From contig CABUOQ010000001.1 of NCBI GenBank assembly GCA_902493275.1, positions 28,639-92,638 on the forward strand: a stretch of 64,000 nucleotides of DNA. Reading direction: 5' to 3'. Both the position numbers and the translations under genes were made by a program. The stretch is from an uncultured Bacillota bacterium (GTDB lineage Bacteria > Bacillota_I > Bacilli_A > RFN20 > CAG-449). Positions 1 through 64,000 of this stretch are shown one piece after another. Numbering within the stretch: position 1 is the stretch's first letter; every line of letters begins with the position of its first letter. The notes under the pieces are model-generated. The model did no database searches. It was not told the origin of the DNA and saw only the letters and a program-made list of their open reading frames with translations.

Positions 1-2011
1 AGAAATAGACTAATGCGATACCTAATCCAACAGCTGCTAAGACTAAAGTATTGTTAAAGTCATTAGTTACAACTGAAGAATAAACATTATAGTTATGAAC
101 GAATACAGTGTTGTATTCAATATCTTCGCCAGTAACTGAATATACAAGTTTTTCTAATGAATCGAATTCAATATCATCTAAGCTACGATTTAAATCAGCG
201 TAGAAGTATAAATAATTCTTCTTTTCAGCATCATATGGGTTTGTTTGATCGGAGACAGTCCAAGCATTAACAACATCGATGTTTTCACCTAAATTCTCGA
301 TATAAACAACGAAGTTATCTTTAGCACTTTTATCTTCTGCACAAACATAATTATCTGGATATGTTCCGTTATATTTTGAAGTGAATAAGAATTGATCAGT
401 AGTTCTAACTTCAACTCTGGCATATGGTTCTCTATTTGTAAAGTTAAATACGCTAGAGACGCTACCAAAGATTGCTAAAGCCCCGGTAGAAATTACAATG
501 GCGATCAAAGAAGTGATAAATGTTTTTTTGCCATGTTTTTTAACATCGATCTTTTCAAGTTTAGAAACAGGTAATTCACATTCAGCATTTCCATCTAAAT
601 CTTCGACATATTTTTTATTGATTCTAAATAAATTAAGCTTATTAGAAATATTTGAATTTAATAAGAAATTATTTAACACTTTTCCAAGTAAGAATACAAA
701 TATAATAGTGAATATTGATGAGAATATAAAGAACAATGAGAATGATTGAACACTTGTTCCAGAGATTATCGCTAGGACAATTCCAACTACGAATAGCATA
801 ATTGTTGAATCAACAGCAGTTGAAACAGCTTTTCTAAACCCTTCATTTGATGATTTGCCAAGCGCACGGCCTTTATAAGCTTCTTCTCTAGTTCTTGTAT
901 AATATAGACACAGGATATTGCTTGCAACACCTAATCCAACAATGAGCGATAAGATCATAACTGGGCTTACTTGAATATTGAAGAAATTGAGAATAATTAA
1001 ATCAAATAAAACTGTTAATCCCATTCCTACACATCCAGAAATTGCCATTAATCCATAGCAGACTAGTAAATATATGAATGTTACTAATAAAGCGATAGAA
1101 GCGCAAATAATCATTAATGTTGTTGCACTATCACCATAATCAGCGCTTATTGAACGACGATATACTTCGGTTATCTCGCAATCAAGAAGATTAGAATTAA
1201 ATAATCTTTCAAATGATTTTGCTGATTGAGCATTAAATTTAGCGGATGATGCAGCGCTTGAAGCATAACCATATACGCCGAATTGTAAATAATATTTATT
1301 ATCTTCTTCATAGAATTTTGTATTAGCATCTTTGTTTGCTGTTTCTTCTTCAGAAGTAGCTTCAGAAAAATCTAAAACGGCTAATACTTTTCCTTGAGCT
1401 TGAGTATTTGTTAATTTGGAGTTATCCGAGATGAAATCGTTATCTGTTAAATTTTCAAAGTCAACATCATCTGGTTTTCCTTGCCATAAAACTACTAAAC
1501 CATTCTTTTCATCTTCATTTTTAGCGTTATCTATAACTTGTTGGAGTTCGCTGCTTGCCTCGATTTTTACAAATGCACTTGAATTATCATCAAAATCATA
1601 AACTGCAGTATGACGTTTAATTAATTCAGTTCCATCACCAATAGTAAAACCATTTGTTGTAAATAGTGAAAACTCACCACTTGCCATAGTTGATCTAAGA
1701 ATATTATCAATGTTTGACGCATTTCTTGATCCTAAAGATATCTTTACTCCATAAGCATGATTTGGATTATCTTCTACTCTTTCGATTTGATAACTTGTCG
1801 CTCCTGCTTCTTCAAGACGTAAGCCGAATTCATCGACAATACTTTCAAGATTCATCTCCCCACCACTATTATCGGTGATGTGATATAGAACTTCTGTTCC
1901 GTTATCAAATTCCTTTGACCAGTTAATACTTTCTACTTTCCCTTGAATACTAAAAGTAAAAAGTCCGATCATTGATAAAGCTAATACTATATAAGCAATT
2001 AACCGACGCAT
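1..2011 (-). CDS. secDF: SecDF protein-export membrane protein (fused SecD/SecF). The start is in the window; the C-terminal part runs off the window start.
   Basis: By-eye translation of the minus strand from the ATG at 2011 (GGAGG 8 nt upstream) gives MRRLIAYIVLALSMIGLF.. (N-terminal TM helix). A large periplasmic domain follows, then a TM bundle containing ..IVGLGVASNILCLYYTRTREEAYKGRALGKS.., which matches the SecD/RND motif IGMAVDANVLIFERxREExxxG. The frame stays open to position 1. It is absent from the ORF track because it is incomplete. Confidence 0.6.
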   Translation of the reverse strand, partial: MRRLIAYIVLALSMIGLFTFSIQGKVESINWSKEFDNGTEVLYHITDNSGGEMNLESIVDEFGLRLEEAGATSYQIERVEDNPNHAYGVKISLGSRNASNIDNILRSTMASGEFSLFTTNGFTIGDGTELIKRHTAVYDFDDNSSAFVKIEASSELQQVIDNAKNEDEKNGLVVLWQGKPDDVDFENLTDNDFISDNSKLTNTQAQGKVLAVLDFSEATSEEETANKDANTKFYEEDNKYYLQFGVYGYASSAASSAKFNAQSAKSFERLFNSNLLDCEITEVYRRSISADYGDSATTLMIICASIALLVTFIYLLVCYGLMAISGCVGMGLTVLFDLIILNFFNIQVSPVMILSLIVGLGVASNILCLYYTRTREEAYKGRALGKSSNEGFRKAVSTAVDSTIMLFVVGIVLAIISGTSVQSFSLFFIFSSIFTIIFVFLLGKVLNNFLLNSNISNKLNLFRINKKYVEDLDGNAECELPVSKLEKIDVKKHGKKTFITSLIAIVISTGALAIFGSVSSVFNFTNREPYARVEVRTTDQFLFTSKYNGTYPDNYVCAEDKSAKDNFVVYIENLGENIDVVNAWTVSDQTNPYDAEKKNYLYFYADLNRSLDDIEFDSLEKLVYSVTGEDIEYNTVFVHNYNVYSSVVTNDFNNTLVLAAVGLGIALVYF

Positions 2012-2163
2012 ATTTTTTCCTCCATAGTTCTAAAATTTAAGAAATAATATTAAATTTTAATGTATATCCTATTGATATCTATTTATATAAATATAAATAA
2101 ATACACAATTGCTTTTTTAATATACAACGAAAAAAACTCTTTTTCAATATTAAGGGAGATAAA

Positions 2164-3489
2164 ATGAATAAAAATTCGTCAATACACAGTTTAATTTATT
2201 TAATGATTATCGGAATGCTGACAAAAGTAATCTCAATGTCAAGCCGCGTAATTATGTCAAGAGACTTAGGACTTAATGCCGTAAGTATTAATTCTTTAGT
2301 AAATCCATTATTTGTCTTTGGAATTACAATCGCGAGTTTTTCCTTGCCAACAACAATTGCTACTTTAATTTCTAAAAATCCTCAGAAAGCCAAAAAAGTA
2401 TTTTTTTCTTCAATGTTAATAACTTTAGCGTTTAATATTTTAATCATCGGATTAATCATGATTTTCGGTAAATACATCGCAAATAATCTTCTGCATAATA
2501 GTGACACTTATCCATCTTTAAGACTACTTACAATAGTAATTCCTTTAACATCGATATCAAGTATAATTAAAGGATATTTTATCGGAAAAAAAGAAGTTAA
2601 ACTCACATCGACTTCTTCTTTAGTTGAGGAATGCTCTAGACTTTTAAGTTGCATCTTTCTAGTTAATATTTTTCTTTCACAAGATGATTCAATAAAATCG
2701 ACATTTTTTATTGTTTGCATGATTATCGGTGAAATAGTTCAAACATCTTATTTAATTTTAACTTCAGGTAAAAAATACATTTCTAAGATCAAAAAAATAA
2801 AAGGAATATTAAACATCGAAAATTATGAATTCAGCGAAGTGTTAAAATTATCTTTTCCTATGACTTTATCGCGTCTACTAACCTCATTTACTTATATGTT
2901 AGAGCCCATAATTATTACTAGTTTACTATTGAAATATGGACATACCAGTGAAGAAATTACCTTAAACTATGGGATTATTTCTTCTTATGTCATGCCTTTA
3001 TTACTTTTACCAGGATTCTTTTCTTTAGCGATAAGCAATTATTTACTGCCTAATCTATCATCATATATCGGTAAGTCACAAATTGATAAAGGAAAACATC
3101 TATTTAATCAAGCATTAATTATCACCTCAATTATTGGAATTATCATCTCAATTTTATTTTTCTTTTTTGGTGGTAATCTTTTAAAGATTATATATCACGT
3201 CAATTTCGGCGATAGAGAAATTCGACTTCTAGCTTTTCCATTTTTTATCTATTATCTTGAAACACCTGTCAATATGACAATGCACGCTTTATCATTATCT
3301 AAACAAGCATTTGCTTCTTCATTTTGCGCATCGTTAATTAGAGTTATTTTACTCATTATTTTCGCAGAACCTTTTGGTGTGTTTGCCGTATGTATCGCCA
3401 CTCTTTGTTCTTGCTATTTAGATGTCATCAGTAATTTATATTTAATTAGAAAGTTTTTCAAAGGGCACAATAAAAAGTCCATCGACTAA
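2164..3489 (+). CDS. MOP-superfamily flippase (MurJ/Wzx/SpoVB-like polytopic membrane protein)
   Basis: 441 aa, about 12 predicted TM helices, polysaccharide-biosynthesis/MurJ-like composition. Its position between secDF and a DUF421 gene mirrors B. subtilis secDF-spoVB-yrbG. Confidence 0.5.
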   Translation: MNKNSSIHSLIYLMIIGMLTKVISMSSRVIMSRDLGLNAVSINSLVNPLFVFGITIASFSLPTTIATLISKNPQKAKKVFFSSMLITLAFNILIIGLIMIFGKYIANNLLHNSDTYPSLRLLTIVIPLTSISSIIKGYFIGKKEVKLTSTSSLVEECSRLLSCIFLVNIFLSQDDSIKSTFFIVCMIIGEIVQTSYLILTSGKKYISKIKKIKGILNIENYEFSEVLKLSFPMTLSRLLTSFTYMLEPIIITSLLLKYGHTSEEITLNYGIISSYVMPLLLLPGFFSLAISNYLLPNLSSYIGKSQIDKGKHLFNQALIITSIIGIIISILFFFFGGNLLKIIYHVNFGDREIRLLAFPFFIYYLETPVNMTMHALSLSKQAFASSFCASLIRVILLIIFAEPFGVFAVCIATLCSCYLDVISNLYLIRKFFKGHNKKSID

Positions 3490-4098
3490 TAATTGGGCAA
3501 AAAATATCTCTTCGATTTTATGATAGCCTAATTTTGATATCGCACTTAAAATAAAGTTCTCATCTTTGTTAATCATCTTTAATCCTTCTTCATTGATTTT
3601 TCCATCGATAATTAATGGTTCTGGATATTCGATTAATAAGTCTTTTTTCTTGATAATATTTAGATTACCATTTCCTTCTAGAATTGCATATTCAACCTCA
3701 ATTGGTGATTGAATATCTTTATTTCTGAGTTGTAACATCAAATCATGAATATTGTAACGATTCTTTTTCATCGCTTTGTAATCAATTTCACCTTTGAATA
3801 TTATATATTGAATCTTTCCTTCTAAAAACCTCCTAACTTTAGGTATTTTTAATGATAAAAGAGCTGATAGAATTTCGAGCACAACAATTACAATAACTGG
3901 TATGACAAAATGTAAAATTGAAGAATTAGGGTCGTTTAAAGCAAGTGAAAATAATTCGGACATAATTAGAAAAATAACCACATCAAAAATCGATACTTGT
4001 GATAATTCTCGTTTGCCCATAATTTTTAAGATGATTAATAAAAATACATATGCGAATATCGTTTTTAAAATTAAAATAAAAATTTCATTAAAATTCAT
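3442..4098 (-). CDS. DUF421/YetF-YrbG family membrane protein
   Basis: 218 aa with an N-terminal 2-3 TM region (..LILKIMGKRELSQVSIFDVVIFLIM..) followed by a soluble C-terminal domain, the typical YetF/YrbG architecture. Its 3' end overlaps the convergent flippase gene by 48 nt. Confidence 0.55.
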   Translation of the reverse strand: MNFNEIFILILKTIFAYVFLLIILKIMGKRELSQVSIFDVVIFLIMSELFSLALNDPNSSILHFVIPVIVIVVLEILSALLSLKIPKVRRFLEGKIQYIIFKGEIDYKAMKKNRYNIHDLMLQLRNKDIQSPIEVEYAILEGNGNLNIIKKKDLLIEYPEPLIIDGKINEEGLKMINKDENFILSAISKLGYHKIEEIFFAQLLVDGLFIVPFEKLSN

Positions 4099-4151
4099 AA
4101 TTTATCTTCTATATTTCCATTTCTGTAAATATATTTTCTTAGGTGATCATA

Positions 4152-4523
4152 ATGAAAAAATATTTACTTAACTTTAGTATGTCCTTTTTTTGCAGTTTAA
4201 TCGTCGGAATTATTGTCTGTCTAGTTTTAGCAATTTTAAAAAGCAATAATTCTTTAGATGATAATGCTTCAAATATTTGTTTAACCGTGTTAACAATTTT
4301 GCTCTTTTTTATCTTTGGATTTATCTTTTCTTTTGCCCAGAAAAAAAGAGGCATTATCAATGGTCTCTTTCTATCGGCAATATATTTAATTATTTATTTT
4401 ATTTTAAATGCACTTAACATATATCAATCGCCTTTATATATAACTATATCTCGAATAGCCTCAATCATGTTAGGTTCACTATTTGGAGTTAATTTAGCTT
4501 CTAAAGGTGATCGAACAAATTAA
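4152..4523 (+). CDS. Small polytopic membrane protein (hypothetical)
   Basis: 124 aa from the ATG at 4152 (AGGTGA SD upstream), with 3-4 hydrophobic helices. It is more plausible than the overlapping minus-strand ORF at 4139-4360. Confidence 0.35.
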
Positions 4524-5508
4524 CTTTTAAATGCTCGTATGCTTTTGGTGTCGCTACTCTTCCACGTGGAGATTTATTAATTAAGCCTAATTTTAAAAGA
4601 TAAGGCTCATAAACTTCTTCTAGATTTCGTACTTCTTCACCAATTGTTGAAGCAAGCGTTTCTAATCCAACTGGACCACCATTATATCTTTTTATTAGTG
4701 CGTTCAAATAACGGATATCGATTTCATCCAAACCTAAACCATCAATTTTTAATTTATTTAAGGCTGAAACTGTGAGGTTCTTATCAATAGAATTTAAATT
4801 CTCATAACTGGCAAAGTCACGAACACGACGATATATTCTATTAGCAATTCTCGGTGTACCGCGTGAGCGAATCGCAATTTCATTTGCGGATTCATCATCG
4901 ATAGGTAAGTTAAAAACTCGAGAAGTTCGTTTAACAATTCGCTTTAATTCATCAATCGTATAATAATTTAAGCGATTTACAATTCCAAAACGATCTCTTA
5001 ATGGTGAAGAAAGATCGCCAGGTTTTGTTGTTGCACCTACTAATGTGAATGGTTGAAGACGAATGGTAATATTACGAGCATCTTCATCATGACCAGATAA
5101 AAATGTTAGACGATAATCCTCCATCGCTTCATAAAGAATTTCTTCTACAACTCGTGGAAGACGATGAATCTCATCTATAAATAAGATATCACCTTCACCT
5201 AAAGTAGATAAAATAGCTGCTAAATCACCAGGTTTTTCAATGGAAGGACCATTTACTAGACGGATGTGTGTTCCCATTTCGTTAGCAATTACATATGCCA
5301 ATGTCGTTTTACCAAGTCCAGGTGGACCATATAATAGAATATGATCTAATGGTTCGTCACGATTTTTAGCCGCATGAATAAAAACGCGTAAATTATCTTT
5401 AAAATCCTCTTGACCAACATATTCTTCTAAAAATAATGGTCGTAAAGATACATCTACAGTCTCTTCATTTGTCTCTAATTTTGGGGTTAGTAAATTATCC
5501 ATAATCAT
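4501..5508 (-). CDS. ruvB: Holliday junction branch migration ATPase RuvB
   Basis: Walker [16 protein letters not shown] sensor, RuvB-like N- and C-terminal domains; 335 aa. Confidence 0.95.
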
Positions 5509-6083
5509 TTTCCTATTCTCTTTAATGCTTCATTAACAATCTCTGAAGCAGATAATACTGATGGAATCTTTTTTAAAACATCGTTAATTTCTGCGGATTT
5601 AAAGCCAAGATTTTTCAAGACATTTTTCGCATCTTCTTGCTCCTTATTTAAGGTGATGTCATCTGGTGCAGTCACACTTGTTAGCACCTCATTTTTAAGT
5701 GATCCATTTAAATCTAAAATAATTTGTGCAGCAGCTTTAGGACCAATGCCAGGCAATTTTTTTAAAGCCTTGACATTACCTTGCATAATCATTTTTACAA
5801 ATTCATCAATTGTTGTTCCCTTTAAAGCATTAACAGCTGTTTTAGGACCAATTCCCTTAACCGATATTAATTTAGTAAATATTTCCTTGCTTTTTAAATC
5901 TTTAAAGCCCACAAATAATTCATCATCATCTCTAACGATGTGCAAAGTATAAACCATGCATTCTTCGCCAACATGAAAATCGTTACGCGAAATAATTAAA
6001 AATTCGTAACCGACATCATGAACATCGATTACCGCTATATCTTCTTTAACTTCAACTATTTTTCCTTTTAAATAATAATACAT
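5505..6083 (-). CDS. ruvA: Holliday junction DNA helicase RuvA
   Basis: 192 aa, two HhH motifs (GIGPKTA..), overlaps the ruvB start by 4 nt. Confidence 0.9.
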
Positions 6084-6176
6084 TTAACTAATTATCAAGA
6101 AAATCACATATAAGACAATAACTATTACCAAGATAACAAGCATTGTTTTAAAGGTTAGATTTTCGCTTTCTTTCAT
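6084..6176 (-). CDS. Possible 30-aa single-TM micropeptide translationally coupled to ruvA (stop TAA directly abuts the ruvA ATG)
   Basis: MKESENLTFKTMLVILVIVIVLYVIFLIIS read on the minus strand. There is no obvious SD. It is below the ORF-track size cutoff. Confidence 0.2.
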   Translation of the reverse strand: MKESENLTFKTMLVILVIVIVLYVIFLIIS

Positions 6177-6239
6177 AGAATTATTATAAATAATTTATTC
6201 GATATTTACTATAAATTTATTTATAGAGTTTGTTTTTTA

Positions 6240-6276
6240 TAAAAAAACAGCTTCTAAATTTTAGAAACTGCTTAAT
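6240..6276 (-). terminator. Rho-independent terminator after obg
   Basis: Inverted repeat cagcttctaa-N4-ttagaaactg, followed on the minus strand by TTTTTTTAT. Confidence 0.5.
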
Positions 6277-6278
6277 TA

Positions 6279-7586
6279 TTAATTGAAATATTCAAATTCA
6301 AAATCACACAATGTGACGATGTCACCATCATCAAGATTCATTTCATGTAAGGTATCATCAACACCTAAATTTTTCAAAATTGAGATTAATTTAGAGATAC
6401 CTTCATCGGTTGAAGTATTTACTAAGGAGTAAGTTCTTTCAATTCTTTCTCCTTGAATGCGATAGGCATGAGGTCCAGTTTTAACAATTTCGTAATCCTT
6501 TTTAGCGTCCAACTTCGCGTTGTAAATCTTGATTTCTTCTTGTTTATCCTCATATAAAGGAAATGCAGGAGCATTTAATAACAATTCATAAGTATAATTT
6601 AATAATTCATTGACATTTTCATGCAAAATGCCCGAAATTAAAAATACATGATAGTTGTCTTTTTCTAAAATAGCTTTTATCTTTTCAGCTTTTTTTCGAC
6701 TTTCCTCATCTTCTACTTTATTGATAACGACAACCATTGGTCGTTTGATAAGATTAAAGCCATAATTTTTAAGTTCATCATTAACTATTTTAAAATCTTG
6801 ATATGGATCTTCATGCTCAATATCAAGAACATGAATTAAAACTTTACATCGTTCAATATGGCGTAAAAATTGTAATCCTAAACCTTTACCTTCAGATGCA
6901 CCTTTAATTAATCCGGGTAAATCCGCCATCACAAATGAACGTTGTTCATCAAGACTAATAACTCCTAAATTAGGAACAATAGTTGTAAAAGGATAATCGG
7001 CTATCTCTGGCTTTGCAGCTGAAACCACACTTAATAATGTTGATTTACCAACACTTGGAAATCCTACTAGACCGACATCGGCAAGTAATTTTAATTCTAA
7101 AGTTAAAACTTTTTCTAAACCAGGCAAACCATTTTCTGCTACACGTGGACAACGATTACGTGACGAAGCAAAGCAAGCATTTCCACGACCGCCACGACCG
7201 CCTTTTACGCATAGATAGGTTTGACCTTCTTTTGACATATCACAAAGAAAAGTATGACTTGGCTCTTCAAATATCACTGTTCCAACAGGAACATCAAGAT
7301 AAATGTCTTCAGCAGCAGCGCCATACATTTTTTTAGCCATGCCCTTTTCTCCATCTTTAGCGACAACTTTACGCGCATGGCGATAGTTGATTAAAGTCGA
7401 AGAAGCAGAGGAAACTCTAAAATATATCGAACCACCACGACCGCCATTTCCTCCTGAAGGTCCACCACGTTCAACAAACTTCTCATGATGAAAAGCAATG
7501 GCGCCATCACCACCTTTACCAGATTTGACTGTTAATTTTGCTTTATCGATAAACATAAGACTACCTCCTATCTTTAAAAAAGCCAC
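6279..7586 (-). CDS. obg: GTPase Obg/CgtA
   Basis: Gly-rich Obg fold N-terminus (GGDGG, GGRGG), G-domain GFPSVGKSTLL, TGS/OCT C-terminal domain; 435 aa. Confidence 0.95.
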   Translation of the reverse strand: MAFLKIGGSLMFIDKAKLTVKSGKGGDGAIAFHHEKFVERGGPSGGNGGRGGSIYFRVSSASSTLINYRHARKVVAKDGEKGMAKKMYGAAAEDIYLDVPVGTVIFEEPSHTFLCDMSKEGQTYLCVKGGRGGRGNACFASSRNRCPRVAENGLPGLEKVLTLELKLLADVGLVGFPSVGKSTLLSVVSAAKPEIADYPFTTIVPNLGVISLDEQRSFVMADLPGLIKGASEGKGLGLQFLRHIERCKVLIHVLDIEHEDPYQDFKIVNDELKNYGFNLIKRPMVVVINKVEDEESRKKAEKIKAILEKDNYHVFLISGILHENVNELLNYTYELLLNAPAFPLYEDKQEEIKIYNAKLDAKKDYEIVKTGPHAYRIQGERIERTYSLVNTSTDEGISKLISILKNLGVDDTLHEMNLDDGDIVTLCDFEFEYFN

Positions 7587-7587
7587 C

Positions 7588-7609
7588 GTTTAGGTGGCCA
7601 TATTAATTA
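7588..7609 (-). terminator. Terminator after rpmA, also carrying the obg RBS
   Basis: ggccacctaaacggtggc hairpin followed by a T-run on the minus strand. Confidence 0.45.
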
Positions 7610-7900
7610 TTATTTACTTTCAACTGGATAACATGATGCTTGTTTTCTGGTTTTGCCAACTCTTTCAAATTTAACAATTCCATCAACAGTTGTATAAATG
7701 GTATCATCTCCACCACGTCTACAATTTACACCAGGATATATTTTAGTACCACGTTGACGATAAATGATCGAACCTGCTGTAGCAAATTGACCATCGGATT
7801 TCTTAGTGCCTAATCTCTTTGATTCGGAATCACGGCCGTTCTTAGTAGAACTAACACCCTTTTTTGAAGCAAATAATTGAATATTTAATAAAAATCTCAT
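7610..7900 (-). CDS. rpmA: 50S ribosomal protein L27 (with N-terminal propeptide, as in Firmicutes)
   Basis: [31 protein letters not shown].. matches the L27 family; 96 aa. Confidence 0.95.
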
Positions 7901-7916
7901 TTTTGCACCTCTTTCA

Positions 7917-8204
7917 TTACTTAATTTTAATAAACTGTGGATATTCTTTTTCTATCGTCTTAAGCTGAACGATAATTGTCTGCAATATAATATTTCCATC
8001 ACCTGGATTAATAATTGCTTTAGCATATCCTTCATCTAGGACAATCTCTTTAATTTGATCATCACTAAATGCATTAAAGCCACCTGTTATGATGGCGCTG
8101 ACTGCTGCACATACAAGGTCTTTACCTTTGATGTCGTAGTCGGCATGACCTTTTACTTCTATTCCATAAAGGTCATCTTGTTTGATTAAATTAACTTTAA
8201 TCAT
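7917..8204 (-). CDS. prp: Ribosomal-processing cysteine protease Prp (YsxB family)
   Basis: 95 aa, sits between rplU and rpmA as in Bacillus, with a conserved Cys in ..LVCAAVSAI.. Confidence 0.85.
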
Positions 8205-8205
8205 A

Positions 8206-8514
8206 TTAAGCGTTAATAGCTGTAATTTCTAAACAAGTATATGGTTGACGATGTCCCATAGTTCTGCGGTAATTATTTTTGCTCTTATATTTGAATACAA
8301 GAACTTTCTTTTCCTTACCTTGTTTTTGAACTTTTGCGACGACTGTTGCTCCTTCAACATATGGAGCACCGACTTTTGTAGTTTCTCCACCAACTAAGAG
8401 AACTTTGTCAAATGTAACTTCAGAATCAACATCTGCATTAATTTTTTCAACGTAGATTTTTGCTCCGATTTCTACTTTAACTTGCTTACCGCCAGTTTCA
8501 ATAATTGCGTACAC
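8206..8514 (-). CDS. rplU: 50S ribosomal protein L21
   Basis: [17 protein letters not shown].. canonical L21 N-terminus; 102 aa. Confidence 0.95.
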
Positions 8515-8659
8515 TTTTTATGCACCTCCTAATATTTCTATATAGACTAGACTCGCTTTTAAGGTAGAGATAACTCATTTTTAACCTTTTCAAGGCGGTT
8601 GAGGCCCCTATATTAGGCGACAACACCATTAAATTATCATATTAAACGATATTTATCAA
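8515..8659 (-). promoter_or_regulatory. 5' leader of the rplU-prp-rpmA operon (possible L21-leader autoregulatory structure)
   Basis: About 145-nt untranslated leader with GC-rich paired segments (ggcggttgaggcccc) in otherwise AT-rich DNA. Firmicutes carry an L21 leader RNA at this position. The structure was not verified. Confidence 0.25.
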
Positions 8660-9481
8660 TCATTTATTTATGTTTTTTGCATTTTTATCTTTGAAAATAT
8701 TCAACCAATTTCTAGGCTTTTTTCTTTTTCTTAATGATTGTGTTAATAATGATATTAGATACTCTTTTTCATCGATGAATTTTCCATTTGATAAGTAGAT
8801 ATTTCGCTTAAAATGATAGATTTTATCACTATCATTAATCTGCATTGGAAAATCAATCTTCATCCCACTTCTAGTAATTAAGTATTCTTGATAATCTTTT
8901 TTTAAAGTGGTGATTCTAACTAAAATATATGTTAGAAGTAAAAATAAAAATAATATTTGCCTTTGCTTAAGAAGAATAAAAAATATTAATATTAGCGATA
9001 ATCCTGAAAAGACATATTGAAATCGATATGCACTTTTTAAAGGGAAATTATAACGATAGATGATTTGAAATATTCTTCCGCCATCTAAAGGATAAAGTGG
9101 CAAAAGATTAAATAGAGCCAAGAATAGATTTTCGTGATTAAACACTTTAAATTGATACAATGAGATGTAGTTTATTTTAAATAAGCTAAATAATAATAAG
9201 TATGAAATAAAATAACTAAATGGTCCAGCGAGATAAAATATGACTTGCTGCATTATTTTCTTATATGAAAGATCTTCCATCTCCATCGAAAAACCATAAA
9301 AATGTAATTCAATCGTCTTGATTTTAAACTTGAATATAGATGCCCAAAATAAATGCGATAATTCGTGAATCAAATCAAATAAAAATAAGATTAAAACCTC
9401 ATCTACTAAATGAAAAAAAATGCAAATTATGATAAATAACACGCAAAATGGTGATATTTTTATCTTATTTGAGAGCCTCAT
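8660..9481 (-). CDS. M50 site-2 zinc metalloprotease, SpoIVFB-like
   Basis: Polytopic membrane protein with HELSH (HExxH in a TM segment) and the downstream LDGGRIF motif that defines S2P/M50. Its position directly upstream of rplU matches B. subtilis spoIVFB. Confidence 0.7.
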   Translation of the reverse strand: MRLSNKIKISPFCVLFIIICIFFHLVDEVLILFLFDLIHELSHLFWASIFKFKIKTIELHFYGFSMEMEDLSYKKIMQQVIFYLAGPFSYFISYLLLFSLFKINYISLYQFKVFNHENLFLALFNLLPLYPLDGGRIFQIIYRYNFPLKSAYRFQYVFSGLSLILIFFILLKQRQILFLFLLLTYILVRITTLKKDYQEYLITRSGMKIDFPMQINDSDKIYHFKRNIYLSNGKFIDEKEYLISLLTQSLRKRKKPRNWLNIFKDKNAKNINK

Positions 9482-10037
9482 TATATGAAATTATTTCGTT
9501 ATTCTTTTTAAAGATGCATTGAAAATAAGAACCTTCATATATTCCAATTACATTATTTGCTAATAAAACATCGTCTGTTTTTACCTTAATATCATCAATT
9601 AATGTATATAATGCTGTCACATTATTTTCGTATTCAACAACCACGAAATATTTATAATCATCTTGATATGAACAAGCTTTAATCGTTCCATTGTTTATAG
9701 TTGGAATTGTTTTATCACTTGTGATATACATATTATTTCCTAGACTTTGATATAGATTAATTCCTGAAACATTCATAGTTGATTGATGATTATCTTCTTT
9801 AAAGAAAAAGATCTTATTAAGATAATTATCAATTGTCTGATTTAATTCTTTAAATGAAACATCTTGGTTAAAAATCTGTTTTATCAGTTTTCCATCTTCA
9901 TCACTTTTGCAATAAATCAAACCACCTAAAGTGATGATCATTAAGATGAAAATCACATTAAAAAATTTCATGATTCGATGCTCTTTGACTTTCTTTTCTT
10001 TATTCATTCTTCTTTTTATTTCTTCAACGTTTTCCAT
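9465..10037 (-). CDS. SpoIVFA-like membrane protein (degenerate LytM/M23 fold) by position and architecture
   Basis: 190 aa, one TM helix, a C-terminal beta-rich region lacking the catalytic His residues. Overlaps the M50 gene by 17 nt. Confidence 0.4.
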   Translation of the reverse strand: MENVEEIKRRMNKEKKVKEHRIMKFFNVIFILMIITLGGLIYCKSDEDGKLIKQIFNQDVSFKELNQTIDNYLNKIFFFKEDNHQSTMNVSGINLYQSLGNNMYITSDKTIPTINNGTIKACSYQDDYKYFVVVEYENNVTALYTLIDDIKVKTDDVLLANNVIGIYEGSYFQCIFKKNNEIISYNEALK

Positions 10038-10108
10038 ATTATTTTCCTCATTTAAATAATATGATTAACATGATGTCATAATAACAAGAATTTTGTTATC
10101 AAGAACAA

Positions 10109-10789
10109 TTAATATGAAAAAGTTTTCTCAGTTAAAATTCCATATATCGTATTTTTAGTAAAAATAAAGTGCTCAACGACTTTAATTCCCATCAAATTAC
10201 AGGTAATAATGATATTGTTCGTCGAATTAATATCCTCAATGGAAGGCTTAACATTATCTGAAGGATGATTATGAATAATGACAATTTTGCTTGCATTATA
10301 TTTTAACGCGGTAGATATAATCTGTCTTGATGAGATATTCACACTGATATCTCCGCCATTTGAAAGTTCTTTAACGCCAAGAAAACCATTTTGATGGTTC
10401 AATAATATTATGAAAACCTTTTCGTTTTTTAAATTAAAAACGTATGGTTTCATGATTTTTATTATCTCTTGAACGCTATTGATTTTACGACAATCATTCA
10501 TTCTTTCTTTATCGATTCGCCGACAGAGTTCAAATGAGGCTAATAATTTTATCGCTTTAACCTTTTTTATCCCTGTCAAAGATGAAATTTCATTAATATC
10601 TAATAGTGACAATTCACTAAGTGAATGATATTTTTTTAACAATTGATGCGCCAATTCTAAAACATCTAAGTTTTTACAACCACTTGATATTATAATTGCC
10701 AATACTTCTTCATCCGTTAAGCTTTCAATTCCGAATAAAAAGGCCTTTTCACGCGGCCTTTTCATAATTGGTAAATCCTTTAATCCCAT
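10109..10789 (-). CDS. radC: RadC-family JAMM protein
   Basis: C-terminal JAMM motif IHNHPSD.. and N-terminal HhH-like region; 226 aa. Confidence 0.9.
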   Translation of the reverse strand: MGLKDLPIMKRPREKAFLFGIESLTDEEVLAIIISSGCKNLDVLELAHQLLKKYHSLSELSLLDINEISSLTGIKKVKAIKLLASFELCRRIDKERMNDCRKINSVQEIIKIMKPYVFNLKNEKVFIILLNHQNGFLGVKELSNGGDISVNISSRQIISTALKYNASKIVIIHNHPSDNVKPSIEDINSTNNIIITCNLMGIKVVEHFIFTKNTIYGILTEKTFSY

Positions 10790-10950
10790 GAGAATTTAAA
10801 ACCACCTGGAATAGTTGTGCTGCCTTTATCCGACATGAATAATCGGTAAATAATCACAGCTACGACCGCGGCCATCATCACAGACATGACAGCCATAATC
10901 GTTATTTCACCTCCAACAACTTCACTCATTTGAGCTTCATTTAATTTCAT
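10780..10950 (-). CDS. 56-aa peptide with a double-glycine-type leader (MKLNEAQMSEVVGG) and a hydrophobic 42-aa mature part. Not in the ORF track because it is under 60 aa.
   Basis: Strong SD (AGGAGG, 8-nt spacer) before the ATG at 10950. Its stop overlaps the radC ATG by 8 nt. Read by eye on the minus strand. Confidence 0.4.
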   Translation of the reverse strand: MKLNEAQMSEVVGGEITIMAVMSVMMAAVVAVIIYRLFMSDKGSTTIPGGFKFSWD

Positions 10951-10994
10951 ATTTATTTCCTCCTATTATTTAAATAAGGAGAAATAAAACATTT

Positions 10995-13580
10995 TTATAA
11001 AATTTGTGATTTTTTATTTTTATATTCGTTTAATTGATTCTCATAATTTAAAAGCTTTTGTTTTTCCAAATTGATTTTCTGTTCTGGTGCTTTAGCGATA
11101 AATGCTGGATTATCTAACATCTTCTTACAACGAGCAACTTCTTTTTCTAATGCAGTAATTTTTTCATCTAACTTCTTAATTATTTCTTCTTTTGAAACAT
11201 TTTCTTCAATGAACATTTGCCCAATTGAATATAATGTAGATAGTGATTTTTTGTTTTCATCATCGATAATAATCTCTTCGGCGAATCCAAATCGTTTCAA
11301 ATAAGGAATAACTATATTAAAATCAAAATCACCATGATGATTTAAAAATAGACGAACTTTAGCATTAGGAGCTAAATTATTATCAACTTTGAAATTTCTG
11401 ATGTCCTTAATCATCTTGATAAGACCATCAACTTTTCTTTCATTTTCATCATCGAGATACTTATCTTCAATTTGCGGATAAGAATCAAGCATAATCGATT
11501 CTAAATGACCTGGTAAATTTAAATATATCTCTTCGGCGATAAATGGTGTATATGGATAAATCATTAAAATGATTGCTCTTAAAACCTTAAGCAAAACTTT
11601 CTTACTATTTAACGCATGTTCACCATTAAATTTTATCTTTGAAAATTCAACATACCATGAGGTGAAATCATCGTAAACAAAATCATATAAATGCGTTGAT
11701 GCATTAGCAAAATCATACTTTTCCATATTATCAGTAACATTGATAATTGTTTTTTGTAAACGGCTTAAGATATAGTGATCAAATATATCAAGTTCATCAT
11801 CATTTATTGGAAGTGATAAATCATCATTTTCAATATTCAATAAAATGAAACGCGATGCATTCCAAATTTTATTTAAATATGCTTCAGATGATTTAATTTT
11901 TTCTTCAGAATAACGTGTATCAAGTCCTGGCGAAGTAGAGGTGGTTAAAAAATATCTAAGTGCATCCACGCCATATTGATTAATCACGTCGATTGGATCG
12001 ATACCATTACCTAATGATTTTGACATCTTACGACCCTGACTATCACGTATTAAACCATGAATCAAGCATTTTTTAAATGGTGCTTGCTTGGTGAACTCTA
12101 ATCCTTGGAAAATCATTCTTGAAACCCAAAAGAAAATAATATCATATGCCGTAACCATCACATCGATAGGATAATAACGTTTTAATAATGCGCTGTCATC
12201 TGGCCATCCTAAGGTAGAAAAAGGCCAAAGTGCAGAAGAAAACCAAGTATCAAGAACATCTTCATCTTGAAGATAATTTTCCATATTTTCAGGCTCATTT
12301 TCACTTACAAGAACTTCACCAGTTTTTTTATTATAATATGCTGGAATACGATGTCCCCACCATAATTGACGAGATATACACCAGTCTTCACATCCTTCCA
12401 TCCAGGAAGTAAATATTTTATTGAAACGTTCAGGAATGAATGTGACTTTCTCTTCACTATCTTGATTTTTTAGCGATTGTTCCGCTAGAGGTTTCATCTT
12501 GACAAACCATTGTTTTTTTAACATTGGTTCGACTACCGCTCCACTTCTTTCGGAGTGTCCAACTTGGTGAACAATATCATCGATTTTAATTAAATTTCCT
12601 TCTTTTTTAATTTGTTCAACTAATTTATCCCGACATTCATAACGGTCTAGTCCCGCGTATTCTTTTCCACAACAATCAGCCATTGTCGCATCATCGTTGA
12701 TGACGATTGGATGAGGGAATTTATATTTTTGTCCAATAGTGAAATCATTTGGATCATGAGCTGGAGTACACTTCATAACTCCCGTTCCAAATTCAATATC
12801 GACATAATCATCTTCAATGATTGGAATTAATTCGTGATTAGCTGGGTTAATTACCTTTTTACCAACGACATTTTTATATCTTTCATCTTTAGAATTAACA
12901 ACAACGCATACATCGCCAAACATAGTTTCAGGACGCGTGGTTGCCACTGTTAAATATTTATCAGAATTCTCAATATAATATTTAAAATAATAGAACTTTC
13001 CTGGATCATCTTTGTGAATTACTTCGATATTACTCAATGCGGTTTTAAAAACCGGATCCCAATTTATGATTCTTTCACCACGATAAATAAGTCCTTTATT
13101 ATATAAAGTCACAAATACATGCTTAACTGCTTTAGATAATCCTTCATCTAAAGTAAATCTTTCTTTAGAATAATCAAGCGATAAACCCATCATCGCCCAT
13201 TGACTATGAATAGTGTCCGCGTATTCATGTTTCCAATTCCAAGCTTGTTCTAAAAATTTTTCTCGACCCAAATCATAACGAGATATTCCTTGACTTCTAA
13301 GACGCTGCTCAACTTTGGCTTGAGTAGCTATTCCAGCGTGATCCATACCTGGAATCCATAAAACATCGTATCCTTGCGCTTTTTTATAACGGGCAATTAT
13401 ATCTTGAATCGTCGTATTCCATGCATGTCCTAAATGAAGCATACCAGTAACATTAGGAGGTGGAATAACCATAGAAAATTTAGTTTTGGTTAAATCTCCA
13501 CTGAGAAAGTAACCTTTATCTTTCCAAGTTTGATACTTGCCATTTTCAACTTGTTGATGATCATAATGAGTGTCTAACAT
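10995..13580 (-). CDS. valS: Valine--tRNA ligase
   Basis: HIGH-type motif PPPNVTGMLHLGHA, KMSKS motif, C-terminal coiled coil; 861 aa. Confidence 0.97.
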   Translation of the reverse strand: MLDTHYDHQQVENGKYQTWKDKGYFLSGDLTKTKFSMVIPPPNVTGMLHLGHAWNTTIQDIIARYKKAQGYDVLWIPGMDHAGIATQAKVEQRLRSQGISRYDLGREKFLEQAWNWKHEYADTIHSQWAMMGLSLDYSKERFTLDEGLSKAVKHVFVTLYNKGLIYRGERIINWDPVFKTALSNIEVIHKDDPGKFYYFKYYIENSDKYLTVATTRPETMFGDVCVVVNSKDERYKNVVGKKVINPANHELIPIIEDDYVDIEFGTGVMKCTPAHDPNDFTIGQKYKFPHPIVINDDATMADCCGKEYAGLDRYECRDKLVEQIKKEGNLIKIDDIVHQVGHSERSGAVVEPMLKKQWFVKMKPLAEQSLKNQDSEEKVTFIPERFNKIFTSWMEGCEDWCISRQLWWGHRIPAYYNKKTGEVLVSENEPENMENYLQDEDVLDTWFSSALWPFSTLGWPDDSALLKRYYPIDVMVTAYDIIFFWVSRMIFQGLEFTKQAPFKKCLIHGLIRDSQGRKMSKSLGNGIDPIDVINQYGVDALRYFLTTSTSPGLDTRYSEEKIKSSEAYLNKIWNASRFILLNIENDDLSLPINDDELDIFDHYILSRLQKTIINVTDNMEKYDFANASTHLYDFVYDDFTSWYVEFSKIKFNGEHALNSKKVLLKVLRAIILMIYPYTPFIAEEIYLNLPGHLESIMLDSYPQIEDKYLDDENERKVDGLIKMIKDIRNFKVDNNLAPNAKVRLFLNHHGDFDFNIVIPYLKRFGFAEEIIIDDENKKSLSTLYSIGQMFIEENVSKEEIIKKLDEKITALEKEVARCKKMLDNPAFIAKAPEQKINLEKQKLLNYENQLNEYKNKKSQIL

Positions 13581-13870
13581 ATATTTCCCTCCTAAAAATA
13601 AAAAAACATCCAGTTAAGGACGTTAAACGCGGTACCACCTTAATTCGATTACAAAAAAATAATCGCACTTAATTGAACTTTAACGCAGTTAACGAAGATT
13701 CCTCTTATCTCAACAGCGACTATAATTAATTTCTTTAACTTCTTTTCACCAACCAGAAGCTCTCTTTTAAATTCCTTAATTAACCTCTGTCTCATCGACT
13801 AGAAATATATTAACTAATTTAAAAAGTTAAAGCAAGTTAATATTTCTAATTTCCTTATTAATGTTTTTGC
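13581..13870 (-). promoter_or_regulatory. T-box riboswitch leader of valS
   Basis: Conserved T-box sequence: the minus-strand RNA reads AAGGUGGUACCGCG (plus coordinates 13626-13639). Immediately downstream is a terminator hairpin ACGUCC..GGAUGU plus U7AU5. It is followed by an AGGAGG SD and the valS ATG. Confidence 0.7.
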
Positions 13871-14046
13871 ATATTATAAAATGATGATTATGAAAAAATT
13901 ATATTTAACTTTTAAAACTAAATTTCCGTATTATAAGGAAAGAATCTTATCCTCAATTGATATTTTGTTGGTTTATCAAGGACTCTTATTTTTAATATCC
14001 CCTAATGTGATTAATCAATTATTATTAATTGCTTTGGTGGTCATTT

Positions 14047-14970
14047 TTATTCTTCTGATGGTGAAGAAAATATAACTTCACTTTCCAAGGAAATTACAGT
14101 ATTCAAATAATTTACAAGATCGATGAGCTTTTTCAAATCTTCTTTTGTCGATGAATAACGCTCATAATCAAAAGTGCATAATAAGGCCATCAAATATTCT
14201 TTCTCATAGTCCAACAATGGATTATATGAAAGATATTCTTTGATGTATGATGCAATATTCAAAGAATTATTGCAATTTCTAATCATATCATAAACATCAT
14301 TGACGCATAGATTAAAGCCCATTTTTTCTAAAGAGATCAGTTTTTCATGTTTTAAAATAATATGACTAAAATCAAAATTTTGATATGTCAAAGATAGATG
14401 AAGTTTTTTTTGCTCTTTAACGCCATTTTCAAAATTTAAAACATGTTTAGATGCCGATTCAATCGCATTTTGAAATAAAGGATAATTCATAAGAAAATAC
14501 CAATCATTTGGCGAATGATATGAATTTTGTTCAATTACTTCAATCCGCGCTTGAATATCATTTGAAACCTTTTTTATTTGTTCATCTAAATAATTAAGTG
14601 TGCTATCTAAATAATTATCTTGAATATTGATATAAAAAGAAGTATTTTTATGTAATTTAGCAATACTTTTAATATAAAAAGATAATTTTAAATCTTCACC
14701 TAAAATACTCTCATCATCAATAAAAGTAGATAAAATATAATATTTTTCATCTTCTTTTTGCACGTATTTATTATTAAAACCTTTTAATGGTAACACAAAA
14801 TCATCGCAATGACTTAACAATAAACGATTATATAGTTTATCAAGTGAATCATCTTTTACCTCTTTTAAAATATAATCGCCTTGACTAGTTTTTAATTTAT
14901 ATGTTGAAGAAGAAATCTTTAAAGAAGATTCAATTTTTAATTTGTAATATTTTTCGATGAAATTATACAT
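14047..14970 (-). CDS. CotS/YsxE-like kinase-fold (spore-coat-associated) protein
   Basis: 307 aa. The N-terminus ..YKLKTSQGDYILKEV.. resembles the CotS/aminoglycoside-phosphotransferase family. Its position between valS and a LysM protein matches B. subtilis ysxE. Confidence 0.4.
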   Translation of the reverse strand: MYNFIEKYYKLKIESSLKISSSTYKLKTSQGDYILKEVKDDSLDKLYNRLLLSHCDDFVLPLKGFNNKYVQKEDEKYYILSTFIDDESILGEDLKLSFYIKSIAKLHKNTSFYINIQDNYLDSTLNYLDEQIKKVSNDIQARIEVIEQNSYHSPNDWYFLMNYPLFQNAIESASKHVLNFENGVKEQKKLHLSLTYQNFDFSHIILKHEKLISLEKMGFNLCVNDVYDMIRNCNNSLNIASYIKEYLSYNPLLDYEKEYLMALLCTFDYERYSSTKEDLKKLIDLVNYLNTVISLESEVIFSSPSEE

Positions 14971-15772
14971 GAGGGATTAAAATTAAAGTATTAGCTTTAA
15001 ATTCTTTATTAGGATTCGCGGCAATAATTTTTTCTTTATCAATATTAAACTTAGTCGAGATTTTTGTTAAATCATCATCTTTACAGATTCGATAATAAAT
15101 AAAACTTAAACTATACGATTCTTTAAATAACTCTTTTTTGTTAATAGTATCTTCTTTTTGTTCATCATCTATAGGTGGAGTAATTTTTTCTTCTATTTTA
15201 GTTTCATCTTGATTAAGTTGAGTTTTTTCAAGATTATCGACTACTTCTATAGGAGTACTTCTCAACTCACTTTCAGAAATTTTAACTTCTTCTTGCGTAT
15301 CAATTATAACTGGATCAAGAATTTTTATTTCATCCTCGGCGATATTTAAACAACGTTTATCATTAAGATTCAAGTTTAAATAATCACGTAGTTGATATGA
15401 AAGTTCATTATCATCGAGAGAACAGAATTTTTCTAATGAAAGGTCTTCACCACATATTTGATAGATAATTTTTATATGACAGGTGCGTTCATTTTGCTCA
15501 TAATGATAGTCAAAAATTTTTAAATCAAAATTTTTAAGATTGTATTTTCTCTTTGATAAGGTGAGATCTAATGGCAATTCCGCATGTTGAGTAATACTAT
15601 TTTCATCTTTTAAAAGCGAAATATCAATAAATATTTGTCCGACAACATGGAAATTATCATGATTTTCAATGCAATTTTTTTGATCAGCGATACTTAAATT
15701 AGTAATTTTTCCTTCATCTAAGGCAATATCTTTTTCAAAAAGGATTTCATCCATAAAAAAACCTCCATACAT
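14963..15772 (-). CDS. LysM-domain protein (SpoVID-like by position)
   Basis: C-terminal LysM (..YYRICKDDDLTKISTKFNIDKEKIIAANPN..); 269 aa, acidic middle region. Confidence 0.45.
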   Translation of the reverse strand: MYGGFFMDEILFEKDIALDEGKITNLSIADQKNCIENHDNFHVVGQIFIDISLLKDENSITQHAELPLDLTLSKRKYNLKNFDLKIFDYHYEQNERTCHIKIIYQICGEDLSLEKFCSLDDNELSYQLRDYLNLNLNDKRCLNIAEDEIKILDPVIIDTQEEVKISESELRSTPIEVVDNLEKTQLNQDETKIEEKITPPIDDEQKEDTINKKELFKESYSLSFIYYRICKDDDLTKISTKFNIDKEKIIAANPNKEFKANTLILIPHV

Positions 15773-15798
15773 TAATTTATATGTATGAAGGTATCTAA

Positions 15799-16371
15799 TT
15801 AGAATAAATGTGTTTGCAATTTATCTTGCAATGATTTAATCGTCGAAGGAACATTGATTGATGTAAATAAATAATCATCGATATGATATTTTCGACACAT
15901 ATTTAATAGCTTTGCTTTTTCCGATTGCTTTAATTTATCGCATTTAGTAAAGATAAGTGTATATTTATATCCAAGTTGTTCAAGATAATCTATTGTCTTC
16001 ATTTCTTCATCGGTAATATCGCGTCTAGAATCAAGTAGATAAACAATTAATTTCAATTGATGATTATCACTTAAATAGTCATTCATCATATTCTCAAAAT
16101 TGTCCTTTTCATATGCGAGACGGCGATAGCCAAATCCTGGAGCGTCAACTAAATAGAACTTATGATCAATTAAATAATAATTAACTAATTTTGTTTGACC
16201 AGGTTTTTTTGAAACATACGCTAGATTCTTCTTTTCAACTAGAGCGTTAATCAAAGATGATTTACCAACATTTGACTTCCCCATAAATAACACTTGAGGA
16301 AAATCATAAAGATGATCGCCTTTATTAAAAGCTGATTTTATAAATTCGGAGACTTTATAATTAATTTTCAT
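15799..16371 (-). CDS. engB: Ribosome biogenesis GTPase EngB/YsxC
   Basis: G1 GKSNVGKSSLINAL and DAPGFG motifs; 190 aa. Overlaps the lon stop. Confidence 0.9.
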   Translation of the reverse strand: MKINYKVSEFIKSAFNKGDHLYDFPQVLFMGKSNVGKSSLINALVEKKNLAYVSKKPGQTKLVNYYLIDHKFYLVDAPGFGYRRLAYEKDNFENMMNDYLSDNHQLKLIVYLLDSRRDITDEEMKTIDYLEQLGYKYTLIFTKCDKLKQSEKAKLLNMCRKYHIDDYLFTSINVPSTIKSLQDKLQTHLF

Positions 16372-18709
16372 AATCGACTATTGCTTCTTTTAAAGCGTCC
16401 TCGACATTATCAAGTAAGACAAATTCAATATTATCTCTAACCACTTGAGGAAGATCATTTAAATTTCTTTCGTTATCGCGCGGAATTAAGATCTTTTTTA
16501 TTCCTGAGCGGTATGCAGCGAGCGATTTCTCTTTAAGTCCACCGATGGCAAGAGCATTTCCTCGCAAAGTAACTTCACCAGTCATAGCCACAGTAGAATA
16601 AATAGCACGATGGCTTAAGCATGAAACAATTGCTACGCTTATTGCAATACCCGCGGAAGGTCCATCTTTTGGAACTGCACCTTCTGGAACATGAATATGA
16701 ATATCACTCTTTGAGAATAATTCTGGATCAATTTTGAATTTTTTAGCGTTAGCTTTAACATAATCTATAGCAATTGTAGCCGATTCTTTCATAACATTTC
16801 CAAGATTACCTGTTAGAACTAATCCTCCTTTACCTTCGAAATAATTAACTTCGATTGGCAAGATATCACCACCGAATTGAGTATAAGCTAAGCCCGTGAC
16901 CACTCCAATTTGATTCTTTTTTTCACGTTTAGAAATATCATAATATTCAGTTCCTAAATATTCTTTAACTTTTGTTGGGGTAATCTTAACTTTACGATTA
17001 CTTCCTTTTTTTAATTGTTCCACAAGAGATTTACGAACAATAGTGCCAATTTTACGCTCTAATTCTCTAACACCAGCTTCCAAGGTATAACGATTCATAA
17101 CATAGTAAACAGCATCTTCACTAAATTCGATCTTCTTTACATCCATGCCATTTTGAGCACATTGCTTTGGGATTAAATGCTCAACAGCGATATGATATTT
17201 TTCTTCATTAGTATAAGTACTTAATTCAATTAATTCGAGACGATCTCTTAATGCCGCGGGAATATTCTCTAAATAATTAGCTGTGGCAATAAATAAGACA
17301 CGCGATAAATCATATGGTTCTTCAAGATAATTATCTTGGAAAAAGGAATTTTGTTCAGGATCTAAGACTTCTAATAAGGCTGAAGCTGGATCACCATGAT
17401 TGTTTGAGGTCACTTTATCGATTTCATCGAGTAAAAACACTGGATTAACCACTCCAGCAGTTTTCATGCCTTTAATAATTTTTCCTGGCATAGAAGCTAC
17501 ATAAGTTCTTCGATGTCCTCTTATTTCGGCTTCATCAGAAGTTCCACCAAGCGAAGCTTTTACAAACTTACGATTTAAAGCGCGCGCGATTGATTTGGCA
17601 AGTGATGTTTTACCAGTTCCTGGTGGTCCATAAAGACATAAAATAGGAGCTTTTAGCGATTTAGTGACATTTTTAACTGCTAAATACTCTAAAATTCTTT
17701 CTTTAACTTTAACTAAACCAAAATGATCTTCATTTAAAATTTGTTCAGCATGATTGATATCATCATTATCTTTTGATTCTTCAAACCATGGAATAGACAT
17801 CATTGTATCAATGTAGCTACGAGCCATTGATGATTCAACTGAAGCTGCAGGCAATTGCTTATAATGAGTGATTTCACTTTTTATTTTTTTCTTAACATTT
17901 TCCGGATAAGGATTTTTTTCAAGCATCTCTAAATATCGATCGACACTATCACCATCATCCGATGACATATCATCTAATTCTTCTTGAATTGCTTTCATCT
18001 TTTCGCGTAGAATATATTCTCTTTGAGTTTGTTCCGATTTATTTTTTATCGTTTCAAAAAGATTCTTTTCAATTTTATCATCTAACTGATTATGATTTAA
18101 TTTTGCAAATAAAATGTTTAAACGATCTAAGAGATTTGAATTTTCAAATAAGCTTTGGCGCTCTTCAAAAGGCATCTCTAGATAATTCGTTAATATATTC
18201 GATAATTCTTCTGGCGAAACACCTTTTTCAATCTTATAAACTACCGGTCTAGGTAATTGAACAGGTGGTTCACTATTAAAAATTACTTCATTTATTTTTT
18301 TTACGATTTTTTCTATTTCAACATCAGATGAATCATAAATTAATGGATATAGATCGTAAGTACAATCAAAACAAGGATGACCTTCATAAAGAGAAGTTTT
18401 TATTTCCTTTATCAAGACTCTTTTTATCGCGGTAACACGAATGCGATATATACCATTAATTTCTTTAATAGTATCAATATTACAAAGAGAACCAATTGTT
18501 AAAATTTGTTCAACAGTTGGTTCGTTGATTGAAATATCAGATTGCGAGGTAATAATTATTTTTGATTCGAATAAATCTTTTGATTTATTCATCGCTGAAA
18601 CAGAAAAAACTCTTCCAACATCAATGTTTGCCACAGTGTTTGGAAAAACTATAGCTCCACGAGTTATAAGTAATGGACAACTCAAGGATTGTAATTCATT
18701 TTCTGGCAT
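16361..18709 (-). CDS. lon: ATP-dependent Lon protease
   Basis: LON N-terminal domain, AAA+ Walker A GPPGTGKTS, proteolytic PKDGPSAG Ser-Lys dyad; 782 aa. Confidence 0.97.
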   Translation of the reverse strand: MPENELQSLSCPLLITRGAIVFPNTVANIDVGRVFSVSAMNKSKDLFESKIIITSQSDISINEPTVEQILTIGSLCNIDTIKEINGIYRIRVTAIKRVLIKEIKTSLYEGHPCFDCTYDLYPLIYDSSDVEIEKIVKKINEVIFNSEPPVQLPRPVVYKIEKGVSPEELSNILTNYLEMPFEERQSLFENSNLLDRLNILFAKLNHNQLDDKIEKNLFETIKNKSEQTQREYILREKMKAIQEELDDMSSDDGDSVDRYLEMLEKNPYPENVKKKIKSEITHYKQLPAASVESSMARSYIDTMMSIPWFEESKDNDDINHAEQILNEDHFGLVKVKERILEYLAVKNVTKSLKAPILCLYGPPGTGKTSLAKSIARALNRKFVKASLGGTSDEAEIRGHRRTYVASMPGKIIKGMKTAGVVNPVFLLDEIDKVTSNNHGDPASALLEVLDPEQNSFFQDNYLEEPYDLSRVLFIATANYLENIPAALRDRLELIELSTYTNEEKYHIAVEHLIPKQCAQNGMDVKKIEFSEDAVYYVMNRYTLEAGVRELERKIGTIVRKSLVEQLKKGSNRKVKITPTKVKEYLGTEYYDISKREKKNQIGVVTGLAYTQFGGDILPIEVNYFEGKGGLVLTGNLGNVMKESATIAIDYVKANAKKFKIDPELFSKSDIHIHVPEGAVPKDGPSAGIAISVAIVSCLSHRAIYSTVAMTGEVTLRGNALAIGGLKEKSLAAYRSGIKKILIPRDNERNLNDLPQVVRDNIEFVLLDNVEDALKEAIVDYEN

Positions 18710-18751
18710 AATTTCCTCCTTTGATCGAGAGGAATAATATTATTAATTATC

Positions 18752-20023
18752 CTACTCGTTATTAGCAAGAATAAACTTTGAAAATAATTCGTTTTTCAAA
18801 TTATTTAATACTTCATTTTTATTTGGTTCAAGAGCAGTTCTAACATCTTCAATTTTCATATTATATAATTTAGCTAATTCTTCAACTTTATCGTTATATG
18901 CTTTTGAATCAACAACAATTTTTTCTTTTTGGCAGATTTCTTGGATGACTAACATTCCTTTAAGGTTCTTTAATGCCTCAACCTTCTTATCTTCAAATAA
19001 CTTTTCAATAGTGATGTTATTTATTTTTAGATAATCTTCAAATTTTAAACCATTCTTTTCAACTTGGTCTTTAATAGATTTAATTTGAGCATTTGCTTCT
19101 TCGGCTACGATAACATCAGAAATATCTAAAGTTGAACTTTCAATAATCTTATCAACAATAGCGTTCAAATGATTATTATCAGCTGCTCTTTGTTTTTGAG
19201 ATAAAAGATCTTTTTTAACTTTTTCACGATATGAATCAACACTTTCAACATTATCAAGTTTTAAATCTTTGACAAATTCATCATTTAATTCAGGTAATAC
19301 AGTCTTTTTAACTTCGTGACATAAGACCTCGAACTTAGCATCTTTGCCAGCGAGTGATTCAACATAATTATCAGGGAATTTAACTTCGATAGTACGTGAT
19401 TCATCACTTTTAATTCCTACCAATTTGTCTTCAAATCCTGGGATGAAAGAGTTAGAACCAAGTTTTAAATCATATGATTTTGCCTCTCCACCTTCAAATG
19501 GAACATCATCGATAAATCCCTTGAAATCAATAGTTACTGTATCGCCAATTTCTGCTGCATCATCTTTTAAAACTAATGTAGCTTCTTTTTCTAATTCTTT
19601 GGTTAAAGCTCCATTAACCTCTTCTTCAGTTACATTTACTTCTTCTTTTTCAACTTTAATACCCTTATATTCACCTAAAGTAACAACAGGTCTTAAAACA
19701 ACAGTAATCTCTACTTCAAATTCATTTTCATCAGCTTTATTAACCATTAATTGTGGATCGGTAATGCCTTGAATTTTTTCTTCATTAACAATTTTGACAT
19801 ATTCCTTGTTAACCATATCATATAAAGCATCATGAATTAATTGGTTTTTATTAATTCTTTGTTGAGCTATATTAGCAGGAACATGACCTTTTCTAAATCC
19901 AGGCACATTTAATTTCGCTGCGAGTTTGTTAAATTCCTTTTTTTGTGCTGAAGCCCATTCTTCACCATTAGCCGATAAAGTTATGACGACTTCTGATACT
20001 TTTTTTTCAATCTTCTTTTCCAT
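18752..20023 (-). CDS. tig: Trigger factor
   Basis: N-terminal ribosome-binding motif GFRKGHVP and a central FKBP-type PPIase; 423 aa. Confidence 0.93.
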   Translation of the reverse strand: MEKKIEKKVSEVVITLSANGEEWASAQKKEFNKLAAKLNVPGFRKGHVPANIAQQRINKNQLIHDALYDMVNKEYVKIVNEEKIQGITDPQLMVNKADENEFEVEITVVLRPVVTLGEYKGIKVEKEEVNVTEEEVNGALTKELEKEATLVLKDDAAEIGDTVTIDFKGFIDDVPFEGGEAKSYDLKLGSNSFIPGFEDKLVGIKSDESRTIEVKFPDNYVESLAGKDAKFEVLCHEVKKTVLPELNDEFVKDLKLDNVESVDSYREKVKKDLLSQKQRAADNNHLNAIVDKIIESSTLDISDVIVAEEANAQIKSIKDQVEKNGLKFEDYLKINNITIEKLFEDKKVEALKNLKGMLVIQEICQKEKIVVDSKAYNDKVEELAKLYNMKIEDVRTALEPNKNEVLNNLKNELFSKFILANNE

Positions 20024-20130
20024 AATAAAAATATTCTCCTTACTAAAAGCAAGTACTATTTTATATTATAAATATAAATAGAGCAAGAAAATATTTTTAT
20101 CATTTGCTTTTTTATATTAAATATTTGACC

Positions 20131-20215
20131 TTAAAGATTATCTTTAATGATTTTAATCATAAGAATGATATCTTCTTCATCTAACACTCTTTTATTAAAC
20201 ATTCTTTATAATTAA
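20131..20215 (-). pseudogene. Orphan 3' fragment (..MFNKRVLDEEDIILMIKIIKDNL*) homologous to the C-terminus of the 293-aa protein at 27219-28100
   Basis: About 70% nt identity to 27219-27300. Encoded tail ..LMIKIIKDNL* compared with ..NTMIKIIKEHL*. Confidence 0.6.
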
Positions 20216-20261
20216 AAAAATCCATGAAAGCAAAATCATTAATTTTTTTATCACCAATCAA

Positions 20262-20314
20262 AAAAAGGATAGAATCACCAATCATCTTTTAAAAGATATG
20301 ATTCTTCCTTTTAT
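20262..20314 (-). terminator. Bidirectional rho-independent terminator downstream of lipoprotein paralog A
   Basis: aaaaggatagaatca..tgattcttcctttt stem with T-runs on both strands. Confidence 0.6.
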
Positions 20315-20409
20315 AAAATTTCTCAATTTGAATTTTGAAAATTCTTATTTAGACTATAAATAAATGTTAACACTATTGCTATTTTGTCTAGAGCAAGTTT
20401 ATTAGTCAA

Positions 20410-21132
20410 TTATAAACCAGCTTTAGAAAAAGTAATGCTTTTATTTTCATCTACCATAAAGCCAATATATGGATTATGATAACTTTCTATAACATCATCA
20501 TTATAAACTGGAACTATCTCTTCCCCAGATTTACGATATATTCTAAGTGATTCTTTTTCAACAGGCGCTATAGTGAATGTATATTGTATACTACCTTTAC
20601 TTTTAATCAAATCATCTGCAGTAACGATATCATTGAATGGCAATTTTTTATGATATTGTATCGCAAATTCAATATCAAAAAAATACTCAGTTTTATTTTC
20701 AAAAGAATATATCTCTTTAACATCATAAACATCTTTATATCCATCGATGTAAATATTTCTATATAATTTTAATTCTAACAATTGATCCTTATCTGAATTC
20801 CACCATTCAAGAAATTCATGATTTAAATATCTTTGACCAAAATATACCTCAACACTTTGATTATGACTACTTTCTGTTCTAGCTTTTATTCCTGTATAAA
20901 ATTCATAAAAACTATCTATTAAAGGTGAAGTAGAACCACTATCCTTATCAAAATTTAATCCGGCTTCAATATATTCATCTTGCGAATTCATTTCTGATGA
21001 TAAGCTACTCACTACTTCTGTGTTTGATGATATGCTGCTTTTTTTATTAGCATTATCGCACGAGGTTAATAGTGAAGAAAATAAGAATAAACAACTTACA
21101 ATAATTAATGCATTAGATTTCTTTGTCATCAT
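20410..21132 (-). CDS. Surface lipoprotein, paralog A (240 aa)
   Basis: Lipobox LLTSC. The N-terminal roughly 50 aa and C-terminal roughly 110 aa are near-identical to the 22523-23230 product, with a divergent central segment. Confidence 0.75.
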   Translation of the reverse strand: MMTKKSNALIIVSCLFLFSSLLTSCDNANKKSSISSNTEVVSSLSSEMNSQDEYIEAGLNFDKDSGSTSPLIDSFYEFYTGIKARTESSHNQSVEVYFGQRYLNHEFLEWWNSDKDQLLELKLYRNIYIDGYKDVYDVKEIYSFENKTEYFFDIEFAIQYHKKLPFNDIVTADDLIKSKGSIQYTFTIAPVEKESLRIYRKSGEEIVPVYNDDVIESYHNPYIGFMVDENKSITFSKAGL

Positions 21133-21192
21133 AATATTCCTCCCTAATATTTTATATTATTTTTTTAAAAGTCATAGTTATTCATCTTACCT

Positions 21193-22190
21193 ACCTTAGA
21201 ATTGAATTTTTTTATATCCTTCTTAATTACCCAAGTCTTTTGAATGTTCTCAAAATATCAAGAAAATTACTTGAGTCGACAAATCATTAAGGAAATAATC
21301 TCAACCATTCACTTAATGACAATGGTTATTTCTTTATGAAATTGAGCCATTTACTTGTTAAGTTGTTTATCTTTCTATGCTCTCTATGGTGTAATTGTCA
21401 ATCAAATTATTTAGAAATCATCAAATCTAATTTAAATATTTAAATAACTTAAGAGCAAACAAAAAAATATTAATATTATCTCTAAGTTATAAGTACCCTA
21501 AACATATTTTATACTTTTCACTATTGTTTGTAAATACCGATATTTAGAGATTTCTTTTGTAGTTTGAACATTTGATAAGGTAAGAAAATAATAATATTAA
21601 ACAATAAAACTTTTTACTATGTTATTGCTTCTTTTAGAAATGTTAATAAAGTTTCTAGCAAGTGTTTTTTCAATATTGGTGAACATTTAAAATTATTAGC
21701 TTGCTGTATTGATGATTATATAACAAATAAAGGAGAATCAGCAACTAACAAGTCTCATCGATTGATAAAAATGCGATAGAAGAAGAATCTAAATTTAATT
21801 GTTTTTATGCTGTTGCTCCAAATCGTGAAATAACTATCTATGAAATAGTAAAAATCAATTCTTCTAGATGGAAATAGAACAATCTTTTATAATATTAAAA
21901 ACTGATTTTGATGCAGACCTGCTTATAAAATATCCGTGGTCATTTTGCAATTTACTTTATTAATATATCATATTCTTGAAAGAAAATTATTTTTATTAAA
22001 TGAAAACATTTATTTTACTACAAATCAAATTCTTCAACTTTAAGCAACAAACTTGATAGAAAATATTATAATTTTTCTTCTCTTAACAAACTCTTCTCTT
22101 AATTATTAAATCGTAGCAATATTCTCATTTACATTTCTTATATTACAACATATTGCTACTTTTTTGTTCTTTATCTGAAAAAGCCAAGAT
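21193..22190 (+). mobile_element. Decayed IS remnant copy 1 (IS4/IS5-type DDE transposase C-terminus, frameshifted)
   Basis: Around 21836-21960 the sequence reads ..YEIVKINSSRW(K)IEQSFIILKTDFDADLLIKYPWSF.. with the R-x3-E-x6-K transposase signature broken by a 1-nt deletion in an A-run. There is no intact ORF. About 1 kb is repeated at 26130-27210. Confidence 0.5.
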
Positions 22191-22256
22191 ATTATAAATA
22201 TAAATAGAGCAAGAAAATATTTTTATCATTTGCTTTTTTATATTAAATATTTGACC

Positions 22257-22336
22257 TTAAAGATTATCTTTAATGATTTTAATCATAAGAATGATATCTT
22301 CTTCATCTAACACTCTTTTATTAAACATTCTTTATA
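22257..22336 (-). pseudogene. Orphan 3' fragment of a 293-aa-gene homolog (second copy)
   Basis: Identical in coding sequence to 20131-20215. Confidence 0.6.
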
Positions 22337-22384
22337 ATTAAAAAAATCCATGAAAGCAAAATCATTAATTTTTTTATCACCAAT

Positions 22385-22440
22385 CAAAAAAAGGATAGAA
22401 TCACCAATTATTCATTAAAGGATATGATTCTTCCTTTTAT
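22385..22440 (-). terminator. Bidirectional terminator downstream of lipoprotein paralog B
   Basis: Same hairpin as 20262-20314. Confidence 0.55.
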
Positions 22441-22522
22441 AAATTTTCTCAATTTGAATTTTGAAAATTTTTATTTAAACTATAAATAAATGTTAACACT
22501 ATTTTTTATTTCATATTATTTT

Positions 22523-23230
22523 TTAATAGGTAATTTTAGAAAAAGTAATGTATTTATTTTCATCAACATTAAAATTTATACTAGAACCATAACTTCGGAT
22601 TTCATTGTCAGAGTATGCTAGAACAATTCCATTACTAGACTTGCAGTAAATTCTAAGCGGCTCATTTTCAACCGGTGAAATAGTAAATGTATATTTCACA
22701 CTACCTCTACTTTTAATTAAATCATCTGCAGTAACGATATCATTGAATGGTAATTTTTTATGATATTGTATCGCAAATTCAATATCAAAAAAATACTCAG
22801 TTTTATTTTCAAAAGAATATATCTCTTTAACATCATAAACATCTTTATATCCGTCGATATATATGTTTCTGTACAATTTAAATTCTAATTGTTGATCTCT
22901 ATCAGACCCCCAATAATCTAATAACTCGGCACTCATAAGATAATTTCCAAAATATACTTCGATATTAGGATTTAAACTGCTCTCTTTTTTCACTTTTATT
23001 CCCGTATCCCAATAATTGAAAACGGTATCTACAGGACTCTCGGTGGTACCCCTATCGAATCCCACTTCAATATATTCATCTTGCGAACTAATCTCTGATG
23101 ATAAGCTACTCACTACTTCTGTGTTTGATGATATGCTGCTTTTTTCATTAGCATAATCACACGAGGTTAATAGTGAAGAAAATAAGAATAAACAACTTAC
23201 AATAATTAATGCATTAGATTTCTTTGTCAT
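22523..23230 (-). CDS. Surface lipoprotein, paralog B (235 aa)
   Basis: Lipobox LLTSC; shares N- and C-terminal blocks with paralog A. Starts 28 nt after the stop of the 906-aa gene, so is likely co-transcribed with it. Confidence 0.75.
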   Translation of the reverse strand: MTKKSNALIIVSCLFLFSSLLTSCDYANEKSSISSNTEVVSSLSSEISSQDEYIEVGFDRGTTESPVDTVFNYWDTGIKVKKESSLNPNIEVYFGNYLMSAELLDYWGSDRDQQLEFKLYRNIYIDGYKDVYDVKEIYSFENKTEYFFDIEFAIQYHKKLPFNDIVTADDLIKSRGSVKYTFTISPVENEPLRIYCKSSNGIVLAYSDNEIRSYGSSINFNVDENKYITFSKITY

Positions 23231-23257
23231 AATAATATTTCTCCCTATTATATTATA

Positions 23258-25978
23258 TCAACTTTTTGTAAAAGTTATATTTATATCGTCACCTGAATCA
23301 TAATCGGCAAAAGTTTCAGAAGGATCATATTGAGAAAGGACAATAAAATAAGTAATGTCTTTATTAAAGTTTCCATAAATCTCTGCATTAGAATCATCAG
23401 AATCATCATTTTCATTAATATCATATTCAATTAAATCTGAACTACTTGGATTAATAACATAGAGATAATTGTCAAACTCACTATTTAATTTAATTTTATA
23501 GTAACCACTTTCAGTTGGAGTCCATGTTAAAACCATAGAATTGTACTGACATAAATATGCTTTTAAAGAATAATTTGTAACTGAATTAATATGATAAATA
23601 TTTTCATATTTTGATAATGAATTATCTTCATTATTTTTAAACCCTTTTATAGGGGTTATAGATAGTTTCGTCTTTCCGGAAGCAGTTGAACTATATAATT
23701 TTATTTTCAAGACATAAGTTTTATTGGATTCTAAATTTTTATTAATAAATGAATTTAATTTATATCCTGAATCATCATCGTTAGCAATTAAAGTTTTTCC
23801 ATCCTCTTCATACAACCACATTTTGGTATCTATTCCACCAAACGTTTGTATTAATTTATCACCAGAATTATCAAAACTAATGTGGAAGATCCATTCTGTT
23901 CCCTGTGAAATAGCTAAGCTTTTTTCAAAATATCTTATATTATCTAATTCTAAATTGGTTTCTGCCATAGAAGGCTTAGAAAATTCATAGTAACTAGAAT
24001 AATATGGACCACTCTCTATACCAAGAGTAGCATATGATTGAATCATAACATAATACTTTGTACCTGTTGCCATAAGTATAGAGTCCCATTCACTTTGAGT
24101 TAAAGTATATGTGTTAGTAGTTATGTTATTCTTCTTTAATATCAAATTTTTGTTTAAATCATAAAAGTTTAATGTGAATTTATTATTGCAAAAACTATAT
24201 TTTACTCCATCTACAATAATACTTGTCCCTCCAACTTTCCAATTAAATGTTGGTAGTACAAAATAATTATCAGAAACATTAATTGAAATATTGTATGAGC
24301 TCAGTTTGAATCCTTCTAGCAATTTTCCTAAGTCAGAACGTGAAAAACTTAACTCACTATTATATAAAACATTAATAAAATCGTAAAAAAATTCTGGGTT
24401 GTTATCAACCATTAAGTTCCACAAATCCGTATCACTAATTGATAATTTATCACAATCTATAGAATTGTTTGAATCCCAAAGTCTATAAAGAAAACTTTCA
24501 ATAATAACTTCATCTGATTCGCCATTTATTTGATTATGAAATCCAAATGTATTAGTCATTTCCTCTAAACTTTGATCTATTCCATTATAAGAACTATATT
24601 TTACGTCTCCGACAACAGATATTTTTCTTAAGTCTTGTGGAAAAGTGCTTTGAGCAGTAATAGCAAAAAATGTAGGCCATGCCTCCTTCCAAGCAAGACC
24701 AATCGCATGAGTTTTTGCTTTCGCTAATTCTTGAGCGTCGATAATATATTCTTCACTATTCTGTTTTGCACTAATAATATTACTGAATAAATATTGGTAT
24801 AAACCATTATAAACTATAGCATGCTCACCAGAATAATTTTGTTGAAAAAAACATTTCTGTAAATGGTGGCCATATTCATGACCTATAACATCCCACGAAC
24901 CATGAACGGATGGAGAGTCATTTTTTCTATAAGACTCATTGGCCAAATAAATATTTTGCTCATTATTTAAATAATAACATCCATCATTTTCTGTAGGATA
25001 TACAATACCACATGTTTCTATGTAAACTCCATTGTTTAATGTTCTTGCATACTCAGAATATCTTTCCATTGCAGAAAAAATTTGCATTGCATATCCCAAA
25101 TCATCATGTTGCGCTCCAGTAAATGTTAGAGTGCCAAAGTCATAATTTGTATTAATTGAAAAATTTGTAAGTTTATTAGCACTTTCATACACATTTCCAT
25201 TTTTATTTATTACTTTTACCATTAAATTTTCAGCATAAATATGTATATAGCAATCACTACTTGCTAACAAACTACTATAATTAATATTAAAATATCCAGA
25301 AGAATTAGTATAAGTAAAATATGCAAATTGATTATGACCTAAATCTAATTTAACTTTTACCCCAATTAAAGGGTGAGAATTTAACTCATCATCCTCCCAT
25401 TTTAAATATCCATAAACTCTTCCAGAGAAACTAATTTTTTGAGGCTTATTAGTATCCATATCTTCAGACTCTGGCGTTACTCCTATATACGATGCATTAT
25501 CTACATCGTTATCCATATACTTTTGACCTGGAATATTTCCTACTAATTCCCAAGCTGAATAAAGCGACAATGAAGATATGGCATATTTATTGTCTTCACT
25601 TTTTGAAGAATAAACACTTCTTTTAATTGTCTCTTCTTCCAAAGAAAATGATATTTCTGTTTTTCCATCTTCATTAGGTAAAGTAAATTTTACATAACAT
25701 CCACTTATATCTGATGATATGATATCTAAACTTATATTACCTTCAAAATGTATTAAAGGAACAGCTTCAAAATCATAATTAATATTGCCAAAAAATGTGT
25801 TGTTATTTGAAACAGCATTCTCACCAAAATCAAATGTAATTGTATGATTGTTTCCCGTTCCTAAACTATAATTAACATTTTTAATTTCAGTTAAATTTAC
25901 TAAATTTTCATTGCTTACTGACGGATGAAAAGAAATACCCAAAAAAACCAACATTAATATTAAGAACTTTTTTAACAT
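23258..25978 (-). CDS. Large secreted protein (906 aa) with an HExxH zincin-like motif and a C-terminal pre-peptidase (PPC)-like domain; putative metallopeptidase
   Basis: SPI-type signal peptide MLKKFLILMLVFLGISFHPSVS. Motif ..SWDVIGHEYGHHLQ... A C-terminal roughly 110 aa region ..LYEEDGKTLIANDDDSGYKLNSF..YVLKIKLYS.. resembles PPC domains. Asn/Ser/Tyr-rich beta composition. Confidence 0.55.
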   Translation of the reverse strand: MLKKFLILMLVFLGISFHPSVSNENLVNLTEIKNVNYSLGTGNNHTITFDFGENAVSNNNTFFGNINYDFEAVPLIHFEGNISLDIISSDISGCYVKFTLPNEDGKTEISFSLEEETIKRSVYSSKSEDNKYAISSLSLYSAWELVGNIPGQKYMDNDVDNASYIGVTPESEDMDTNKPQKISFSGRVYGYLKWEDDELNSHPLIGVKVKLDLGHNQFAYFTYTNSSGYFNINYSSLLASSDCYIHIYAENLMVKVINKNGNVYESANKLTNFSINTNYDFGTLTFTGAQHDDLGYAMQIFSAMERYSEYARTLNNGVYIETCGIVYPTENDGCYYLNNEQNIYLANESYRKNDSPSVHGSWDVIGHEYGHHLQKCFFQQNYSGEHAIVYNGLYQYLFSNIISAKQNSEEYIIDAQELAKAKTHAIGLAWKEAWPTFFAITAQSTFPQDLRKISVVGDVKYSSYNGIDQSLEEMTNTFGFHNQINGESDEVIIESFLYRLWDSNNSIDCDKLSISDTDLWNLMVDNNPEFFYDFINVLYNSELSFSRSDLGKLLEGFKLSSYNISINVSDNYFVLPTFNWKVGGTSIIVDGVKYSFCNNKFTLNFYDLNKNLILKKNNITTNTYTLTQSEWDSILMATGTKYYVMIQSYATLGIESGPYYSSYYEFSKPSMAETNLELDNIRYFEKSLAISQGTEWIFHISFDNSGDKLIQTFGGIDTKMWLYEEDGKTLIANDDDSGYKLNSFINKNLESNKTYVLKIKLYSSTASGKTKLSITPIKGFKNNEDNSLSKYENIYHINSVTNYSLKAYLCQYNSMVLTWTPTESGYYKIKLNSEFDNYLYVINPSSSDLIEYDINENDDSDDSNAEIYGNFNKDITYFIVLSQYDPSETFADYDSGDDINITFTKS

Positions 25979-26129
25979 ATTTTTACATCTTATACTAATA
26001 AATAATTTGAGATTGAACTATTTATTAGTAATCCTTTCTTTGAGAACAATACTTTTAATTAATTCAATAATCAAAAATAAATTTATGTACATATATGTCA
26101 AGTACAAAAAAATTATTCTTTATGGACAA

Positions 26130-27210
26130 AGCTAATTAACCCACCTTAGAATTGAATATTTTATGCATTCTTTTTAATTACCCAAGTCTCTTGAATGTTC
26201 TCAAAATATCAAGAAAATAACTTAGGTTGACAAATCATTAAGAAAATAATCTCAACCTTTCACTTAATGACAATGGTTATTTCTCTATGAAATTGAACCA
26301 TTTATTTGTTAAGTTGTTTATCTTTTCTATACTCTCTTTGTCGTACAAAATATGCTAAATATAATGCTTTGCTAGCGATTGAATATAAGACTTATATTTT
26401 TTAGATTCATTTATAAGTTTAAACTCTTTTTACTAAAGTTCTTGAATTAAAATTAAGTCGTATTCTTCACATTTTATTTATGCGACAAAAATCTTATATT
26501 TAGATATATAATACCTAAAAACAAAATTTTTAGTTGTGATATTTTTGCTTTTTCATAAACAAAAGATATTATTAATCAAATCACTTAGAAATTATCAAGT
26601 TTAATTTCAATGTTTAAATAATAGCCTAAGAGCAAAACAAAAAAATATCAATATTATCCCTAAGTTATAAGTACCCTAAACATATTTTATACTTTTCACT
26701 ATTGTTTGTAAATACCGATATTTAGAGATTTCTTTTGTAGTTTGAACATTTGATAAGGTAAGAAAATAATAATATTAAACAATAAAACTTTTTACTATGT
26801 TATTGCTTCTTTTAGAAATGTTAATAAAGTTTCTAGCAAGTGTTTTTTCAATATTGGTGAACATTTAAAATTATTAGCTTGCTGTATTGATGATTATATA
26901 ACAAATAAAGGAGAATTAGCAAATTAAAAACTGATTTTGATGCTAGATCTGCTTATAAAATATCCGTGGTCATTTTGCAATTTGCTTTATTAATATATCG
27001 TATTCTTGAAAGAAAATTATTTTTATTAAATGAAAATATCCATTTTACTACAAATCAAATCCTTCAACTTTAAGCAAAAAGCGTAATAGAAAATATTATA
27101 ATTTTTCTTCTCTTAATTATTAAATCGTAGCAATATTCTCATTTGCATTTATTATATTGCAACATGTTGCCACTTTTTTATTCTTTATCTGCAAAAGCCA
27201 AGATTATAAA
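26130..27210 (+). mobile_element. Decayed IS remnant copy 2
   Basis: Collinear with 21193-22190 at about 90-95% identity. It has an extra roughly 190-bp segment at 26345-26590 and lacks the roughly 150-bp segment at 21720-21880. Its transposase-tail reading frame is broken differently. Confidence 0.5.
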
Positions 27211-27218
27211 ACTTGTCA

Positions 27219-28100
27219 TTATAGATGTTCTTTGATGATTTTAATCATCGTATTTACATCATCTTCGTCTAACGCTGTATTAATTAATAATTGTTTAAGC
27301 GATTGTTTCTCATCAAATTCCAGTTGCGTAAGATAAAAAACAATCTCTCCGATTATCTCTGAGGAATAAAAATCAAATAAGGAATGTGGAAAAAATTTAA
27401 TTTCAACCGTATTTAAAATATCAATTGCTAAGGAAATAATAGATGGAGAAACACTTGCTCGTTGAATGTAATCAACACAATCTAAATATGCTTTTCTATC
27501 TAATGGATATGCTAGCTTAATCGGATTAATTACAAGTGTCTCTTTATCAGATATTTTCACCTTAAAATTTGAATCTATCTTTTGATCGATTAAAATATAT
27601 TCTAACAAAACTTTATAATCATATTTTTCATTTGAAATAAGATATTCGGAAACAACATCTAAATAGTTGCGAATATTAATTGATGAAAGGTATTTTAAAG
27701 CTTGACTAACACAATCAACATTCTGACTATATAAATCTTTTATAAGTGATTCACGAGTGTAGTCATCTTTTTTTATTGAAAAATAATTCTTTTTGATTTC
27801 TTCTTCTAACTCGTTCATAAAATCATCAACTGTTAATGAAATAAATGGAGCCTCTTGATATTCTTTCAATACTTCTAAAGCTTGGTTTGCATCATCTTTA
27901 GCAAGATAAAAACTCACATGTTTGCCAATCAATAATACCGGTTGTACTTTTAATAAATGTTCAGCATTATTATCGATAAAATCATGTAATTTATCTTCAT
28001 CAAGCATCATTATAATCACATCTAAAAGCTCAAATAGTGAGGAATCATCTTTTTTTAAGAGTAAATCTTTATATTTTTTTAATAGAACTTCATTATCCAT
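27219..28100 (-). CDS. Acidic cytoplasmic hypothetical protein (293 aa). Full-length member of the family whose 3' fragments appear at 20131 and 22257.
   Basis: Complete ORF with no signal peptide; its 3' end abuts the IS remnant end. Confidence 0.55.
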   Translation of the reverse strand: MDNEVLLKKYKDLLLKKDDSSLFELLDVIIMMLDEDKLHDFIDNNAEHLLKVQPVLLIGKHVSFYLAKDDANQALEVLKEYQEAPFISLTVDDFMNELEEEIKKNYFSIKKDDYTRESLIKDLYSQNVDCVSQALKYLSSINIRNYLDVVSEYLISNEKYDYKVLLEYILIDQKIDSNFKVKISDKETLVINPIKLAYPLDRKAYLDCVDYIQRASVSPSIISLAIDILNTVEIKFFPHSLFDFYSSEIIGEIVFYLTQLEFDEKQSLKQLLINTALDEDDVNTMIKIIKEHL

Positions 28101-28103
28101 TGA

Positions 28104-29072
28104 TTAATATATTTCCTTTACTTTTGCAATAAAAAAACTCAAAGTTTTCTCATGATAATATTCTCGTGCTGTCTTTTTGTCATCAGTAACATAAATTTGA
28201 TTTATATAAGGGCAATCTTTATAATATGAAGAAATAACTTTCATTGATAAAACATCACCAAATTCTGAATATTCTCTTTCAAAGCCATCATTATATATTA
28301 TACGGGCATCGCTTAAAGTACCATTAATGTATCTTTGCAATGTTGGGACTACGCCGCCTCTATAACCAAGTGTTGGATTACCTTCAACTGATAGACCATA
28401 TTTATTAGTAAATTGACTATAATATTCATCACTAGTAAAATATTTTGACATATCAAAACCATACAATACTTTTTCATTATTCTCAATGTAGTCATTAAAA
28501 AATAATTTCTTAAAGGAAGTACAATCACTACACGTTTCTAAATGGAAATAAACATCTATATCACCATTTGATGAAATTAATTTATTTAATTCATCCTCAT
28601 CATTTAACACATAAAAATTAGAAACGTTAATCTTAGAATTAATTAAATTATTAAACGCTATCGAAGAATTAAATATCTCACTATTTTTTTCATCATCAAA
28701 GCGCTCCTTAATATTACCATTTTCATAAAGAATAAGTGTTGGAGTTACTTTATATGGTGAAAAAGAATTATCAGGAGATAATCGCTCAGCATCAACGTTT
28801 ATGCCATATATTAAGCAGTGATTCTGTTTAATATATGAATTCAAAATATTTTCAAATGAATTACAGGAAAAACAACTGGGAGAATAAATAAATAACAAAA
28901 AAGTGTCTTCATTCATTATCTTCCCTTGCAATATATCTTTTGAAATATCAGCAAAGCTCTCATTAAATGCTGATCCTTGTATTGTAATCATATCTTTATT
29001 AGGCATGATACTTCCTTGTTTACATCCAGTTAAGCACATCAAAACCAAAAATGGAATAATCTTTTTTTTCAT
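28104..29072 (-). CDS. Lipoprotein with two thioredoxin-like CxxC domains (thiol-disulfide oxidoreductase-like)
   Basis: Lipobox LTGC; ..LFIYSPSCFSCNSF.. and ..DVYFHLETCSDCTSF.. CxxC motifs in a beta-strand-CxxC-helix context; 322 aa. Confidence 0.55.
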   Translation of the reverse strand: MKKKIIPFLVLMCLTGCKQGSIMPNKDMITIQGSAFNESFADISKDILQGKIMNEDTFLLFIYSPSCFSCNSFENILNSYIKQNHCLIYGINVDAERLSPDNSFSPYKVTPTLILYENGNIKERFDDEKNSEIFNSSIAFNNLINSKINVSNFYVLNDEDELNKLISSNGDIDVYFHLETCSDCTSFKKLFFNDYIENNEKVLYGFDMSKYFTSDEYYSQFTNKYGLSVEGNPTLGYRGGVVPTLQRYINGTLSDARIIYNDGFEREYSEFGDVLSMKVISSYYKDCPYINQIYVTDDKKTAREYYHEKTLSFFIAKVKEIY

Positions 29073-30307
29073 TAGAATTTTACCATTCCATATTTCTTTT
29101 TACCACGTCTAATTACGATATATTTTTCACCTATAGCCATTTGACTTGTTAAAATGACATTGCTGTCCGTAATTTTTTCACCATTAACACTAATAGCGCC
29201 ACCTACAATAAATTCACGACCCTCACGCTTAGAAGAAGCAAGTTTTAATCTTATAATAGCATCAAGCAATGTTTCATTTTCCAAAGCAGAAATGCAAGGT
29301 AAATCATTAAAGCCCATCTCAATTTCTTCTGCAGTTAGTTCTTTAATATTGCCATCAAATAAGGCTTGTGAAATTCTTAAAGCTTGTGCATATGCTTTTT
29401 CACCATGAACGAAAGTAGTTATCTCTTTAGCTAATGTTTTTTGAGCAAGTCTTTTTTCTGGCTCATTTAAGAAATCTTTTTCGATTTGATATATATCTTC
29501 TAATGGCAAAAAAGTAAATTGCTTTAAGCGCTTAATTACTTCATTATCTGGTGTATTTATCCAGAATTGATAAAATTCGTATGGTGAAGTTTTCTCTTTG
29601 TCTAACCAAACTGATTTTCCACCTTCTGATTTACCAAATTTAGTGCCATCAGATTTAAGTATTAATGGAATAGTCATTCCATACACTTTAGCCTCAGGAC
29701 CATTCTTTTTACGGATTAATTCAATTCCAGCGGTAATATTTCCCCATTGATCTTGACCACCAATTTGAACGTTGCAATTTTCAAATTGATATAAATGATT
29801 CCAGTCTAAAGATTGTAAAATCTGATATGAAAATTCAGTATATGAAATTCCAGATTCTAGTCTTGATTTAACTGTATCTTTATTAATCATATAATTAACA
29901 TTAAATTCTTTACCATAGTCACGTAAGAAATCGATTACACTAATTTTTGAAATCCAATCATAATTATTTACAATTTTCTCAAAGCCAAAAATTTCTTTGA
30001 CTTGTTTAGCTAAACATTCAGAGTTTTTCAAAGTAACACTTGGGTCGAGCATTTTTCTTTCACCTTGCATTTTTGGATCGCCGATTAAACCGGTTGCTCC
30101 TCCAACTAACAAGATTGGGTGATGACCATGATCTTTTAATCTTTTAGCCACTAAATATGTTACTAAATGACCAACATGAAGAGAATCACCTGTAGGATCA
30201 CATCCAAGATAAAATGTCACTTTATTATTTTCTAAAAAATCTCCAAAACCTTCATCTGTGGTATCAAAGAATAAATCTCTTTGCTTTAATTCATCAATCA
30301 ATCTCAT
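29072..30307 (-). CDS. tyrS: Tyrosine--tRNA ligase
   Basis: HIGH-type motif ..DPTGDSLHVGHL.., KMSKS-type KFGKS, C-terminal S4 domain; 411 aa. Confidence 0.97.
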   Translation of the reverse strand: MRLIDELKQRDLFFDTTDEGFGDFLENNKVTFYLGCDPTGDSLHVGHLVTYLVAKRLKDHGHHPILLVGGATGLIGDPKMQGERKMLDPSVTLKNSECLAKQVKEIFGFEKIVNNYDWISKISVIDFLRDYGKEFNVNYMINKDTVKSRLESGISYTEFSYQILQSLDWNHLYQFENCNVQIGGQDQWGNITAGIELIRKKNGPEAKVYGMTIPLILKSDGTKFGKSEGGKSVWLDKEKTSPYEFYQFWINTPDNEVIKRLKQFTFLPLEDIYQIEKDFLNEPEKRLAQKTLAKEITTFVHGEKAYAQALRISQALFDGNIKELTAEEIEMGFNDLPCISALENETLLDAIIRLKLASSKREGREFIVGGAISVNGEKITDSNVILTSQMAIGEKYIVIRRGKKKYGMVKF

Positions 30308-30560
30308 ATTATTCCTCCTAAAAAATAAAAAGCGCCTTAGAAATTTCTAAGGACGCATCTAAGATACGCGGTACCACCTTAGTTCTAGCAATGCTAGCCC
30401 TCTTTAATTAAGTTTCTCCAAAGTGTATTTCATTAACTGATCAACAATGATTTTCACCATCCATCATCTCTCTAAATTCTTAATCAGATAACTACTTATC
30501 TTTTTCATAGAAACAATCTTTCGATTAATCTTATTTTAAAAGGAATTTTATCCTTAATCA
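30308..30560 (-). promoter_or_regulatory. T-box riboswitch leader of tyrS
   Basis: Minus-strand RNA carries AAGGUGGUACCGCG (plus 30365-30378). A terminator hairpin GCGUCCUUAG..CUAAGGCGC plus a U-run follows, then the SD and ATG. Confidence 0.7.
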
Positions 30561-30579
30561 ATAGATTTATTAATTAGAA

Positions 30580-31047
30580 TTAATTTTGAGTTAGGTCCGC
30601 TAAGTCAAAATTTAAAACTTTTTTTAAATCATCAATGTTAAGGGAAACTTGATAGCCGACTCTTCCTCCTGAAATAAAAATACTTTCAAACAAAATCGCA
30701 CTTTCATCAATATAAGTTGGAAAGGTTTTCTTCATTAATAAAGGTGAGCATCCTCCATGAATATATCCAGTTATCGAAAGCAAATCTTTTTGTTTAATCA
30801 TCTCTATCGATTTAACATTAGCTATTTTCGCTGCCTTTTTTAGCGATAACGTACAATTTACTGGTACGCAAAATACATAGTAATTCTTATCACTTCCTAT
30901 AGTCACTAACGTTTTAAAAACTTGCTCAGGATTTTCTTTTAAAATATTTGCAATTTTTTCACCATCAGTTAGTGATGAATCATATTCATATTCTTGATGA
31001 GGAATATGATTTATATCTAAAAATCTCATTACATTTGTCTTATTCAT
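30580..31047 (-). CDS. YbaK/ProX-type aminoacyl-tRNA deacylase
   Basis: 155 aa; YbaK-like length and N-terminal pattern, with a conserved ..GGCSPL.. region. Confidence 0.7.
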   Translation of the reverse strand: MNKTNVMRFLDINHIPHQEYEYDSSLTDGEKIANILKENPEQVFKTLVTIGSDKNYYVFCVPVNCTLSLKKAAKIANVKSIEMIKQKDLLSITGYIHGGCSPLLMKKTFPTYIDESAILFESIFISGGRVGYQVSLNIDDLKKVLNFDLADLTQN

Positions 31048-31131
31048 AATATAAATATAGATATTTATCTTTAGTATTTCAATTAAATAACTTGTATTTA
31101 ATTATTTAAATAATTAATATTTAACTAGGAG

Positions 31132-32511
31132 ATGACTATTATGTATTCAAAAAATATTTACAAAAAAATAACTTCTGAAAAAACAGAGTTAATTACTCAA
31201 TTCGGTGAGGATTATAAAGAATTCCTTTCTAAAGGTAAAACAGAAAGATTATGCGTTGAACAAGCTGAAAAAGCTGCGATTATTGCTGGATTTAAACCAC
31301 TTGACGCATTCAAAGAAACTGGATTAAAATCTGGTGATAAAGTCTATTTAAAAAATAAAAATAAGAACATCGTTTTATTTAAAATCGGCAGAAAAGCTTT
31401 AACTGCAGGAATGAGAATATTAGGAGCTCATATTGATTCACCACGTCTTGATGTCAAACAAAATCCTCTATATGAAAAAAATGGTTTTGCTTTATTAGAC
31501 ACCCATTACTATGGTGGAATAAAAAAATATCAATGGGTTACAATTCCTCTAGCCATTCATGGTGTAATTATTAAAAAAGACTTAACTGAAGTCAAAGTCG
31601 ATATCGGTGATAATGAAAATGATCCAGTATTTGGCATTTCTGATTTATTAATTCACCTTGCACAAGATCAATTACAAAAAACTGCTAGCAAAGTAATTGA
31701 AGGCGAAGACTTAGATTTAACCATCGCTTCTATTCCTCTTGATGGCGCAGAAAAAGAAGCTGTCAAAGCTAATGTTTTAAAACTTTTAAATGAAAAATAC
31801 GGAGTTGAAGAAGAAGATTTTCTCTCATCTGAATTAGAAATCGTTCCAGCTGGTAAAGCACGTGATTATGGACTAGATCGTTCGATGATTGCAGGATACG
31901 GACATGATGATCGCGTTTGTGCTTATACATCTTTAAGAGCAATATTAGATATCGGTGAAGTTGATGATACTGCTTGCTGTATCTTAGTTGATAAAGAAGA
32001 AATCGGATCAGTCGGCGCTACTGGCGCGCAATCATTATTCTTTGAAAACGCTATCGCTGAACTTTTATCTTTGATGGGTCAAACATCATACCTTGATTTG
32101 AAACACGCTTTAGAAAATGCCAAGATGTTATCAAGTGATGTTTCTGCTGGTTTTGATCCATTATACCCTTCGGTAAATGACCCTAAAAATGCTTGTTATT
32201 TAGGAAATGGTATCGTTTTTAATAAATATACGGGTTCACGTGGAAAATCTGGCTCAAATGATGCTAATCCAGAGTATTTTGCTTGGGTTAGAAATATCAT
32301 GGATAGTGCCAATGTTCACTTCCAAACCGCAGAATTAGGTCGTGTTGACCAAGGTGGCGGTGGAACAATCGCCTATATTTTGGGAAATTATAATATGAAC
32401 GTAGTAGATGCAGGAGTTGCAGTATTTAATATGCACTCTCCAATGGAAATTGTTTCTAAAGCTGACGTCTATGAAACTTATCTTGCTTATAAAGCATTCT
32501 TAGGTAATTAG
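31132..32511 (+). CDS. M18-family aminopeptidase
   Basis: 459 aa. GAHIDSPRLDVK (the M18 H-x-D-S-P motif), ..GYGHDDR.. and EEIGS metal-ligand blocks. Confidence 0.8.
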   Translation: MTIMYSKNIYKKITSEKTELITQFGEDYKEFLSKGKTERLCVEQAEKAAIIAGFKPLDAFKETGLKSGDKVYLKNKNKNIVLFKIGRKALTAGMRILGAHIDSPRLDVKQNPLYEKNGFALLDTHYYGGIKKYQWVTIPLAIHGVIIKKDLTEVKVDIGDNENDPVFGISDLLIHLAQDQLQKTASKVIEGEDLDLTIASIPLDGAEKEAVKANVLKLLNEKYGVEEEDFLSSELEIVPAGKARDYGLDRSMIAGYGHDDRVCAYTSLRAILDIGEVDDTACCILVDKEEIGSVGATGAQSLFFENAIAELLSLMGQTSYLDLKHALENAKMLSSDVSAGFDPLYPSVNDPKNACYLGNGIVFNKYTGSRGKSGSNDANPEYFAWVRNIMDSANVHFQTAELGRVDQGGGGTIAYILGNYNMNVVDAGVAVFNMHSPMEIVSKADVYETYLAYKAFLGN

Positions 32512-32514
32512 ACG

Positions 32515-33618
32515 ATGAAGTTTAAGAATAAATTATTTTCAATTGTTTCGATAGTTTTGCTATCTTCATGTGCAATTAATATCAATTTAGGAATCAATAG
32601 TTCTTCATCTAGTCAATCGCTTAGTAGTAACTCTTCAATTAGTGTTTCAACGGATGTTTCTTCTACTAATTCTAGCAATCAAGATAGTAGCAGTGAAATC
32701 AGTTCATCATCAATCGAATCTAGTAGCAGTTCTTCATCTGAAGTTTCTAGTTCATCATCAATTGAGTCTAGTAGCAGTTCTTCATCTAGTGAAGAATTAA
32801 CTTATGATCCATATACTGATGTCACTTTTGATGATTTTTATGCCTCTTATACCCCTGCCACTAGTTATAAAGATGCCTATTATCGTACACAACATGGATT
32901 TATGTCTGGATCAATCGCTGAAACTCAAGACGGATATTATCCTCACGCTAATAATAAATATACCGAAAATGATAAATATGTAAAAATTAGCGATGGTAAA
33001 TATACTTATCGTGATGATGGTGGCTATGAATCTTTTGTTATTAATGGCACCGATACTAAAATTTATTATGGTGGAGGTTATATTCTTTTAGAAGAAGTAG
33101 CCGCGTACATTCAAGCTTTTGGGGAAGTTCCACCAAATAATAACTACGATAAAGGTTCTTCTGGCAAACAAGAAGCCATTGCTACTTGGGGAAGATATGG
33201 AAGAGTTAATGTTGGATATTTTTCTGGCGATACCTCAAAATATAAATATGAACCACTCTTACCTGAATTAAGCACTAAATCTTATATTGAAACTGATATC
33301 GGAAGTTTAGGTGGATTTGATTGCAATGGCACGGTATCTCCTTATTACGATAATGGAAGAATTAATCGTGGTGTTTGTAGAATTGTCTATACTTCAACAT
33401 ATAAAAATGGAACGCCGATAAAAGACATAAAAGAGCGTCATGTTTTCTATACCTACAATCACTATAATGATTTCCAAGAATATCTTAATTATGACTGTGG
33501 ATGGGGCACTAGATTCGGTAATGAATCCGCTGGAAATAATTATAATTATTATAATCCATCTAATCCGCCATCTGATTATCCAAATGTAGTCTTAAAAAAA
33601 TTGAGCGAGGTTCTATAA
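32515..33618 (+). CDS. Lipoprotein with a Ser-rich linker and a C-terminal barnase-family (microbial RNase N1/T1 superfamily) ribonuclease domain
   Basis: Lipobox LSSC, then an approximately 75-aa Ser-rich low-complexity linker. Residues about 175-330 align with barnase: VAAYIQAFGEVPPNNNY..EAIATWG matches VADYLQTYHKLPDNYI..EAQALGW; SGDTSKYKYEPLLP matches GGDIFSNREGKLP (catalytic Glu); RINRGVCRIVYTST matches RNSDRILYSSD (Arg pair); HVFYTYNHYNDF matches WLIYKTTDHYQTF (catalytic His). Confidence 0.6.
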   Translation: MKFKNKLFSIVSIVLLSSCAININLGINSSSSSQSLSSNSSISVSTDVSSTNSSNQDSSSEISSSSIESSSSSSSEVSSSSSIESSSSSSSSEELTYDPYTDVTFDDFYASYTPATSYKDAYYRTQHGFMSGSIAETQDGYYPHANNKYTENDKYVKISDGKYTYRDDGGYESFVINGTDTKIYYGGGYILLEEVAAYIQAFGEVPPNNNYDKGSSGKQEAIATWGRYGRVNVGYFSGDTSKYKYEPLLPELSTKSYIETDIGSLGGFDCNGTVSPYYDNGRINRGVCRIVYTSTYKNGTPIKDIKERHVFYTYNHYNDFQEYLNYDCGWGTRFGNESAGNNYNYYNPSNPPSDYPNVVLKKLSEVL

Positions 33619-34848
33619 CGAACTTCGCTCTTTTGCTTGCGCTAACATTAATTTAATACGGTTTTCTTGATTGACTTTTGTTGCTCCTGGATCATAATCA
33701 ATAGCAACGATATTGGCTTGTGGATAATTCTTTTTTATCACTCTTTGCATACCTTTTGAGACAATGTGATTAGGTAAACATCCAAAGGGTTGACACGATA
33801 CAATATTTGGACATCCACTTTCAACAAGCATTGCCATTTCCGCTGGAATAAGCCATCCTTCGCCCATCACAACCCCTTCTGAAATAAATGTATTCGCCGC
33901 TTTTTTTAATTTTTCAAAATCATGAAAAGGCTCAAATGAACTATATTTACTCACGACCTTATTGACTTTCTTTTGCATAGAATACATGATTTTATATTCT
34001 AATTTATATATAAACGCCAGTTTATTTTTGTTTTTATATTGACGATGATTCCAAATGGTTGCATCGGCTGAATACATCACAAAATCCATCAATGAGGGCA
34101 CTACGACTTCACAATCTACACTATGTAAGAAATCTTCGAGATGATTATTGGCAAGTGGTGAATATTTTGCATATATTTCACCTACAATTCCCACCTTTAT
34201 CTTTGTTTCTTTCTTAGTTGGAATCGATGAAAAATCGATTGCAATTTCTTTGGCAATTCGATAAAGGTGGCGATACTTTTTATGATTTAAATATTCTTTT
34301 AATTTATCATTCCATTTATCTAACATTTTTTTACTATCGCCTTTATTTATCTCATAAGGTAATACTTGATTATAAAATGACATCAAAATATCCCCATAAA
34401 AAACGGATAATAACATTTCTAAAAGATTAGTTGTCGTTAACTTAAAGCCAGAATTTTCATCTTTTTCTAATCCAGAAAAATTTAACGAGATAACTGGAAT
34501 TTGTGGATAGACATTTGCGATGGCTTTTCTAATTAAGTTAATGTAATTAGATGCTCGACATCCGCCTCCAGTTTGAGTCATGATAAAGGCTACTTTATTT
34601 TCATCGTATTTACCACTTTTCATCGCATCGATAAATTGTCCAACAACTAATAACGCTGGATAACAAGCATCATTATGAACATTTTTCAAACCCTCATCGA
34701 TGACACTTCGAGATGAATTTCTAAGGCATTCAATCTTATAACCACTCTTTTCAAAAACATTTTTAAATAAGCCTAGATGGATTGGTAACATATCTGGGAC
34801 AAGTATAGTATGAGTTTGCTTCATTTGCTTAGTAAATTGCGGATACAT
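33613..34848 (-). CDS. 2-hydroxyacyl-CoA dehydratase-family protein (HgdA/HgdB-like component)
   Basis: 411 aa, HGD-D family N-terminal pattern; partner of the upstream activase-fusion gene. Confidence 0.65.
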   Translation of the reverse strand: MYPQFTKQMKQTHTILVPDMLPIHLGLFKNVFEKSGYKIECLRNSSRSVIDEGLKNVHNDACYPALLVVGQFIDAMKSGKYDENKVAFIMTQTGGGCRASNYINLIRKAIANVYPQIPVISLNFSGLEKDENSGFKLTTTNLLEMLLSVFYGDILMSFYNQVLPYEINKGDSKKMLDKWNDKLKEYLNHKKYRHLYRIAKEIAIDFSSIPTKKETKIKVGIVGEIYAKYSPLANNHLEDFLHSVDCEVVVPSLMDFVMYSADATIWNHRQYKNKNKLAFIYKLEYKIMYSMQKKVNKVVSKYSSFEPFHDFEKLKKAANTFISEGVVMGEGWLIPAEMAMLVESGCPNIVSCQPFGCLPNHIVSKGMQRVIKKNYPQANIVAIDYDPGATKVNQENRIKLMLAQAKERSSL

Positions 34849-34850
34849 TT

Positions 34851-37811
34851 TTACACCTCGACTTTTTCCTTGACACTTTCTTCATCCATCGCCGCTAATA
34901 GGCTTCTAATACGGATTTTTAAAGCCCCTAAATTATTAATTTCATCGATTTTTAATTGAGTATATAATTTATTATTACTCTCTAAAAAATAACGTAATTC
35001 ATCAGTAGTTATCGCATCTATTCCACATCCAAATGAAACCAATTGAATCATCTGCATATCACTTTGATTAATAACATAATTAGCCGCCTTAAATAGACGA
35101 GAATGATATGTCCATTGATTAAGAATTCCTAATGATGGTGTATGACTTTTATAAGCGAGATAATCCTCACTTAAAACCATCAATCCTAATGAAGATATAT
35201 AGCGAGAAATACCATGATTAATCTCTGGGTCGATGTGATATGGTCGACCCGCTAAAACAATAATCTTTTTATTATTTGCCCGAGCAAATGATAAATATTC
35301 ATCACCTTTAATAACGATTTTATGATGATAATTATCTAATTCTTGATAACCCTTATTAAGTGCTTCTTGTAATGCTTTCTTAGAAATTTTAAATTTTTTC
35401 AAGTAACGATATAACTCATTTGAAACTTGTTTTTTATTGTTTAAATCAAGATAAGGTGAGAAAAAATTCTTTTTATTTAATTCTTGCATATTCCCTTTTA
35501 GTGTTTCAGGATAATAGGCGACAACTGGACAGTTATAATGATTATCACTTTCATGTTCATCGTAGTTATATGTTTGACATGGATAAAATATAAAATCAAC
35601 CTTTTTTTCTAGTAATTCTTTTATATGACCATGCATTAATTTTGCCGGATAACATACCGTATCAGAAGCAATAGTATCTTGACCTTTATAGTATTTTTTT
35701 CGGCTTGAGACATTAGATGTGACGACTTTAAATCCTAATTCATTGAATAGTGTGGCAAATAATGGTAATTGCTCAAAATAATTTAATTGAAGAGGCAAAC
35801 CCACAACCGCAATATTTTGCTTATTAGTTAGGTGAGAATAATGATCAATTAGTTCTAGTTTGTAATCATAAAGCGATGGTAGACTTTCATTTTTATGTGT
35901 CACCGAAACACGATCACAGCGATTTCCGGAAATAAAACGCTTCCCGCCGTTAAAGTTGATGATATTTAAAGCGCAATGTGCAGTGCACGCATGACAAATC
36001 GAATTAATAGATTTATACGAAAAATTATTAAGTTCATCTAAAGATAGTAGTGTTTGCTCTTTCACGTGTTCGCTAGCGTATATTGCCGCGCCAAATGCTC
36101 CCATCAATTCGCTAATTTGAGGTCGAATTACATTATGATTTAGCTCTTTTTCAAAACTCCTTAATACGGCATCATTAAGAAATGTTCCACCTTGAGCAAC
36201 GATATTTTGTCCTAATTCTTCTATATTTTTAATCCTTATAACTTTATAGATGGCATTTTTAATTATCGATTGCGATAATCCTGCTGAAATATCATCAATT
36301 CCTGCTCCATCTTTTTGAGCTTGTTTAACTGATGAATTCATAAAAACGGTACATCTAGAACCTAATTCAACTGGATTTTTAGCAAAGAGTCCTAATTTTG
36401 CAAAATCTTTAATTGAATATCCTAAAGCCTCAGCAAATGATTGAATAAATGATCCACATCCTGAAGAACAAGCCTCATTTAAAACAATGGAGTCAATCGC
36501 TTTATTTTTTATCTTAAAACATTTAATATCTTGACCACCGATATCGATTATAAAATCGACATCTGGACAAAAATATGATGCCGCTTTAAAATGAGCGATA
36601 GTTTCCACAATTCCATTTTCTACTCCTAATCCAGCTCTAATCAATTCTTCACCATAGCCAGTGACTGCACTAGAAACGATTTCTAAACTACCATTTGACA
36701 TTTGATAAATATTTTTCAATTGTTCAACGATGATATCTAATGGACGTCCTTTATTAGAAACATAATAACTATATAAAATTTCATACTTTTCATTTAGAAG
36801 GACTAATTTTGTGGTGGTTGAACCTGCATCAATACCAAGATATGCCTTTCCTTTATAGTCTTGAAGATTACAATATTTTGCATCATTTCGATTATGACGA
36901 GCTACAAATTCTTCATATTCTTCCATATTTTTAAATAGTGGTGATGTAGTGATAATATTATTATCCATCTTGGATGAAGAAATCTTGTTAATGATTTCAC
37001 TTAGTGATATCTCCTTTTCAGATTTTCTCGCATATAAAGCTGCACCTAGAGCCATAAACACTGGTCCTTTTTCTGGAAATAATGCATGATCACCATCAAG
37101 ATTTAAAGTTTTAATAAATGCATTTTGAAGCGATTTTATAAATGATAAAGGTCCACCTAAAAACAATACATGGCCTTCAATTTTTCGTCCTTGAGCTAAG
37201 CCAGATACGGTTTGATCCACAACCGCTTGAAAAATTGAAGCGGCAATATCTTCAAGCATCGCTCCTTGATTGATTAAAGGTTGAATATCTGATTTAGCAA
37301 AGACTCCACATCGCGAAGCAATCGGATAAACTTTTTTCGCTTTTAAAGCAAGTTGATCCAATTTATCGACACTCACTCCTAATAAGGTTGCCATCTGATC
37401 GATAAATGCGCCTGTTCCCCCGGCACATGAGCCGTTCATTCTCTCTTCAACTCCATGACTTAAGAAAATTATTTTGGCATCTTCTCCGCCTAATTCCACA
37501 ACTACATCAGTTCGTGGATAAAAACTTTTAACTGCTAAAAAAGCCGAATGGACTTCTTGAACAAAGCCTAGATTTGATTTAGATGATAATCCTAATCCTG
37601 CCGATCCAGTAACTGAAACTTTACAAACAAAATCACCAAATTTATCTTTGACGACTTTTAATTCATTAATAACTGTTTCTTTTACTTCTGAAAAATGACG
37701 AACATAATTGTCATATAATATTTTATTTTCTTCATCAATTATTACAACTTTTACAGTTGTTGAACCGACATCAATTCCAAGATTAAATACTTTTTCCATT
37801 TGCATCTCCAA
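34851..37811 (-). CDS. Fusion protein: two BadF/BadG/BcrA/BcrD-type ATPase (CoA-substrate-specific enzyme activase) domains plus a dehydratase-like C-terminal domain
   Basis: Two ASKHA-type phosphate-1 motifs (LGIDVGSTTVKVV.. and LGIDAGSTTTKLV..) and Cys clusters for the bridging [4Fe-4S]; 986 aa. Confidence 0.75.
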   Translation of the reverse strand: MEMQMEKVFNLGIDVGSTTVKVVIIDEENKILYDNYVRHFSEVKETVINELKVVKDKFGDFVCKVSVTGSAGLGLSSKSNLGFVQEVHSAFLAVKSFYPRTDVVVELGGEDAKIIFLSHGVEERMNGSCAGGTGAFIDQMATLLGVSVDKLDQLALKAKKVYPIASRCGVFAKSDIQPLINQGAMLEDIAASIFQAVVDQTVSGLAQGRKIEGHVLFLGGPLSFIKSLQNAFIKTLNLDGDHALFPEKGPVFMALGAALYARKSEKEISLSEIINKISSSKMDNNIITTSPLFKNMEEYEEFVARHNRNDAKYCNLQDYKGKAYLGIDAGSTTTKLVLLNEKYEILYSYYVSNKGRPLDIIVEQLKNIYQMSNGSLEIVSSAVTGYGEELIRAGLGVENGIVETIAHFKAASYFCPDVDFIIDIGGQDIKCFKIKNKAIDSIVLNEACSSGCGSFIQSFAEALGYSIKDFAKLGLFAKNPVELGSRCTVFMNSSVKQAQKDGAGIDDISAGLSQSIIKNAIYKVIRIKNIEELGQNIVAQGGTFLNDAVLRSFEKELNHNVIRPQISELMGAFGAAIYASEHVKEQTLLSLDELNNFSYKSINSICHACTAHCALNIINFNGGKRFISGNRCDRVSVTHKNESLPSLYDYKLELIDHYSHLTNKQNIAVVGLPLQLNYFEQLPLFATLFNELGFKVVTSNVSSRKKYYKGQDTIASDTVCYPAKLMHGHIKELLEKKVDFIFYPCQTYNYDEHESDNHYNCPVVAYYPETLKGNMQELNKKNFFSPYLDLNNKKQVSNELYRYLKKFKISKKALQEALNKGYQELDNYHHKIVIKGDEYLSFARANNKKIIVLAGRPYHIDPEINHGISRYISSLGLMVLSEDYLAYKSHTPSLGILNQWTYHSRLFKAANYVINQSDMQMIQLVSFGCGIDAITTDELRYFLESNNKLYTQLKIDEINNLGALKIRIRSLLAAMDEESVKEKVEV

Positions 37812-37959
37812 ATCTAGTGATTATTATAATAAAAATAATTATCTAGAAAAAGTTTTTTTTATCAAATACACACAATTGAATTTTTGTAAAAAAAGATTCC
37901 ATGTATGATGAAACCGAAAATTCAAAATACATGGAATCAATTAATTTATTATTTTGGAT

Positions 37960-39393
37960 TTATTCTTGAGGACTATCTTTTATCTCTTCAGCTTTTTTAT
38001 CGCGGAGGATTAAGTTCAATGCAATACCTAAAATCATCGACATCGCCGTTGAAGTAATTGTTGCTGAGCCAATGCTAATTGCTAAGCCACCAATTCCGCT
38101 TACTAAGATGACTGAGGCAACAATAACATTCTTTGTAATACTGAAATCCACCTTTTCATTTATTAACATTTTTACACCGCTAGAAGCGATAAAACCATAC
38201 AAAATCAAACTTACACCACCAGTAATACAAGCAGGAATAGTTGATAATAATAAGGTTAAAGGACCAAAAAATCCTAAAACTATTGAAAGAATAGCTGCGA
38301 CAATAATAACGTTAATTGAAGCGATTTTACTAACACCGATAACCGCTACATTTTCACCATATGTTGTATTTGCAGCACCGCATATTATACCAGAAGCGGC
38401 TGTGGCTAAACCATCTCCGATTAAAGTTTTGCTTAAACCCGGTTCATCATTTATTAAATCACGATCAATAATATTACCTAAGTTTTTGTGATCACCGATA
38501 TGTTCACAAATAGTTACTACTGCTACTGGAGCAAAGATAATAAATACTGATAATATTTGTCCAGCTTCAAATGGAACGGTTTGCTTAATAGCTCTTCCTA
38601 AAATAAAATCAGTGTTAATATATGTTGATATATTTCCCCAATCAGCATTAGTGAATGGTGAAAAATCAACAATTTGTAACCATGTTTGATTGCAAGCTAT
38701 TCCAATTAAAGTTAAGATAACCGCTAATATATATGCTCCACCCATTCCGCAAACAAATGGAATTAACGAAATCATCTTTTTACCATAGTGCGAACAAACC
38801 GCAGTTATTATTACTGCTACTAAGCCAATCAATACTGACATCAATGAATTACCGCCAGCGACAGCAACAGAAGAAATATTATTAACTGCTGAACCAGCCA
38901 AACCTAAACCAATAACCATAATTATTGGTCCAATTACAACTGGTGGTAATAATTTATTTAACCACTTTGTACCAACAAATTTAATTATTAAAGCAATAAC
39001 TACATAAATAACCCCAACAATTGCCATTCCGATAATTAATGCCCAGTAATTTAAATCATATTTTCCCGCTAATCCATTATCGATGACTCCTAAAGTAAGT
39101 GCTGATACCATCGGCGCCAGATACGCAAAGGATGAGCTTAAAAATACCGGCGATTTCTTTCGAGTAATAAATGTATAAATTATTGTTCCTACACCAGCAC
39201 CAATTAAAGTTGCACCAATCGGAAATGTTACTCCAACACCACCATTTGCAACTGAATTACCCATGATTAATGGCACTGTAATACATGCAACAAGCATGGC
39301 TAAAATATGTTGAATTGAGAATAAAATCCATTGTGAAAGTTTCTTTGGGTTCTCTTCAACATCAAAAACTAAATTTTTGTTCTTTTTCATCTT
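37960..39393 (-). CDS. NCS2-family nucleobase permease (uracil/xanthine permease-like)
   Basis: About 14 TM helices and NCS2 signature regions. The true start is probably MKKNKN at about 39393 (GGAGGT SD), not the ORF-track start at 39429. Confidence 0.8.
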   Translation of the reverse strand, partial: KMKKNKNLVFDVEENPKKLSQWILFSIQHILAMLVACITVPLIMGNSVANGGVGVTFPIGATLIGAGVGTIIYTFITRKKSPVFLSSSFAYLAPMVSALTLGVIDNGLAGKYDLNYWALIIGMAIVGVIYVVIALIIKFVGTKWLNKLLPPVVIGPIIMVIGLGLAGSAVNNISSVAVAGGNSLMSVLIGLVAVIITAVCSHYGKKMISLIPFVCGMGGAYILAVILTLIGIACNQTWLQIVDFSPFTNADWGNISTYINTDFILGRAIKQTVPFEAGQILSVFIIFAPVAVVTICEHIGDHKNLGNIIDRDLINDEPGLSKTLIGDGLATAASGIICGAANTTYGENVAVIGVSKIASINVIIVAAILSIVLGFFGPLTLLLSTIPACITGGVSLILYGFIASSGVKMLINEKVDFSITKNVIVASVILVSGIGGLAISIGSATITSTAMSMILGIALNLILRDKKAEEIKDSPQE

Positions 39394-39622
39394 TACCTCC
39401 CCCATATTGTCAAAAAAAAGACTTATCACCTAATGATGACAAGTCTATTAAATTAACAATAAATTTGAAAATAAAAACTTTCTGAGTATTCGCTTATTCT
39501 TAATGTATGTTGGCAACATCTTCATAAATGAACCTCCTAAAAATTTTTATCTTTTTTATTATATCATCGTATGAAGATTTGTAAACTATTTTTTTTATTA
39601 ATTTCAATCAACTAAATAAGTA

Positions 39623-41179
39623 CTAATTTTTTATGATTGTAACTGTACATTCTTCACTAGTTAAATTAGATACTGAAATTGTATATCCAACTTCGTTTCC
39701 AGCATTGAATCTTGTGCCGTTATTGAAGAAAGTAGAAGATGCTTGGAATTTTTTACTTCCAGTCCATAAAGTAGTAGAAGGATCAATATAACCGCCATAG
39801 CCATTATTGATTTTATTATTTCCACCTTGATCTAAAAGATGCAAATAACGATAGATTTTCTTATAAGCATTACTTAAATAAGAATTTGAATAAGAGTTTG
39901 AAGCTCCAACATAGTAAATATAATTACTATCGGTAATATCTATATCATCAGCATATGAGACAAAATTACCCATTGAATTTAACTTTACCAATCTTGCGTC
40001 AACATGATAGATCCTTAATCCATTATAATTATACATTTTGTCTCTTCCATTATATTGATGCTTAGCATCAATCTCATTTAAGCCTTGATTAGTATAGTAT
40101 TCAATAAAGAGATATTCATCAAAAATCGATTTATTCCAGTCATCATTAATGAGAATGGCTTCATCATATAAGGCGGAAGTTTTTAATTTGATGGTAGCAT
40201 CACCTTTGACATAATATGGATTTATCCATCCAAGAGCAAATTTAGAGTATGCATTTTGATCGCCGACATTGTATGATTGCATTTCTAATTCTCCTGCTGG
40301 ATTCCATGCATTGGTATCGTCATAGCAATAATAATCATCTAATCCAAGCATATGTCCGCTTTCATGAATATAAGTATGCGCATCGACTTTATTATAGTTA
40401 TAACCATCTTGATATTTATCATTCATAAACGCATAGCTAGCCCACATATAGGAATTGAATGCTGGTTTATTAGCATTAGGACTATAAAGATAATTACCTT
40501 GAGATGCTACGTGGCACCACGCCCAGTAGGCGGTATCAGATGTCATTTTATAATCATTAGAGTAAATGAAGATGGCATTATCAACATATCCATCACTATT
40601 AAGGTCATATTTTTTTAATAATGAGGCTTCAGTTGCATTATAATATTTAGAAATCACATAATTAGGCGCATCATTTCCATATGAGTCAAGAGCATTGATG
40701 GTCATATTTAAAGAATATACTGAACTTACTTCCCCAGTAATATTTAATTTACCATAGCTTGATTTATAGTAAAAAGAACTAACAGATTCATAAGCGGTAT
40801 CTTCACTTTTACCAAAAAATGCAGTATTGAGTTCATCTAACATTGTGGATGTCCATTTTGGACCATCTTTAAGTTCAACTGGAATTACTAAGAACTTTTG
40901 ATTACCAACGCTTTTTGTTGTATACCAACCTAATTGTGAGTTTGTATCAGTCATCGTATATTTAACATCATCGCGATTAATCTTTTCATAGTTTAATGCC
41001 TCATCTTTCGATGATACACTGCTAGATGAATTCACAACATTCGACGATGAAGAAATACTATTAAATTCTGATGAGTCGGTAGAAGATGTTTCAGATTGTG
41101 ATGTCCCTAAATTTATTTTTATTGTGCAACTACTCAATAATAATCCACCAAGTAAAATAATTATGCTTTTCTTTTTCAT
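39623..41179 (-). CDS. Lipoprotein zinc metalloprotease, M6 (immune inhibitor A)-like
   Basis: Lipobox LLSSC; HESGHMLGLDDYY matches the M6 HExxHxxGxxD signature; Ser-rich linker after the lipobox. Likely start MKKKSII.. at about 41179. Confidence 0.55.
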   Translation of the reverse strand: MKKKSIIILLGGLLLSSCTIKINLGTSQSETSSTDSSEFNSISSSSNVVNSSSSVSSKDEALNYEKINRDDVKYTMTDTNSQLGWYTTKSVGNQKFLVIPVELKDGPKWTSTMLDELNTAFFGKSEDTAYESVSSFYYKSSYGKLNITGEVSSVYSLNMTINALDSYGNDAPNYVISKYYNATEASLLKKYDLNSDGYVDNAIFIYSNDYKMTSDTAYWAWCHVASQGNYLYSPNANKPAFNSYMWASYAFMNDKYQDGYNYNKVDAHTYIHESGHMLGLDDYYCYDDTNAWNPAGELEMQSYNVGDQNAYSKFALGWINPYYVKGDATIKLKTSALYDEAILINDDWNKSIFDEYLFIEYYTNQGLNEIDAKHQYNGRDKMYNYNGLRIYHVDARLVKLNSMGNFVSYADDIDITDSNYIYYVGASNSYSNSYLSNAYKKIYRYLHLLDQGGNNKINNGYGGYIDPSTTLWTGSKKFQASSTFFNNGTRFNAGNEVGYTISVSNLTSEECTVTIIKN

Positions 41180-41198
41180 AAATAATTCCTCCAAAAAT

Positions 41199-42839
41199 TT
41201 AAATATTAGCATCATATAATGAATGAGCGATATAACTTAAGTGATCACCAGCTCTTTCAAGATTAGAGACTAAGTTAATAAAAATTGAATTAGATAATGG
41301 TGAACATTTTCCTTCTTCTAATCTTTTTATATGTGCACTAATTAATTCACTTCTTAATTTATCAATTTCATTTTCGATTTTATCAGATTGTTTTATTATC
41401 ACCTTTTCGTGTTTAGAAAATAATTTTTTTACATTTTCATATTGTTGATTGAGGTTCTCTTTTAATGATAATATTCCCGTTTCAGCTTCTTTTGTAAAAA
41501 CAAGATTTTCATCTAAACGCTTTTTCGTATATTTAATCATGTTATCAGCAATTTCCGCTTCACGGGAAAAATCAATTAATATACGATGCAGTGAAGCAAT
41601 AAATCTTTCATCTTCGGTATTGATATCTAAAGAAGAAGTTTTAAGCAGATAATTTAATATCTCCGTATTCATTTTATCAATATATGAAATGTTTTCATAT
41701 ATTTTATCTTCATCTTTTAATGAATTATTTAAAAAAGCGTCAATAGATAAATTTAAGCATTCTAATGACATTCTTCCTAAACGCAAAGTTTCTTTACCAG
41801 CTTGATCGATAGCGATAGATGGAGTTTTAAAGAAACGCTCATCAAGAGATGTTATCATTACATTATCCTTTTTATTAGGGATAAGTAGTGTTGCTATCTT
41901 AACAAATATATTTATGAAAGGCAAGAAAATTAGTGTTGAAATAATATTAAAGAAAGTATGGAACATCGCAATTTGGGTTCCAGGAATATTTGGGAACCAT
42001 CGCATAAAAGTATCGTGATTAAAATTAGGCCAACATATCAATAAAATAAAGAACATTGTCGAGCCAAATAAATTGAACAATAAGTGAATTAATGAAGCTC
42101 TTTTAGCGTTTGGTGTAGCGCCAATAGAAGAAGCTAAAGCGGTTATACATGTTCCAATATTCGTACCGAGAATTATATATAAAACCGCATTATAATTATC
42201 GGCACTACCAATACTTAATCCGCTCATAAGCATGGTTATTAATATTGTAGTTACTGCAGATGATGATTGCAATATCGCCGTAATTACCATTCCGACAAGT
42301 AAAAGTAAAAATGGATTATTTATTCCTGATAAAAGCTGCTGAATCTGCTTTGAATTATCAAAAGCCATCGCATCTGACATAAATTGTAAAGCTAAGAAAA
42401 CAAGTCCTAATCCAGCAAGAGACATAAATATATTTTTAGTCTTCTCATGTTTAGATAGCATATTTCCAAATAAACCTATGAAAGCTAATACCATTAAGAC
42501 TTCCGCAACTGGAATAGCATTTAAAGAAACAATCTGCGCAGTAATTGTCGTACCAATGTTAGCACCCATAATCATTGCTGTCGCTTGGAATAGATCCATA
42601 ATTCCGGCGTTAACAAATCCGACTACCATAACCGTTGCCGCGGATGATGATTGAATAATTGCCGTTATTAACGCTCCAATACCAACGCCAATAAAACGAT
42701 TTTTAGATGTCTTCTTAAAAAGTTTTTTTAAGCCAGAATTAGCCAGTTTTTCAATATTTTCAGATAGGATTTTAAATCCAATCAAAAACGCCCCCAAACC
42801 GGCCAATAATTTAACTATTGCAATGACATAATCCCACAT
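41199..42839 (-). CDS. Na+/phosphate cotransporter family protein with C-terminal PhoU-like domains
   Basis: Duplicated NptA-type TM repeats (..IQSSSAATVMVVGFV.. and ..LQSSSAVTTILI..) plus a PhoU-like coiled region; 546 aa. Confidence 0.8.
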   Translation of the reverse strand: MWDYVIAIVKLLAGLGAFLIGFKILSENIEKLANSGLKKLFKKTSKNRFIGVGIGALITAIIQSSSAATVMVVGFVNAGIMDLFQATAMIMGANIGTTITAQIVSLNAIPVAEVLMVLAFIGLFGNMLSKHEKTKNIFMSLAGLGLVFLALQFMSDAMAFDNSKQIQQLLSGINNPFLLLLVGMVITAILQSSSAVTTILITMLMSGLSIGSADNYNAVLYIILGTNIGTCITALASSIGATPNAKRASLIHLLFNLFGSTMFFILLICWPNFNHDTFMRWFPNIPGTQIAMFHTFFNIISTLIFLPFINIFVKIATLLIPNKKDNVMITSLDERFFKTPSIAIDQAGKETLRLGRMSLECLNLSIDAFLNNSLKDEDKIYENISYIDKMNTEILNYLLKTSSLDINTEDERFIASLHRILIDFSREAEIADNMIKYTKKRLDENLVFTKEAETGILSLKENLNQQYENVKKLFSKHEKVIIKQSDKIENEIDKLRSELISAHIKRLEEGKCSPLSNSIFINLVSNLERAGDHLSYIAHSLYDANI

Positions 42840-42855
42840 TAATAATCCCCTTTGT

Positions 42856-44388
42856 CTACATTAATGGCGCAATCATTCTTAAAATATCCTTAAGTATGCG
42901 CTCATGAACTTTTAATTTACCATTTTTATCATTGATTTCCACGCCATCATTTTTAATGATATTTTCAAAATCCTGTTTCATTAATAAAATACTATCATCA
43001 TTATAAATCCAAGCCCCACATTCAAAATGATGTACAGTTGAGCGATAATCAAGATTAATTGTTCCAACTGTTGCTATTTTATCATCACAAACAAACATTT
43101 TAGCATGTATGAATCCTGGTTTATATTCATATATTCCAACTCCCTCTTTTATCAAATTTTGGTAATTGCTTTTTGTCATGATATATATCACTTTTTTATC
43201 TGGAATATGTGGAGTGATAATTTTTACATCGACTCCTCTTTTAGAAGCATTAATTATCGCTTCAAAAAATTCATAATCCATGATTAAATAAGGTGTAGTA
43301 ATATATAGATATTTTACCGCTTGATTAATGATATTTAAATAGACATTTTTACCAACATAATATTGATAAGTTGGAGAAGGGCCATCGCCATAAAGTGATA
43401 TGAAACTTTTATTTTCATAAATCTCATGCTTATTATTTAAGTATTTGCTTGGATCAATTTTCTTTAATGCACTGGAATTATAAAGTTTAATGAACATGAA
43501 TATCAATGAATCAACGCATTTACCTTTAACAAGCACGGCATTATCTTTCCATACTCCAAATGGATGTTTGATATTTACATATTCATCTGCGATATTAATT
43601 CCACCAGTAAATCCAACTTCACCATCGATGACAGTAATCTTACGATGATCACGATTATTATGAATCACAGATACTAATGGTTTAAAGGGTAAAAATTTAC
43701 ATGCGTTAATACCTTCATTTCTTAAATCATAAAAGAAACCATTTCGTACTTTTGAGATGCTTCCTACATCATCATACATAAAATATATTTCGACGCCTTC
43801 TTTAGCTTTTTTTAGTAATATCTCATGGATTGAATCAAGCATTGTACCGTATTCAACAATGAAATATTCCATAAAAATATATTTTTTAGCTTTTGATAAT
43901 TCTTCAAGCAATTTAGCGTGAAACTCTTCTCCAGTAGATAAATACTCAATATAGCAATCTTTATAAACTGGTAAATTGATTGTATTTTCAATATAACGCG
44001 CTTGTCCATAGGCATTTTCATTAGTGTTTTTTAATTGCTCAAAAGCATCCTCATTTACTAAGCAATAGGACTTAAGTTCTTTTGTTTCTTCTTCAAGTTT
44101 CTTACGATTTTTCTTCGACAAATTATAATTTCCAAACGCTCCATAAAGAGTAATTCCAAAAATAGGTAATATTAAAATAATGGCAATCCATGGTAATTTA
44201 AATGATGCTGGTCGATTCTTATTCAATATGACAAGAAACACGATAATTGCAATCACCGAAAAAGCATAATTAACCCATCTATAATATGATGCTAACCAGA
44301 ATGTGGTTGCACACAAAACTAGTACTTGCAATATAATTGCAATAAATACATAAAAAAATCGTGAAAAGAAAATTTTTAAAAATCTCAT
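42856..44388 (-). CDS. cls: Cardiolipin synthase
   Basis: Two N-terminal TM helices and two PLD HKD motifs (HRKITVIDGEVGFTGGINIAD and HAKMFVCDDKIATVGTINLD); 510 aa. Confidence 0.9.
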   Translation of the reverse strand: MRFLKIFFSRFFYVFIAIILQVLVLCATTFWLASYYRWVNYAFSVIAIIVFLVILNKNRPASFKLPWIAIILILPIFGITLYGAFGNYNLSKKNRKKLEEETKELKSYCLVNEDAFEQLKNTNENAYGQARYIENTINLPVYKDCYIEYLSTGEEFHAKLLEELSKAKKYIFMEYFIVEYGTMLDSIHEILLKKAKEGVEIYFMYDDVGSISKVRNGFFYDLRNEGINACKFLPFKPLVSVIHNNRDHRKITVIDGEVGFTGGINIADEYVNIKHPFGVWKDNAVLVKGKCVDSLIFMFIKLYNSSALKKIDPSKYLNNKHEIYENKSFISLYGDGPSPTYQYYVGKNVYLNIINQAVKYLYITTPYLIMDYEFFEAIINASKRGVDVKIITPHIPDKKVIYIMTKSNYQNLIKEGVGIYEYKPGFIHAKMFVCDDKIATVGTINLDYRSTVHHFECGAWIYNDDSILLMKQDFENIIKNDGVEINDKNGKLKVHERILKDILRMIAPLM

Positions 44389-44666
44389 ATATAATACCTA
44401 GTTTATCCTCAATGCAATTGCGTATAAACTAATTTAATAATATATTTTTTATATATTTTTTTCAATTATGATTAAAAATAAAAACTCTAAATTCCAAATT
44501 TAATTCATCATTATAATTAAAATTTATAGCTATGTAAATATTATTTATGAACTCAATTTTGATATAAAATCATGTACTATATACTGTGTATATAGTAAAT
44601 ATCATAAAAAAGTTTAAACAAAAAAACTTATTTACAATTAAATTTTATTATATTATATTTTCAATG

Positions 44667-44686
44667 TAATCATATGTAAGCCCTTA
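44667..44686. promoter_or_regulatory. Perfect 9-bp inverted repeat ATATGTAAG-cc-CTTACATAT upstream of the malic-enzyme operon (candidate operator)
   Basis: Palindrome read directly. A second 8-bp palindrome ACTATATA-N5-TATATAGT lies at about 44576-44596. Confidence 0.3.
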
Positions 44687-44804
44687 CATATAAAGTGATC
44701 TCTCTCATGATTTATTTTATATTTATATTTTAATTTCATGACATCTAACTCACTATTCAGCAAGAAAATTGCTAGCTGCATTATAAATACCAAGGAGGAA
44801 TATT

Positions 44805-45977
44805 ATGTCAATTTATGATGAATCGCTAAAACAACATTACCAATGGCATGGTAAAATTGAAACTCGTCCTCGTGTCGAAGTCGATACTAAGGAAAAATTA
44901 ATGCTCTGCTATACTCCTGGAGTTGCCCAAGCGTGCCTAGAAATTCAAAAAGATGTTAATAAGTCTTTTGAGTTAACTAGACGTTGGAATACTGTTGCCA
45001 TTATAACCGATGGTACTGCAATATTAGGTTTAGGAGATATCGGTCCAGAAGCAGGAATGCCAGTAATGGAAGGAAAAGCTGCTTTATTTAAAGCTTTTGG
45101 AAATGTTGATGCTTTTCCACTATGTTTAAAAACTAAAGATACCGAAGAAATTATTCGTACTATTCAAATTTTAAGTGGCTCATTTGGAGGAATTAATTTA
45201 GAAGATATTTCTGCTCCACGTTGCTTTGAGATTGAAAGACGATTAAAACAGACATGTGGAATTCCAGTTTTCCATGATGACCAACATGGAACTGCTATCG
45301 TAGTGGGTGCCGCAGTATTAAATGCCTTAAAAATTGTAAAAAAAGATATTGAAGATGTCGTTTGCGTTATTAATGGTGCTGGTGCCGCGGGAATCTCTAT
45401 CGGAAAATTCTTATTAAAGCTTGGCGTCAAGGATGTTATTTTCTGTGATCGTCAAGGAATTATTTATGAAGGAATGGAAAATTTAAATTCCGCTCATGAA
45501 GAAGTTTCACATATTTCCAATAAAAAACACTTAAAAGGATTATTAAAGGATGCCTTAGTGGGAGCTGATATCTTTGTTGGAGTTTCAGCACCAAGATTAG
45601 TGAATAAAGAAATGATTCAAACAATGAATCACGATGCAATAGTCTTCCCTCTAGCAAATCCAGTCCCTGAAATAACTCGTGAAGAAGCTATAGCAGGTGG
45701 AGCAAGAATTGTTGGCACTGGCTCTTCTGAACATCCAAATCAAATTAATAACGTATTAGTATTCCCTGGTGTTTTCCGTGGTGCGTTAGATGCTAGAGCC
45801 AAAGATATCAATATGGAAATGATGATTGCAGCTGCTAAGGCCATCGCTGGAATGATTAAAGATGAAGATTTAAATGAAGATAATATTATTCCTCTAGCCT
45901 TTGATAAGAAAGCTCATGAAGCTGTAGCTAAAGCAGTTAAGGAAGCCGCGTATAAAACTAAAGTAAATCAAATATAA
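44805..45977 (+). CDS. NAD(P)-dependent malic enzyme (short MaeB/MleS-type)
   Basis: 390 aa. ..ALVYTPGVA.. type N-terminus, dinucleotide-binding GAGAAG, conserved ..NQINNVLVFPG.. block. Confidence 0.88.
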   Translation: MSIYDESLKQHYQWHGKIETRPRVEVDTKEKLMLCYTPGVAQACLEIQKDVNKSFELTRRWNTVAIITDGTAILGLGDIGPEAGMPVMEGKAALFKAFGNVDAFPLCLKTKDTEEIIRTIQILSGSFGGINLEDISAPRCFEIERRLKQTCGIPVFHDDQHGTAIVVGAAVLNALKIVKKDIEDVVCVINGAGAAGISIGKFLLKLGVKDVIFCDRQGIIYEGMENLNSAHEEVSHISNKKHLKGLLKDALVGADIFVGVSAPRLVNKEMIQTMNHDAIVFPLANPVPEITREEAIAGGARIVGTGSSEHPNQINNVLVFPGVFRGALDARAKDINMEMMIAAAKAIAGMIKDEDLNEDNIIPLAFDKKAHEAVAKAVKEAAYKTKVNQI

Positions 45978-45986
45978 GGTGCAACA

Positions 45987-47198
45987 ATGAAAACAAGTAA
46001 AAAAATACTTATCAGTCCCTTAATCATATTATTAAGTATTGGTATTCTCGCGTGTTCAAATCAAAATGACACAATGGGATTTGATAATACAACTTACGAT
46101 ATTTCACTCAATAATGATAAAAGTGTAATCGCCACAATTAAGAAAAATAATAATGGTTATTCACTTGATATTACTGGAGAAGGTGATGTAAAAGATTTTT
46201 CAAAAAAGAATCGAACTCCATGGTATTCTATCTATAAAAAAATAAATGAAATATCTATTGGAAATGGAATAAAGAGTCTAGGAAATGAAGTATTTAATAA
46301 TATTAATCTTCCTTATCTTATAACTCCAGAAACGTTGACGAAAATAACTTCCACCTCCTTTTATGAAAATACGATTATATACTCCTATGCTGATGATATC
46401 GAAGGTGATGAGAACTATACCATTTATTACTATTCAGAAAATCAACCATCTTCTCAGGAATCTAACAATAAAAAATATTGGCATATCGTTGACGATCTCA
46501 TTACCATATGGCCATCAATCGAAGAGATAAAAACATTATTTGTCGGTAATAGTTTTACTTATTATAACGATATTCCTGCCCTTACTCAATCAATAGCTAA
46601 TGATTTAGGCTATAACTTAGTTTGTGAATCTGTTACTATGGGGTCTCATAATCTAGAACAATTTGCAAATAAAGATGATGAATATGGCAAAATAGTTTTT
46701 AATAAATTAACTGCAAATAATGATTATAAATATCTTATTCTACAAGAGCAATCAACTAGAAGTTACACTAAATATTCTAACTTTAAAAATGGTGCTACTA
46801 TCTTAAAACTTCTCGCAGATTCAACTCAAACTGACTGTACAACAAGGCTCTACTCCACTTGGGGATATCAATCTGCCGCGGATGACCTTAAAGTTACAAT
46901 ACCAGAAATGGAAGAAAAAGTGCGTGATGCTTATGACAGTTTAGCTCAAGAATTAAATGTTAATGTTCATTACGTTGGTAAAGCTTTTTCAAAAGTTTAC
47001 TTAGAATATAATTCACAAATAAATTTATATCACACTGATAATAAACATCCTTCATATGCGGGCAGTTATTTATCAGCCTTAATACATGTCGGAAGCATAC
47101 TTAAATGTGATATCCGTAACACACAATTTATAGGAGAACTAAAAGAGCCTATTGCTGAAATTCTCAAACAAGTAGCATATGAAGTTTTAATTAATTAA
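45987..47198 (+). CDS. Lipoprotein with a BspA-type LRR-like N-terminal region and an SGNH/GDSL-like hydrolase C-terminal domain
   Basis: Lipobox LAC. ..FVGNSFTYYNDIP.. (degenerate GDSx block I) and ..DNKHPSYAGSYL.. (block V DxxH). Confidence 0.45.
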   Translation: MKTSKKILISPLIILLSIGILACSNQNDTMGFDNTTYDISLNNDKSVIATIKKNNNGYSLDITGEGDVKDFSKKNRTPWYSIYKKINEISIGNGIKSLGNEVFNNINLPYLITPETLTKITSTSFYENTIIYSYADDIEGDENYTIYYYSENQPSSQESNNKKYWHIVDDLITIWPSIEEIKTLFVGNSFTYYNDIPALTQSIANDLGYNLVCESVTMGSHNLEQFANKDDEYGKIVFNKLTANNDYKYLILQEQSTRSYTKYSNFKNGATILKLLADSTQTDCTTRLYSTWGYQSAADDLKVTIPEMEEKVRDAYDSLAQELNVNVHYVGKAFSKVYLEYNSQINLYHTDNKHPSYAGSYLSALIHVGSILKCDIRNTQFIGELKEPIAEILKQVAYEVLIN

Positions 47199-47213
47199 AG
47201 AAAGGAAAAGACA

Positions 47214-49130
47214 ATGAAAAAAAAGAAATTAATACTTTTATTCAGTTCGATATTAACCCTTGCTGGAATTGCCGGATGTAATAGTAATATCACATCATCA
47301 AATTCACAAGAAGAATCAATTAGTATCGTCAATCATTACTTAGTTCATTTCTATGTCGAAGAAAAACTATATACAACAGTAAGAGTCGCAGAAGGTGAAA
47401 TAATTGACAAGGAGATTCCAACACCTACCAAAACCGGCTACCGCTTTGTTGGATGGCAACTAGCTAATGGAGTCAGTTTTGATATCTTAACTGAACAAAT
47501 AACTTCCTCACTTGATTTATTCGCATCATTTAAAAAAATTGAAGAGACAATCAATGTTGAAGATGTTAAAGATGCTAATAAAGAATACTATCTTGTCATT
47601 GGCTGGTATGGTAAGACTTCAACTTCTGGATTAGATAATACTGTTATGACTACATTCGCCAAAAATCTTGTAACTTATCTTAAAAAGATTGGCGCAACTA
47701 ATGATAATATAAATAACGTTAGCATTAGAAAATACTGTGGTGATGTTGAGCCAAATGACGTCGCTACTATGGGTGGATTAATCAATACTGATGGTGATTG
47801 TGATTTACTTCTTGGAATTGGTAAAAACATCACTTCTACTGGTGGAGTTGAAACTAAAGATCGTGTCGACACTATCACAATGGGGGAAAAGACGCGTTCA
47901 ATGGCATTAGTAAGTGAAAACGAAATTGCAGCTAAAGTGTATGATTACATTCAAAGATGCCAAGAGACAACAAACTCAATCTTTACTGCTGAATTTGATA
48001 TTTCCAAAACACCTGTTGACAATGGATCATCCGTTGATCCTGAACCTGATCCTGAACCAGGTGATGAAACTATTAATGTTGAAGATGTTAAAGATGCTAA
48101 TAAAGAATACTATCTTGTTATTGGTTGGTATGGTAAAACATCCACTTCTGGATTAGATAATACTGTTATGACTACGTTTGCTAATAATCTTGTCACCTAT
48201 TTAAAAGCAATCGGAGCAACGAATGAGAATATTAAAGGTATAAGTATTAGAAAATACTGTGGTGATGCTGAGCCAAATGATGTCGCTACAATGGGTGGAT
48301 TAATCAATACTGATGGTGATTGTGATTTACTTCTTGGAATTGGTAAAAACATCACTTCTACTGGTGGAGTTGAAACTAAAGATCGTGTCGACACTATCAC
48401 AATGGGGGAAAAGACGCGTTCAATGGCATTAGTAAGTGAAAACGAAATTGCAGCTAAAGTGTATGATTACATTCAAAGATGCCAAGAGACAGAAAACTCA
48501 ATATTTACCTCGACATTTGATATCGCAAAGACTCCAACATCTGAAGAAACAGTTGACCCAAATCCTTCATATGTTCCATTCGAAGGAACCTTAAATGTCG
48601 AAGATGTTAAAGATTCAAGTAAAGAATACTATCTTGTCATTGGTTGGTATGGTAAAACCTCTACTTCAGGTTTAGATAATACTGTCATGACCACGTTTGC
48701 TAATAATCTAATTAAATATATGAATGATATGAAAATTAATAAAGATGATACTGCGCGTATAAGTATTAGAAAATACTGTGGTGATGTTGAACCAAATGAT
48801 GTTGCTACTATGGGTGGATTAATTAATACCGATGGTGATTGTGATATTCTTCTTGGTGTTGGTAAAAACATCACTTCTACAGGTGGAGTTGAAACTAAAG
48901 ATCGTGTCGATACCATCAATATGGGTAGTAAAACGCGTTCAATGGCATTAGTAAGTGATAAAGAAATAGCAACCAAATTATTTAACTATGTTCAAAAATG
49001 TCAAGATGCGTCTAATTCAATCTTCACTCCTGAGTTTGATATATCAAAAACACCTACTGATGATGGAACTACTAGTAGCTTAAATAATCCGTTATTGCTA
49101 GATGAGTATATATTTACTTTGGGTTTATAA
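47214..49130 (+). CDS. Lipoprotein: N-terminal Listeria-Bacteroides (Flg_new) repeat followed by three tandem roughly 173-aa copies of an unrecognised domain
   Basis: Lipobox AGC. ..GYRFVGWQL..LDLFASF is Flg_new-like. Each repeat unit is INVEDVKDANKEYYLVIGWYGKTSTSGLD...CGDVEPNDVATMGGLINTDGDCDLLLGIGKNITSTGGVETKDRVDTITMGEKTRSMALVSENEIAAKVYDYIQRCQ. Confidence 0.75.
   Translation: MKKKKLILLFSSILTLAGIAGCNSNITSSNSQEESISIVNHYLVHFYVEEKLYTTVRVAEGEIIDKEIPTPTKTGYRFVGWQLANGVSFDILTEQITSSLDLFASFKKIEETINVEDVKDANKEYYLVIGWYGKTSTSGLDNTVMTTFAKNLVTYLKKIGATNDNINNVSIRKYCGDVEPNDVATMGGLINTDGDCDLLLGIGKNITSTGGVETKDRVDTITMGEKTRSMALVSENEIAAKVYDYIQRCQETTNSIFTAEFDISKTPVDNGSSVDPEPDPEPGDETINVEDVKDANKEYYLVIGWYGKTSTSGLDNTVMTTFANNLVTYLKAIGATNENIKGISIRKYCGDAEPNDVATMGGLINTDGDCDLLLGIGKNITSTGGVETKDRVDTITMGEKTRSMALVSENEIAAKVYDYIQRCQETENSIFTSTFDIAKTPTSEETVDPNPSYVPFEGTLNVEDVKDSSKEYYLVIGWYGKTSTSGLDNTVMTTFANNLIKYMNDMKINKDDTARISIRKYCGDVEPNDVATMGGLINTDGDCDILLGVGKNITSTGGVETKDRVDTINMGSKTRSMALVSDKEIATKLFNYVQKCQDASNSIFTPEFDISKTPTDDGTTSSLNNPLLLDEYIFTLGL
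47551..49100 (+). repeat. Three tandem roughly 519-bp coding repeats; copies 1 and 2 about 97% identical, copy 3 about 80%
   Basis: Period measured from the repeated string aatgttgaagatgttaaagatgctaataaagaatac at about 47562 and about 48081, and the diverged aatgtcgaagatgttaaagattcaagtaaagaatac at about 48594. The identical antisense ORFs in the track (47675-47878 and 48197-48400) follow from this DNA repeat. Confidence 0.85.
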
Positions 49131-49145
49131 AATTGAGGAGGATAT

Positions 49146-49907
49146 ATGAAAAACAAAAAGTTATTATTAATTCCTATCACACTCATGACTTTGATGGGAT
49201 GCTCAGCCGTCAAAGGACTAGAAAACGAAGTTACTGTAGTTTTCGAATATGATGGCGAGGTTATTAAAACTGATACCGTACACCAATTTAAAAATTGTCT
49301 GACTCCTTCCTTGAGCGAAGAACAAATTCCAATTGATAATGAATTCTTTGGTTGGACCTGGTTCAATCCAGATTCAATAAAAGCTACAGATGAAAATTTT
49401 GACAGCAAATATATTGAAAATAATGGCGTTGTTCATTATGACGAAATCAAATCATATACGCAAAATTCAGTTGTAGTTTTAAGACCTTTATTCATTGATA
49501 TTGCAGAAATTCCTGTACCAAATTATTATATTGCAATCGGCTGGTATGGTAAGACTTCAACTTCAGGCTTAGATAAAGCAAAAATGGATGCCTGGACTGA
49601 TGATTTAAAATCTTATTTACAAAGTGAAGGTGCAACTTCAGAAGATTTAGATAATATTATCGTGAAAGAATACTTAGGTGATGTTGCCACCGCCGGAGGA
49701 TTAGTTAATAAAGACCGCTTTATCGATGTCTTAGTCGGCTTTGGTAATAATATTGATTCAACAGGTGGTGTCGAAGTAATTGAAAAAGTCGGTGGCATTG
49801 AAATGGGTGGTAAAAGCCGTGTCATCGCAAGATTAACTGAAAAAGAAATTGCGATTAAAGTCTATAATTGGTTACAAACCGATGATGGAAATAAGGCATT
49901 GAAATAG
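49146..49907 (+). CDS. Lipoprotein carrying a single copy of the same roughly 173-aa domain as 47214-49130
   Basis: Lipobox LMGC. ..YYIAIGWYGKTSTSGLD..GDVATAGGLVNKDRFIDVLVGFGNNIDSTGGVEVIEKVGGIEMGGKSRVIARLTEKEIAIKVYNWLQ. Begins 16 nt after the upstream stop. Confidence 0.75.
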   Translation: MKNKKLLLIPITLMTLMGCSAVKGLENEVTVVFEYDGEVIKTDTVHQFKNCLTPSLSEEQIPIDNEFFGWTWFNPDSIKATDENFDSKYIENNGVVHYDEIKSYTQNSVVVLRPLFIDIAEIPVPNYYIAIGWYGKTSTSGLDKAKMDAWTDDLKSYLQSEGATSEDLDNIIVKEYLGDVATAGGLVNKDRFIDVLVGFGNNIDSTGGVEVIEKVGGIEMGGKSRVIARLTEKEIAIKVYNWLQTDDGNKALK

Positions 49908-49915
49908 GAGAAATT

Positions 49916-52336
49916 ATGAGAAAACGTAATAATTTAATTAAGGCAGGAACAATACTTGGATATGTTACTGCATTCATATACATATTAATAACCGCTCTAC
50001 TTTACTCACTTTCTAATTCATTATTTTGGCTTAGCCTTGTTCTTGCAGCCATATCACTTTATTCTTCATTATTTGCTGGAACATTAAGAGTTGAACTTGA
50101 AAACGATAAAATTGAAGGTAAAAATAAAACAAAATTTCTTGTTAATAGCATCGTCTCAATTGTATCACCAATTTCATTTGCATTATATTTAATAGTTTTA
50201 ATTAAAAAATATGATTCTGTAAATGATGATGTTAAAGTTTTTATTCCCGAAGAAAAAGAAAAAAATGTCACGACAAAAAAATGGTATAAAAAATCAAATT
50301 TTATTGTGTCATGTATCGGTCTTGGAACTCTTCTTCTTTCATCATTTGTCGCTAGAATTGGTGAAACAAGTGGATTTAAAGTTCAAACAACAGATTTCAC
50401 TTTAACTAAGGAATTGACAGATAAATTCAATACTGGTGAAGAAAACGCTCTAAATGGCAAAAACTTTACAATTAGTGATCCAGCATTAAAATATTCTGTT
50501 ACTGAATATCGACCAAAAACTGCAACAAAAGAAAATCCTGCACCAGTAGTATTTGTTATGCCAGGTTTTACTAGAACTAAAACAACTATGGCACAATATG
50601 CTATCGAACTTTCAAAAAGAGGTGTAGTAACTTATGTTATCGACCCAGGTTCACAAGGTGGTACAACCTATGCTGGATATGAGACAGACGATGAAGGTAA
50701 CAAAGACATGATTTCCTCTACAGTAGCGGCAAATGGACTAGATTATCTTGTTCAATATGTCTATAACGATACTGAGCGCTTCACTTACATCGACCGCGAT
50801 CGATTTGGTGCTGTTGGTCATTCAGCTGGCGGAGGAAATGTCGGTCAAGTTGCTCAAGATTTCGCTGGAAAAACTTATGAAGAATCAATTATTAAGTCAT
50901 TATATATCTCCGGATATATTAAACTAAGTTTAGCAAATCGTTTTAAAGATTTTAGATGTAATGCCGCGTTAAGTTATGCCTACTACGATGAAGGTGCATA
51001 TCGTTATCAAGAGAACATCAGCGCTTTTGAAGTAGTTGCTAAAAGATTCATCAATGAAGTAAATGATAATAATCTCGGTTATGAAGATGCCATTATCGAT
51101 TATGAATATGGTTCTATGGATAATGGTACATATCGTGTCATCCATCGTGAAATGACAAATCACTGCTTTGAAATGTATGATGGTCCATCAATTAGTAACA
51201 CTATCAACTTCTTTAGAAGAGCCTTTGAACTAGATACTAATTTAGACGATACCAGCCATACATGGCTTGTCAAAGAAGGCTTTAATGGTCTAGCTTTAGT
51301 GGGATCATTCATGTTTATCTTTGCTCTACTCGCTTTCATTATTGATATGGTTCCTTGGTTTAAATCCTTCAAAGTTGCATCTAATAGCGCAGCTGAATAT
51401 GAACGAAAACAAAGAATTAAATACGGGTATACTACCAGTTCGAGTGTCATTAATAAAGAGAATTCATCGATAATAAAGCCACAAAAGAAACACTTCTCAG
51501 ATAAAGTGATCTTCTGGACAACGACGGCTTTAACTGCAATTATCGCCTGCTTAGACTATATTCCTCTAGCAAGATTGACGATGGATTGGTTTCCAGATGC
51601 GGCTAATAACACCTACACTTTCTTCTTTCCTGCAAGAATGATGAACGCAGTTATGCTATGGGCATTATTTAATGGTAGTTTAGGATTTATCCTCTTATTA
51701 GGCGTTAAAGCTTTAGAAAACCTTTACTTTAAACTTACAAATCAACCAGATAGAATATCTTGGTATCGCTTTAAAGGAATGAAAGTTAAATGGATGGATT
51801 TATTAAAAACAGTTTGTCTAGCTTTATTCTCATTCTTATTATTCTATGGTTTATTACAAGTGATCTATTGGATATTCCATCAAGATTTCCGTTTTACATT
51901 AGTAAGCGCTTCTCCACTTCAACCTCGTTTCATAGTTACTTGGTTAATCTATCTGTTACCTTTCTTTGTCTTCTACCTTTCAAACTCTGTAAGAGTAAAT
52001 CTTTCAATTGCTACTGAAGGCTGGAGCGAATTTAAGGTCAACTTATTATCTGGAATTGCAAACTCTATCGGACTTGTATTTATCTTAGTCTTAAATTATT
52101 TCTGCTATTTTAAAACTGGTACTGTATTCTATGGATATTACTCACCAAATGATACAAGTGAAATGTGGTTATTCGTTAATATGGTATTTGGAATCATCCC
52201 AATGATGTTTATCTTACCAATCTTAAATAGATTCTGCTTCAAGAAAAGTGGTAATGTCTATCTTGGTGCGATGATTACTTGTATGATATTTATCATGATG
52301 AGTTTATCAGCATCAGTATCTTACATTCCAATGTAA
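49916..52336 (+). CDS. Polytopic membrane protein with an embedded alpha/beta-hydrolase domain (GxSxG nucleophile)
   Basis: 806 aa with about 4 N-terminal TM helices. Soluble domain has ..VVFVMPGFTRTKT.. and the nucleophile elbow GAVGHSAGGGNVG. About 8 C-terminal TM helices. Confidence 0.6.
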   Translation: MRKRNNLIKAGTILGYVTAFIYILITALLYSLSNSLFWLSLVLAAISLYSSLFAGTLRVELENDKIEGKNKTKFLVNSIVSIVSPISFALYLIVLIKKYDSVNDDVKVFIPEEKEKNVTTKKWYKKSNFIVSCIGLGTLLLSSFVARIGETSGFKVQTTDFTLTKELTDKFNTGEENALNGKNFTISDPALKYSVTEYRPKTATKENPAPVVFVMPGFTRTKTTMAQYAIELSKRGVVTYVIDPGSQGGTTYAGYETDDEGNKDMISSTVAANGLDYLVQYVYNDTERFTYIDRDRFGAVGHSAGGGNVGQVAQDFAGKTYEESIIKSLYISGYIKLSLANRFKDFRCNAALSYAYYDEGAYRYQENISAFEVVAKRFINEVNDNNLGYEDAIIDYEYGSMDNGTYRVIHREMTNHCFEMYDGPSISNTINFFRRAFELDTNLDDTSHTWLVKEGFNGLALVGSFMFIFALLAFIIDMVPWFKSFKVASNSAAEYERKQRIKYGYTTSSSVINKENSSIIKPQKKHFSDKVIFWTTTALTAIIACLDYIPLARLTMDWFPDAANNTYTFFFPARMMNAVMLWALFNGSLGFILLLGVKALENLYFKLTNQPDRISWYRFKGMKVKWMDLLKTVCLALFSFLLFYGLLQVIYWIFHQDFRFTLVSASPLQPRFIVTWLIYLLPFFVFYLSNSVRVNLSIATEGWSEFKVNLLSGIANSIGLVFILVLNYFCYFKTGTVFYGYYSPNDTSEMWLFVNMVFGIIPMMFILPILNRFCFKKSGNVYLGAMITCMIFIMMSLSASVSYIPM

Positions 52337-52347
52337 TAAAAAAATTA

Positions 52348-52385
52348 TCTAGGAACTGGCATTAGTTAAGATTGTCAGTTCCTTT
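52348..52385 (+). terminator. Rho-independent terminator closing the 44.8-52.3 kb operon
   Basis: ggaactggca-N11-tgtcagttcc stem followed by TTTTATT. Confidence 0.55.
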
Positions 52386-52405
52386 TATTATGCTATAATA
52401 TAAAC

Positions 52406-53287
52406 ATGAAAATTATACAAATGAAATATTTTCAAGCTGTTTGTAGATTCAATAATGTCTCTAAAGCAGCTCAATCATTAGGTGTTTCTCAACCGGCTAT
52501 CTCAAGTGCAATTAAAGAACTTGAGGATGAATTTGGTATTCATTTATTTATAAGAAACAATAATAAATTAGTTCTTTCTGAAGATGGAAAATACTTCTTT
52601 AATCATGTTAATAACCTCTTACGTGAAATTGAAGATATTGAAATTCAAATGAAAGATCGCGGTCAAAGATTGAAATCCATTACTATTGGTGTTCCTCCTA
52701 TCATTGGAACATTTATGTTTCCTAAATTGGTCAATGGATTTTTAAAAGAGAATCCTGATATTCAATGTTCAATTACTGAAACCGGTTCTTTAAAGGTATT
52801 AAATCATATCGAACGCGGAAGCATCGATTTAGGCATTATCACTTTTGATGAAACAATTGAAAAAAAATTCTCATATGTGGAATTAATCGATACTGAATTT
52901 GTTTTTGCTGTCAATCGTAGTCATCATTTCGCTAATAAAAAGAACATTCGCTTTGAGGATTTAGATAAAGAAGAAATTATTTTATATGCGATAGGTTCCT
53001 ATCAAGACCGCTTAATTACAAACAAAATTACTGAAAGCAATATCAAGCCTCATGTCTTTATGCATTCTTCTCAACTAGCGAGTATTCTTGAATGCTTAAA
53101 GATTCAAAATGTCGGCGCTTTTCTTCATAAAGAAATTGTGGATATGTATCCTTCGCTTGTCGGAATTCCTTTCGTGGAGCCAATAAAAGTTAAAGTTGGC
53201 ATCGTATATAATAAGGTTTCAGGATTGCTGTCATTACCGACTAAATTCGTTAATTATGCTAAAGCAATGTATAATAAAAAAGATTAA
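52406..53287 (+). CDS. LysR-family transcriptional regulator
   Basis: N-terminal wHTH ..KAAQSLGVSQPAISSAIKELE.. and C-terminal LysR substrate-binding fold; 293 aa. Confidence 0.9.
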   Translation: MKIIQMKYFQAVCRFNNVSKAAQSLGVSQPAISSAIKELEDEFGIHLFIRNNNKLVLSEDGKYFFNHVNNLLREIEDIEIQMKDRGQRLKSITIGVPPIIGTFMFPKLVNGFLKENPDIQCSITETGSLKVLNHIERGSIDLGIITFDETIEKKFSYVELIDTEFVFAVNRSHHFANKKNIRFEDLDKEEIILYAIGSYQDRLITNKITESNIKPHVFMHSSQLASILECLKIQNVGAFLHKEIVDMYPSLVGIPFVEPIKVKVGIVYNKVSGLLSLPTKFVNYAKAMYNKKD

Positions 53288-53406
53288 TTTTAATTAAATT
53301 TATTTATTTTTTTAATGCGATAAAATAAAGATAATAATATTAGTGTTCTTAAATTATTTTAATTAAAAATTTCTGTGATATAATTCAAAAGGAAAAGGAG
53401 TTTACT

Positions 53407-54570
53407 ATGAAAATAAGTGATGATATTTTTCAAATCGGCGTTAATGACCATGATATTGATTTATTTGAAGGACAATATAAAGTTCCATATGGAATGGCTT
53501 ATAATAGTTACCTTATCATGGATGAAAAAGTAGCCATTATGGATACAGTAGATAAAAATTTCACGACTGAATGGTTAAATAATATCCAAAAAACATTAAA
53601 TGATAAAACACCTGATTATTTAATTGTCCAACACATGGAGATGGATCACTCTAGCAATATAATGAATTTGTTGAATGTCTATCCGAACATTAAAGTCGTT
53701 GGAAATATCAAAACATTTTCAATGATTAAACAACTATTTAATATCGATATAAATAACAAGATAGTCGTTAATGATGGCGATACCATCTCATTAGGAAAAC
53801 ATCTATTACAATTTATTTTTGCGCCTATGGTTCATTGGCCTGAAGTTATGATTACCTATGATAATTATAATCAAGTTTTATTTTCTGCAGATGCATTTGG
53901 AAAATTTGGGGCACTAGATATCAAACAAGACTGGATAGATGAAGCTAGAAGATATTATATCGGTATCGTTGGTAAATATGGTTTACAAGTACAATCTTTA
54001 TTGAAAAAAATCTCTAAATTAGAAATTAACACGATATGTTCTTTACATGGACCAATTTTAAATAATAATCTTTCTTATTATATCTCTTTATATGATAAAT
54101 GGTCATCATATTTAATAGAAGAAGAAGGAATAACTATTGCCTATACTTCAATTTACGGAAATACCAAAGCTGCGGCTATATTACTTGAAGAAAAATTAAA
54201 AGCTCGCGGCTATAAAAATGTCATTTCATTTGATTTAGCGCGCGATGATATTCATGAAGCAATAGCCACTAGTTTTAGATTCTCTAAATTAGTTCTAGCC
54301 TCGCCAACATATAATACTGGATTATTCCCAATGATGTCTTATTTTATCGATGGACTAGTTGAACGCAATTTTCAAAAAAGATCAATTGCGATAATTGAAA
54401 ATGGCACTTGGGCTCCGATGGCTGCAAGAATTATCAAAGATAAACTTAGTAAATGTAAAGATTTAACTTTTATTGAGCCAATTGTAACCTTAAAAACCGC
54501 GATTAATAATAGTAGTGAAAAAGATATTGAAACTCTTTGTGATAATTTATGTGATGATTTATCATATTAA
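53407..54570 (+). CDS. Class A flavodiiron protein (FprA-type; metallo-beta-lactamase-like plus flavodoxin domains)
   Basis: Diiron H-x-E-x-D-H motif (VQHMEMDHSSN) and the flavodoxin FMN loop ..IAYTSIYGNTKAAA..; 387 aa. Confidence 0.85.
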   Translation: MKISDDIFQIGVNDHDIDLFEGQYKVPYGMAYNSYLIMDEKVAIMDTVDKNFTTEWLNNIQKTLNDKTPDYLIVQHMEMDHSSNIMNLLNVYPNIKVVGNIKTFSMIKQLFNIDINNKIVVNDGDTISLGKHLLQFIFAPMVHWPEVMITYDNYNQVLFSADAFGKFGALDIKQDWIDEARRYYIGIVGKYGLQVQSLLKKISKLEINTICSLHGPILNNNLSYYISLYDKWSSYLIEEEGITIAYTSIYGNTKAAAILLEEKLKARGYKNVISFDLARDDIHEAIATSFRFSKLVLASPTYNTGLFPMMSYFIDGLVERNFQKRSIAIIENGTWAPMAARIIKDKLSKCKDLTFIEPIVTLKTAINNSSEKDIETLCDNLCDDLSY

Positions 54571-54629
54571 TAAGCTATTTTAGGTATAATTACACGTTTT
54601 TGGGTCATAAATATACTTAGAGGTAATTC

Positions 54630-55157
54630 ATGAACTCAAAAAATATCATCTTAAAAATTGAAATTGGAAGTACAATTTTAGTAATGATTTTCGGTGTATT
54701 ATTACATTTTTTATATGAATGGTCATCTAATAATTCTTTTGTTGGAATTTTTTCACCTGTAAACGAAAGCGTTTGGGAACATCTGAAGCTGATTTTTTAT
54801 CCTTTGGTATTACAGATTGTCATCGCCTATTTTTATGAACAAAAGCATATTGAAAATTATCTTTACGCTAAAACATTGGCCCTGATTATTTCTTTATGTT
54901 TTGTCGTTATTTTTTATTATACTTATTCTGGAATAATTGGCACGAATATCACTTTTATTGATATAAGCACATTCTTTATTGCAATTTTATTAAGTGAATA
55001 TATCTTTTATAAAAACGTCCAAACAGAAAAAAATACTTCCAAATATGTATCATTGACAATATTATCAATTATCTTCGTGATGTTTTTATTGTTTACATTC
55101 ATAACGCCAACAATTAATTTATTTAAGGATCCAATAACTGGAACTTTTGGAATATAA
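54630..55157 (+). CDS. Hypothetical polytopic membrane protein (about 5 TM)
   Basis: 175 aa, hydrophobic throughout; RBS AGAGGT before the ATG. Confidence 0.45.
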   Translation: MNSKNIILKIEIGSTILVMIFGVLLHFLYEWSSNNSFVGIFSPVNESVWEHLKLIFYPLVLQIVIAYFYEQKHIENYLYAKTLALIISLCFVVIFYYTYSGIIGTNITFIDISTFFIAILLSEYIFYKNVQTEKNTSKYVSLTILSIIFVMFLLFTFITPTINLFKDPITGTFGI

Positions 55158-55238
55158 TACATCATCTTTAAAGCAATTAAAAACTGCATTAGAATATAAT
55201 AAGTTATTTATTATTTCATAAAATGCAGTTTTAATAAT

Positions 55239-55889
55239 TTATTTTATTACAACGAATTTAGATGGATTTGACCATTCACATCCATTACTTTTATAATAAT
55301 TCCATGTTGAGTCCTTTTGATAAATATGGGCATTTCTCATCGCAGGACATATTGAAAGATTGCCATATCCTTCCTCTTTAGTAGTATTTAGAAGGTCATA
55401 AGCCATGAATACTTTAGCGCTGAAACCTTCTTCGTGATTAATTATTGAATAATTTAAATTTTCACCTAATACCACACCTAATGATTTGGCAAATCTATCA
55501 CCGATTTGATTTGGACCGACGACTCTTTCAAAATAAATTTTGCCATTACCCGACATCAAGAAGTGATATGTTTTTCCAATTAACCAACTAGTAGATTCAC
55601 TCTTCAAATTAATCAAAAATTCAAAATTATCATCATAGCCAATATCATAAATGTTATTAATCATAATATCATCATCGGTAAATTCAACTTCAAAATTGAT
55701 TCCTTGATCATCATAATATACATTCCAAGTAGTATATGCTGTTGAAGCGGTATTCTTACATTGTAATGAAATTTCTGATATCGATGAAGTATTTTGTCCA
55801 TCATTTTCGCTTGCAAGAGCAATATTACTTCCACTATAAAGGGGGATTGCTAATAAAAACAATGAAACTAATGCTAATTTATTTTTCAT
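55239..55889 (-). CDS. Secreted hypothetical protein (beta-rich, possible carbohydrate-binding module)
   Basis: Likely start MKNKLALVSLFLLAIPLYSG.. (signal peptide). Final gene of the 63.1-55.2 kb minus-strand operon. Confidence 0.45.
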   Translation of the reverse strand: MKNKLALVSLFLLAIPLYSGSNIALASENDGQNTSSISEISLQCKNTASTAYTTWNVYYDDQGINFEVEFTDDDIMINNIYDIGYDDNFEFLINLKSESTSWLIGKTYHFLMSGNGKIYFERVVGPNQIGDRFAKSLGVVLGENLNYSIINHEEGFSAKVFMAYDLLNTTKEEGYGNLSICPAMRNAHIYQKDSTWNYYKSNGCEWSNPSKFVVIK

Positions 55890-55894
55890 ATTCT

Positions 55895-58726
55895 TTACCT
55901 CAATATCAAACATCTATATGATTTTTTATTCATATGGAGTTTTATAATTCCATTAGTAACTGTTACTTTAACGCTTTCCTTATTGAATGAATCGTATAAA
56001 GTATAATCACCATCAGCTAAAACATAATTTGAATTATTCAAATTGATTTGAATATCTTTATCATTGCTAGAGTAATTAAAGATTGGAAGAACTGATGAAT
56101 TTCCGCTTCTATCCATCTTGATATAGCTATAAGTATCTTTTTCACTATTATTTGATAATTTATATCTATGACCGGTCGTATTTAATGCGGCTAAAGAGTT
56201 TTGTTGAGCGTATAAGCGATGGATTTGATTTTGAACATCCTCGCTATATGTTTGCATAATATCTTGACCAATTCGATTTGATGATCCTGAGTGTAAAAAT
56301 GCAAGATGACCTGTTGAAGTAACAAGTGCAGCTTCTAACACTCTTTCATTCTCACTTAAATGCAAATAATTATCTTCAAAGTTCATCGTTGCTAAGGATA
56401 CTCCACCGATTGATACTGTCGTGTCACGGTTATTTTTAATAATATTATCGGTATCATTAACAGAACTGGTTAGATAGTTTTCAAGTCCAAGTGAATATGC
56501 ATTTCCACCCCAACTTGACATCGCATAATTTTGAATACAATTATAATAGAATGACACGATAAATTTATTATCACCTGAACCTTCAGGAAGAGCAAATTTA
56601 TTCTTCTTTATCAAGGTCTTAGTAATGGAATTATATGTTACATCACTAGCTGAAGCTTTACCAAAATAGTAAACATCAGGTGCATCAAGAGCAATTCCAT
56701 CTATACCAAAACTTGACCAGAAATCAATGTAATTATATGTTTCTTCTTGCCACTCTTTGTTTTCAAAATTGAATGTTGGTATCTGTCCACTTTCACCCCA
56801 ATATCCATAATAATATGCATTAGCAATATCGCTATAGAACCACTTTGTTGGATCGACACAAGTATCACTAAAGACAAACCAATTTCTCTCTTTAGAGTTG
56901 ATTCCTAAGGCATAATCCTTACATGCTTTTTTAAAATAGTCAGCCGTGGCCTTACCATAACCGACATTGCCAAACATGAAGACATACATTCCTCTTTTGT
57001 GCGCTTCATTAATTAATCTTTCAAGATCATCTAAAGTACCAATTAAAGGATCGACTTTGTAATTATTTGTTCCGCCTAGTCCAGCCCAAATATCAGCTAG
57101 GCCCTCATATGGTTGGTGCAATTCTATGATCTTATATCCACTGTATCTAAATTCATCTAATCTATAGGTGATTTCATTTAAAGTTACACCTTGTAATTTA
57201 GGATAAAATCTTATGACTCCACTTTGATCTTCCCACCAATTCTCAGTTTTTGAATTTCCTAAGCCGATACAAGAGAATTTTAAAACACTGGCACGTTCAT
57301 TTGCTCCAGGAATAATTCTTACTCGAATATATCTACCTTCAATGATTGAATTGTTATATATTTGATATATTTTTTGAGAATCATTATTATTTCGACCATC
57401 AAAATAAATATCGTAATTAATTTTATCGACACTTGTTTCAATGATAAATTGTTGCTTGTTATCATTTAAGAATTCAATTTGTAGGTGATTGATTAAAGCT
57501 TTTCTACCTAAATCAAATTCAAACATTTCTTCTTTTCCTATCGTTGAAGCTTCCCAAGGTAAGATAGAAGACTTATCAGTTATATTATTTAGTCGATGAG
57601 CATGATCAAGATAATCCGTGCACGTTCCATCTAAATTTAATAATAAATCACGATATAAATTATTTCCTAAAACAGTAACAGCATCATTGCATCTTATATA
57701 TTTTGCAATAATATTTGCTTTAGATAAATCAGTTAGTCTTTCATAATTAATTCCATCGATTGAATACTCAACTGAACTAGCCTCAGTTTTTATTGAAGAA
57801 ATATATGAAGGACTATCTAAAGTAATAACATTCCCATCTTTTTTGGTCACTAATTCGGCAAATCCTAAAACTTTAAATTCCGTTAAATTAGCCCATCCTG
57901 GACCTGAAAAAGTACGATAAACTAAAGCATCAATATTCTTATCGATATCAAATTTAAAATGGCTTCCATTCAAAGATGTTCTATCAACTAATTTTATCCA
58001 ATTACCATTTTCATCTCGACCTTCGACTTCAAAATTATATGTTCCATAATCGAGCATATCTAATTGAATTTGTTTCACTAATGATAATGAATCTAATTCG
58101 ACACTTAGCCATTGTGGATAATTGCCATTACTTGCACAATAATATGTAGCGGAATCTCCATCAAACGCTCTAAATGGGCGATTATTTGTTGCATAGCTTG
58201 AAGCATCACCCACTTTTCCAAGCACAAGATTTTGTCCTAATTCAAGGTCGTCACATTGGCAATAGAACTCTTTGCTTGTTGGAGCAAATCCTTTTTCTGA
58301 ACGATAGATATTTAAACGGATATATTGCGCATAAAAATCACAGCTTTCTTGAAAGGTGCTACCAAATTCACCATGAGAAGCATTCACTACTTCAAAGAAT
58401 TCTTTGTTATCTATTGAAGCCAATATATCAAAATACCAAATATCTTCTTCATTAAAGATTTGGACAACAGAAGTAATTTTTTTAATAGTTTTTAAATCGA
58501 TAGTAATGCTTTGATTCTCATTTTTATCGGCTTCCCAATAAGAATTATAATCACCATCAAAGGCATAGCTTTCTAAATGATCATTCTTACTAGATGTAGC
58601 AGAAAAAGAAATATTATCAATAAAAGCATCGCGATAGATATTTTGATTCTTTTTGACATTCATAGTATCACAACTTCCTAATAAAGGTATTAAGCTTATA
58701 AGCAATAATGAAATTTTATTTTTCAT
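55895..58726 (-). CDS. Large lipoprotein: two F5/8 type C (discoidin) domains plus a TIM-barrel glycoside-hydrolase-like domain with GH13-like motifs
   Basis: Lipobox LLGSC. Discoidin signatures ..AFDGDYNSYWEA.. and ..AFDGDSATYY... Catalytic-region-like ..FGIDGIALDAPDVYY.. (GH13 region-II-like) and ..LINEAHKRGMYVFMFGNVGY... Confidence 0.5.
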   Translation of the reverse strand: MKNKISLLLISLIPLLGSCDTMNVKKNQNIYRDAFIDNISFSATSSKNDHLESYAFDGDYNSYWEADKNENQSITIDLKTIKKITSVVQIFNEEDIWYFDILASIDNKEFFEVVNASHGEFGSTFQESCDFYAQYIRLNIYRSEKGFAPTSKEFYCQCDDLELGQNLVLGKVGDASSYATNNRPFRAFDGDSATYYCASNGNYPQWLSVELDSLSLVKQIQLDMLDYGTYNFEVEGRDENGNWIKLVDRTSLNGSHFKFDIDKNIDALVYRTFSGPGWANLTEFKVLGFAELVTKKDGNVITLDSPSYISSIKTEASSVEYSIDGINYERLTDLSKANIIAKYIRCNDAVTVLGNNLYRDLLLNLDGTCTDYLDHAHRLNNITDKSSILPWEASTIGKEEMFEFDLGRKALINHLQIEFLNDNKQQFIIETSVDKINYDIYFDGRNNNDSQKIYQIYNNSIIEGRYIRVRIIPGANERASVLKFSCIGLGNSKTENWWEDQSGVIRFYPKLQGVTLNEITYRLDEFRYSGYKIIELHQPYEGLADIWAGLGGTNNYKVDPLIGTLDDLERLINEAHKRGMYVFMFGNVGYGKATADYFKKACKDYALGINSKERNWFVFSDTCVDPTKWFYSDIANAYYYGYWGESGQIPTFNFENKEWQEETYNYIDFWSSFGIDGIALDAPDVYYFGKASASDVTYNSITKTLIKKNKFALPEGSGDNKFIVSFYYNCIQNYAMSSWGGNAYSLGLENYLTSSVNDTDNIIKNNRDTTVSIGGVSLATMNFEDNYLHLSENERVLEAALVTSTGHLAFLHSGSSNRIGQDIMQTYSEDVQNQIHRLYAQQNSLAALNTTGHRYKLSNNSEKDTYSYIKMDRSGNSSVLPIFNYSSNDKDIQINLNNSNYVLADGDYTLYDSFNKESVKVTVTNGIIKLHMNKKSYRCLILR

Positions 58727-58735
58727 ATCTGTACC

Positions 58736-61069
58736 CTATTCCTTTTCATAATTCAAGACTGGATAACCATCTTTTCCATCTTTAAAGACATTAGAAATCG
58801 ATGATGCTAAAGTTTTCAATTCATCATCATCAACTCTTTTAATCTTCATAAATTCTAAAGATTCACCCGCGCTATATTTAATATCTTCATTGACAAGATA
58901 GTAGCAATTTTCTATCATTTTAAGATTATCGCCAACAAACCCGCCGATGAGATTTATACTAGCCTCTTTAACATTTAATATCTCACTAATTGAGTAACAG
59001 TTTTTAATCAATCCTAAATCATAATTTGATCCAGCAATTCCACCAATACTCTTAAGCGAAGTAACTTCCTTTGAAATGATATTACTATGTGCATAAGATG
59101 ATTCAATATCTAAATTATTTTTACCGACTAAACCGCCAATAAATAATTCTTCACCACCGGTAGTAATAATATCTCCTTTAAAAAACGAAGTTGTAACCGA
59201 TCCATTATTTTTACCAATTAAACCACCTAAATATGAATCAATATCATTGATAGTACCATTTATTTTTCCATTTACAGAAGAATCAATTACATAACCATCT
59301 TCATTAACTCCTAATAATCCACCAAGAGATATTCCGTCTGATTTGATATTTATATCGACCTTGCTATGTACATTTCTAATTAAAGCTTTTGTAGCGTATC
59401 CAGAAAGTGAACCGCAAAAGACATTATTATTTTTAACTTCAACATTAACTGAAAATACGATACTTAAGTTTTTGACCACGCCATTTAAATAACCAAAAAT
59501 ACCTAAAAAATTCGTGGAATTCAATGATTTAATATTAATAGTAATAGTTTTATTATTACCATCAAAATATCCATTAAATGGATTAATATAAGTGCCAATT
59601 GGCGAAAAATTTTCACCATCCAAGACAATATCATTTTCTAGCACATATTTTGCGTCTAATCCATTTTTAATATTTTCAAAATCAGATGCTGATTTAATCA
59701 ATTTAAATTGATTATTGTTATCAATTTTTTTAAATGACGAATCTAAACTAGGTAAATATCCCTCTTTTAAAATAAAAACGCGTGATAATTCCAGCTTATC
59801 ATAAAGTTTTGAATCAATTATTTCTTCATATGATAAAGAGTCTAAATATAATTTTTCATTTAATGAATAGATATCTCCATTAGTTGATTTAAGCGCTTGA
59901 TGATCATAACCATAACTTAAATCAGCTTTTCCACTTAAATTATTTAAACTACTTTTAAAATTTCTTCCAATAACATTACCTGTGAAAGTATATCCTTTTC
60001 CACTGATATTATTCAAATTACTCGTGGATAAAGTATGTGTTATATAGCCACCATTGTTATCACCTACAAGACCACCTACATAACTTTGATATTCATTACT
60101 TCTACCACTGATGTTATTGATTGAAGATACACTATGCGATATTTTTCCAAAATTAAATCCACTTATTCCTCCGACATAACTAGAACTATTTTTAGCCGTT
60201 GAAATAGATGTCATATTATTTGCATAGCTAAGACAATAATCTATAATTCCATCTAATGCATTACCTCCGCCATTATAGGCGGATATTCCTCCGACAAAAG
60301 CATCTAAGTTCGTCGAGAGTGATAACGAAGCTCTATTGGTGGAAAGAATAATTTGACCTAATTCATTTCGAGAATTAATTCCTCCTAAATATGTACTTCC
60401 TAATTTGACATTAGAGATAACATTTACTTTGCCATCAACCATACATTCTCTTATTACTCCACCATGCAAATATCCGACAAGTGGCGAAATATATTTAGAG
60501 TTATTACAATTTATCTCCATGTTATTACTAACATTTAAATTATAAATTGTTCCTTTAACATATCCAAAAAGAGCACTATATTCTTTATCAGGTAAGCTAA
60601 AATTGGATATTTTAAAGCCATTACCATTAAAATAGCCATTAAATGGCTTATCATAGTTAAAGCCTAAATCAACACTTTTGCCGTTGAAATCTAAATCTGA
60701 ATTTAATTTATAATTGCCATTAGATTCAATTTTAAAGAAATCATCAATCGTATTGATTAAAGTTATATTTTTACTTTCAGTTAAAACATAGTATTCTTTT
60801 TCTGGTTCAATTGCATCGTAAACATTAATTTTTTCATACATTTTTTCATCATTATAAAAATTTAAATATGAAAGATTTTCAGGAGCAAAATCAAACAGAT
60901 CTTTTACTAATGAGTTCTCTTTAACTTCAACTTCTCTTTTTGTATTATTTTCATTAATGTATATTTTAATTAAATTATCCATAGATGAAACTATTGGCTC
61001 CTTATTGCAGGAAATTAGTAGTCCTACTACCGATAAAGGTAGTAGGAACTTGATAAAAATTTTTTTCAT
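58736..61069 (-). CDS. Surface lipoprotein with multiple GLUG-type beta-helix repeats
   Basis: Lipobox LLISC. More than 10 repeats of the form (Y/F)(V/I)GG(L/I)(V/A)G.N.G.I (for example YVGGLVGDNNGGYITH, FIGGLVGKNNLDIESS, SIGGIAGSNYDLGLIKN). Confidence 0.55.
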   Translation of the reverse strand: MKKIFIKFLLPLSVVGLLISCNKEPIVSSMDNLIKIYINENNTKREVEVKENSLVKDLFDFAPENLSYLNFYNDEKMYEKINVYDAIEPEKEYYVLTESKNITLINTIDDFFKIESNGNYKLNSDLDFNGKSVDLGFNYDKPFNGYFNGNGFKISNFSLPDKEYSALFGYVKGTIYNLNVSNNMEINCNNSKYISPLVGYLHGGVIRECMVDGKVNVISNVKLGSTYLGGINSRNELGQIILSTNRASLSLSTNLDAFVGGISAYNGGGNALDGIIDYCLSYANNMTSISTAKNSSSYVGGISGFNFGKISHSVSSINNISGRSNEYQSYVGGLVGDNNGGYITHTLSTSNLNNISGKGYTFTGNVIGRNFKSSLNNLSGKADLSYGYDHQALKSTNGDIYSLNEKLYLDSLSYEEIIDSKLYDKLELSRVFILKEGYLPSLDSSFKKIDNNNQFKLIKSASDFENIKNGLDAKYVLENDIVLDGENFSPIGTYINPFNGYFDGNNKTITINIKSLNSTNFLGIFGYLNGVVKNLSIVFSVNVEVKNNNVFCGSLSGYATKALIRNVHSKVDINIKSDGISLGGLLGVNEDGYVIDSSVNGKINGTINDIDSYLGGLIGKNNGSVTTSFFKGDIITTGGEELFIGGLVGKNNLDIESSYAHSNIISKEVTSLKSIGGIAGSNYDLGLIKNCYSISEILNVKEASINLIGGFVGDNLKMIENCYYLVNEDIKYSAGESLEFMKIKRVDDDELKTLASSISNVFKDGKDGYPVLNYEKE

Positions 61070-61071
61070 AA

Positions 61072-63108
61072 TTATAAAATAGGTGAACCGATTCCATTAA
61101 TCTCTAAAGTATTACAATTTGTCCAATTGTTAGTAACTTGAGTATTAATCTTTAAATATCTAAATGATTTATTATTTCCTTGTAATAAGGCCGTAAATAA
61201 TTGACCGCTTTCTGCACCATCAACGTTATCAGTTGTATCTAAAACTTTTGTATAGTTTTCACCATCATTTGAGATTTGAATAACAAGTTTTAATGCTTTT
61301 TCTGCAGTATAATCTTGATATTTATAAACGATATTTTCAGCTAAAACATTAATTCCTAAATCAAGTGTGATTTCATCTTCAGCAGCATAAGCATTTGAAC
61401 AATAGAATCTTTGTGAAGCCGCTTTACATGATTTATTAAGAGTCATCATACCTTCATTGACGCTTGGATCTGTTCCTTTAGCTGAACAAACAGGTTTTGT
61501 TAAAAGTGCTAAGTTACGGATAAGTGAGAATGAATATAATTTTATACCATCAACACTCTCTAAAGCACTGGCACTTGTAACTTTTAAATAGCGAGTTTGC
61601 TTATTAAAAGTATAATAACCATTCTCTAGTGTTGGAGTTACATTTTCAAAGTTTTCGTTATCATTTGAAACTGCAAATGTCGCATCATTTGGTATAGTAG
61701 CAGCATCAATCTTACCAAGATAAGAATCACTACCTAAATCGATAATATTTTGATTTAAAGATAATTTATTATTTAACTTAAATCCATTAACCTCTAATTC
61801 ACGCATGGCTGGCCAATTTCCAGTGCTATTTCCATTATAATGAATTAATAATGCTTTAACTGGGGCATTAACTTTAATTTTGAAGTAATTACTTTGTTCA
61901 GTATTAGAATTATAATCTCCTGTTTCAAGGTTAGTCCAAGTAGCACCATCAGAGGTATAATCAATTATAAATTTATGATCAGTAGCGTCAACCATAAACA
62001 TCTCAATGTTATCTACGTAATAAACATCGAGCATTTCAATTCCCATATAATGGTTTTCGTGATATTGATTAGCACAATGATAATTATCATATTTTCCATC
62101 GAACATTAATTCGGTTTCACATCCACCAGCCCAACAATCAGCGATGCCTTTAGAACCATAAGCGATATTTGTTCCTTCGCTTAAATCACTATATTCAACA
62201 TCAAACTCTTTTGATGTCGCAACAACATTATTTTCATTAATTGTCATACGAAGATAACGATAATATCCCGATGTATCGCGCTCATATATTGATCCTGTTG
62301 AAGTTCCATCATTTACTAATAGTGGCACATAAGTTTTATCATCATGTGATGCTTCAATCATGAAGCTCCAATTACTTAAATCAGCAAATTCTTGTGAAAT
62401 ATGCGTTACTTCTTTTATTTCTTGTAAATCTATTTTTAATGTTTGTTGACCATTATCTTTAGCTTTCCAATAAGTTTCGGAATTACCATCTGCGGCAAAG
62501 TCTGCACAATAACCAGCATTTTCTTCACTGCTAGCAACAATCTCATATTTTGCATTAACTTCAATTAATTTATAATTCGCATATAGAGTAATATCTTTAT
62601 TAATATAAGTTGTTTCAAAATTAAATTCGTTTTTTAAAGTCTCATCACTAGCCCAATAAAGGAATGTATAACCATTTTTAAATGGATCAGTTGGTTTATT
62701 AATTAATGTTCCTTCTTCAATAGTTCTTGTTAATTCTTCATCAGATAAAAATTCACCACCATTCAATTCAAAAGTAACAGTATAATATTTAGTTTCTTGA
62801 ATTTCTTCAAATCCAGCGTATAAAGCTAAATCACTTTTGATTTCACTAGTAAAATCGAAAAGTTCAGTTGGAAGACAACTTTGAGCTGTATACCAACCTA
62901 TAAATGAATAATGCTCTTTTACAGGATCTGTTGCTGGTTTTGTTGCCGTCTTTCCAGATTCAACTTCTTCCTTATAAAATTCTTTACCGTCAACTATATA
63001 AGAAACGGTATATGTTTGAGTTATGCTTTCAGATGTTTGAGGCTTTTGACAAGCGGTAGCAACAAGTGTAAGCGGTATCAATGATAACAATAACATTGCT
63101 TTCTTCAT
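61072..63108 (-). CDS. Surface lipoprotein with Flg_new (Listeria-Bacteroides) repeats and discoidin domains
   Basis: Lipobox ATAC. ..SFIGWYTAQSC..LALYAGF and ..GYTFLYWASD..ITLYANY (Flg_new). ..ADFAADGNSETYWKA.. discoidin signature. Confidence 0.55.
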   Translation of the reverse strand: MKKAMLLLSLIPLTLVATACQKPQTSESITQTYTVSYIVDGKEFYKEEVESGKTATKPATDPVKEHYSFIGWYTAQSCLPTELFDFTSEIKSDLALYAGFEEIQETKYYTVTFELNGGEFLSDEELTRTIEEGTLINKPTDPFKNGYTFLYWASDETLKNEFNFETTYINKDITLYANYKLIEVNAKYEIVASSEENAGYCADFAADGNSETYWKAKDNGQQTLKIDLQEIKEVTHISQEFADLSNWSFMIEASHDDKTYVPLLVNDGTSTGSIYERDTSGYYRYLRMTINENNVVATSKEFDVEYSDLSEGTNIAYGSKGIADCWAGGCETELMFDGKYDNYHCANQYHENHYMGIEMLDVYYVDNIEMFMVDATDHKFIIDYTSDGATWTNLETGDYNSNTEQSNYFKIKVNAPVKALLIHYNGNSTGNWPAMRELEVNGFKLNNKLSLNQNIIDLGSDSYLGKIDAATIPNDATFAVSNDNENFENVTPTLENGYYTFNKQTRYLKVTSASALESVDGIKLYSFSLIRNLALLTKPVCSAKGTDPSVNEGMMTLNKSCKAASQRFYCSNAYAAEDEITLDLGINVLAENIVYKYQDYTAEKALKLVIQISNDGENYTKVLDTTDNVDGAESGQLFTALLQGNNKSFRYLKINTQVTNNWTNCNTLEINGIGSPIL

Positions 63109-63263
63109 ATCTTATTCTCCTTTTTATCAGATACAATTTCATTATATATTTCATTTTTTAAAATTGCAATACATTTTAAGTTAACGTTAACCTAATATTA
63201 AAATTAATGTAAAAATAACATTTTTCATTTGCTTTTTATATATATGGTATTTATACTAATCAT

Positions 63264-64000
63264 ATGCAAACTAAACAAAAAGTAACATTAAAAGATATTG
63301 CTAATGTCGTAGGCATTTCTGTCAATTCTGTTTCTAAAGCTTTAAAAAACAAAAAAAGCATCTCTAAAGAAACAATTAAAAGAGTTAAAGAAGTTGCCGA
63401 TGAACTTGGATATATTCCTGATATTCAAGCTCAAGCTTTAAAAAACGGAAAAACTAATGTGATTGCTGTTATTTACGATAATTTATCAAATCCATATTAT
63501 TCTTTAATGCTAGAGCAAATTAATAATCAATTATTCGAAAAGAACTATGAAACAATGGTATTTGTTGATCATCACTCAATTGGATTTCTATCATCAGATA
63601 TTGCTAAAAAGGTCATTTCTTATCGTGTGGCTGGAATTTTATCTTTTCTTGAACCAACAAAAGAAGCTAAAAAAAGTATCGATGAATCTGGTTTACCTTT
63701 TATTTTAATTGGTCGTGATGGACATAACACACATGTAAATTCAATAAATTCCAATGACTATTATGGTGGTGAACTAGCGGCAAACGTTTTATTAAACAAA
63801 GGTTGCAACGGATTTTTATATTATACTAAGCACGGACAATTAGATATTAACCAAGCACGTCTAAATGGCTTCCGTGATTGTCTTTTAGATAATAATATTA
63901 ATTCTAATAATATCCATATTGTTTCAATTCAAACCGATATTCCAAATTCTGGTCCATCGCTCATTGAGACTTTGAATAACTACCAAAACATTGATGCTAT
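63264..64000 (+). CDS. LacI-family transcriptional regulator (3' end beyond the window)
   Basis: MQTKQKVTLKDIANVVGISVNSVSKALKNKKSISKETIKRVKEVADELGYIPD is the LacI HTH, followed by a periplasmic-binding-protein-like core. Absent from the ORF track because there is no stop in the window. Confidence 0.85.
   Translation, partial: MQTKQKVTLKDIANVVGISVNSVSKALKNKKSISKETIKRVKEVADELGYIPDIQAQALKNGKTNVIAVIYDNLSNPYYSLMLEQINNQLFEKNYETMVFVDHHSIGFLSSDIAKKVISYRVAGILSFLEPTKEAKKSIDESGLPFILIGRDGHNTHVNSINSNDYYGGELAANVLLNKGCNGFLYYTKHGQLDINQARLNGFRDCLLDNNINSNNIHIVSIQTDIPNSGPSLIETLNNYQNIDA

Follow-up and report, generated by a model that had tools for sequence, protein, structure and literature searches.

Small peptides that begin with a double-glycine (GG) leader are processed by C39 peptidases, which require Gly at position -2 of the leader. 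Small bitopic membrane proteins such as CydX, KdpF, AcrZ and MgtS, which serve a larger protein of the same operon as subunits or regulators, are about 30-60 aa long, with a single transmembrane (TM) helix and a strong Shine-Dalgarno (SD) sequence, co-transcribed with the gene of their partner and highly conserved despite their small size. RadC is among the most widespread bacterial proteins without a function, and radC has reportedly been shown not to be a DNA-repair gene. Its name is acknowledged to be misleading, the case has been made both for a nuclease and for a peptidase in its JAB domain, and RadC has no known membrane role and no known function (PMC3239186, PMC11981726). In S. pneumoniae, radC is a late competence gene (PMC6560143).

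Here we describe a small gene in a 64,000-nucleotide stretch of DNA from an uncultured Bacillota bacterium (“the window”), where its product begins with a GG-leader-like segment and its reading frame runs into that of radC.

The small gene and its linkage to radC

The features of the locus are as follows (window coordinates):

10109..10789, minus strand: radC (UPF0758_N HhH and RadC-type JAB domain; NF000642, 180.8 bits; PF04002, PF20582)
10780..10950, minus strand: small ORF upstream of radC, encoding a predicted 56-aa single-pass membrane protein of an undescribed family (from the ORF and its homologues)
10783..10836, minus strand: residues 39-56, basic and aromatic tail (MSDKGSTTIPGGFKFSWD) predicted to fold into a beta-hairpin that turns at PGG and probably to lie in the cytoplasm
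10837..10908, minus strand: residues 15-38, conserved Glu cap and predicted Ala/Val/Ile-rich TM helix, with Tyr-Arg-Leu-Phe at its end
10909..10950, minus strand: residues 1-14, acidic and amphipathic N-tail with a Gly-Gly end, GG-leader-like (L-12, M-7, V-4, G-2, G-1)
10959..10964, minus strand: Shine-Dalgarno AGGAGG, 8 nt before the ATG of the small ORF (read from the sequence)
10995..13580, minus strand: valS (ORF), the upstream neighbour here and not a conserved partner, ending 44 nt from the small gene
13613..13804, minus strand: T-box leader of valS (Rfam RF00230, 102.8 bits)

The small ORF, for which the first-pass annotation had given no strand, lies on the minus strand from its ATG at 10950-10948 to its stop codon at 10782-10780, and its 56-aa product is MKLNEAQMSEVVGGEITIMAVMSVMMAAVVAVIIYRLFMSDKGSTTIPGGFKFSWD. 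The AGGAGG that the annotation had placed 8 nt upstream was read at 10959-10964, and an SD of this type stands ahead of the start codon in nearly every one of the 54 distinct related loci; for the two exceptions, L037 and L045, the longer of two candidate ORFs had been chosen. The gene was counted as single-copy in the window, the only other match being a weak hydrophobic one at 6087-6194 (E=0.008). Gene callers of public collections do call it, without a name or a Pfam domain.

Several lines of evidence established that the protein is real and that its frame is conserved at the tested loci, as the annotation had asked to be checked: i) homologues were found in 66 clusters among 1.84 billion representatives, all of about 55-65 aa, and 41 close homologues share 52-98% identity; ii) most of the variation in the family falls on third codon positions (entropy of 0.88, 0.59 and 1.56 bits at the first, second and third positions respectively); iii) dN/dS was 0-0.05 in close pairs (pS 0.33-0.46, pN 0.008-0.03); iv) at the invariant P-G-G all four synonymous codons are used at P, at G and at G, which indicates that the constraint acts on the protein. 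The small ORF is therefore a real gene under strong purifying selection. Conservation is uneven along the protein: the PGGFKFSW block is the most conserved part (91% pairwise identity) and the leader the least (28%), while YRLF and PGG are invariant in alignment A1 and the tail of the family follows the motif STTxPGG[F/W]KFxW. Compared with the window copies across species-level genomes, identity was 49-69% for the small protein, 28-47% for RadC and 55-75% for ValS; by this measure the small protein diverges more slowly than RadC and at about the same pace as ValS.

The family is undescribed and is confined to uncultured low-GC Bacilli from gut and sediment. Pfam and NCBIfam scans of the window peptide returned nothing significant, a sequence-profile search of PDB returned generic TM helices only (e.g., that of TLR4), and a Foldseek search of PDB with the model of the small protein gave no match at E<=0.001. 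PHROGs offered only weak matches (best E=0.002), all to families without a known function, and a literature search with the motifs PGGFKF, YRLFMS and PGGWKF yielded nothing relevant. A mobile-element origin was rejected, since tblastn found no plasmid or phage copies of the gene.

The start codon of radC sits within the last four codons of the small ORF (ATGGGATTAA), in a different frame, giving the overlap that the first-pass annotation had described (10 nt, 10780-10789). The translational coupling that it had proposed proved to be the strongest feature of the locus: radC lies directly downstream of the small gene in 52 of the 54 distinct loci (about 50 species), and in all 52 its start falls between -14 and +6 nt from the small-gene stop, with overlap in 29. 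Because the radC start overlaps or abuts this stop, both proteins would be made from one message by coupled translation. The pair is kept where it has been relocated or where the upstream neighbour differs from valS (YabP-YqfD in L001-3 and L028; other genes in L011, L014, L019, L033, L037, L038 and L055), and it holds in the most divergent members (P0101, P0071, P0097 and P0065). Moreover, the metal-binding JAMM-type E...HNHP...S..D residues are invariant across 38 partner RadCs. Adjacency and coupling conserved across species and contexts make radC a candidate partner gene; judged from gene order, the conserved unit is the small gene plus radC, and the valS-radC junction at which it was noticed is incidental. 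In the window, the interval between valS and the small ORF showed nothing resembling a terminator, and the T-box leader is the probable start of a transcript running through valS, the small gene and radC.

The linkage has exceptions on both sides. Downstream of the small gene in the L007/L009 lineage come a terminator hairpin and minC-minD, and radC is not adjacent; thus the small gene can persist without a neighbouring radC. Conversely, no small ORF was found upstream of radC in Anaerococcus and one further lineage, where radC is followed by mreBCD or mreCD. The idea that P-G-G is kept as an SD for radC (GGNGG) was rejected, as all synonymous codons are used and GGAGG occurs in only 9 of the 54 loci.

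Membrane anatomy and the GG-leader-like N-terminus

Hydropathy and structure prediction agree on the architecture of the protein. The 19-residue Kyte-Doolittle maximum is 2.75 (residues 16-34), and the AlphaFold2 model consists of a helix at residues 13-39 (pLDDT of 93 in its centre) and a hairpin at 43-55, the strands of which (43-47 and 51-55) are joined by PGG at the turn. By both methods this is a protein of <70 aa predicted to have one TM helix, the form expected of a small membrane partner. The median charge in the family is -1 plus the conserved Glu for the N-tail and +2 for the C-tail, a distribution from which the positive-inside rule predicts an outside N-terminus and an inside C-terminus. 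One of the two options given by the annotation was a small membrane protein whose GG motif is fortuitous; its membrane part was borne out by hydropathy and model, and the GG-leader resemblance turned out not to be imaginary. A type IV/Flp prepilin reading was rejected: the leader is acidic, Glu stands at +1 and not at +5, an EY motif is lacking and none of the pilin HMMs matched; the Gly at -1, examined for the same reading, is conserved in the family.

A GG-leader regular expression picked out one of 1028 candidate small ORFs in the window, namely the present one, as compared with 0.05 matches per shuffled window. All the leader residues claimed by the first-pass annotation (L-12, M-7, V-4 and GG at -2/-1) were read from the sequence; position -8 is Q in the window peptide and E in most relatives. 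Across the family the consensus is matched by L at -12, E at -8, M/L at -7 and I/V at -4, with I/L/V at -4 in 26 of 30 GG species, and the full GG-leader consensus is kept in most species. Profile models gave a mixed picture. The window peptide matched neither TIGR01847 nor TIGR03949, its sole match being lant_leader_L1a at 15.9 bits, below the 22-bit cut-off. Among relatives, 13 of 41 matched TIGR03949 (E<=1) and seven each matched TIGR01847 and TIGR04149, and one (P0003) exceeded the cut-offs of TIGR03949 and TIGR01847 (24.4 and 16.1 bits vs 21.5 and 15.7 respectively). By bacteriocin HMMs the family is thus borderline. In one lineage the small gene occurs as a tandem paralogue pair.

Residues -2/-1 are GG in 31 of 50 species, the remainder having VG (8), TG (7), AG (3) or GY (1). 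GG is replaced (Gly-2 by V/T/A/S/P, or Gly-1 by Y) in 19 of the 50 species (38%) and is missing from about two-thirds of the representatives of 50%-identity clusters, with at least five independent changes on a ValS tree; where Gly-2 is replaced, the rest of the protein is nearly invariant. The GG-leader likeness is therefore real and the GG labile, and the Gly-2 on which C39 cleavage depends is not conserved by the family. Nor does the locus hold a C39/ABC exporter: the annotation's statement that the window has no such gene was confirmed by Pfam scans of the full set of 41 window ORFs with 150 aa or more, which found no C39/ABC domain, and in 73 related loci (638 kb) there was no ORF with Walker-A plus LSGGQ (ABC ATPase) and no immunity or two-component gene near the small gene. 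With GG replaced in so many species and clusters, the processed GG-leader peptide that the annotation had considered did not pass the conservation check it had itself proposed. Conservation is lowest in the leader, the opposite of the pattern in bacteriocin families, and none of the 73 loci has a transporter or immunity gene beside the small gene. The processed peptide was therefore not sustained, and the small protein is probably not a secreted peptide.

Possible roles of the small protein

The reading we favour, with confidence about evenly divided for and against, is that the small ORF encodes a non-secreted bitopic membrane protein that works with RadC. One message and coupled translation would presumably yield the small protein and RadC in fixed proportion. 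The hairpin tail would lie in the cytoplasm, the same compartment as RadC (HhH plus JAB), where it could dock onto RadC and so tether or regulate it at the membrane. Gly-Gly would be a helix-breaking junction at the membrane surface and not a site for peptidase C39, and its likeness to a double-glycine leader may be ancestral or may have arisen by convergence. Topology, RadC contact and the tethering or regulatory role are what we infer. Such tethering leaves unexplained why the GG-leader consensus is kept in most species.

The functional link with RadC is proposed from gene order, and membership of an operon by itself may reflect co-regulation and not contact.

It is somewhat unlikely that the protein has an envelope, division or sporulation role of its own (e.g., modulating the M50 protease or the Min system) and merely shares the radC transcript, with neither a physical nor a functional tie to RadC. 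The order of the locus mirrors the B. subtilis cluster radC-mreBCD-minCD-spoIVFA-spoIVFB-rplU, an M23-like and an M50 gene come after radC in the window, and L007/L009 have the small gene on its own, lacking radC, ahead of minCD-M23-M50. However, M23/M50 or minCD are absent from the neighbourhood of most loci, while 52 of 54 have an adjacent radC, the two genes travel together when their context changes, and the start/stop overlap is conserved; M23/M50 (SpoIVFA/B-like) were rejected as true partners because they lie near only a minority of loci. A genuine GG-leader peptide in the GG lineages, this one included, would be cut after Gly14 by a C39-peptidase ABC exporter encoded elsewhere and exported as a hydrophobic 42-aa class IIb-like bacteriocin or signal. 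This is unlikely: the leader residues of the window peptide and the family, the matches of relatives to TIGR03949, TIGR01847 and TIGR04149 (above cut-offs in P0003), the tandem paralogues (as in two-peptide bacteriocins) and the small-xxx-small spacing in the Ala-rich helix all speak for it, but Gly-2 is replaced in 38% of species and about two-thirds of clusters, the window peptide itself matches neither bacteriocin model, and conservation is lowest in the leader and highest in the core. Moreover the gene keeps a fixed, radC-coupled position in the core genome of about 50 species, with no ABC, C39, immunity or two-component gene nearby in 73 loci and no plasmid or phage copies, and its mature form would be about neutral, not cationic.

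Less probable still is the proposal that the small protein is a substrate of RadC, which as a JAMM-type metalloprotease would cut after Gly-Gly (PGG, or the GG before E) and free an aromatic peptide or a GG end. In favour are the obligate coupling of the two genes and the invariance both of the JAMM residues among partner RadCs and of PGG in A1. In addition, the nearest structural relatives of the RadC domain, which has no known catalytic role, are JAMM peptidases that cut after the GG of Ub/Ubl (PMC11981726). Yet the AlphaFold2 model puts PGG at a hairpin turn, divergent members carry GND or GPN in place of PGG and are still radC-coupled, [F/W]KFxW after the GG is as conserved as the GG itself, unlike a removed propeptide, there is no beta-grasp fold, and an action on nucleic acids has been argued for RadC-type JABs (PMC3239186). 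The fullest form of this proposal, highly improbable in our view, would make RadC a JAMM peptidase and the mini-protein its dedicated membrane-anchored substrate or cofactor, cut after GG, with the GG-leader-like N-terminus as a second, ancestral site. If true, RadC cleavage after GG would constitute a new peptide-processing or signalling module at the membrane, freeing FKFSW(D) or unmasking a GG end.

Returning to the favoured reading of a membrane partner of RadC, a small protein co-translated with RadC in about 50 species offers a testable lead: the site of action of RadC may be the membrane, or RadC may act on a peptide or together with one. Binding and cleavage assays could use the 18-residue hairpin tail directly as a probe.

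Comparison with known systems

Class II bacteriocins (TIGR01847, and TIGR03949 for lactobin A/cerein 7B) share with the small protein a 14-residue leader-like segment, a hydrophobic helix rich in small residues and a length of about 56 aa; one relative passes both cut-offs and one lineage has a tandem pair. In contrast to them, the window peptide scores below both models, Gly-2 is variable, the leader is less conserved than the core, and the gene is a core-genome one coupled to radC, without exporter, immunity gene or mobile copies. A GG-leader consensus, even one above NCBIfam cut-offs in one relative, can thus belong to a housekeeping membrane protein, and genome-mining pipelines could mislabel this small-protein family as class IIb bacteriocins.

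ComC/CSP precursors also carry a GG-type leader, and one relative gave a very weak ComC_Streptocco match (E=0.077). They differ in that the part after the leader is here a predicted TM helix and not a soluble pheromone, and in that neither ComD/E nor ComAB is nearby. A ComX-box-like 8-mer (AACGAATA) 80 nt upstream of the ATG was discarded: it is at chance level (55 one-mismatch matches in the window) and is not conserved, occurring in 3 of 54 loci.

The pairs of JAMM/JAB enzymes with their substrates (Rpn11/ubiquitin, PfJAMM1/SAMP, QbsD/QbsE and Mec+/CysO; in part from PMC3239186 and PMC11981726) resemble the locus in that a JAB gene lies by a small GG protein in which an invariant Gly-Gly is followed by a few residues. 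However, the small protein is predicted to be a TM helix plus hairpin and not a beta-grasp Ubl: the AlphaFold2 model lacks the beta-grasp fold with a Gly-Gly tail and had no structural match in PDB. Its GG forms part of a turn in which GND or GPN can stand instead, and RadC, itself of unknown activity, belongs to another JAB clade.

The major coat proteins of Pf3 and M13 (inserted by YidC with N-terminus out and C-terminus in) have a comparable acidic N-tail, a Gly at the helix start and an Ala/Val/Ile TM helix, and the C-tails are both basic and aromatic (...IKLFKKFTSKAS in M13 g8p vs ...YRLFMSDKGS here), a likeness that supports the predicted topology. They differ in that homology is not detectable (weak PHROGs matches, no phage tblastn match) and in that the small gene is a chromosomal, housekeeping one beside radC.

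With CydX, KdpF, AcrZ and MgtS the small protein has in common the size, the single predicted TM helix, the strong SD, the co-transcription with a partner gene and the high conservation set out above. Two differences stand out: RadC, the putative partner, is a soluble protein of HhH and JAB domains whose contact with the small protein is proposed from gene order, and the conserved element is a predicted cytoplasmic beta-hairpin and not the TM helix.

The small gene and its surroundings

The open reading frame between valS and radC stands as the first-pass annotation had described it, with 56 codons, a Shine-Dalgarno sequence and an overlap with radC, and its strand is the minus strand.

Features of the locus and the two T-box leaders (window positions)
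10780-10950, minus strand: small gene, ATG at 10950, TAA at 10782-10780; 56 codons, read from the sequence
10959-10964, minus strand: Shine-Dalgarno AGGAGG, 8 nt upstream of the small-gene ATG
10995-13580, minus strand: valS, ending 44 nt upstream of the small gene
13613-13804, minus strand: T-box leader upstream of valS (Rfam RF00230, 102.8 bits)
30346-30517, minus strand: T-box leader upstream of tyrS (29072-30307; RF00230, 104.7 bits)

The small gene is single-copy in the window, and no terminator-like site was found between it and valS. radC starts at 10789, within the final codons of the small ORF (ATGGGATTAA), and the N-terminus encoded there, MGLKDLPIMKRPREK, is the canonical RadC start. 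On the same strand 3' of radC lie genes for an M23-like protein and an M50 peptidase, rplU, a Prp protease gene, rpmA, obg, ruvA and ruvB, an order that is also the Bacillus subtilis one, minus mreBCD and minCD. Between radC and rplU, at 8660-10037 (minus strand), are encoded a degenerate M23-like protein of 190 aa with one N-terminal TM and an M50 intramembrane metalloprotease of 273 aa, where B. subtilis has spoIVFA-spoIVFB; YabP/YqfD sporulation genes adjoin the small gene in related loci L001-3.

Several other features of the window were recorded. About 20 nt past the radC start (~10745-10770, minus strand), conserved RPREKA codons of radC form a GC-rich hairpin with a T-run (AAAGGCCgcgtgaaaAGGCCTTTTT), which might be chance or might affect coupled translation or transcription. 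The 48-aa ORF at 13649-13795, which gene callers pick up in related contigs, is contained in the valS T-box and is probably no gene. A 30-codon hydrophobic ORF between obg and ruvA (6084-6176, minus strand; MKESENLTFKTMLVILVIVIVLYVIFLIIS) may be a further small membrane protein that has escaped annotation; its weak match to the small-protein family profile (E=0.008) is probably generic TM similarity. Clusters of large predicted surface proteins (55895-63108, minus strand; 45987-52336, plus strand) carry F5/8 type C, GLUG, Listeria-Bacteroides repeat, alpha-amylase and BspA-type LRR domains, and several large ORFs (23258-25978, 39623-41215, 49916-52336) have no Pfam match.

Purifying selection and coupling to radC

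The small gene is real and under purifying selection. Searching 5.8 billion proteins through a word index gave 41 homologues (53-66 aa, 52-98% identity), none with a name or Pfam domain, and a profile run against 1.84 billion cluster representatives matched 66 homologous clusters (40 at E<=1e-10), nearly all of ~56-62 aa. Scanning one genome per GTDB species located the gene in 49 genomes, all of them MAGs labelled Bacilli, Erysipelotrichales, 'Tenericutes' or Clostridium sp. CAG:288; the family is confined to uncultured Bacilli, and no plasmid or phage copies were found. The frame is conserved: across 54 distinct loci codon-position entropy was 0.88/0.59/1.56 bits, the third position being the most variable, and close pairs showed many synonymous and nearly no non-synonymous changes (pS 0.33, pN 0.008 for L048/L049; pS 0.46, pN 0.014 for L030/L031). 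Moreover, an AGGAGG-type Shine-Dalgarno sequence precedes the ATG at nearly every locus.

The conserved neighbour of the small gene is radC, not valS. Translational coupling with radC, as first proposed, held in 52 of the 54 loci, where radC lies directly 3' with its inferred start -14 to +6 nt from the small-gene stop (29 overlaps, 23 gaps of 0-6 nt); of the valS-radC junction, only the radC side proved conserved, valS being replaceable. The pair is kept with YabP-YqfD upstream (L001-3, L028), where it has moved apart from both valS and the ribosomal cluster (L033, L037, L038, L055) and with other neighbours (L011, L014, L019). The most divergent detectable relatives (P0101, P0071, P0097, P0065) overlap radC by 4 nt or end 3 nt before it, and P0101 (E=9e-5) lacks the C-tail PGG yet is still coupled. 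Coupling is obligate, with one exception: in the L007/L009 lineage (AG junction; L009 5995-7518, L007 1048-1215) a terminator hairpin ends the small gene, followed by minC-minD-M23-M50 with no radC adjacent. Other Firmicutes lineages sampled via RadC homologues have mreBCD or mreCD 3' of radC and nothing comparable upstream. Across species-level genomes the small protein has diverged less than RadC (49-69% versus 28-47% identity to the window copy; ValS, 55-75%), and the metal-site residues E...HNHP...S..D of the partner RadCs are invariant.

At L072 (2887-3241; also L073) two tandem paralogues lie between valS and radC: a 56-aa protein, MKRELSFDELKNVKGYFGIAISVGVALISVIFTIVFNLVLRKGHSPIVGGFIFKWC, with a GY instead of a GG junction, and 1 nt later the 60-aa P0065, followed by radC. 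Such a layout recalls two-peptide systems or a hetero-oligomeric TM pair.

A labile GG junction on a conserved membrane protein

At the level of sequence, the likeness to a GG leader is genuine. Of 1028 candidate small ORFs that the window contains, the small gene alone matched a GG-leader regular expression, versus 0.05 matches per shuffled window. In the family as a whole the leader positions are most often L (-12), E (-8), M/L (-7), I/V (-4) and G (-1). TIGR03949 (class IIb bacteriocin, lactobin A/cerein 7B) was matched by 13 of 41 relatives, and TIGR01847 and TIGR04149 by seven each; P0003, a relative 75% identical to the window peptide, scored 24.4 bits for TIGR03949, above the curated cut-off of 21.5, and 16.1 for TIGR01847, whose curated cut-off is 15.7; the window peptide itself reached neither.

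The GG itself is labile. The junction is GGE/GGD in 31 of 50 species-level loci (TGE 7, VG[E/A/S] 8, AGE 3, GYE 1), and only ~1/3 of 50%-identity cluster representatives carry GG, the rest having VG, SG, PG, TG, AG, GN and more. On a neighbour-joining tree of ValS, non-GG states are spread over five or more separate positions, sister groups differ (L010/L012 GG vs L004/L050 VG), and the C-tail is almost constant across these changes. The originally noted leader pattern is the family's consensus, but its Gly -2 is not conserved. Since C39 peptidases require that glycine, the function keeping the protein so conserved cannot, on this pattern, depend on C39 cleavage.

Exporter neighbours are absent, as initially reported for the window: no C39 or ABC domain was found in its 41 ORFs of at least 150 aa, no ORF with Walker-A and LSGGQ in 73 related loci (638 kb), and no C39, ABC, immunity-like or ComD/E-type genes in the Pfam-annotated neighbourhoods. 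That GG lineages nonetheless make a true leader peptide processed by a distant exporter is improbable.

The protein has one TM helix. Hydropathy peaks at 2.75 (residues 16-34), and an AlphaFold2 model built with the 41-sequence alignment (mean pLDDT 76.5) has a short helix (5-10), a long helix (13-39; pLDDT ~93 mid-helix) and a beta-hairpin (43-47/51-55) turning at Pro48-Gly-Gly50.

Pairwise identity by segment
N-tail (leader): 28%
G-G-E junction: 74%
TM helix: 57%
YRLFMS: 78%
Loop: 55%
PGGFKFSW: 91%

All four synonymous codons are in use at each of the invariant P, G and G, which places the constraint on the protein and not on an embedded ribosome-binding site. Median net charge in the family is -1 for the N-tail (with, in addition, a near-invariant Glu where the helix begins) and +2 for the C-tail (-2 and +1 in the window copy), so that the positive-inside rule predicts an N-out/C-in topology; the conserved hairpin would then be cytoplasmic.

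Possible roles beside RadC and known systems

The reading we favour, at about even confidence, is that of a non-secreted, bitopic membrane protein made with RadC in fixed proportion through coupled translation, whose cytoplasmic hairpin tail would bind RadC and so tether or regulate it at the membrane; both the contact and its consequence for RadC are inferred. It seems unlikely that the protein has its own role in the envelope or in division and only shares a transcript with radC, a reading that draws mainly on the L007/L009 exception and the min/M23/M50 context. Highly improbable is that the small protein is a RadC substrate cut after a Gly-Gly, although this reading has an appeal in that the nearest structural relatives of the RadC domain are JAMM peptidases that cleave after the Ub/Ubl Gly-Gly (PMC11981726). 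Against cleavage, PGG sits at the hairpin turn and the residues after it are conserved. Divergent members replace PGG with GND or GPN, typical turn residues, which speaks for a structural turn and not for a site of cleavage.

The family is an undescribed one of small membrane proteins, specific to RadC and with a GG-leader-like N-terminus: no family-defining match was found in Pfam, NCBIfam, PHROGs, PDB sequences or Foldseek, and the searchable literature contains none of its signature motifs. It gives a concrete starting point for working out RadC function, long an open question, through a functional link drawn from gene order alone. Moreover, P0003, in a housekeeping context, passes the 'class IIb bacteriocin, lactobin A/cerein 7B family' and 'bacteriocin_sig' cut-offs, so automatic pipelines may label members bacteriocins, and the family is a likely false positive for bacteriocin mining. 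The N-terminus is like that of class IIb bacteriocin precursors, whereas the protein fails three of their four testable defining features. Its predicted topology is that of the Pf3 and M13 coat proteins, which are N-out/C-in, and its mode of working may resemble that of CydX, KdpF and AcrZ, small single-pass partners of larger proteins.

Follow-up and report, generated by a model that had tools for sequence, protein, structure and literature searches.

Two direct repeats of about 1 kb, each made of a decayed insertion sequence (IS) of the IS1634 family and of co-copied neighbouring DNA, bracket surface-protein genes in the tig–tyrS interval of an uncultured low-GC Firmicute from the human gut. 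How did the element come to be present twice, and what does the pair do to the genes around it? In the stretch analysed (the window, 64 kb, with positions counted from its first letter) the layout is U-E1-U-906-E2-293, where U is a 1.1-kb direct repeat carrying a lipoprotein gene, 906 and 293 are genes named after the length of their products in amino acids, and E is a two-part segment consisting of a flank, X (360-588 bp), followed by the IS remnant, delta-IS (476-640 bp).

The repeat pair

According to BLASTN, with which a separate repeat search agrees, positions 21189-22198 (copy 1) and 26139-27210 (copy 2) are collinear in three blocks:

21189-21385 versus 26139-26337: block 1, 90.5% identity, E = 3e-73 (BLASTN)
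21394-21744 versus 26568-26922: block 2, 95.2% identity, E = 9e-163 (BLASTN)
21894-22198 versus 26923-27210: block 3, 87.9% identity, E = 1e-97 (BLASTN)

The two collinear, same-orientation copies proposed in an earlier, sequence-only reading are thus real. That reading had also given each copy a private indel, of about 150 bp in copy 1 and about 190 bp in copy 2; the first estimate was right (149 bp, 21745-21893) and the second too small (230 bp, 26338-26567). A further 16 nt are missing from copy 2 relative to copy 1. The copies are separated by 3950 bp (22189-26138), and there is no third copy within the 64-kb window.

The repeats are no assembly artefact. It is true that short-read contigs (L001, L095, L096 and L098) break at them, and that several alleles may co-occur in one sample, since ERZ27256565 yielded both L097 and L102. 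A single repeat collapsed or expanded during assembly, a risk already raised in the sequence-only reading, or a mixture of strains stitched together, is nevertheless exceedingly unlikely: the copies differ by 5-12% in addition to their private indels, and each junction is covered by independent public assemblies at 99.6-100% identity. L095 covers tig, lipoprotein gene a, copy 1 and 78 nt beyond it; L098 and L001 run from lipoprotein gene b through the 906-aa gene into the left part of copy 2; copy 2 and the 293-aa gene are covered by L088 and L092. A stretch of about 80 nt within a perfectly repeated segment (22267-22349) is alone in having no unique spanning contig, and no linkage other than the one implied across it agrees with the remaining contigs.

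A dead element of the IS1634 family

The copies had been taken for a transposase remnant over their whole length. This holds for their right part (21549-22188 and 26727-27202), the left 360 or 588 bp being non-IS DNA. The IS-derived part, which amounts to 22-30% of a full element, is organized as follows:

21549-22188, plus strand: delta-IS1, IS1634-family remnant of 640 bp, about 30% of a full element (tblastn and blastn to relatives)
21549-21586: left inverted repeat region of delta-IS1, outer tip gone; best match in the window to the left repeat of the L083 element
21600-21716: N-terminal transposase relic of delta-IS1, aa ~9-52 (tblastn to full-length relatives)
21719 to about 22100: C-terminal transposase relic of delta-IS1, aa ~467-615, including the broken RWKIEQSF motif (21866-21905)
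22169-22188: right inverted repeat of delta-IS1, CTTGGCTTTTTCAGATAAAG
26727-27202, plus strand: delta-IS2, IS1634-family remnant of 476 bp, without the 149 bp and the 16 nt present in delta-IS1
26727-26763 and 27183-27202: left inverted repeat region and right inverted repeat of delta-IS2

The transposase homology that had been suspected was found by translated search, and the family can now be named. The stitched relic matches the NCBIfam model NF033559 (IS1634 family transposase) with 38 bits (E = 9.5e-10, model positions 330-445); this is under the 100-bit cutoff of the model because about a quarter of the protein survives, whereas full-length relatives score 301-304 bits. Without stitching, both the N- and the C-terminal pieces matched the full-length relatives by tblastn (E = 1e-7 to 1e-11), and plasmid homologues of these relatives are annotated as IS1634 family transposases. 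The nearest full-length elements, from uncultured gut Bacilli, measure 2058-2138 bp (about 2.14 kb), with transposases of 613-632 aa. The closest is an IS of ~2138 bp at 3613-5750 of metagenome scaffold L083 (blastn identity of 84% over 21600-21701 and 74% over 21713-22047); its relatives L003-L009 come from metagenome-assembled genomes (MAGs) of uncultured Bacilli, Ca. Alectryobacillus and Ca. Enteromonas. Direct repeats flanking these elements are 26 bp (L006) and ~397 bp (L083) long. Judged by these homologies, descent of the relic from the IS1634 family is established, and with a nucleotide identity of only 74-84% to the closest relative the parent IS is an undescribed species of that family.

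The search for the IS ends gave a clear answer on one side. The right inverted repeat, CTTGGCTTTTGCAGATAAAG, was found only at 22169-22188 and 27183-27202, with zero chance matches expected; it matches the repeats of relatives (e.g. CTTGACTTTTGCAGTTAG in L083) and the true right repeats have position-weight scores of 21-23. On the left, the 45-mer of the L083 left repeat has its best window match, both strands considered, at 21549 and 26727 (29/45; next best 26), a call that is an identity to one relative in which the outer 5-6 nt mismatch and the tip is gone. Target-site duplications of IS1634-family elements are either 5-6 bp long and AT-rich, or long and variable; none was readable around delta-IS2, the left junction of which is rearranged.

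The two copies have in common an internal deletion of 1243 bp, two others of ~146 and ~93 bp, frameshifts and an identical truncated left end. The ~146-bp deletion took the leader with the start codon, the 1243-bp one the catalytic core, and the ~93-bp one a segment near the C-terminus. An intact DDE catalytic core is absent from both copies: residues ~53-466 of the relatives' transposase are deleted, both catalytic D regions are gone and the E/K region survives with a frameshift. The RW(K)IEQSFIILK motif at 21866-21905 is, as had been noticed, broken by a single-base deletion: one A was lost from an A-run at about 21872, where L083 reads AGATGGAAAATAGAGC versus AGATGG-AAATAGAAC in the window. 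No ORF of at least 40 aa was found inside either copy, and the absence of an intact transposase, also noticed earlier, extends to the whole window. The element is dead.

The flank and the neighbouring genes

The remainder of the E segments and their surroundings comprise:

21189-21548, plus strand: X1, left 360 bp of copy 1, without 230 bp present in X2
26139-26726, plus strand: X2, left 588 bp of copy 2, including the private 230 bp at 26338-26567
20063-21181: Ua, left copy of the 1.1-kb direct repeat (defined against Ub), with a 68-nt spacer and the decayed 3' fragment of a 293-family paralogue (minus strand, stop at 20131-20133)
20410-21132, minus strand: lipoprotein gene a, 240 aa, in Ua, lipobox LLTSC
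21155-21181: remnant of the 3'-terminal ~24 nt of the 906-aa ORF, in Ua
22189-23284: Ub, right copy of the 1.1-kb direct repeat, its first base directly after the right inverted repeat, with a spacer, the orphan 3' remnant of a 293-family gene (stop codon 22257-22259) and the genuine 3' terminus of the 906-aa gene
22523-23230, minus strand: lipoprotein gene b, 235 aa, in Ub
23258-25978, minus strand: predicted secreted protein gene, 906 aa, signal-peptide-like N-terminus
27219-28100, minus strand: 293-aa gene, right neighbour of delta-IS2 and paralogue of the orphan fragment

No Pfam family was found for the 906-aa protein. X1 and X2 are 90.5-95% identical; they showed no transposase or IS homology by tblastn against the full-length relatives, and searches of Rfam, plasmids and phages gave no match. 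In both copies X is located beyond the left inverted repeat, yet it was duplicated with an identical boundary, and its outer edge has no inverted repeat (position-weight score below -7, versus 21-23 for the true right repeats). X is probably ordinary non-IS DNA copied together with the remnant, an IS-related origin being just conceivable.

Origin of the duplication

The explanation that we favour, and consider likely, is one insertion followed by decay and then by a local segmental duplication, the resulting E1 and E2 acting as recombination substrates. A single insertion, of an IS of originally ~2.1 kb, would have taken place 16 nt past the end of the 293-aa gene, delta-IS2 marking the original site. 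The IS would then have lost the tip of its left repeat, its leader and start codon, its catalytic core, the ~93 bp and its reading frame. Afterwards, as the anatomy of the junctions suggests, X and delta-IS would have been copied about 5 kb leftward in a local segmental rearrangement, either by tandem duplication of the U-906-X-delta-IS unit with subsequent loss of the first 906 copy, or by one template-switching event. Either route would lead to the U-E1-U-906-E2-293 arrangement, and the same rearrangement would have duplicated the 1.1-kb lipoprotein unit. The intermediate allele of the first route, U-906-E-U-906-E, was not found among public contigs.

The shared deletions, frameshifts and truncated left end point to one dead ancestor rather than to two insertions, so that both copies would descend from an already dead element copied by recombination or replication. 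The sequence-only reading had suggested a preferred insertion site, as the right end of each copy abuts the 3' end, full or orphan, of a 293-family gene. The proximity is real: the copies lie, in the same orientation, 16 nt (293-aa gene) or 68 nt (orphan fragment) downstream of a 293-family stop codon. The orphan is short, however: only its last 17-22 codons (ending in LDEEDIILMIKIIKDNL and the stop codon) align clearly, with 65% amino acid identity and 74% nucleotide identity over 80 nt, and perhaps about 70 codons remain in decayed form. Independent insertions that decayed later could not share the same lesions and more than 360 bp of non-IS left flank; moreover, identity is 88-95% between the IS copies but only 74% between the 293-family 3' ends next to them. 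Two such insertions, to which we give next to no credence, are refuted by the shared lesions and could be revived only if gene conversion had homogenized every one of them. There is a simpler explanation for the position of both copies, namely that a 293-family paralogue once adjoined tig and that the spacer following this paralogue is where the new junction arose; strain L102 has an intact 295-aa paralogue beside tig.

The repeats had also been held to explain how the lipoprotein cassette was copied. This did not survive closer inspection: the 1.1-kb cassette repeats flank copy 1 exactly, which argues that one rearrangement duplicated the cassette together with the element and that the element did not drive the duplication. 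Ua stops 7 nt before E1 and retains the last ~24 nt of the 906 ORF, and Ub begins right after the right inverted repeat. These repeats enclose X and delta-IS, not delta-IS alone. Because X, which is outside the left inverted repeat and has no outer inverted repeat, was duplicated with the same boundary, the duplication of X and delta-IS was in all appearance not a transposition. The new right junction does fall exactly at the IS terminus, where a purely random breakpoint would rarely land, and some involvement of the IS end in its formation is conceivable.

This coincidence invites another reading, in which a related IS1634-family transposase mobilized X and delta-IS in trans, using the right repeat and a cryptic left end at 21189/26139, and in which the 1.1-kb U copies are the target-site duplication. 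U-E1-U would indeed be an insert between direct repeats, with Ub starting at the first base past the right inverted repeat; a single event would suffice, and allele P (L099, tig-U-906) would be the empty site. Long variable direct repeats (8-514 bp) are a known trait of the family (PMC2266710), seen also in the closest relatives (26 and ~397 bp). We find this reading quite improbable nonetheless: the outer edge of X does not resemble an inverted repeat, the genuine left repeat lies inside the unit and lacks its tip, and a duplication of 1.1 kb would be double the longest on record. An intact transposase source is missing from the window, and no close one was found among 5.8 billion proteins searched. 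Moreover, the donor flank ATTATAAA resembles the target edge ATATTATAAA (8-mer identity at two random positions, chance 1.5e-4), which fits recombination better than transposition.

Recombination alleles in other strains

At least five structural alleles of the tig–tyrS interval exist among human-gut strains of this Firmicute. Metagenome contigs from four other samples (L087/L100, L089, L094 and L103) read tig-U-E-293, with one E, and in that E all informative sites are of copy-1 type left of 21485 and of copy-2 type right of 21738, which places the crossover within 21485-21738. These short alleles lack the 5178 bp between the crossover points, i.e. the rest of E1, lipoprotein gene b, the 906-aa gene (absent from L087, L089, L094 and L103) and the start of E2. 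MAG GCA_964314975.1 (L101 and L091) carries a chimera of this kind, together with an a-type lipoprotein gene. The recombinant predicted for deletion between direct repeats, one chimeric copy with the intervening DNA gone, therefore exists, and E1 and E2 act as homologous-recombination substrates. Of the earlier proposal that they are substrates for RecA-mediated deletion or amplification, it is the recombination that is borne out; RecA dependence is assumed. Short allele S1 has a b-type lipoprotein body and could be derived from the arrangement in the window only through one more step, by gene conversion or allelic replacement. As few as one or two events may lie behind all the short alleles.

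The polarity could in principle be the reverse: a duplication, together with insertion of the 906-aa gene, would then have turned an ancestral short single-element allele into the window arrangement. The short allele has the simplest structure and occurs in at least four samples. Its element, however, is without the 149 bp of transposase-coding sequence kept in copy 1, which are homologous to L083 5155-5340 and so cannot have been re-created; its informative sites switch cleanly from copy-1 to copy-2 type, and a relic of the 906 3' end is present in Ua. This ancestry has accordingly little probability, and insertion, decay and segmental duplication, followed by recombination between the copies, remains the reading that we prefer.

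The net effect is a strain-to-strain gain and loss of secreted protein and lipoprotein genes between the housekeeping genes tig and tyrS: a dead IS, with the flank that was duplicated along with it, goes on remodelling a surface-protein locus through homologous recombination long after mobility was lost. The process is common and ordinary, and involves no new mechanism, the locus providing a small, clean and documented example of it. The variety of alleles has consequences for the typing of strains, for the assembly of MAGs, whose contigs break at this locus, and for the reading of secreted protein and lipoprotein gain and loss. An undescribed IS1634-family lineage with long direct repeats (26 and ~397 bp) is added from gut Bacilli. 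If mobilization in trans had taken place after all, the 1.1-kb target-site duplication would be the longest known, about twice the 514-bp record, and the unexplained long-duplication mechanism of the family would be able to copy a whole gene.

Comparison with known systems

Miniature inverted-repeat (MITE)-like elements have both termini intact, a target duplication of their own and copies at unrelated sites. Like such deletion derivatives, delta-IS is short, internally deleted and keeps terminal regions of its parent. It differs in that its left terminal repeat is truncated, no target duplication surrounds it, and its two copies, the only ones seen in the 64-kb window and hence no evidence of mobility, share over 360 bp of non-IS flank; the MITE-like assignment was rejected. 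A composite transposon requires one functional transposase or more, and outer ends on which it can act. This too was rejected, as neither copy has an ORF of at least 40 aa and the outer left side consists of non-IS DNA that lacks an inverted repeat.

The relic is collinear with the L083 element and L003-L009 in the left repeat region and the right repeat and, between these, over 40 codons at the N-terminal and ~150 codons at the C-terminal end; the repeat core TTTTGCAG is identical. Those elements, in contrast, are full length or nearly so and lie in other genomic contexts, L083 itself being split by frameshifts and runs of N. The IS1634 family (IS1634 of Mycoplasma mycoides, IS1549 of Mycobacterium smegmatis) is an IS4-related 'emerging family' (De Palmenaer et al. 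2008, PMC2266710), with a quoted length of 1.5-2.0 kb and long, variable direct repeats of 8-514 bp (PMC2266710). The likeness lies in the NF033559 homology, in an R-x3-E-x6-K motif left over from the YREK region, the Y being absent, in terminal repeats that begin with C, and, for the full-length relatives, in the large transposases (613-632 aa) and the long variable direct repeats (26 and ~397 bp). Unlike family members, the window copies retain only 22-30% of the element, with no start codon and no left repeat tip; at 640 and 476 bp they are below 1.5-2.0 kb (PMC2266710), which the relatives, at ~2.14 kb, slightly exceed.

In Mycoplasma mycoides PG1 (PMC1798306), repeats of 24, 13, 12 and 8 kb are flanked by IS elements. 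Compared with these, the IS copies of the window are dead relics rather than active elements, the segment is about 4 kb, and rearrangement, not transposition, would have produced the copies; in both cases, same-orientation IS copies bracket a segment that varies in presence or copy number from strain to strain.

Two collinear copies of a decayed element

The window has a G+C content of about 30%, and human-gut metagenomes supply contigs identical or near-identical to it. The genetic code is the standard one, since one large ORF terminates in TGA. From these features the host is an uncultured Firmicute of low G+C content. The order of the features considered here is as follows.

Features of the locus (window positions)
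16361-18709, minus strand: lon, housekeeping neighbour
18752-20023, minus strand: tig, housekeeping neighbour
20063-21181: Ua, left copy of a 1.1-kb direct repeat, with lipoprotein gene a (20410-21132)
21189-21548: X1, co-duplicated flanking DNA of copy 1, outside the left inverted repeat
21549-22188: delta-IS1, IS remnant of copy 1
22189-23284: Ub, right copy of the direct repeat, with lipoprotein gene b (22523-23230)
23258-25978: gene of a 906-aa secreted protein
26139-26726: X2, co-duplicated flanking DNA of copy 2, outside the left inverted repeat
26727-27202: delta-IS2, IS remnant of copy 2, followed by the gene of a 293-aa protein
28104-29072, minus strand: PedC-like thioredoxin-fold gene, neighbour
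29072-30517, minus strand: tyrS with its T-box, housekeeping neighbour

T-box leaders, both on the minus strand, are present upstream of a class I tRNA synthetase gene (leader 13613-13804, gene 10995-13580) and of tyrS (leader 30346-30517, gene 29072-30307). A scan for promoters and terminators gave no more than the chance level (68 sites found versus 68 expected).

As anticipated by the sequence-only reading, copy 1 and copy 2 are collinear, with a similarity far above chance that extends over three aligned blocks.

Aligned blocks of copy 1 and copy 2
Block A: 21189-21385 versus 26139-26337, 90.5% identity
Block B: 21394-21744 versus 26568-26922, 95.2% identity
Block C: 21894-22198 versus 26923-27210, 87.9% identity

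The private segments proposed for each copy were also found: that of copy 1 is indeed 149 bp long (21745-21893), but that of copy 2 measures 230 bp (26338-26567) and not about 190 bp. There is no third copy in the 64-kb window, and no ORF of at least 40 aa inside either copy. An assembly-collapsed repeat is ruled out, since each junction is spanned by independent assemblies at 99.6-100% identity.

Assignment to the IS1634 family

The translation of the relic, stitched by hand, matched the NCBIfam model NF033559 'IS1634 family transposase' (E 9.5e-10); a Pfam search alone gave a sub-threshold match to DDE_Tnp_1. A search of 5.8 billion proteins returned four fragmentary relatives (37-52% identity), and a scan with one genome per species gave 364 loci. 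The best of these were in MAGs of uncultured Bacilli, Ca. Alectryobacillus and Ca. Enteromonas, with elements of 2058-2138 bp encoding transposases of 613-632 aa. The latter scored 301-304 bits against NF033559 (cutoff 100), and their plasmid homologues carry the IS1634 family annotation. The nearest element by DNA is on scaffold L083 (3613-5750). The transposase nature attributed to the copies was thus borne out, and the NF033559 match and the full-length relatives assign the family: both copies are a decayed IS1634 family member, from an undescribed IS lineage of gut Bacilli. The single-base deletion seen earlier in the RW(K)IEQSF signature is likewise real, L083 having AGATGGAAAATAG where the window has AGATGG-AAATAG.

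The top protein match to the relic, P0001, is a 291-aa chimeric ORF on a 941-nt contig. Its 3'-5' exonuclease domain (PF01612) is continued without a break by the C-terminal third of a transposase of the IS1634 family, so that the ORF presumably represents a further truncated IS copy that has become joined to an adjacent gene. Among the full-length relatives, the L083 element is flanked by direct repeats of about 397 bp (3216-3612 and 5751-5805, the contig ending 50 bp into the right copy) and that of L006 by direct repeats of 26 bp (4665-4690 and 6829-6854). These fit the long, variable duplications typical of IS1634 and IS1549.

Anatomy and ends of the remnant

The retained parts were mapped against L083 by unstitched tblastn and blastn. 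In both copies, about 146 bp of leader are gone, start codon included, and transposase codons ~9-52 are kept (21600-21716 and 26781-26894). Then 1243 bp containing the catalytic core are skipped (L083 3912-5154), codons ~467-577 follow with several small frameshifting deletions, and after a further gap of about 93 bp the final ~15 codons and the right end are present. The right inverted repeat reads CTTGGCTTTTGCAGATAAAG on the minus strand. Its only two occurrences (0 expected by chance) are at 22169-22188 and 27183-27202, and it is similar to those of the relatives (CGGRAGTTTTRCAGTT and CTTGACTTTTGCAGTT). With both strands of the whole window compared, the 45-nt left-repeat region of L083 matched best at 21549 and 26727 (29/45; next 26), directly upstream of the N-terminal codons, a location inside the copies and not at their left edge. 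The outermost 5-6 nt are unmatched to L083. From the positions of the left and right repeats, the IS-derived part is therefore 640 bp in copy 1 and 476 bp in copy 2. With a position-weight matrix built from the ends of 12 relatives, neither the copies' outer edge nor 26541-26560 scored as a left inverted repeat, and a MAFFT alignment of the leader regions was uninformative. On testing, the remnant is not a functional IS, nor does it qualify as a composite transposon or as a MITE.

Two other candidate ends were considered. The point near 26725 where contig L091 diverges from the window ('CGGA') was rejected as an IS tip, L101 and L091 being the two sides of another inserted IS. On the minus strand at ~20045-20059, left of Ua and upstream of the tig ribosome-binding site, the string CTTGCTTTTAG is similar to the opening 11 nt of the right inverted repeat (CTTGGCTTTTGCAG). 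We regard this as coincidence, though it might be all that remains of an earlier IS end.

The copies are thus only partly IS, and not IS throughout as first supposed: segment X is without transposase homology, and without an inverted repeat at its outer edge. Compared by tblastn with all window ORFs, and by blastn and tblastx with loci L001-L082, X matched only itself or contigs of the same organism. It had no match in Rfam or in phages, and a single 34-nt AT-rich match in plasmids, attributable to chance; a 23-mer from X and a 26-mer from the N-terminal coding part found no match in the metagenome contigs scanned. An origin of X from the 3' region of 293, as a decayed remainder of an old long target duplication, was rejected for lack of similarity.

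Origin of the duplication

X is duplicated with the same outer boundary in both copies although it lies beyond the left inverted repeat, and all the inactivating IS lesions are common to both. Therefore, both copies descend from one already dead element with its flank, and the copying was by recombination or replication, not by transposition. Mobilisation of copy 1 in trans, with the 1.1-kb U repeats as target duplication, appears highly improbable: its appeal is that long, variable direct repeats are typical of the family (8-514 bp, PMC2266710; for the relatives found here, 26 bp and ~397 bp), but a cryptic end within non-IS DNA would be required, as well as a duplication twice the known maximum.

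Within each U there are a spacer of 68 nt, the decayed 3' part of a 293-family paralogue, with clear homology confined to its last 17-22 codons, and a lipoprotein gene (lipobox LLTSC). Ub follows the right inverted repeat without an intervening base. Ua stops 7 nt short of X1 and still has the final ~24 nt of the 906 ORF. From this relic and the Ua and Ub boundaries it follows that the U-906 contiguity is ancestral and the Ua/X1 junction derived. A duplication, by tandem duplication or template switching, is the best reading we can infer. By the first route, [U-906-X-delta-IS] would have been duplicated in tandem, the junction falling in a short homologous stretch downstream of both 293-family 3' ends, with a later loss of the first copy of 906; by the second, a single replication template-switching event would yield the same order. 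Past the right repeat, copy 2 is followed by ATTATAAA, and U has ATATTATAAA at its left edge; two random positions share an identical 8-mer with a probability of 1.5e-4.

In strain L102, an intact 295-aa paralogue (L102 73-960), 42% identical to the 293-aa protein, lies directly beside tig, with a stop-to-tig distance nearly equal to that of the U orphan. Because it sits at the matching place, the orphan is the relic of a tig-proximal paralogue, and the new junction would have formed in the spacer downstream of that gene. With one dead element copied, the preferred insertion site once suggested by the 293-family ends is unneeded. The idea that the IS copies caused the cassette duplication is also wrong. 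The L102 paralogue lies directly upstream of tig and is preceded by another short ORF end, an arrangement which suggests an ancient duplication of a gene pair. The 293/295-aa family has no Pfam or NCBIfam assignment.

Alleles and recombination between the copies

The tig-tyrS interval (window 20000-28200) is a hotspot of structural variation. At least five alleles were found among strains 98-100% identical in public gut metagenomes.

Alleles of the interval (E, one X plus delta-IS copy; U, one direct-repeat copy)
W: L095, L098, L001, L092, L096, L088, L093; arrangement as in the window
S1: L087/L100, L089, L094, L103 (four samples); tig, U, one E, 293
S2: MAG GCA_964314975.1 (L101 and L091); S1-like, a-type lipoprotein gene, a further, different IS within E
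P: L099; tig, Ub, 906
F: L102; intact 295-aa paralogue adjoining tig
L090 variant: L090; departs from the window at 26326

In S2, the additional, apparently intact IS lies inside the remnant at the window equivalent of 21547-21560. As read from the last 140 nt of L101 (reverse-complemented) and the first 141 nt of L091, it has 45-bp inverted repeats starting CGTGAATTCTTAAACTAAAATCCG, a 14-bp target duplication (GATATTTCTTTTGT) and an ORF starting MSHLTDDDRKKISN, with an N-terminus that appears IS30-like. Allele P is either the pre-duplication state or the product of a deletion between Ua and Ub.

Lipoprotein genes a and b are mosaics, with ends 93-100% identical, a body at 84% and an almost identical central patch. 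The S1 gene has a-type flanks and a b-type body, and that of L087 an a-type 5' end and a b-type body; such mosaics suggest gene conversion or allelic replacement between paralogues. In two other strains, L088 and L093, the 906-aa gene shows 4 substitutions and no indels and is interrupted at codon 369 by a premature stop; the gene is therefore dispensable. The protein belongs to no Pfam family, and its NCBIfam matches are weak (AbsR1 beta-glucuronidase region, E 5e-7; a zinc-peptidase model, E 0.003).

In the single E of S1, the 230-bp segment is absent, as is that of 149 bp, and every informative site is of copy-1 type left of 21485 and of copy-2 type right of 21738. S1 arose by crossing over within block B, in its identical stretch of ~250 bp, with the deletion of 5178 bp. 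It is not ancestral, because copy 1 retains 149 bp of genuine transposase sequence absent from S1. The recombination potential ascribed to the repeats is thereby confirmed in nature: as these recombinants with a single chimeric E demonstrate, the copies act as a direct-repeat pair for homologous recombination. There are precedents for strain-variable segments flanked by IS copies, such as those of Mycoplasma mycoides PG1 (PMC1798306).
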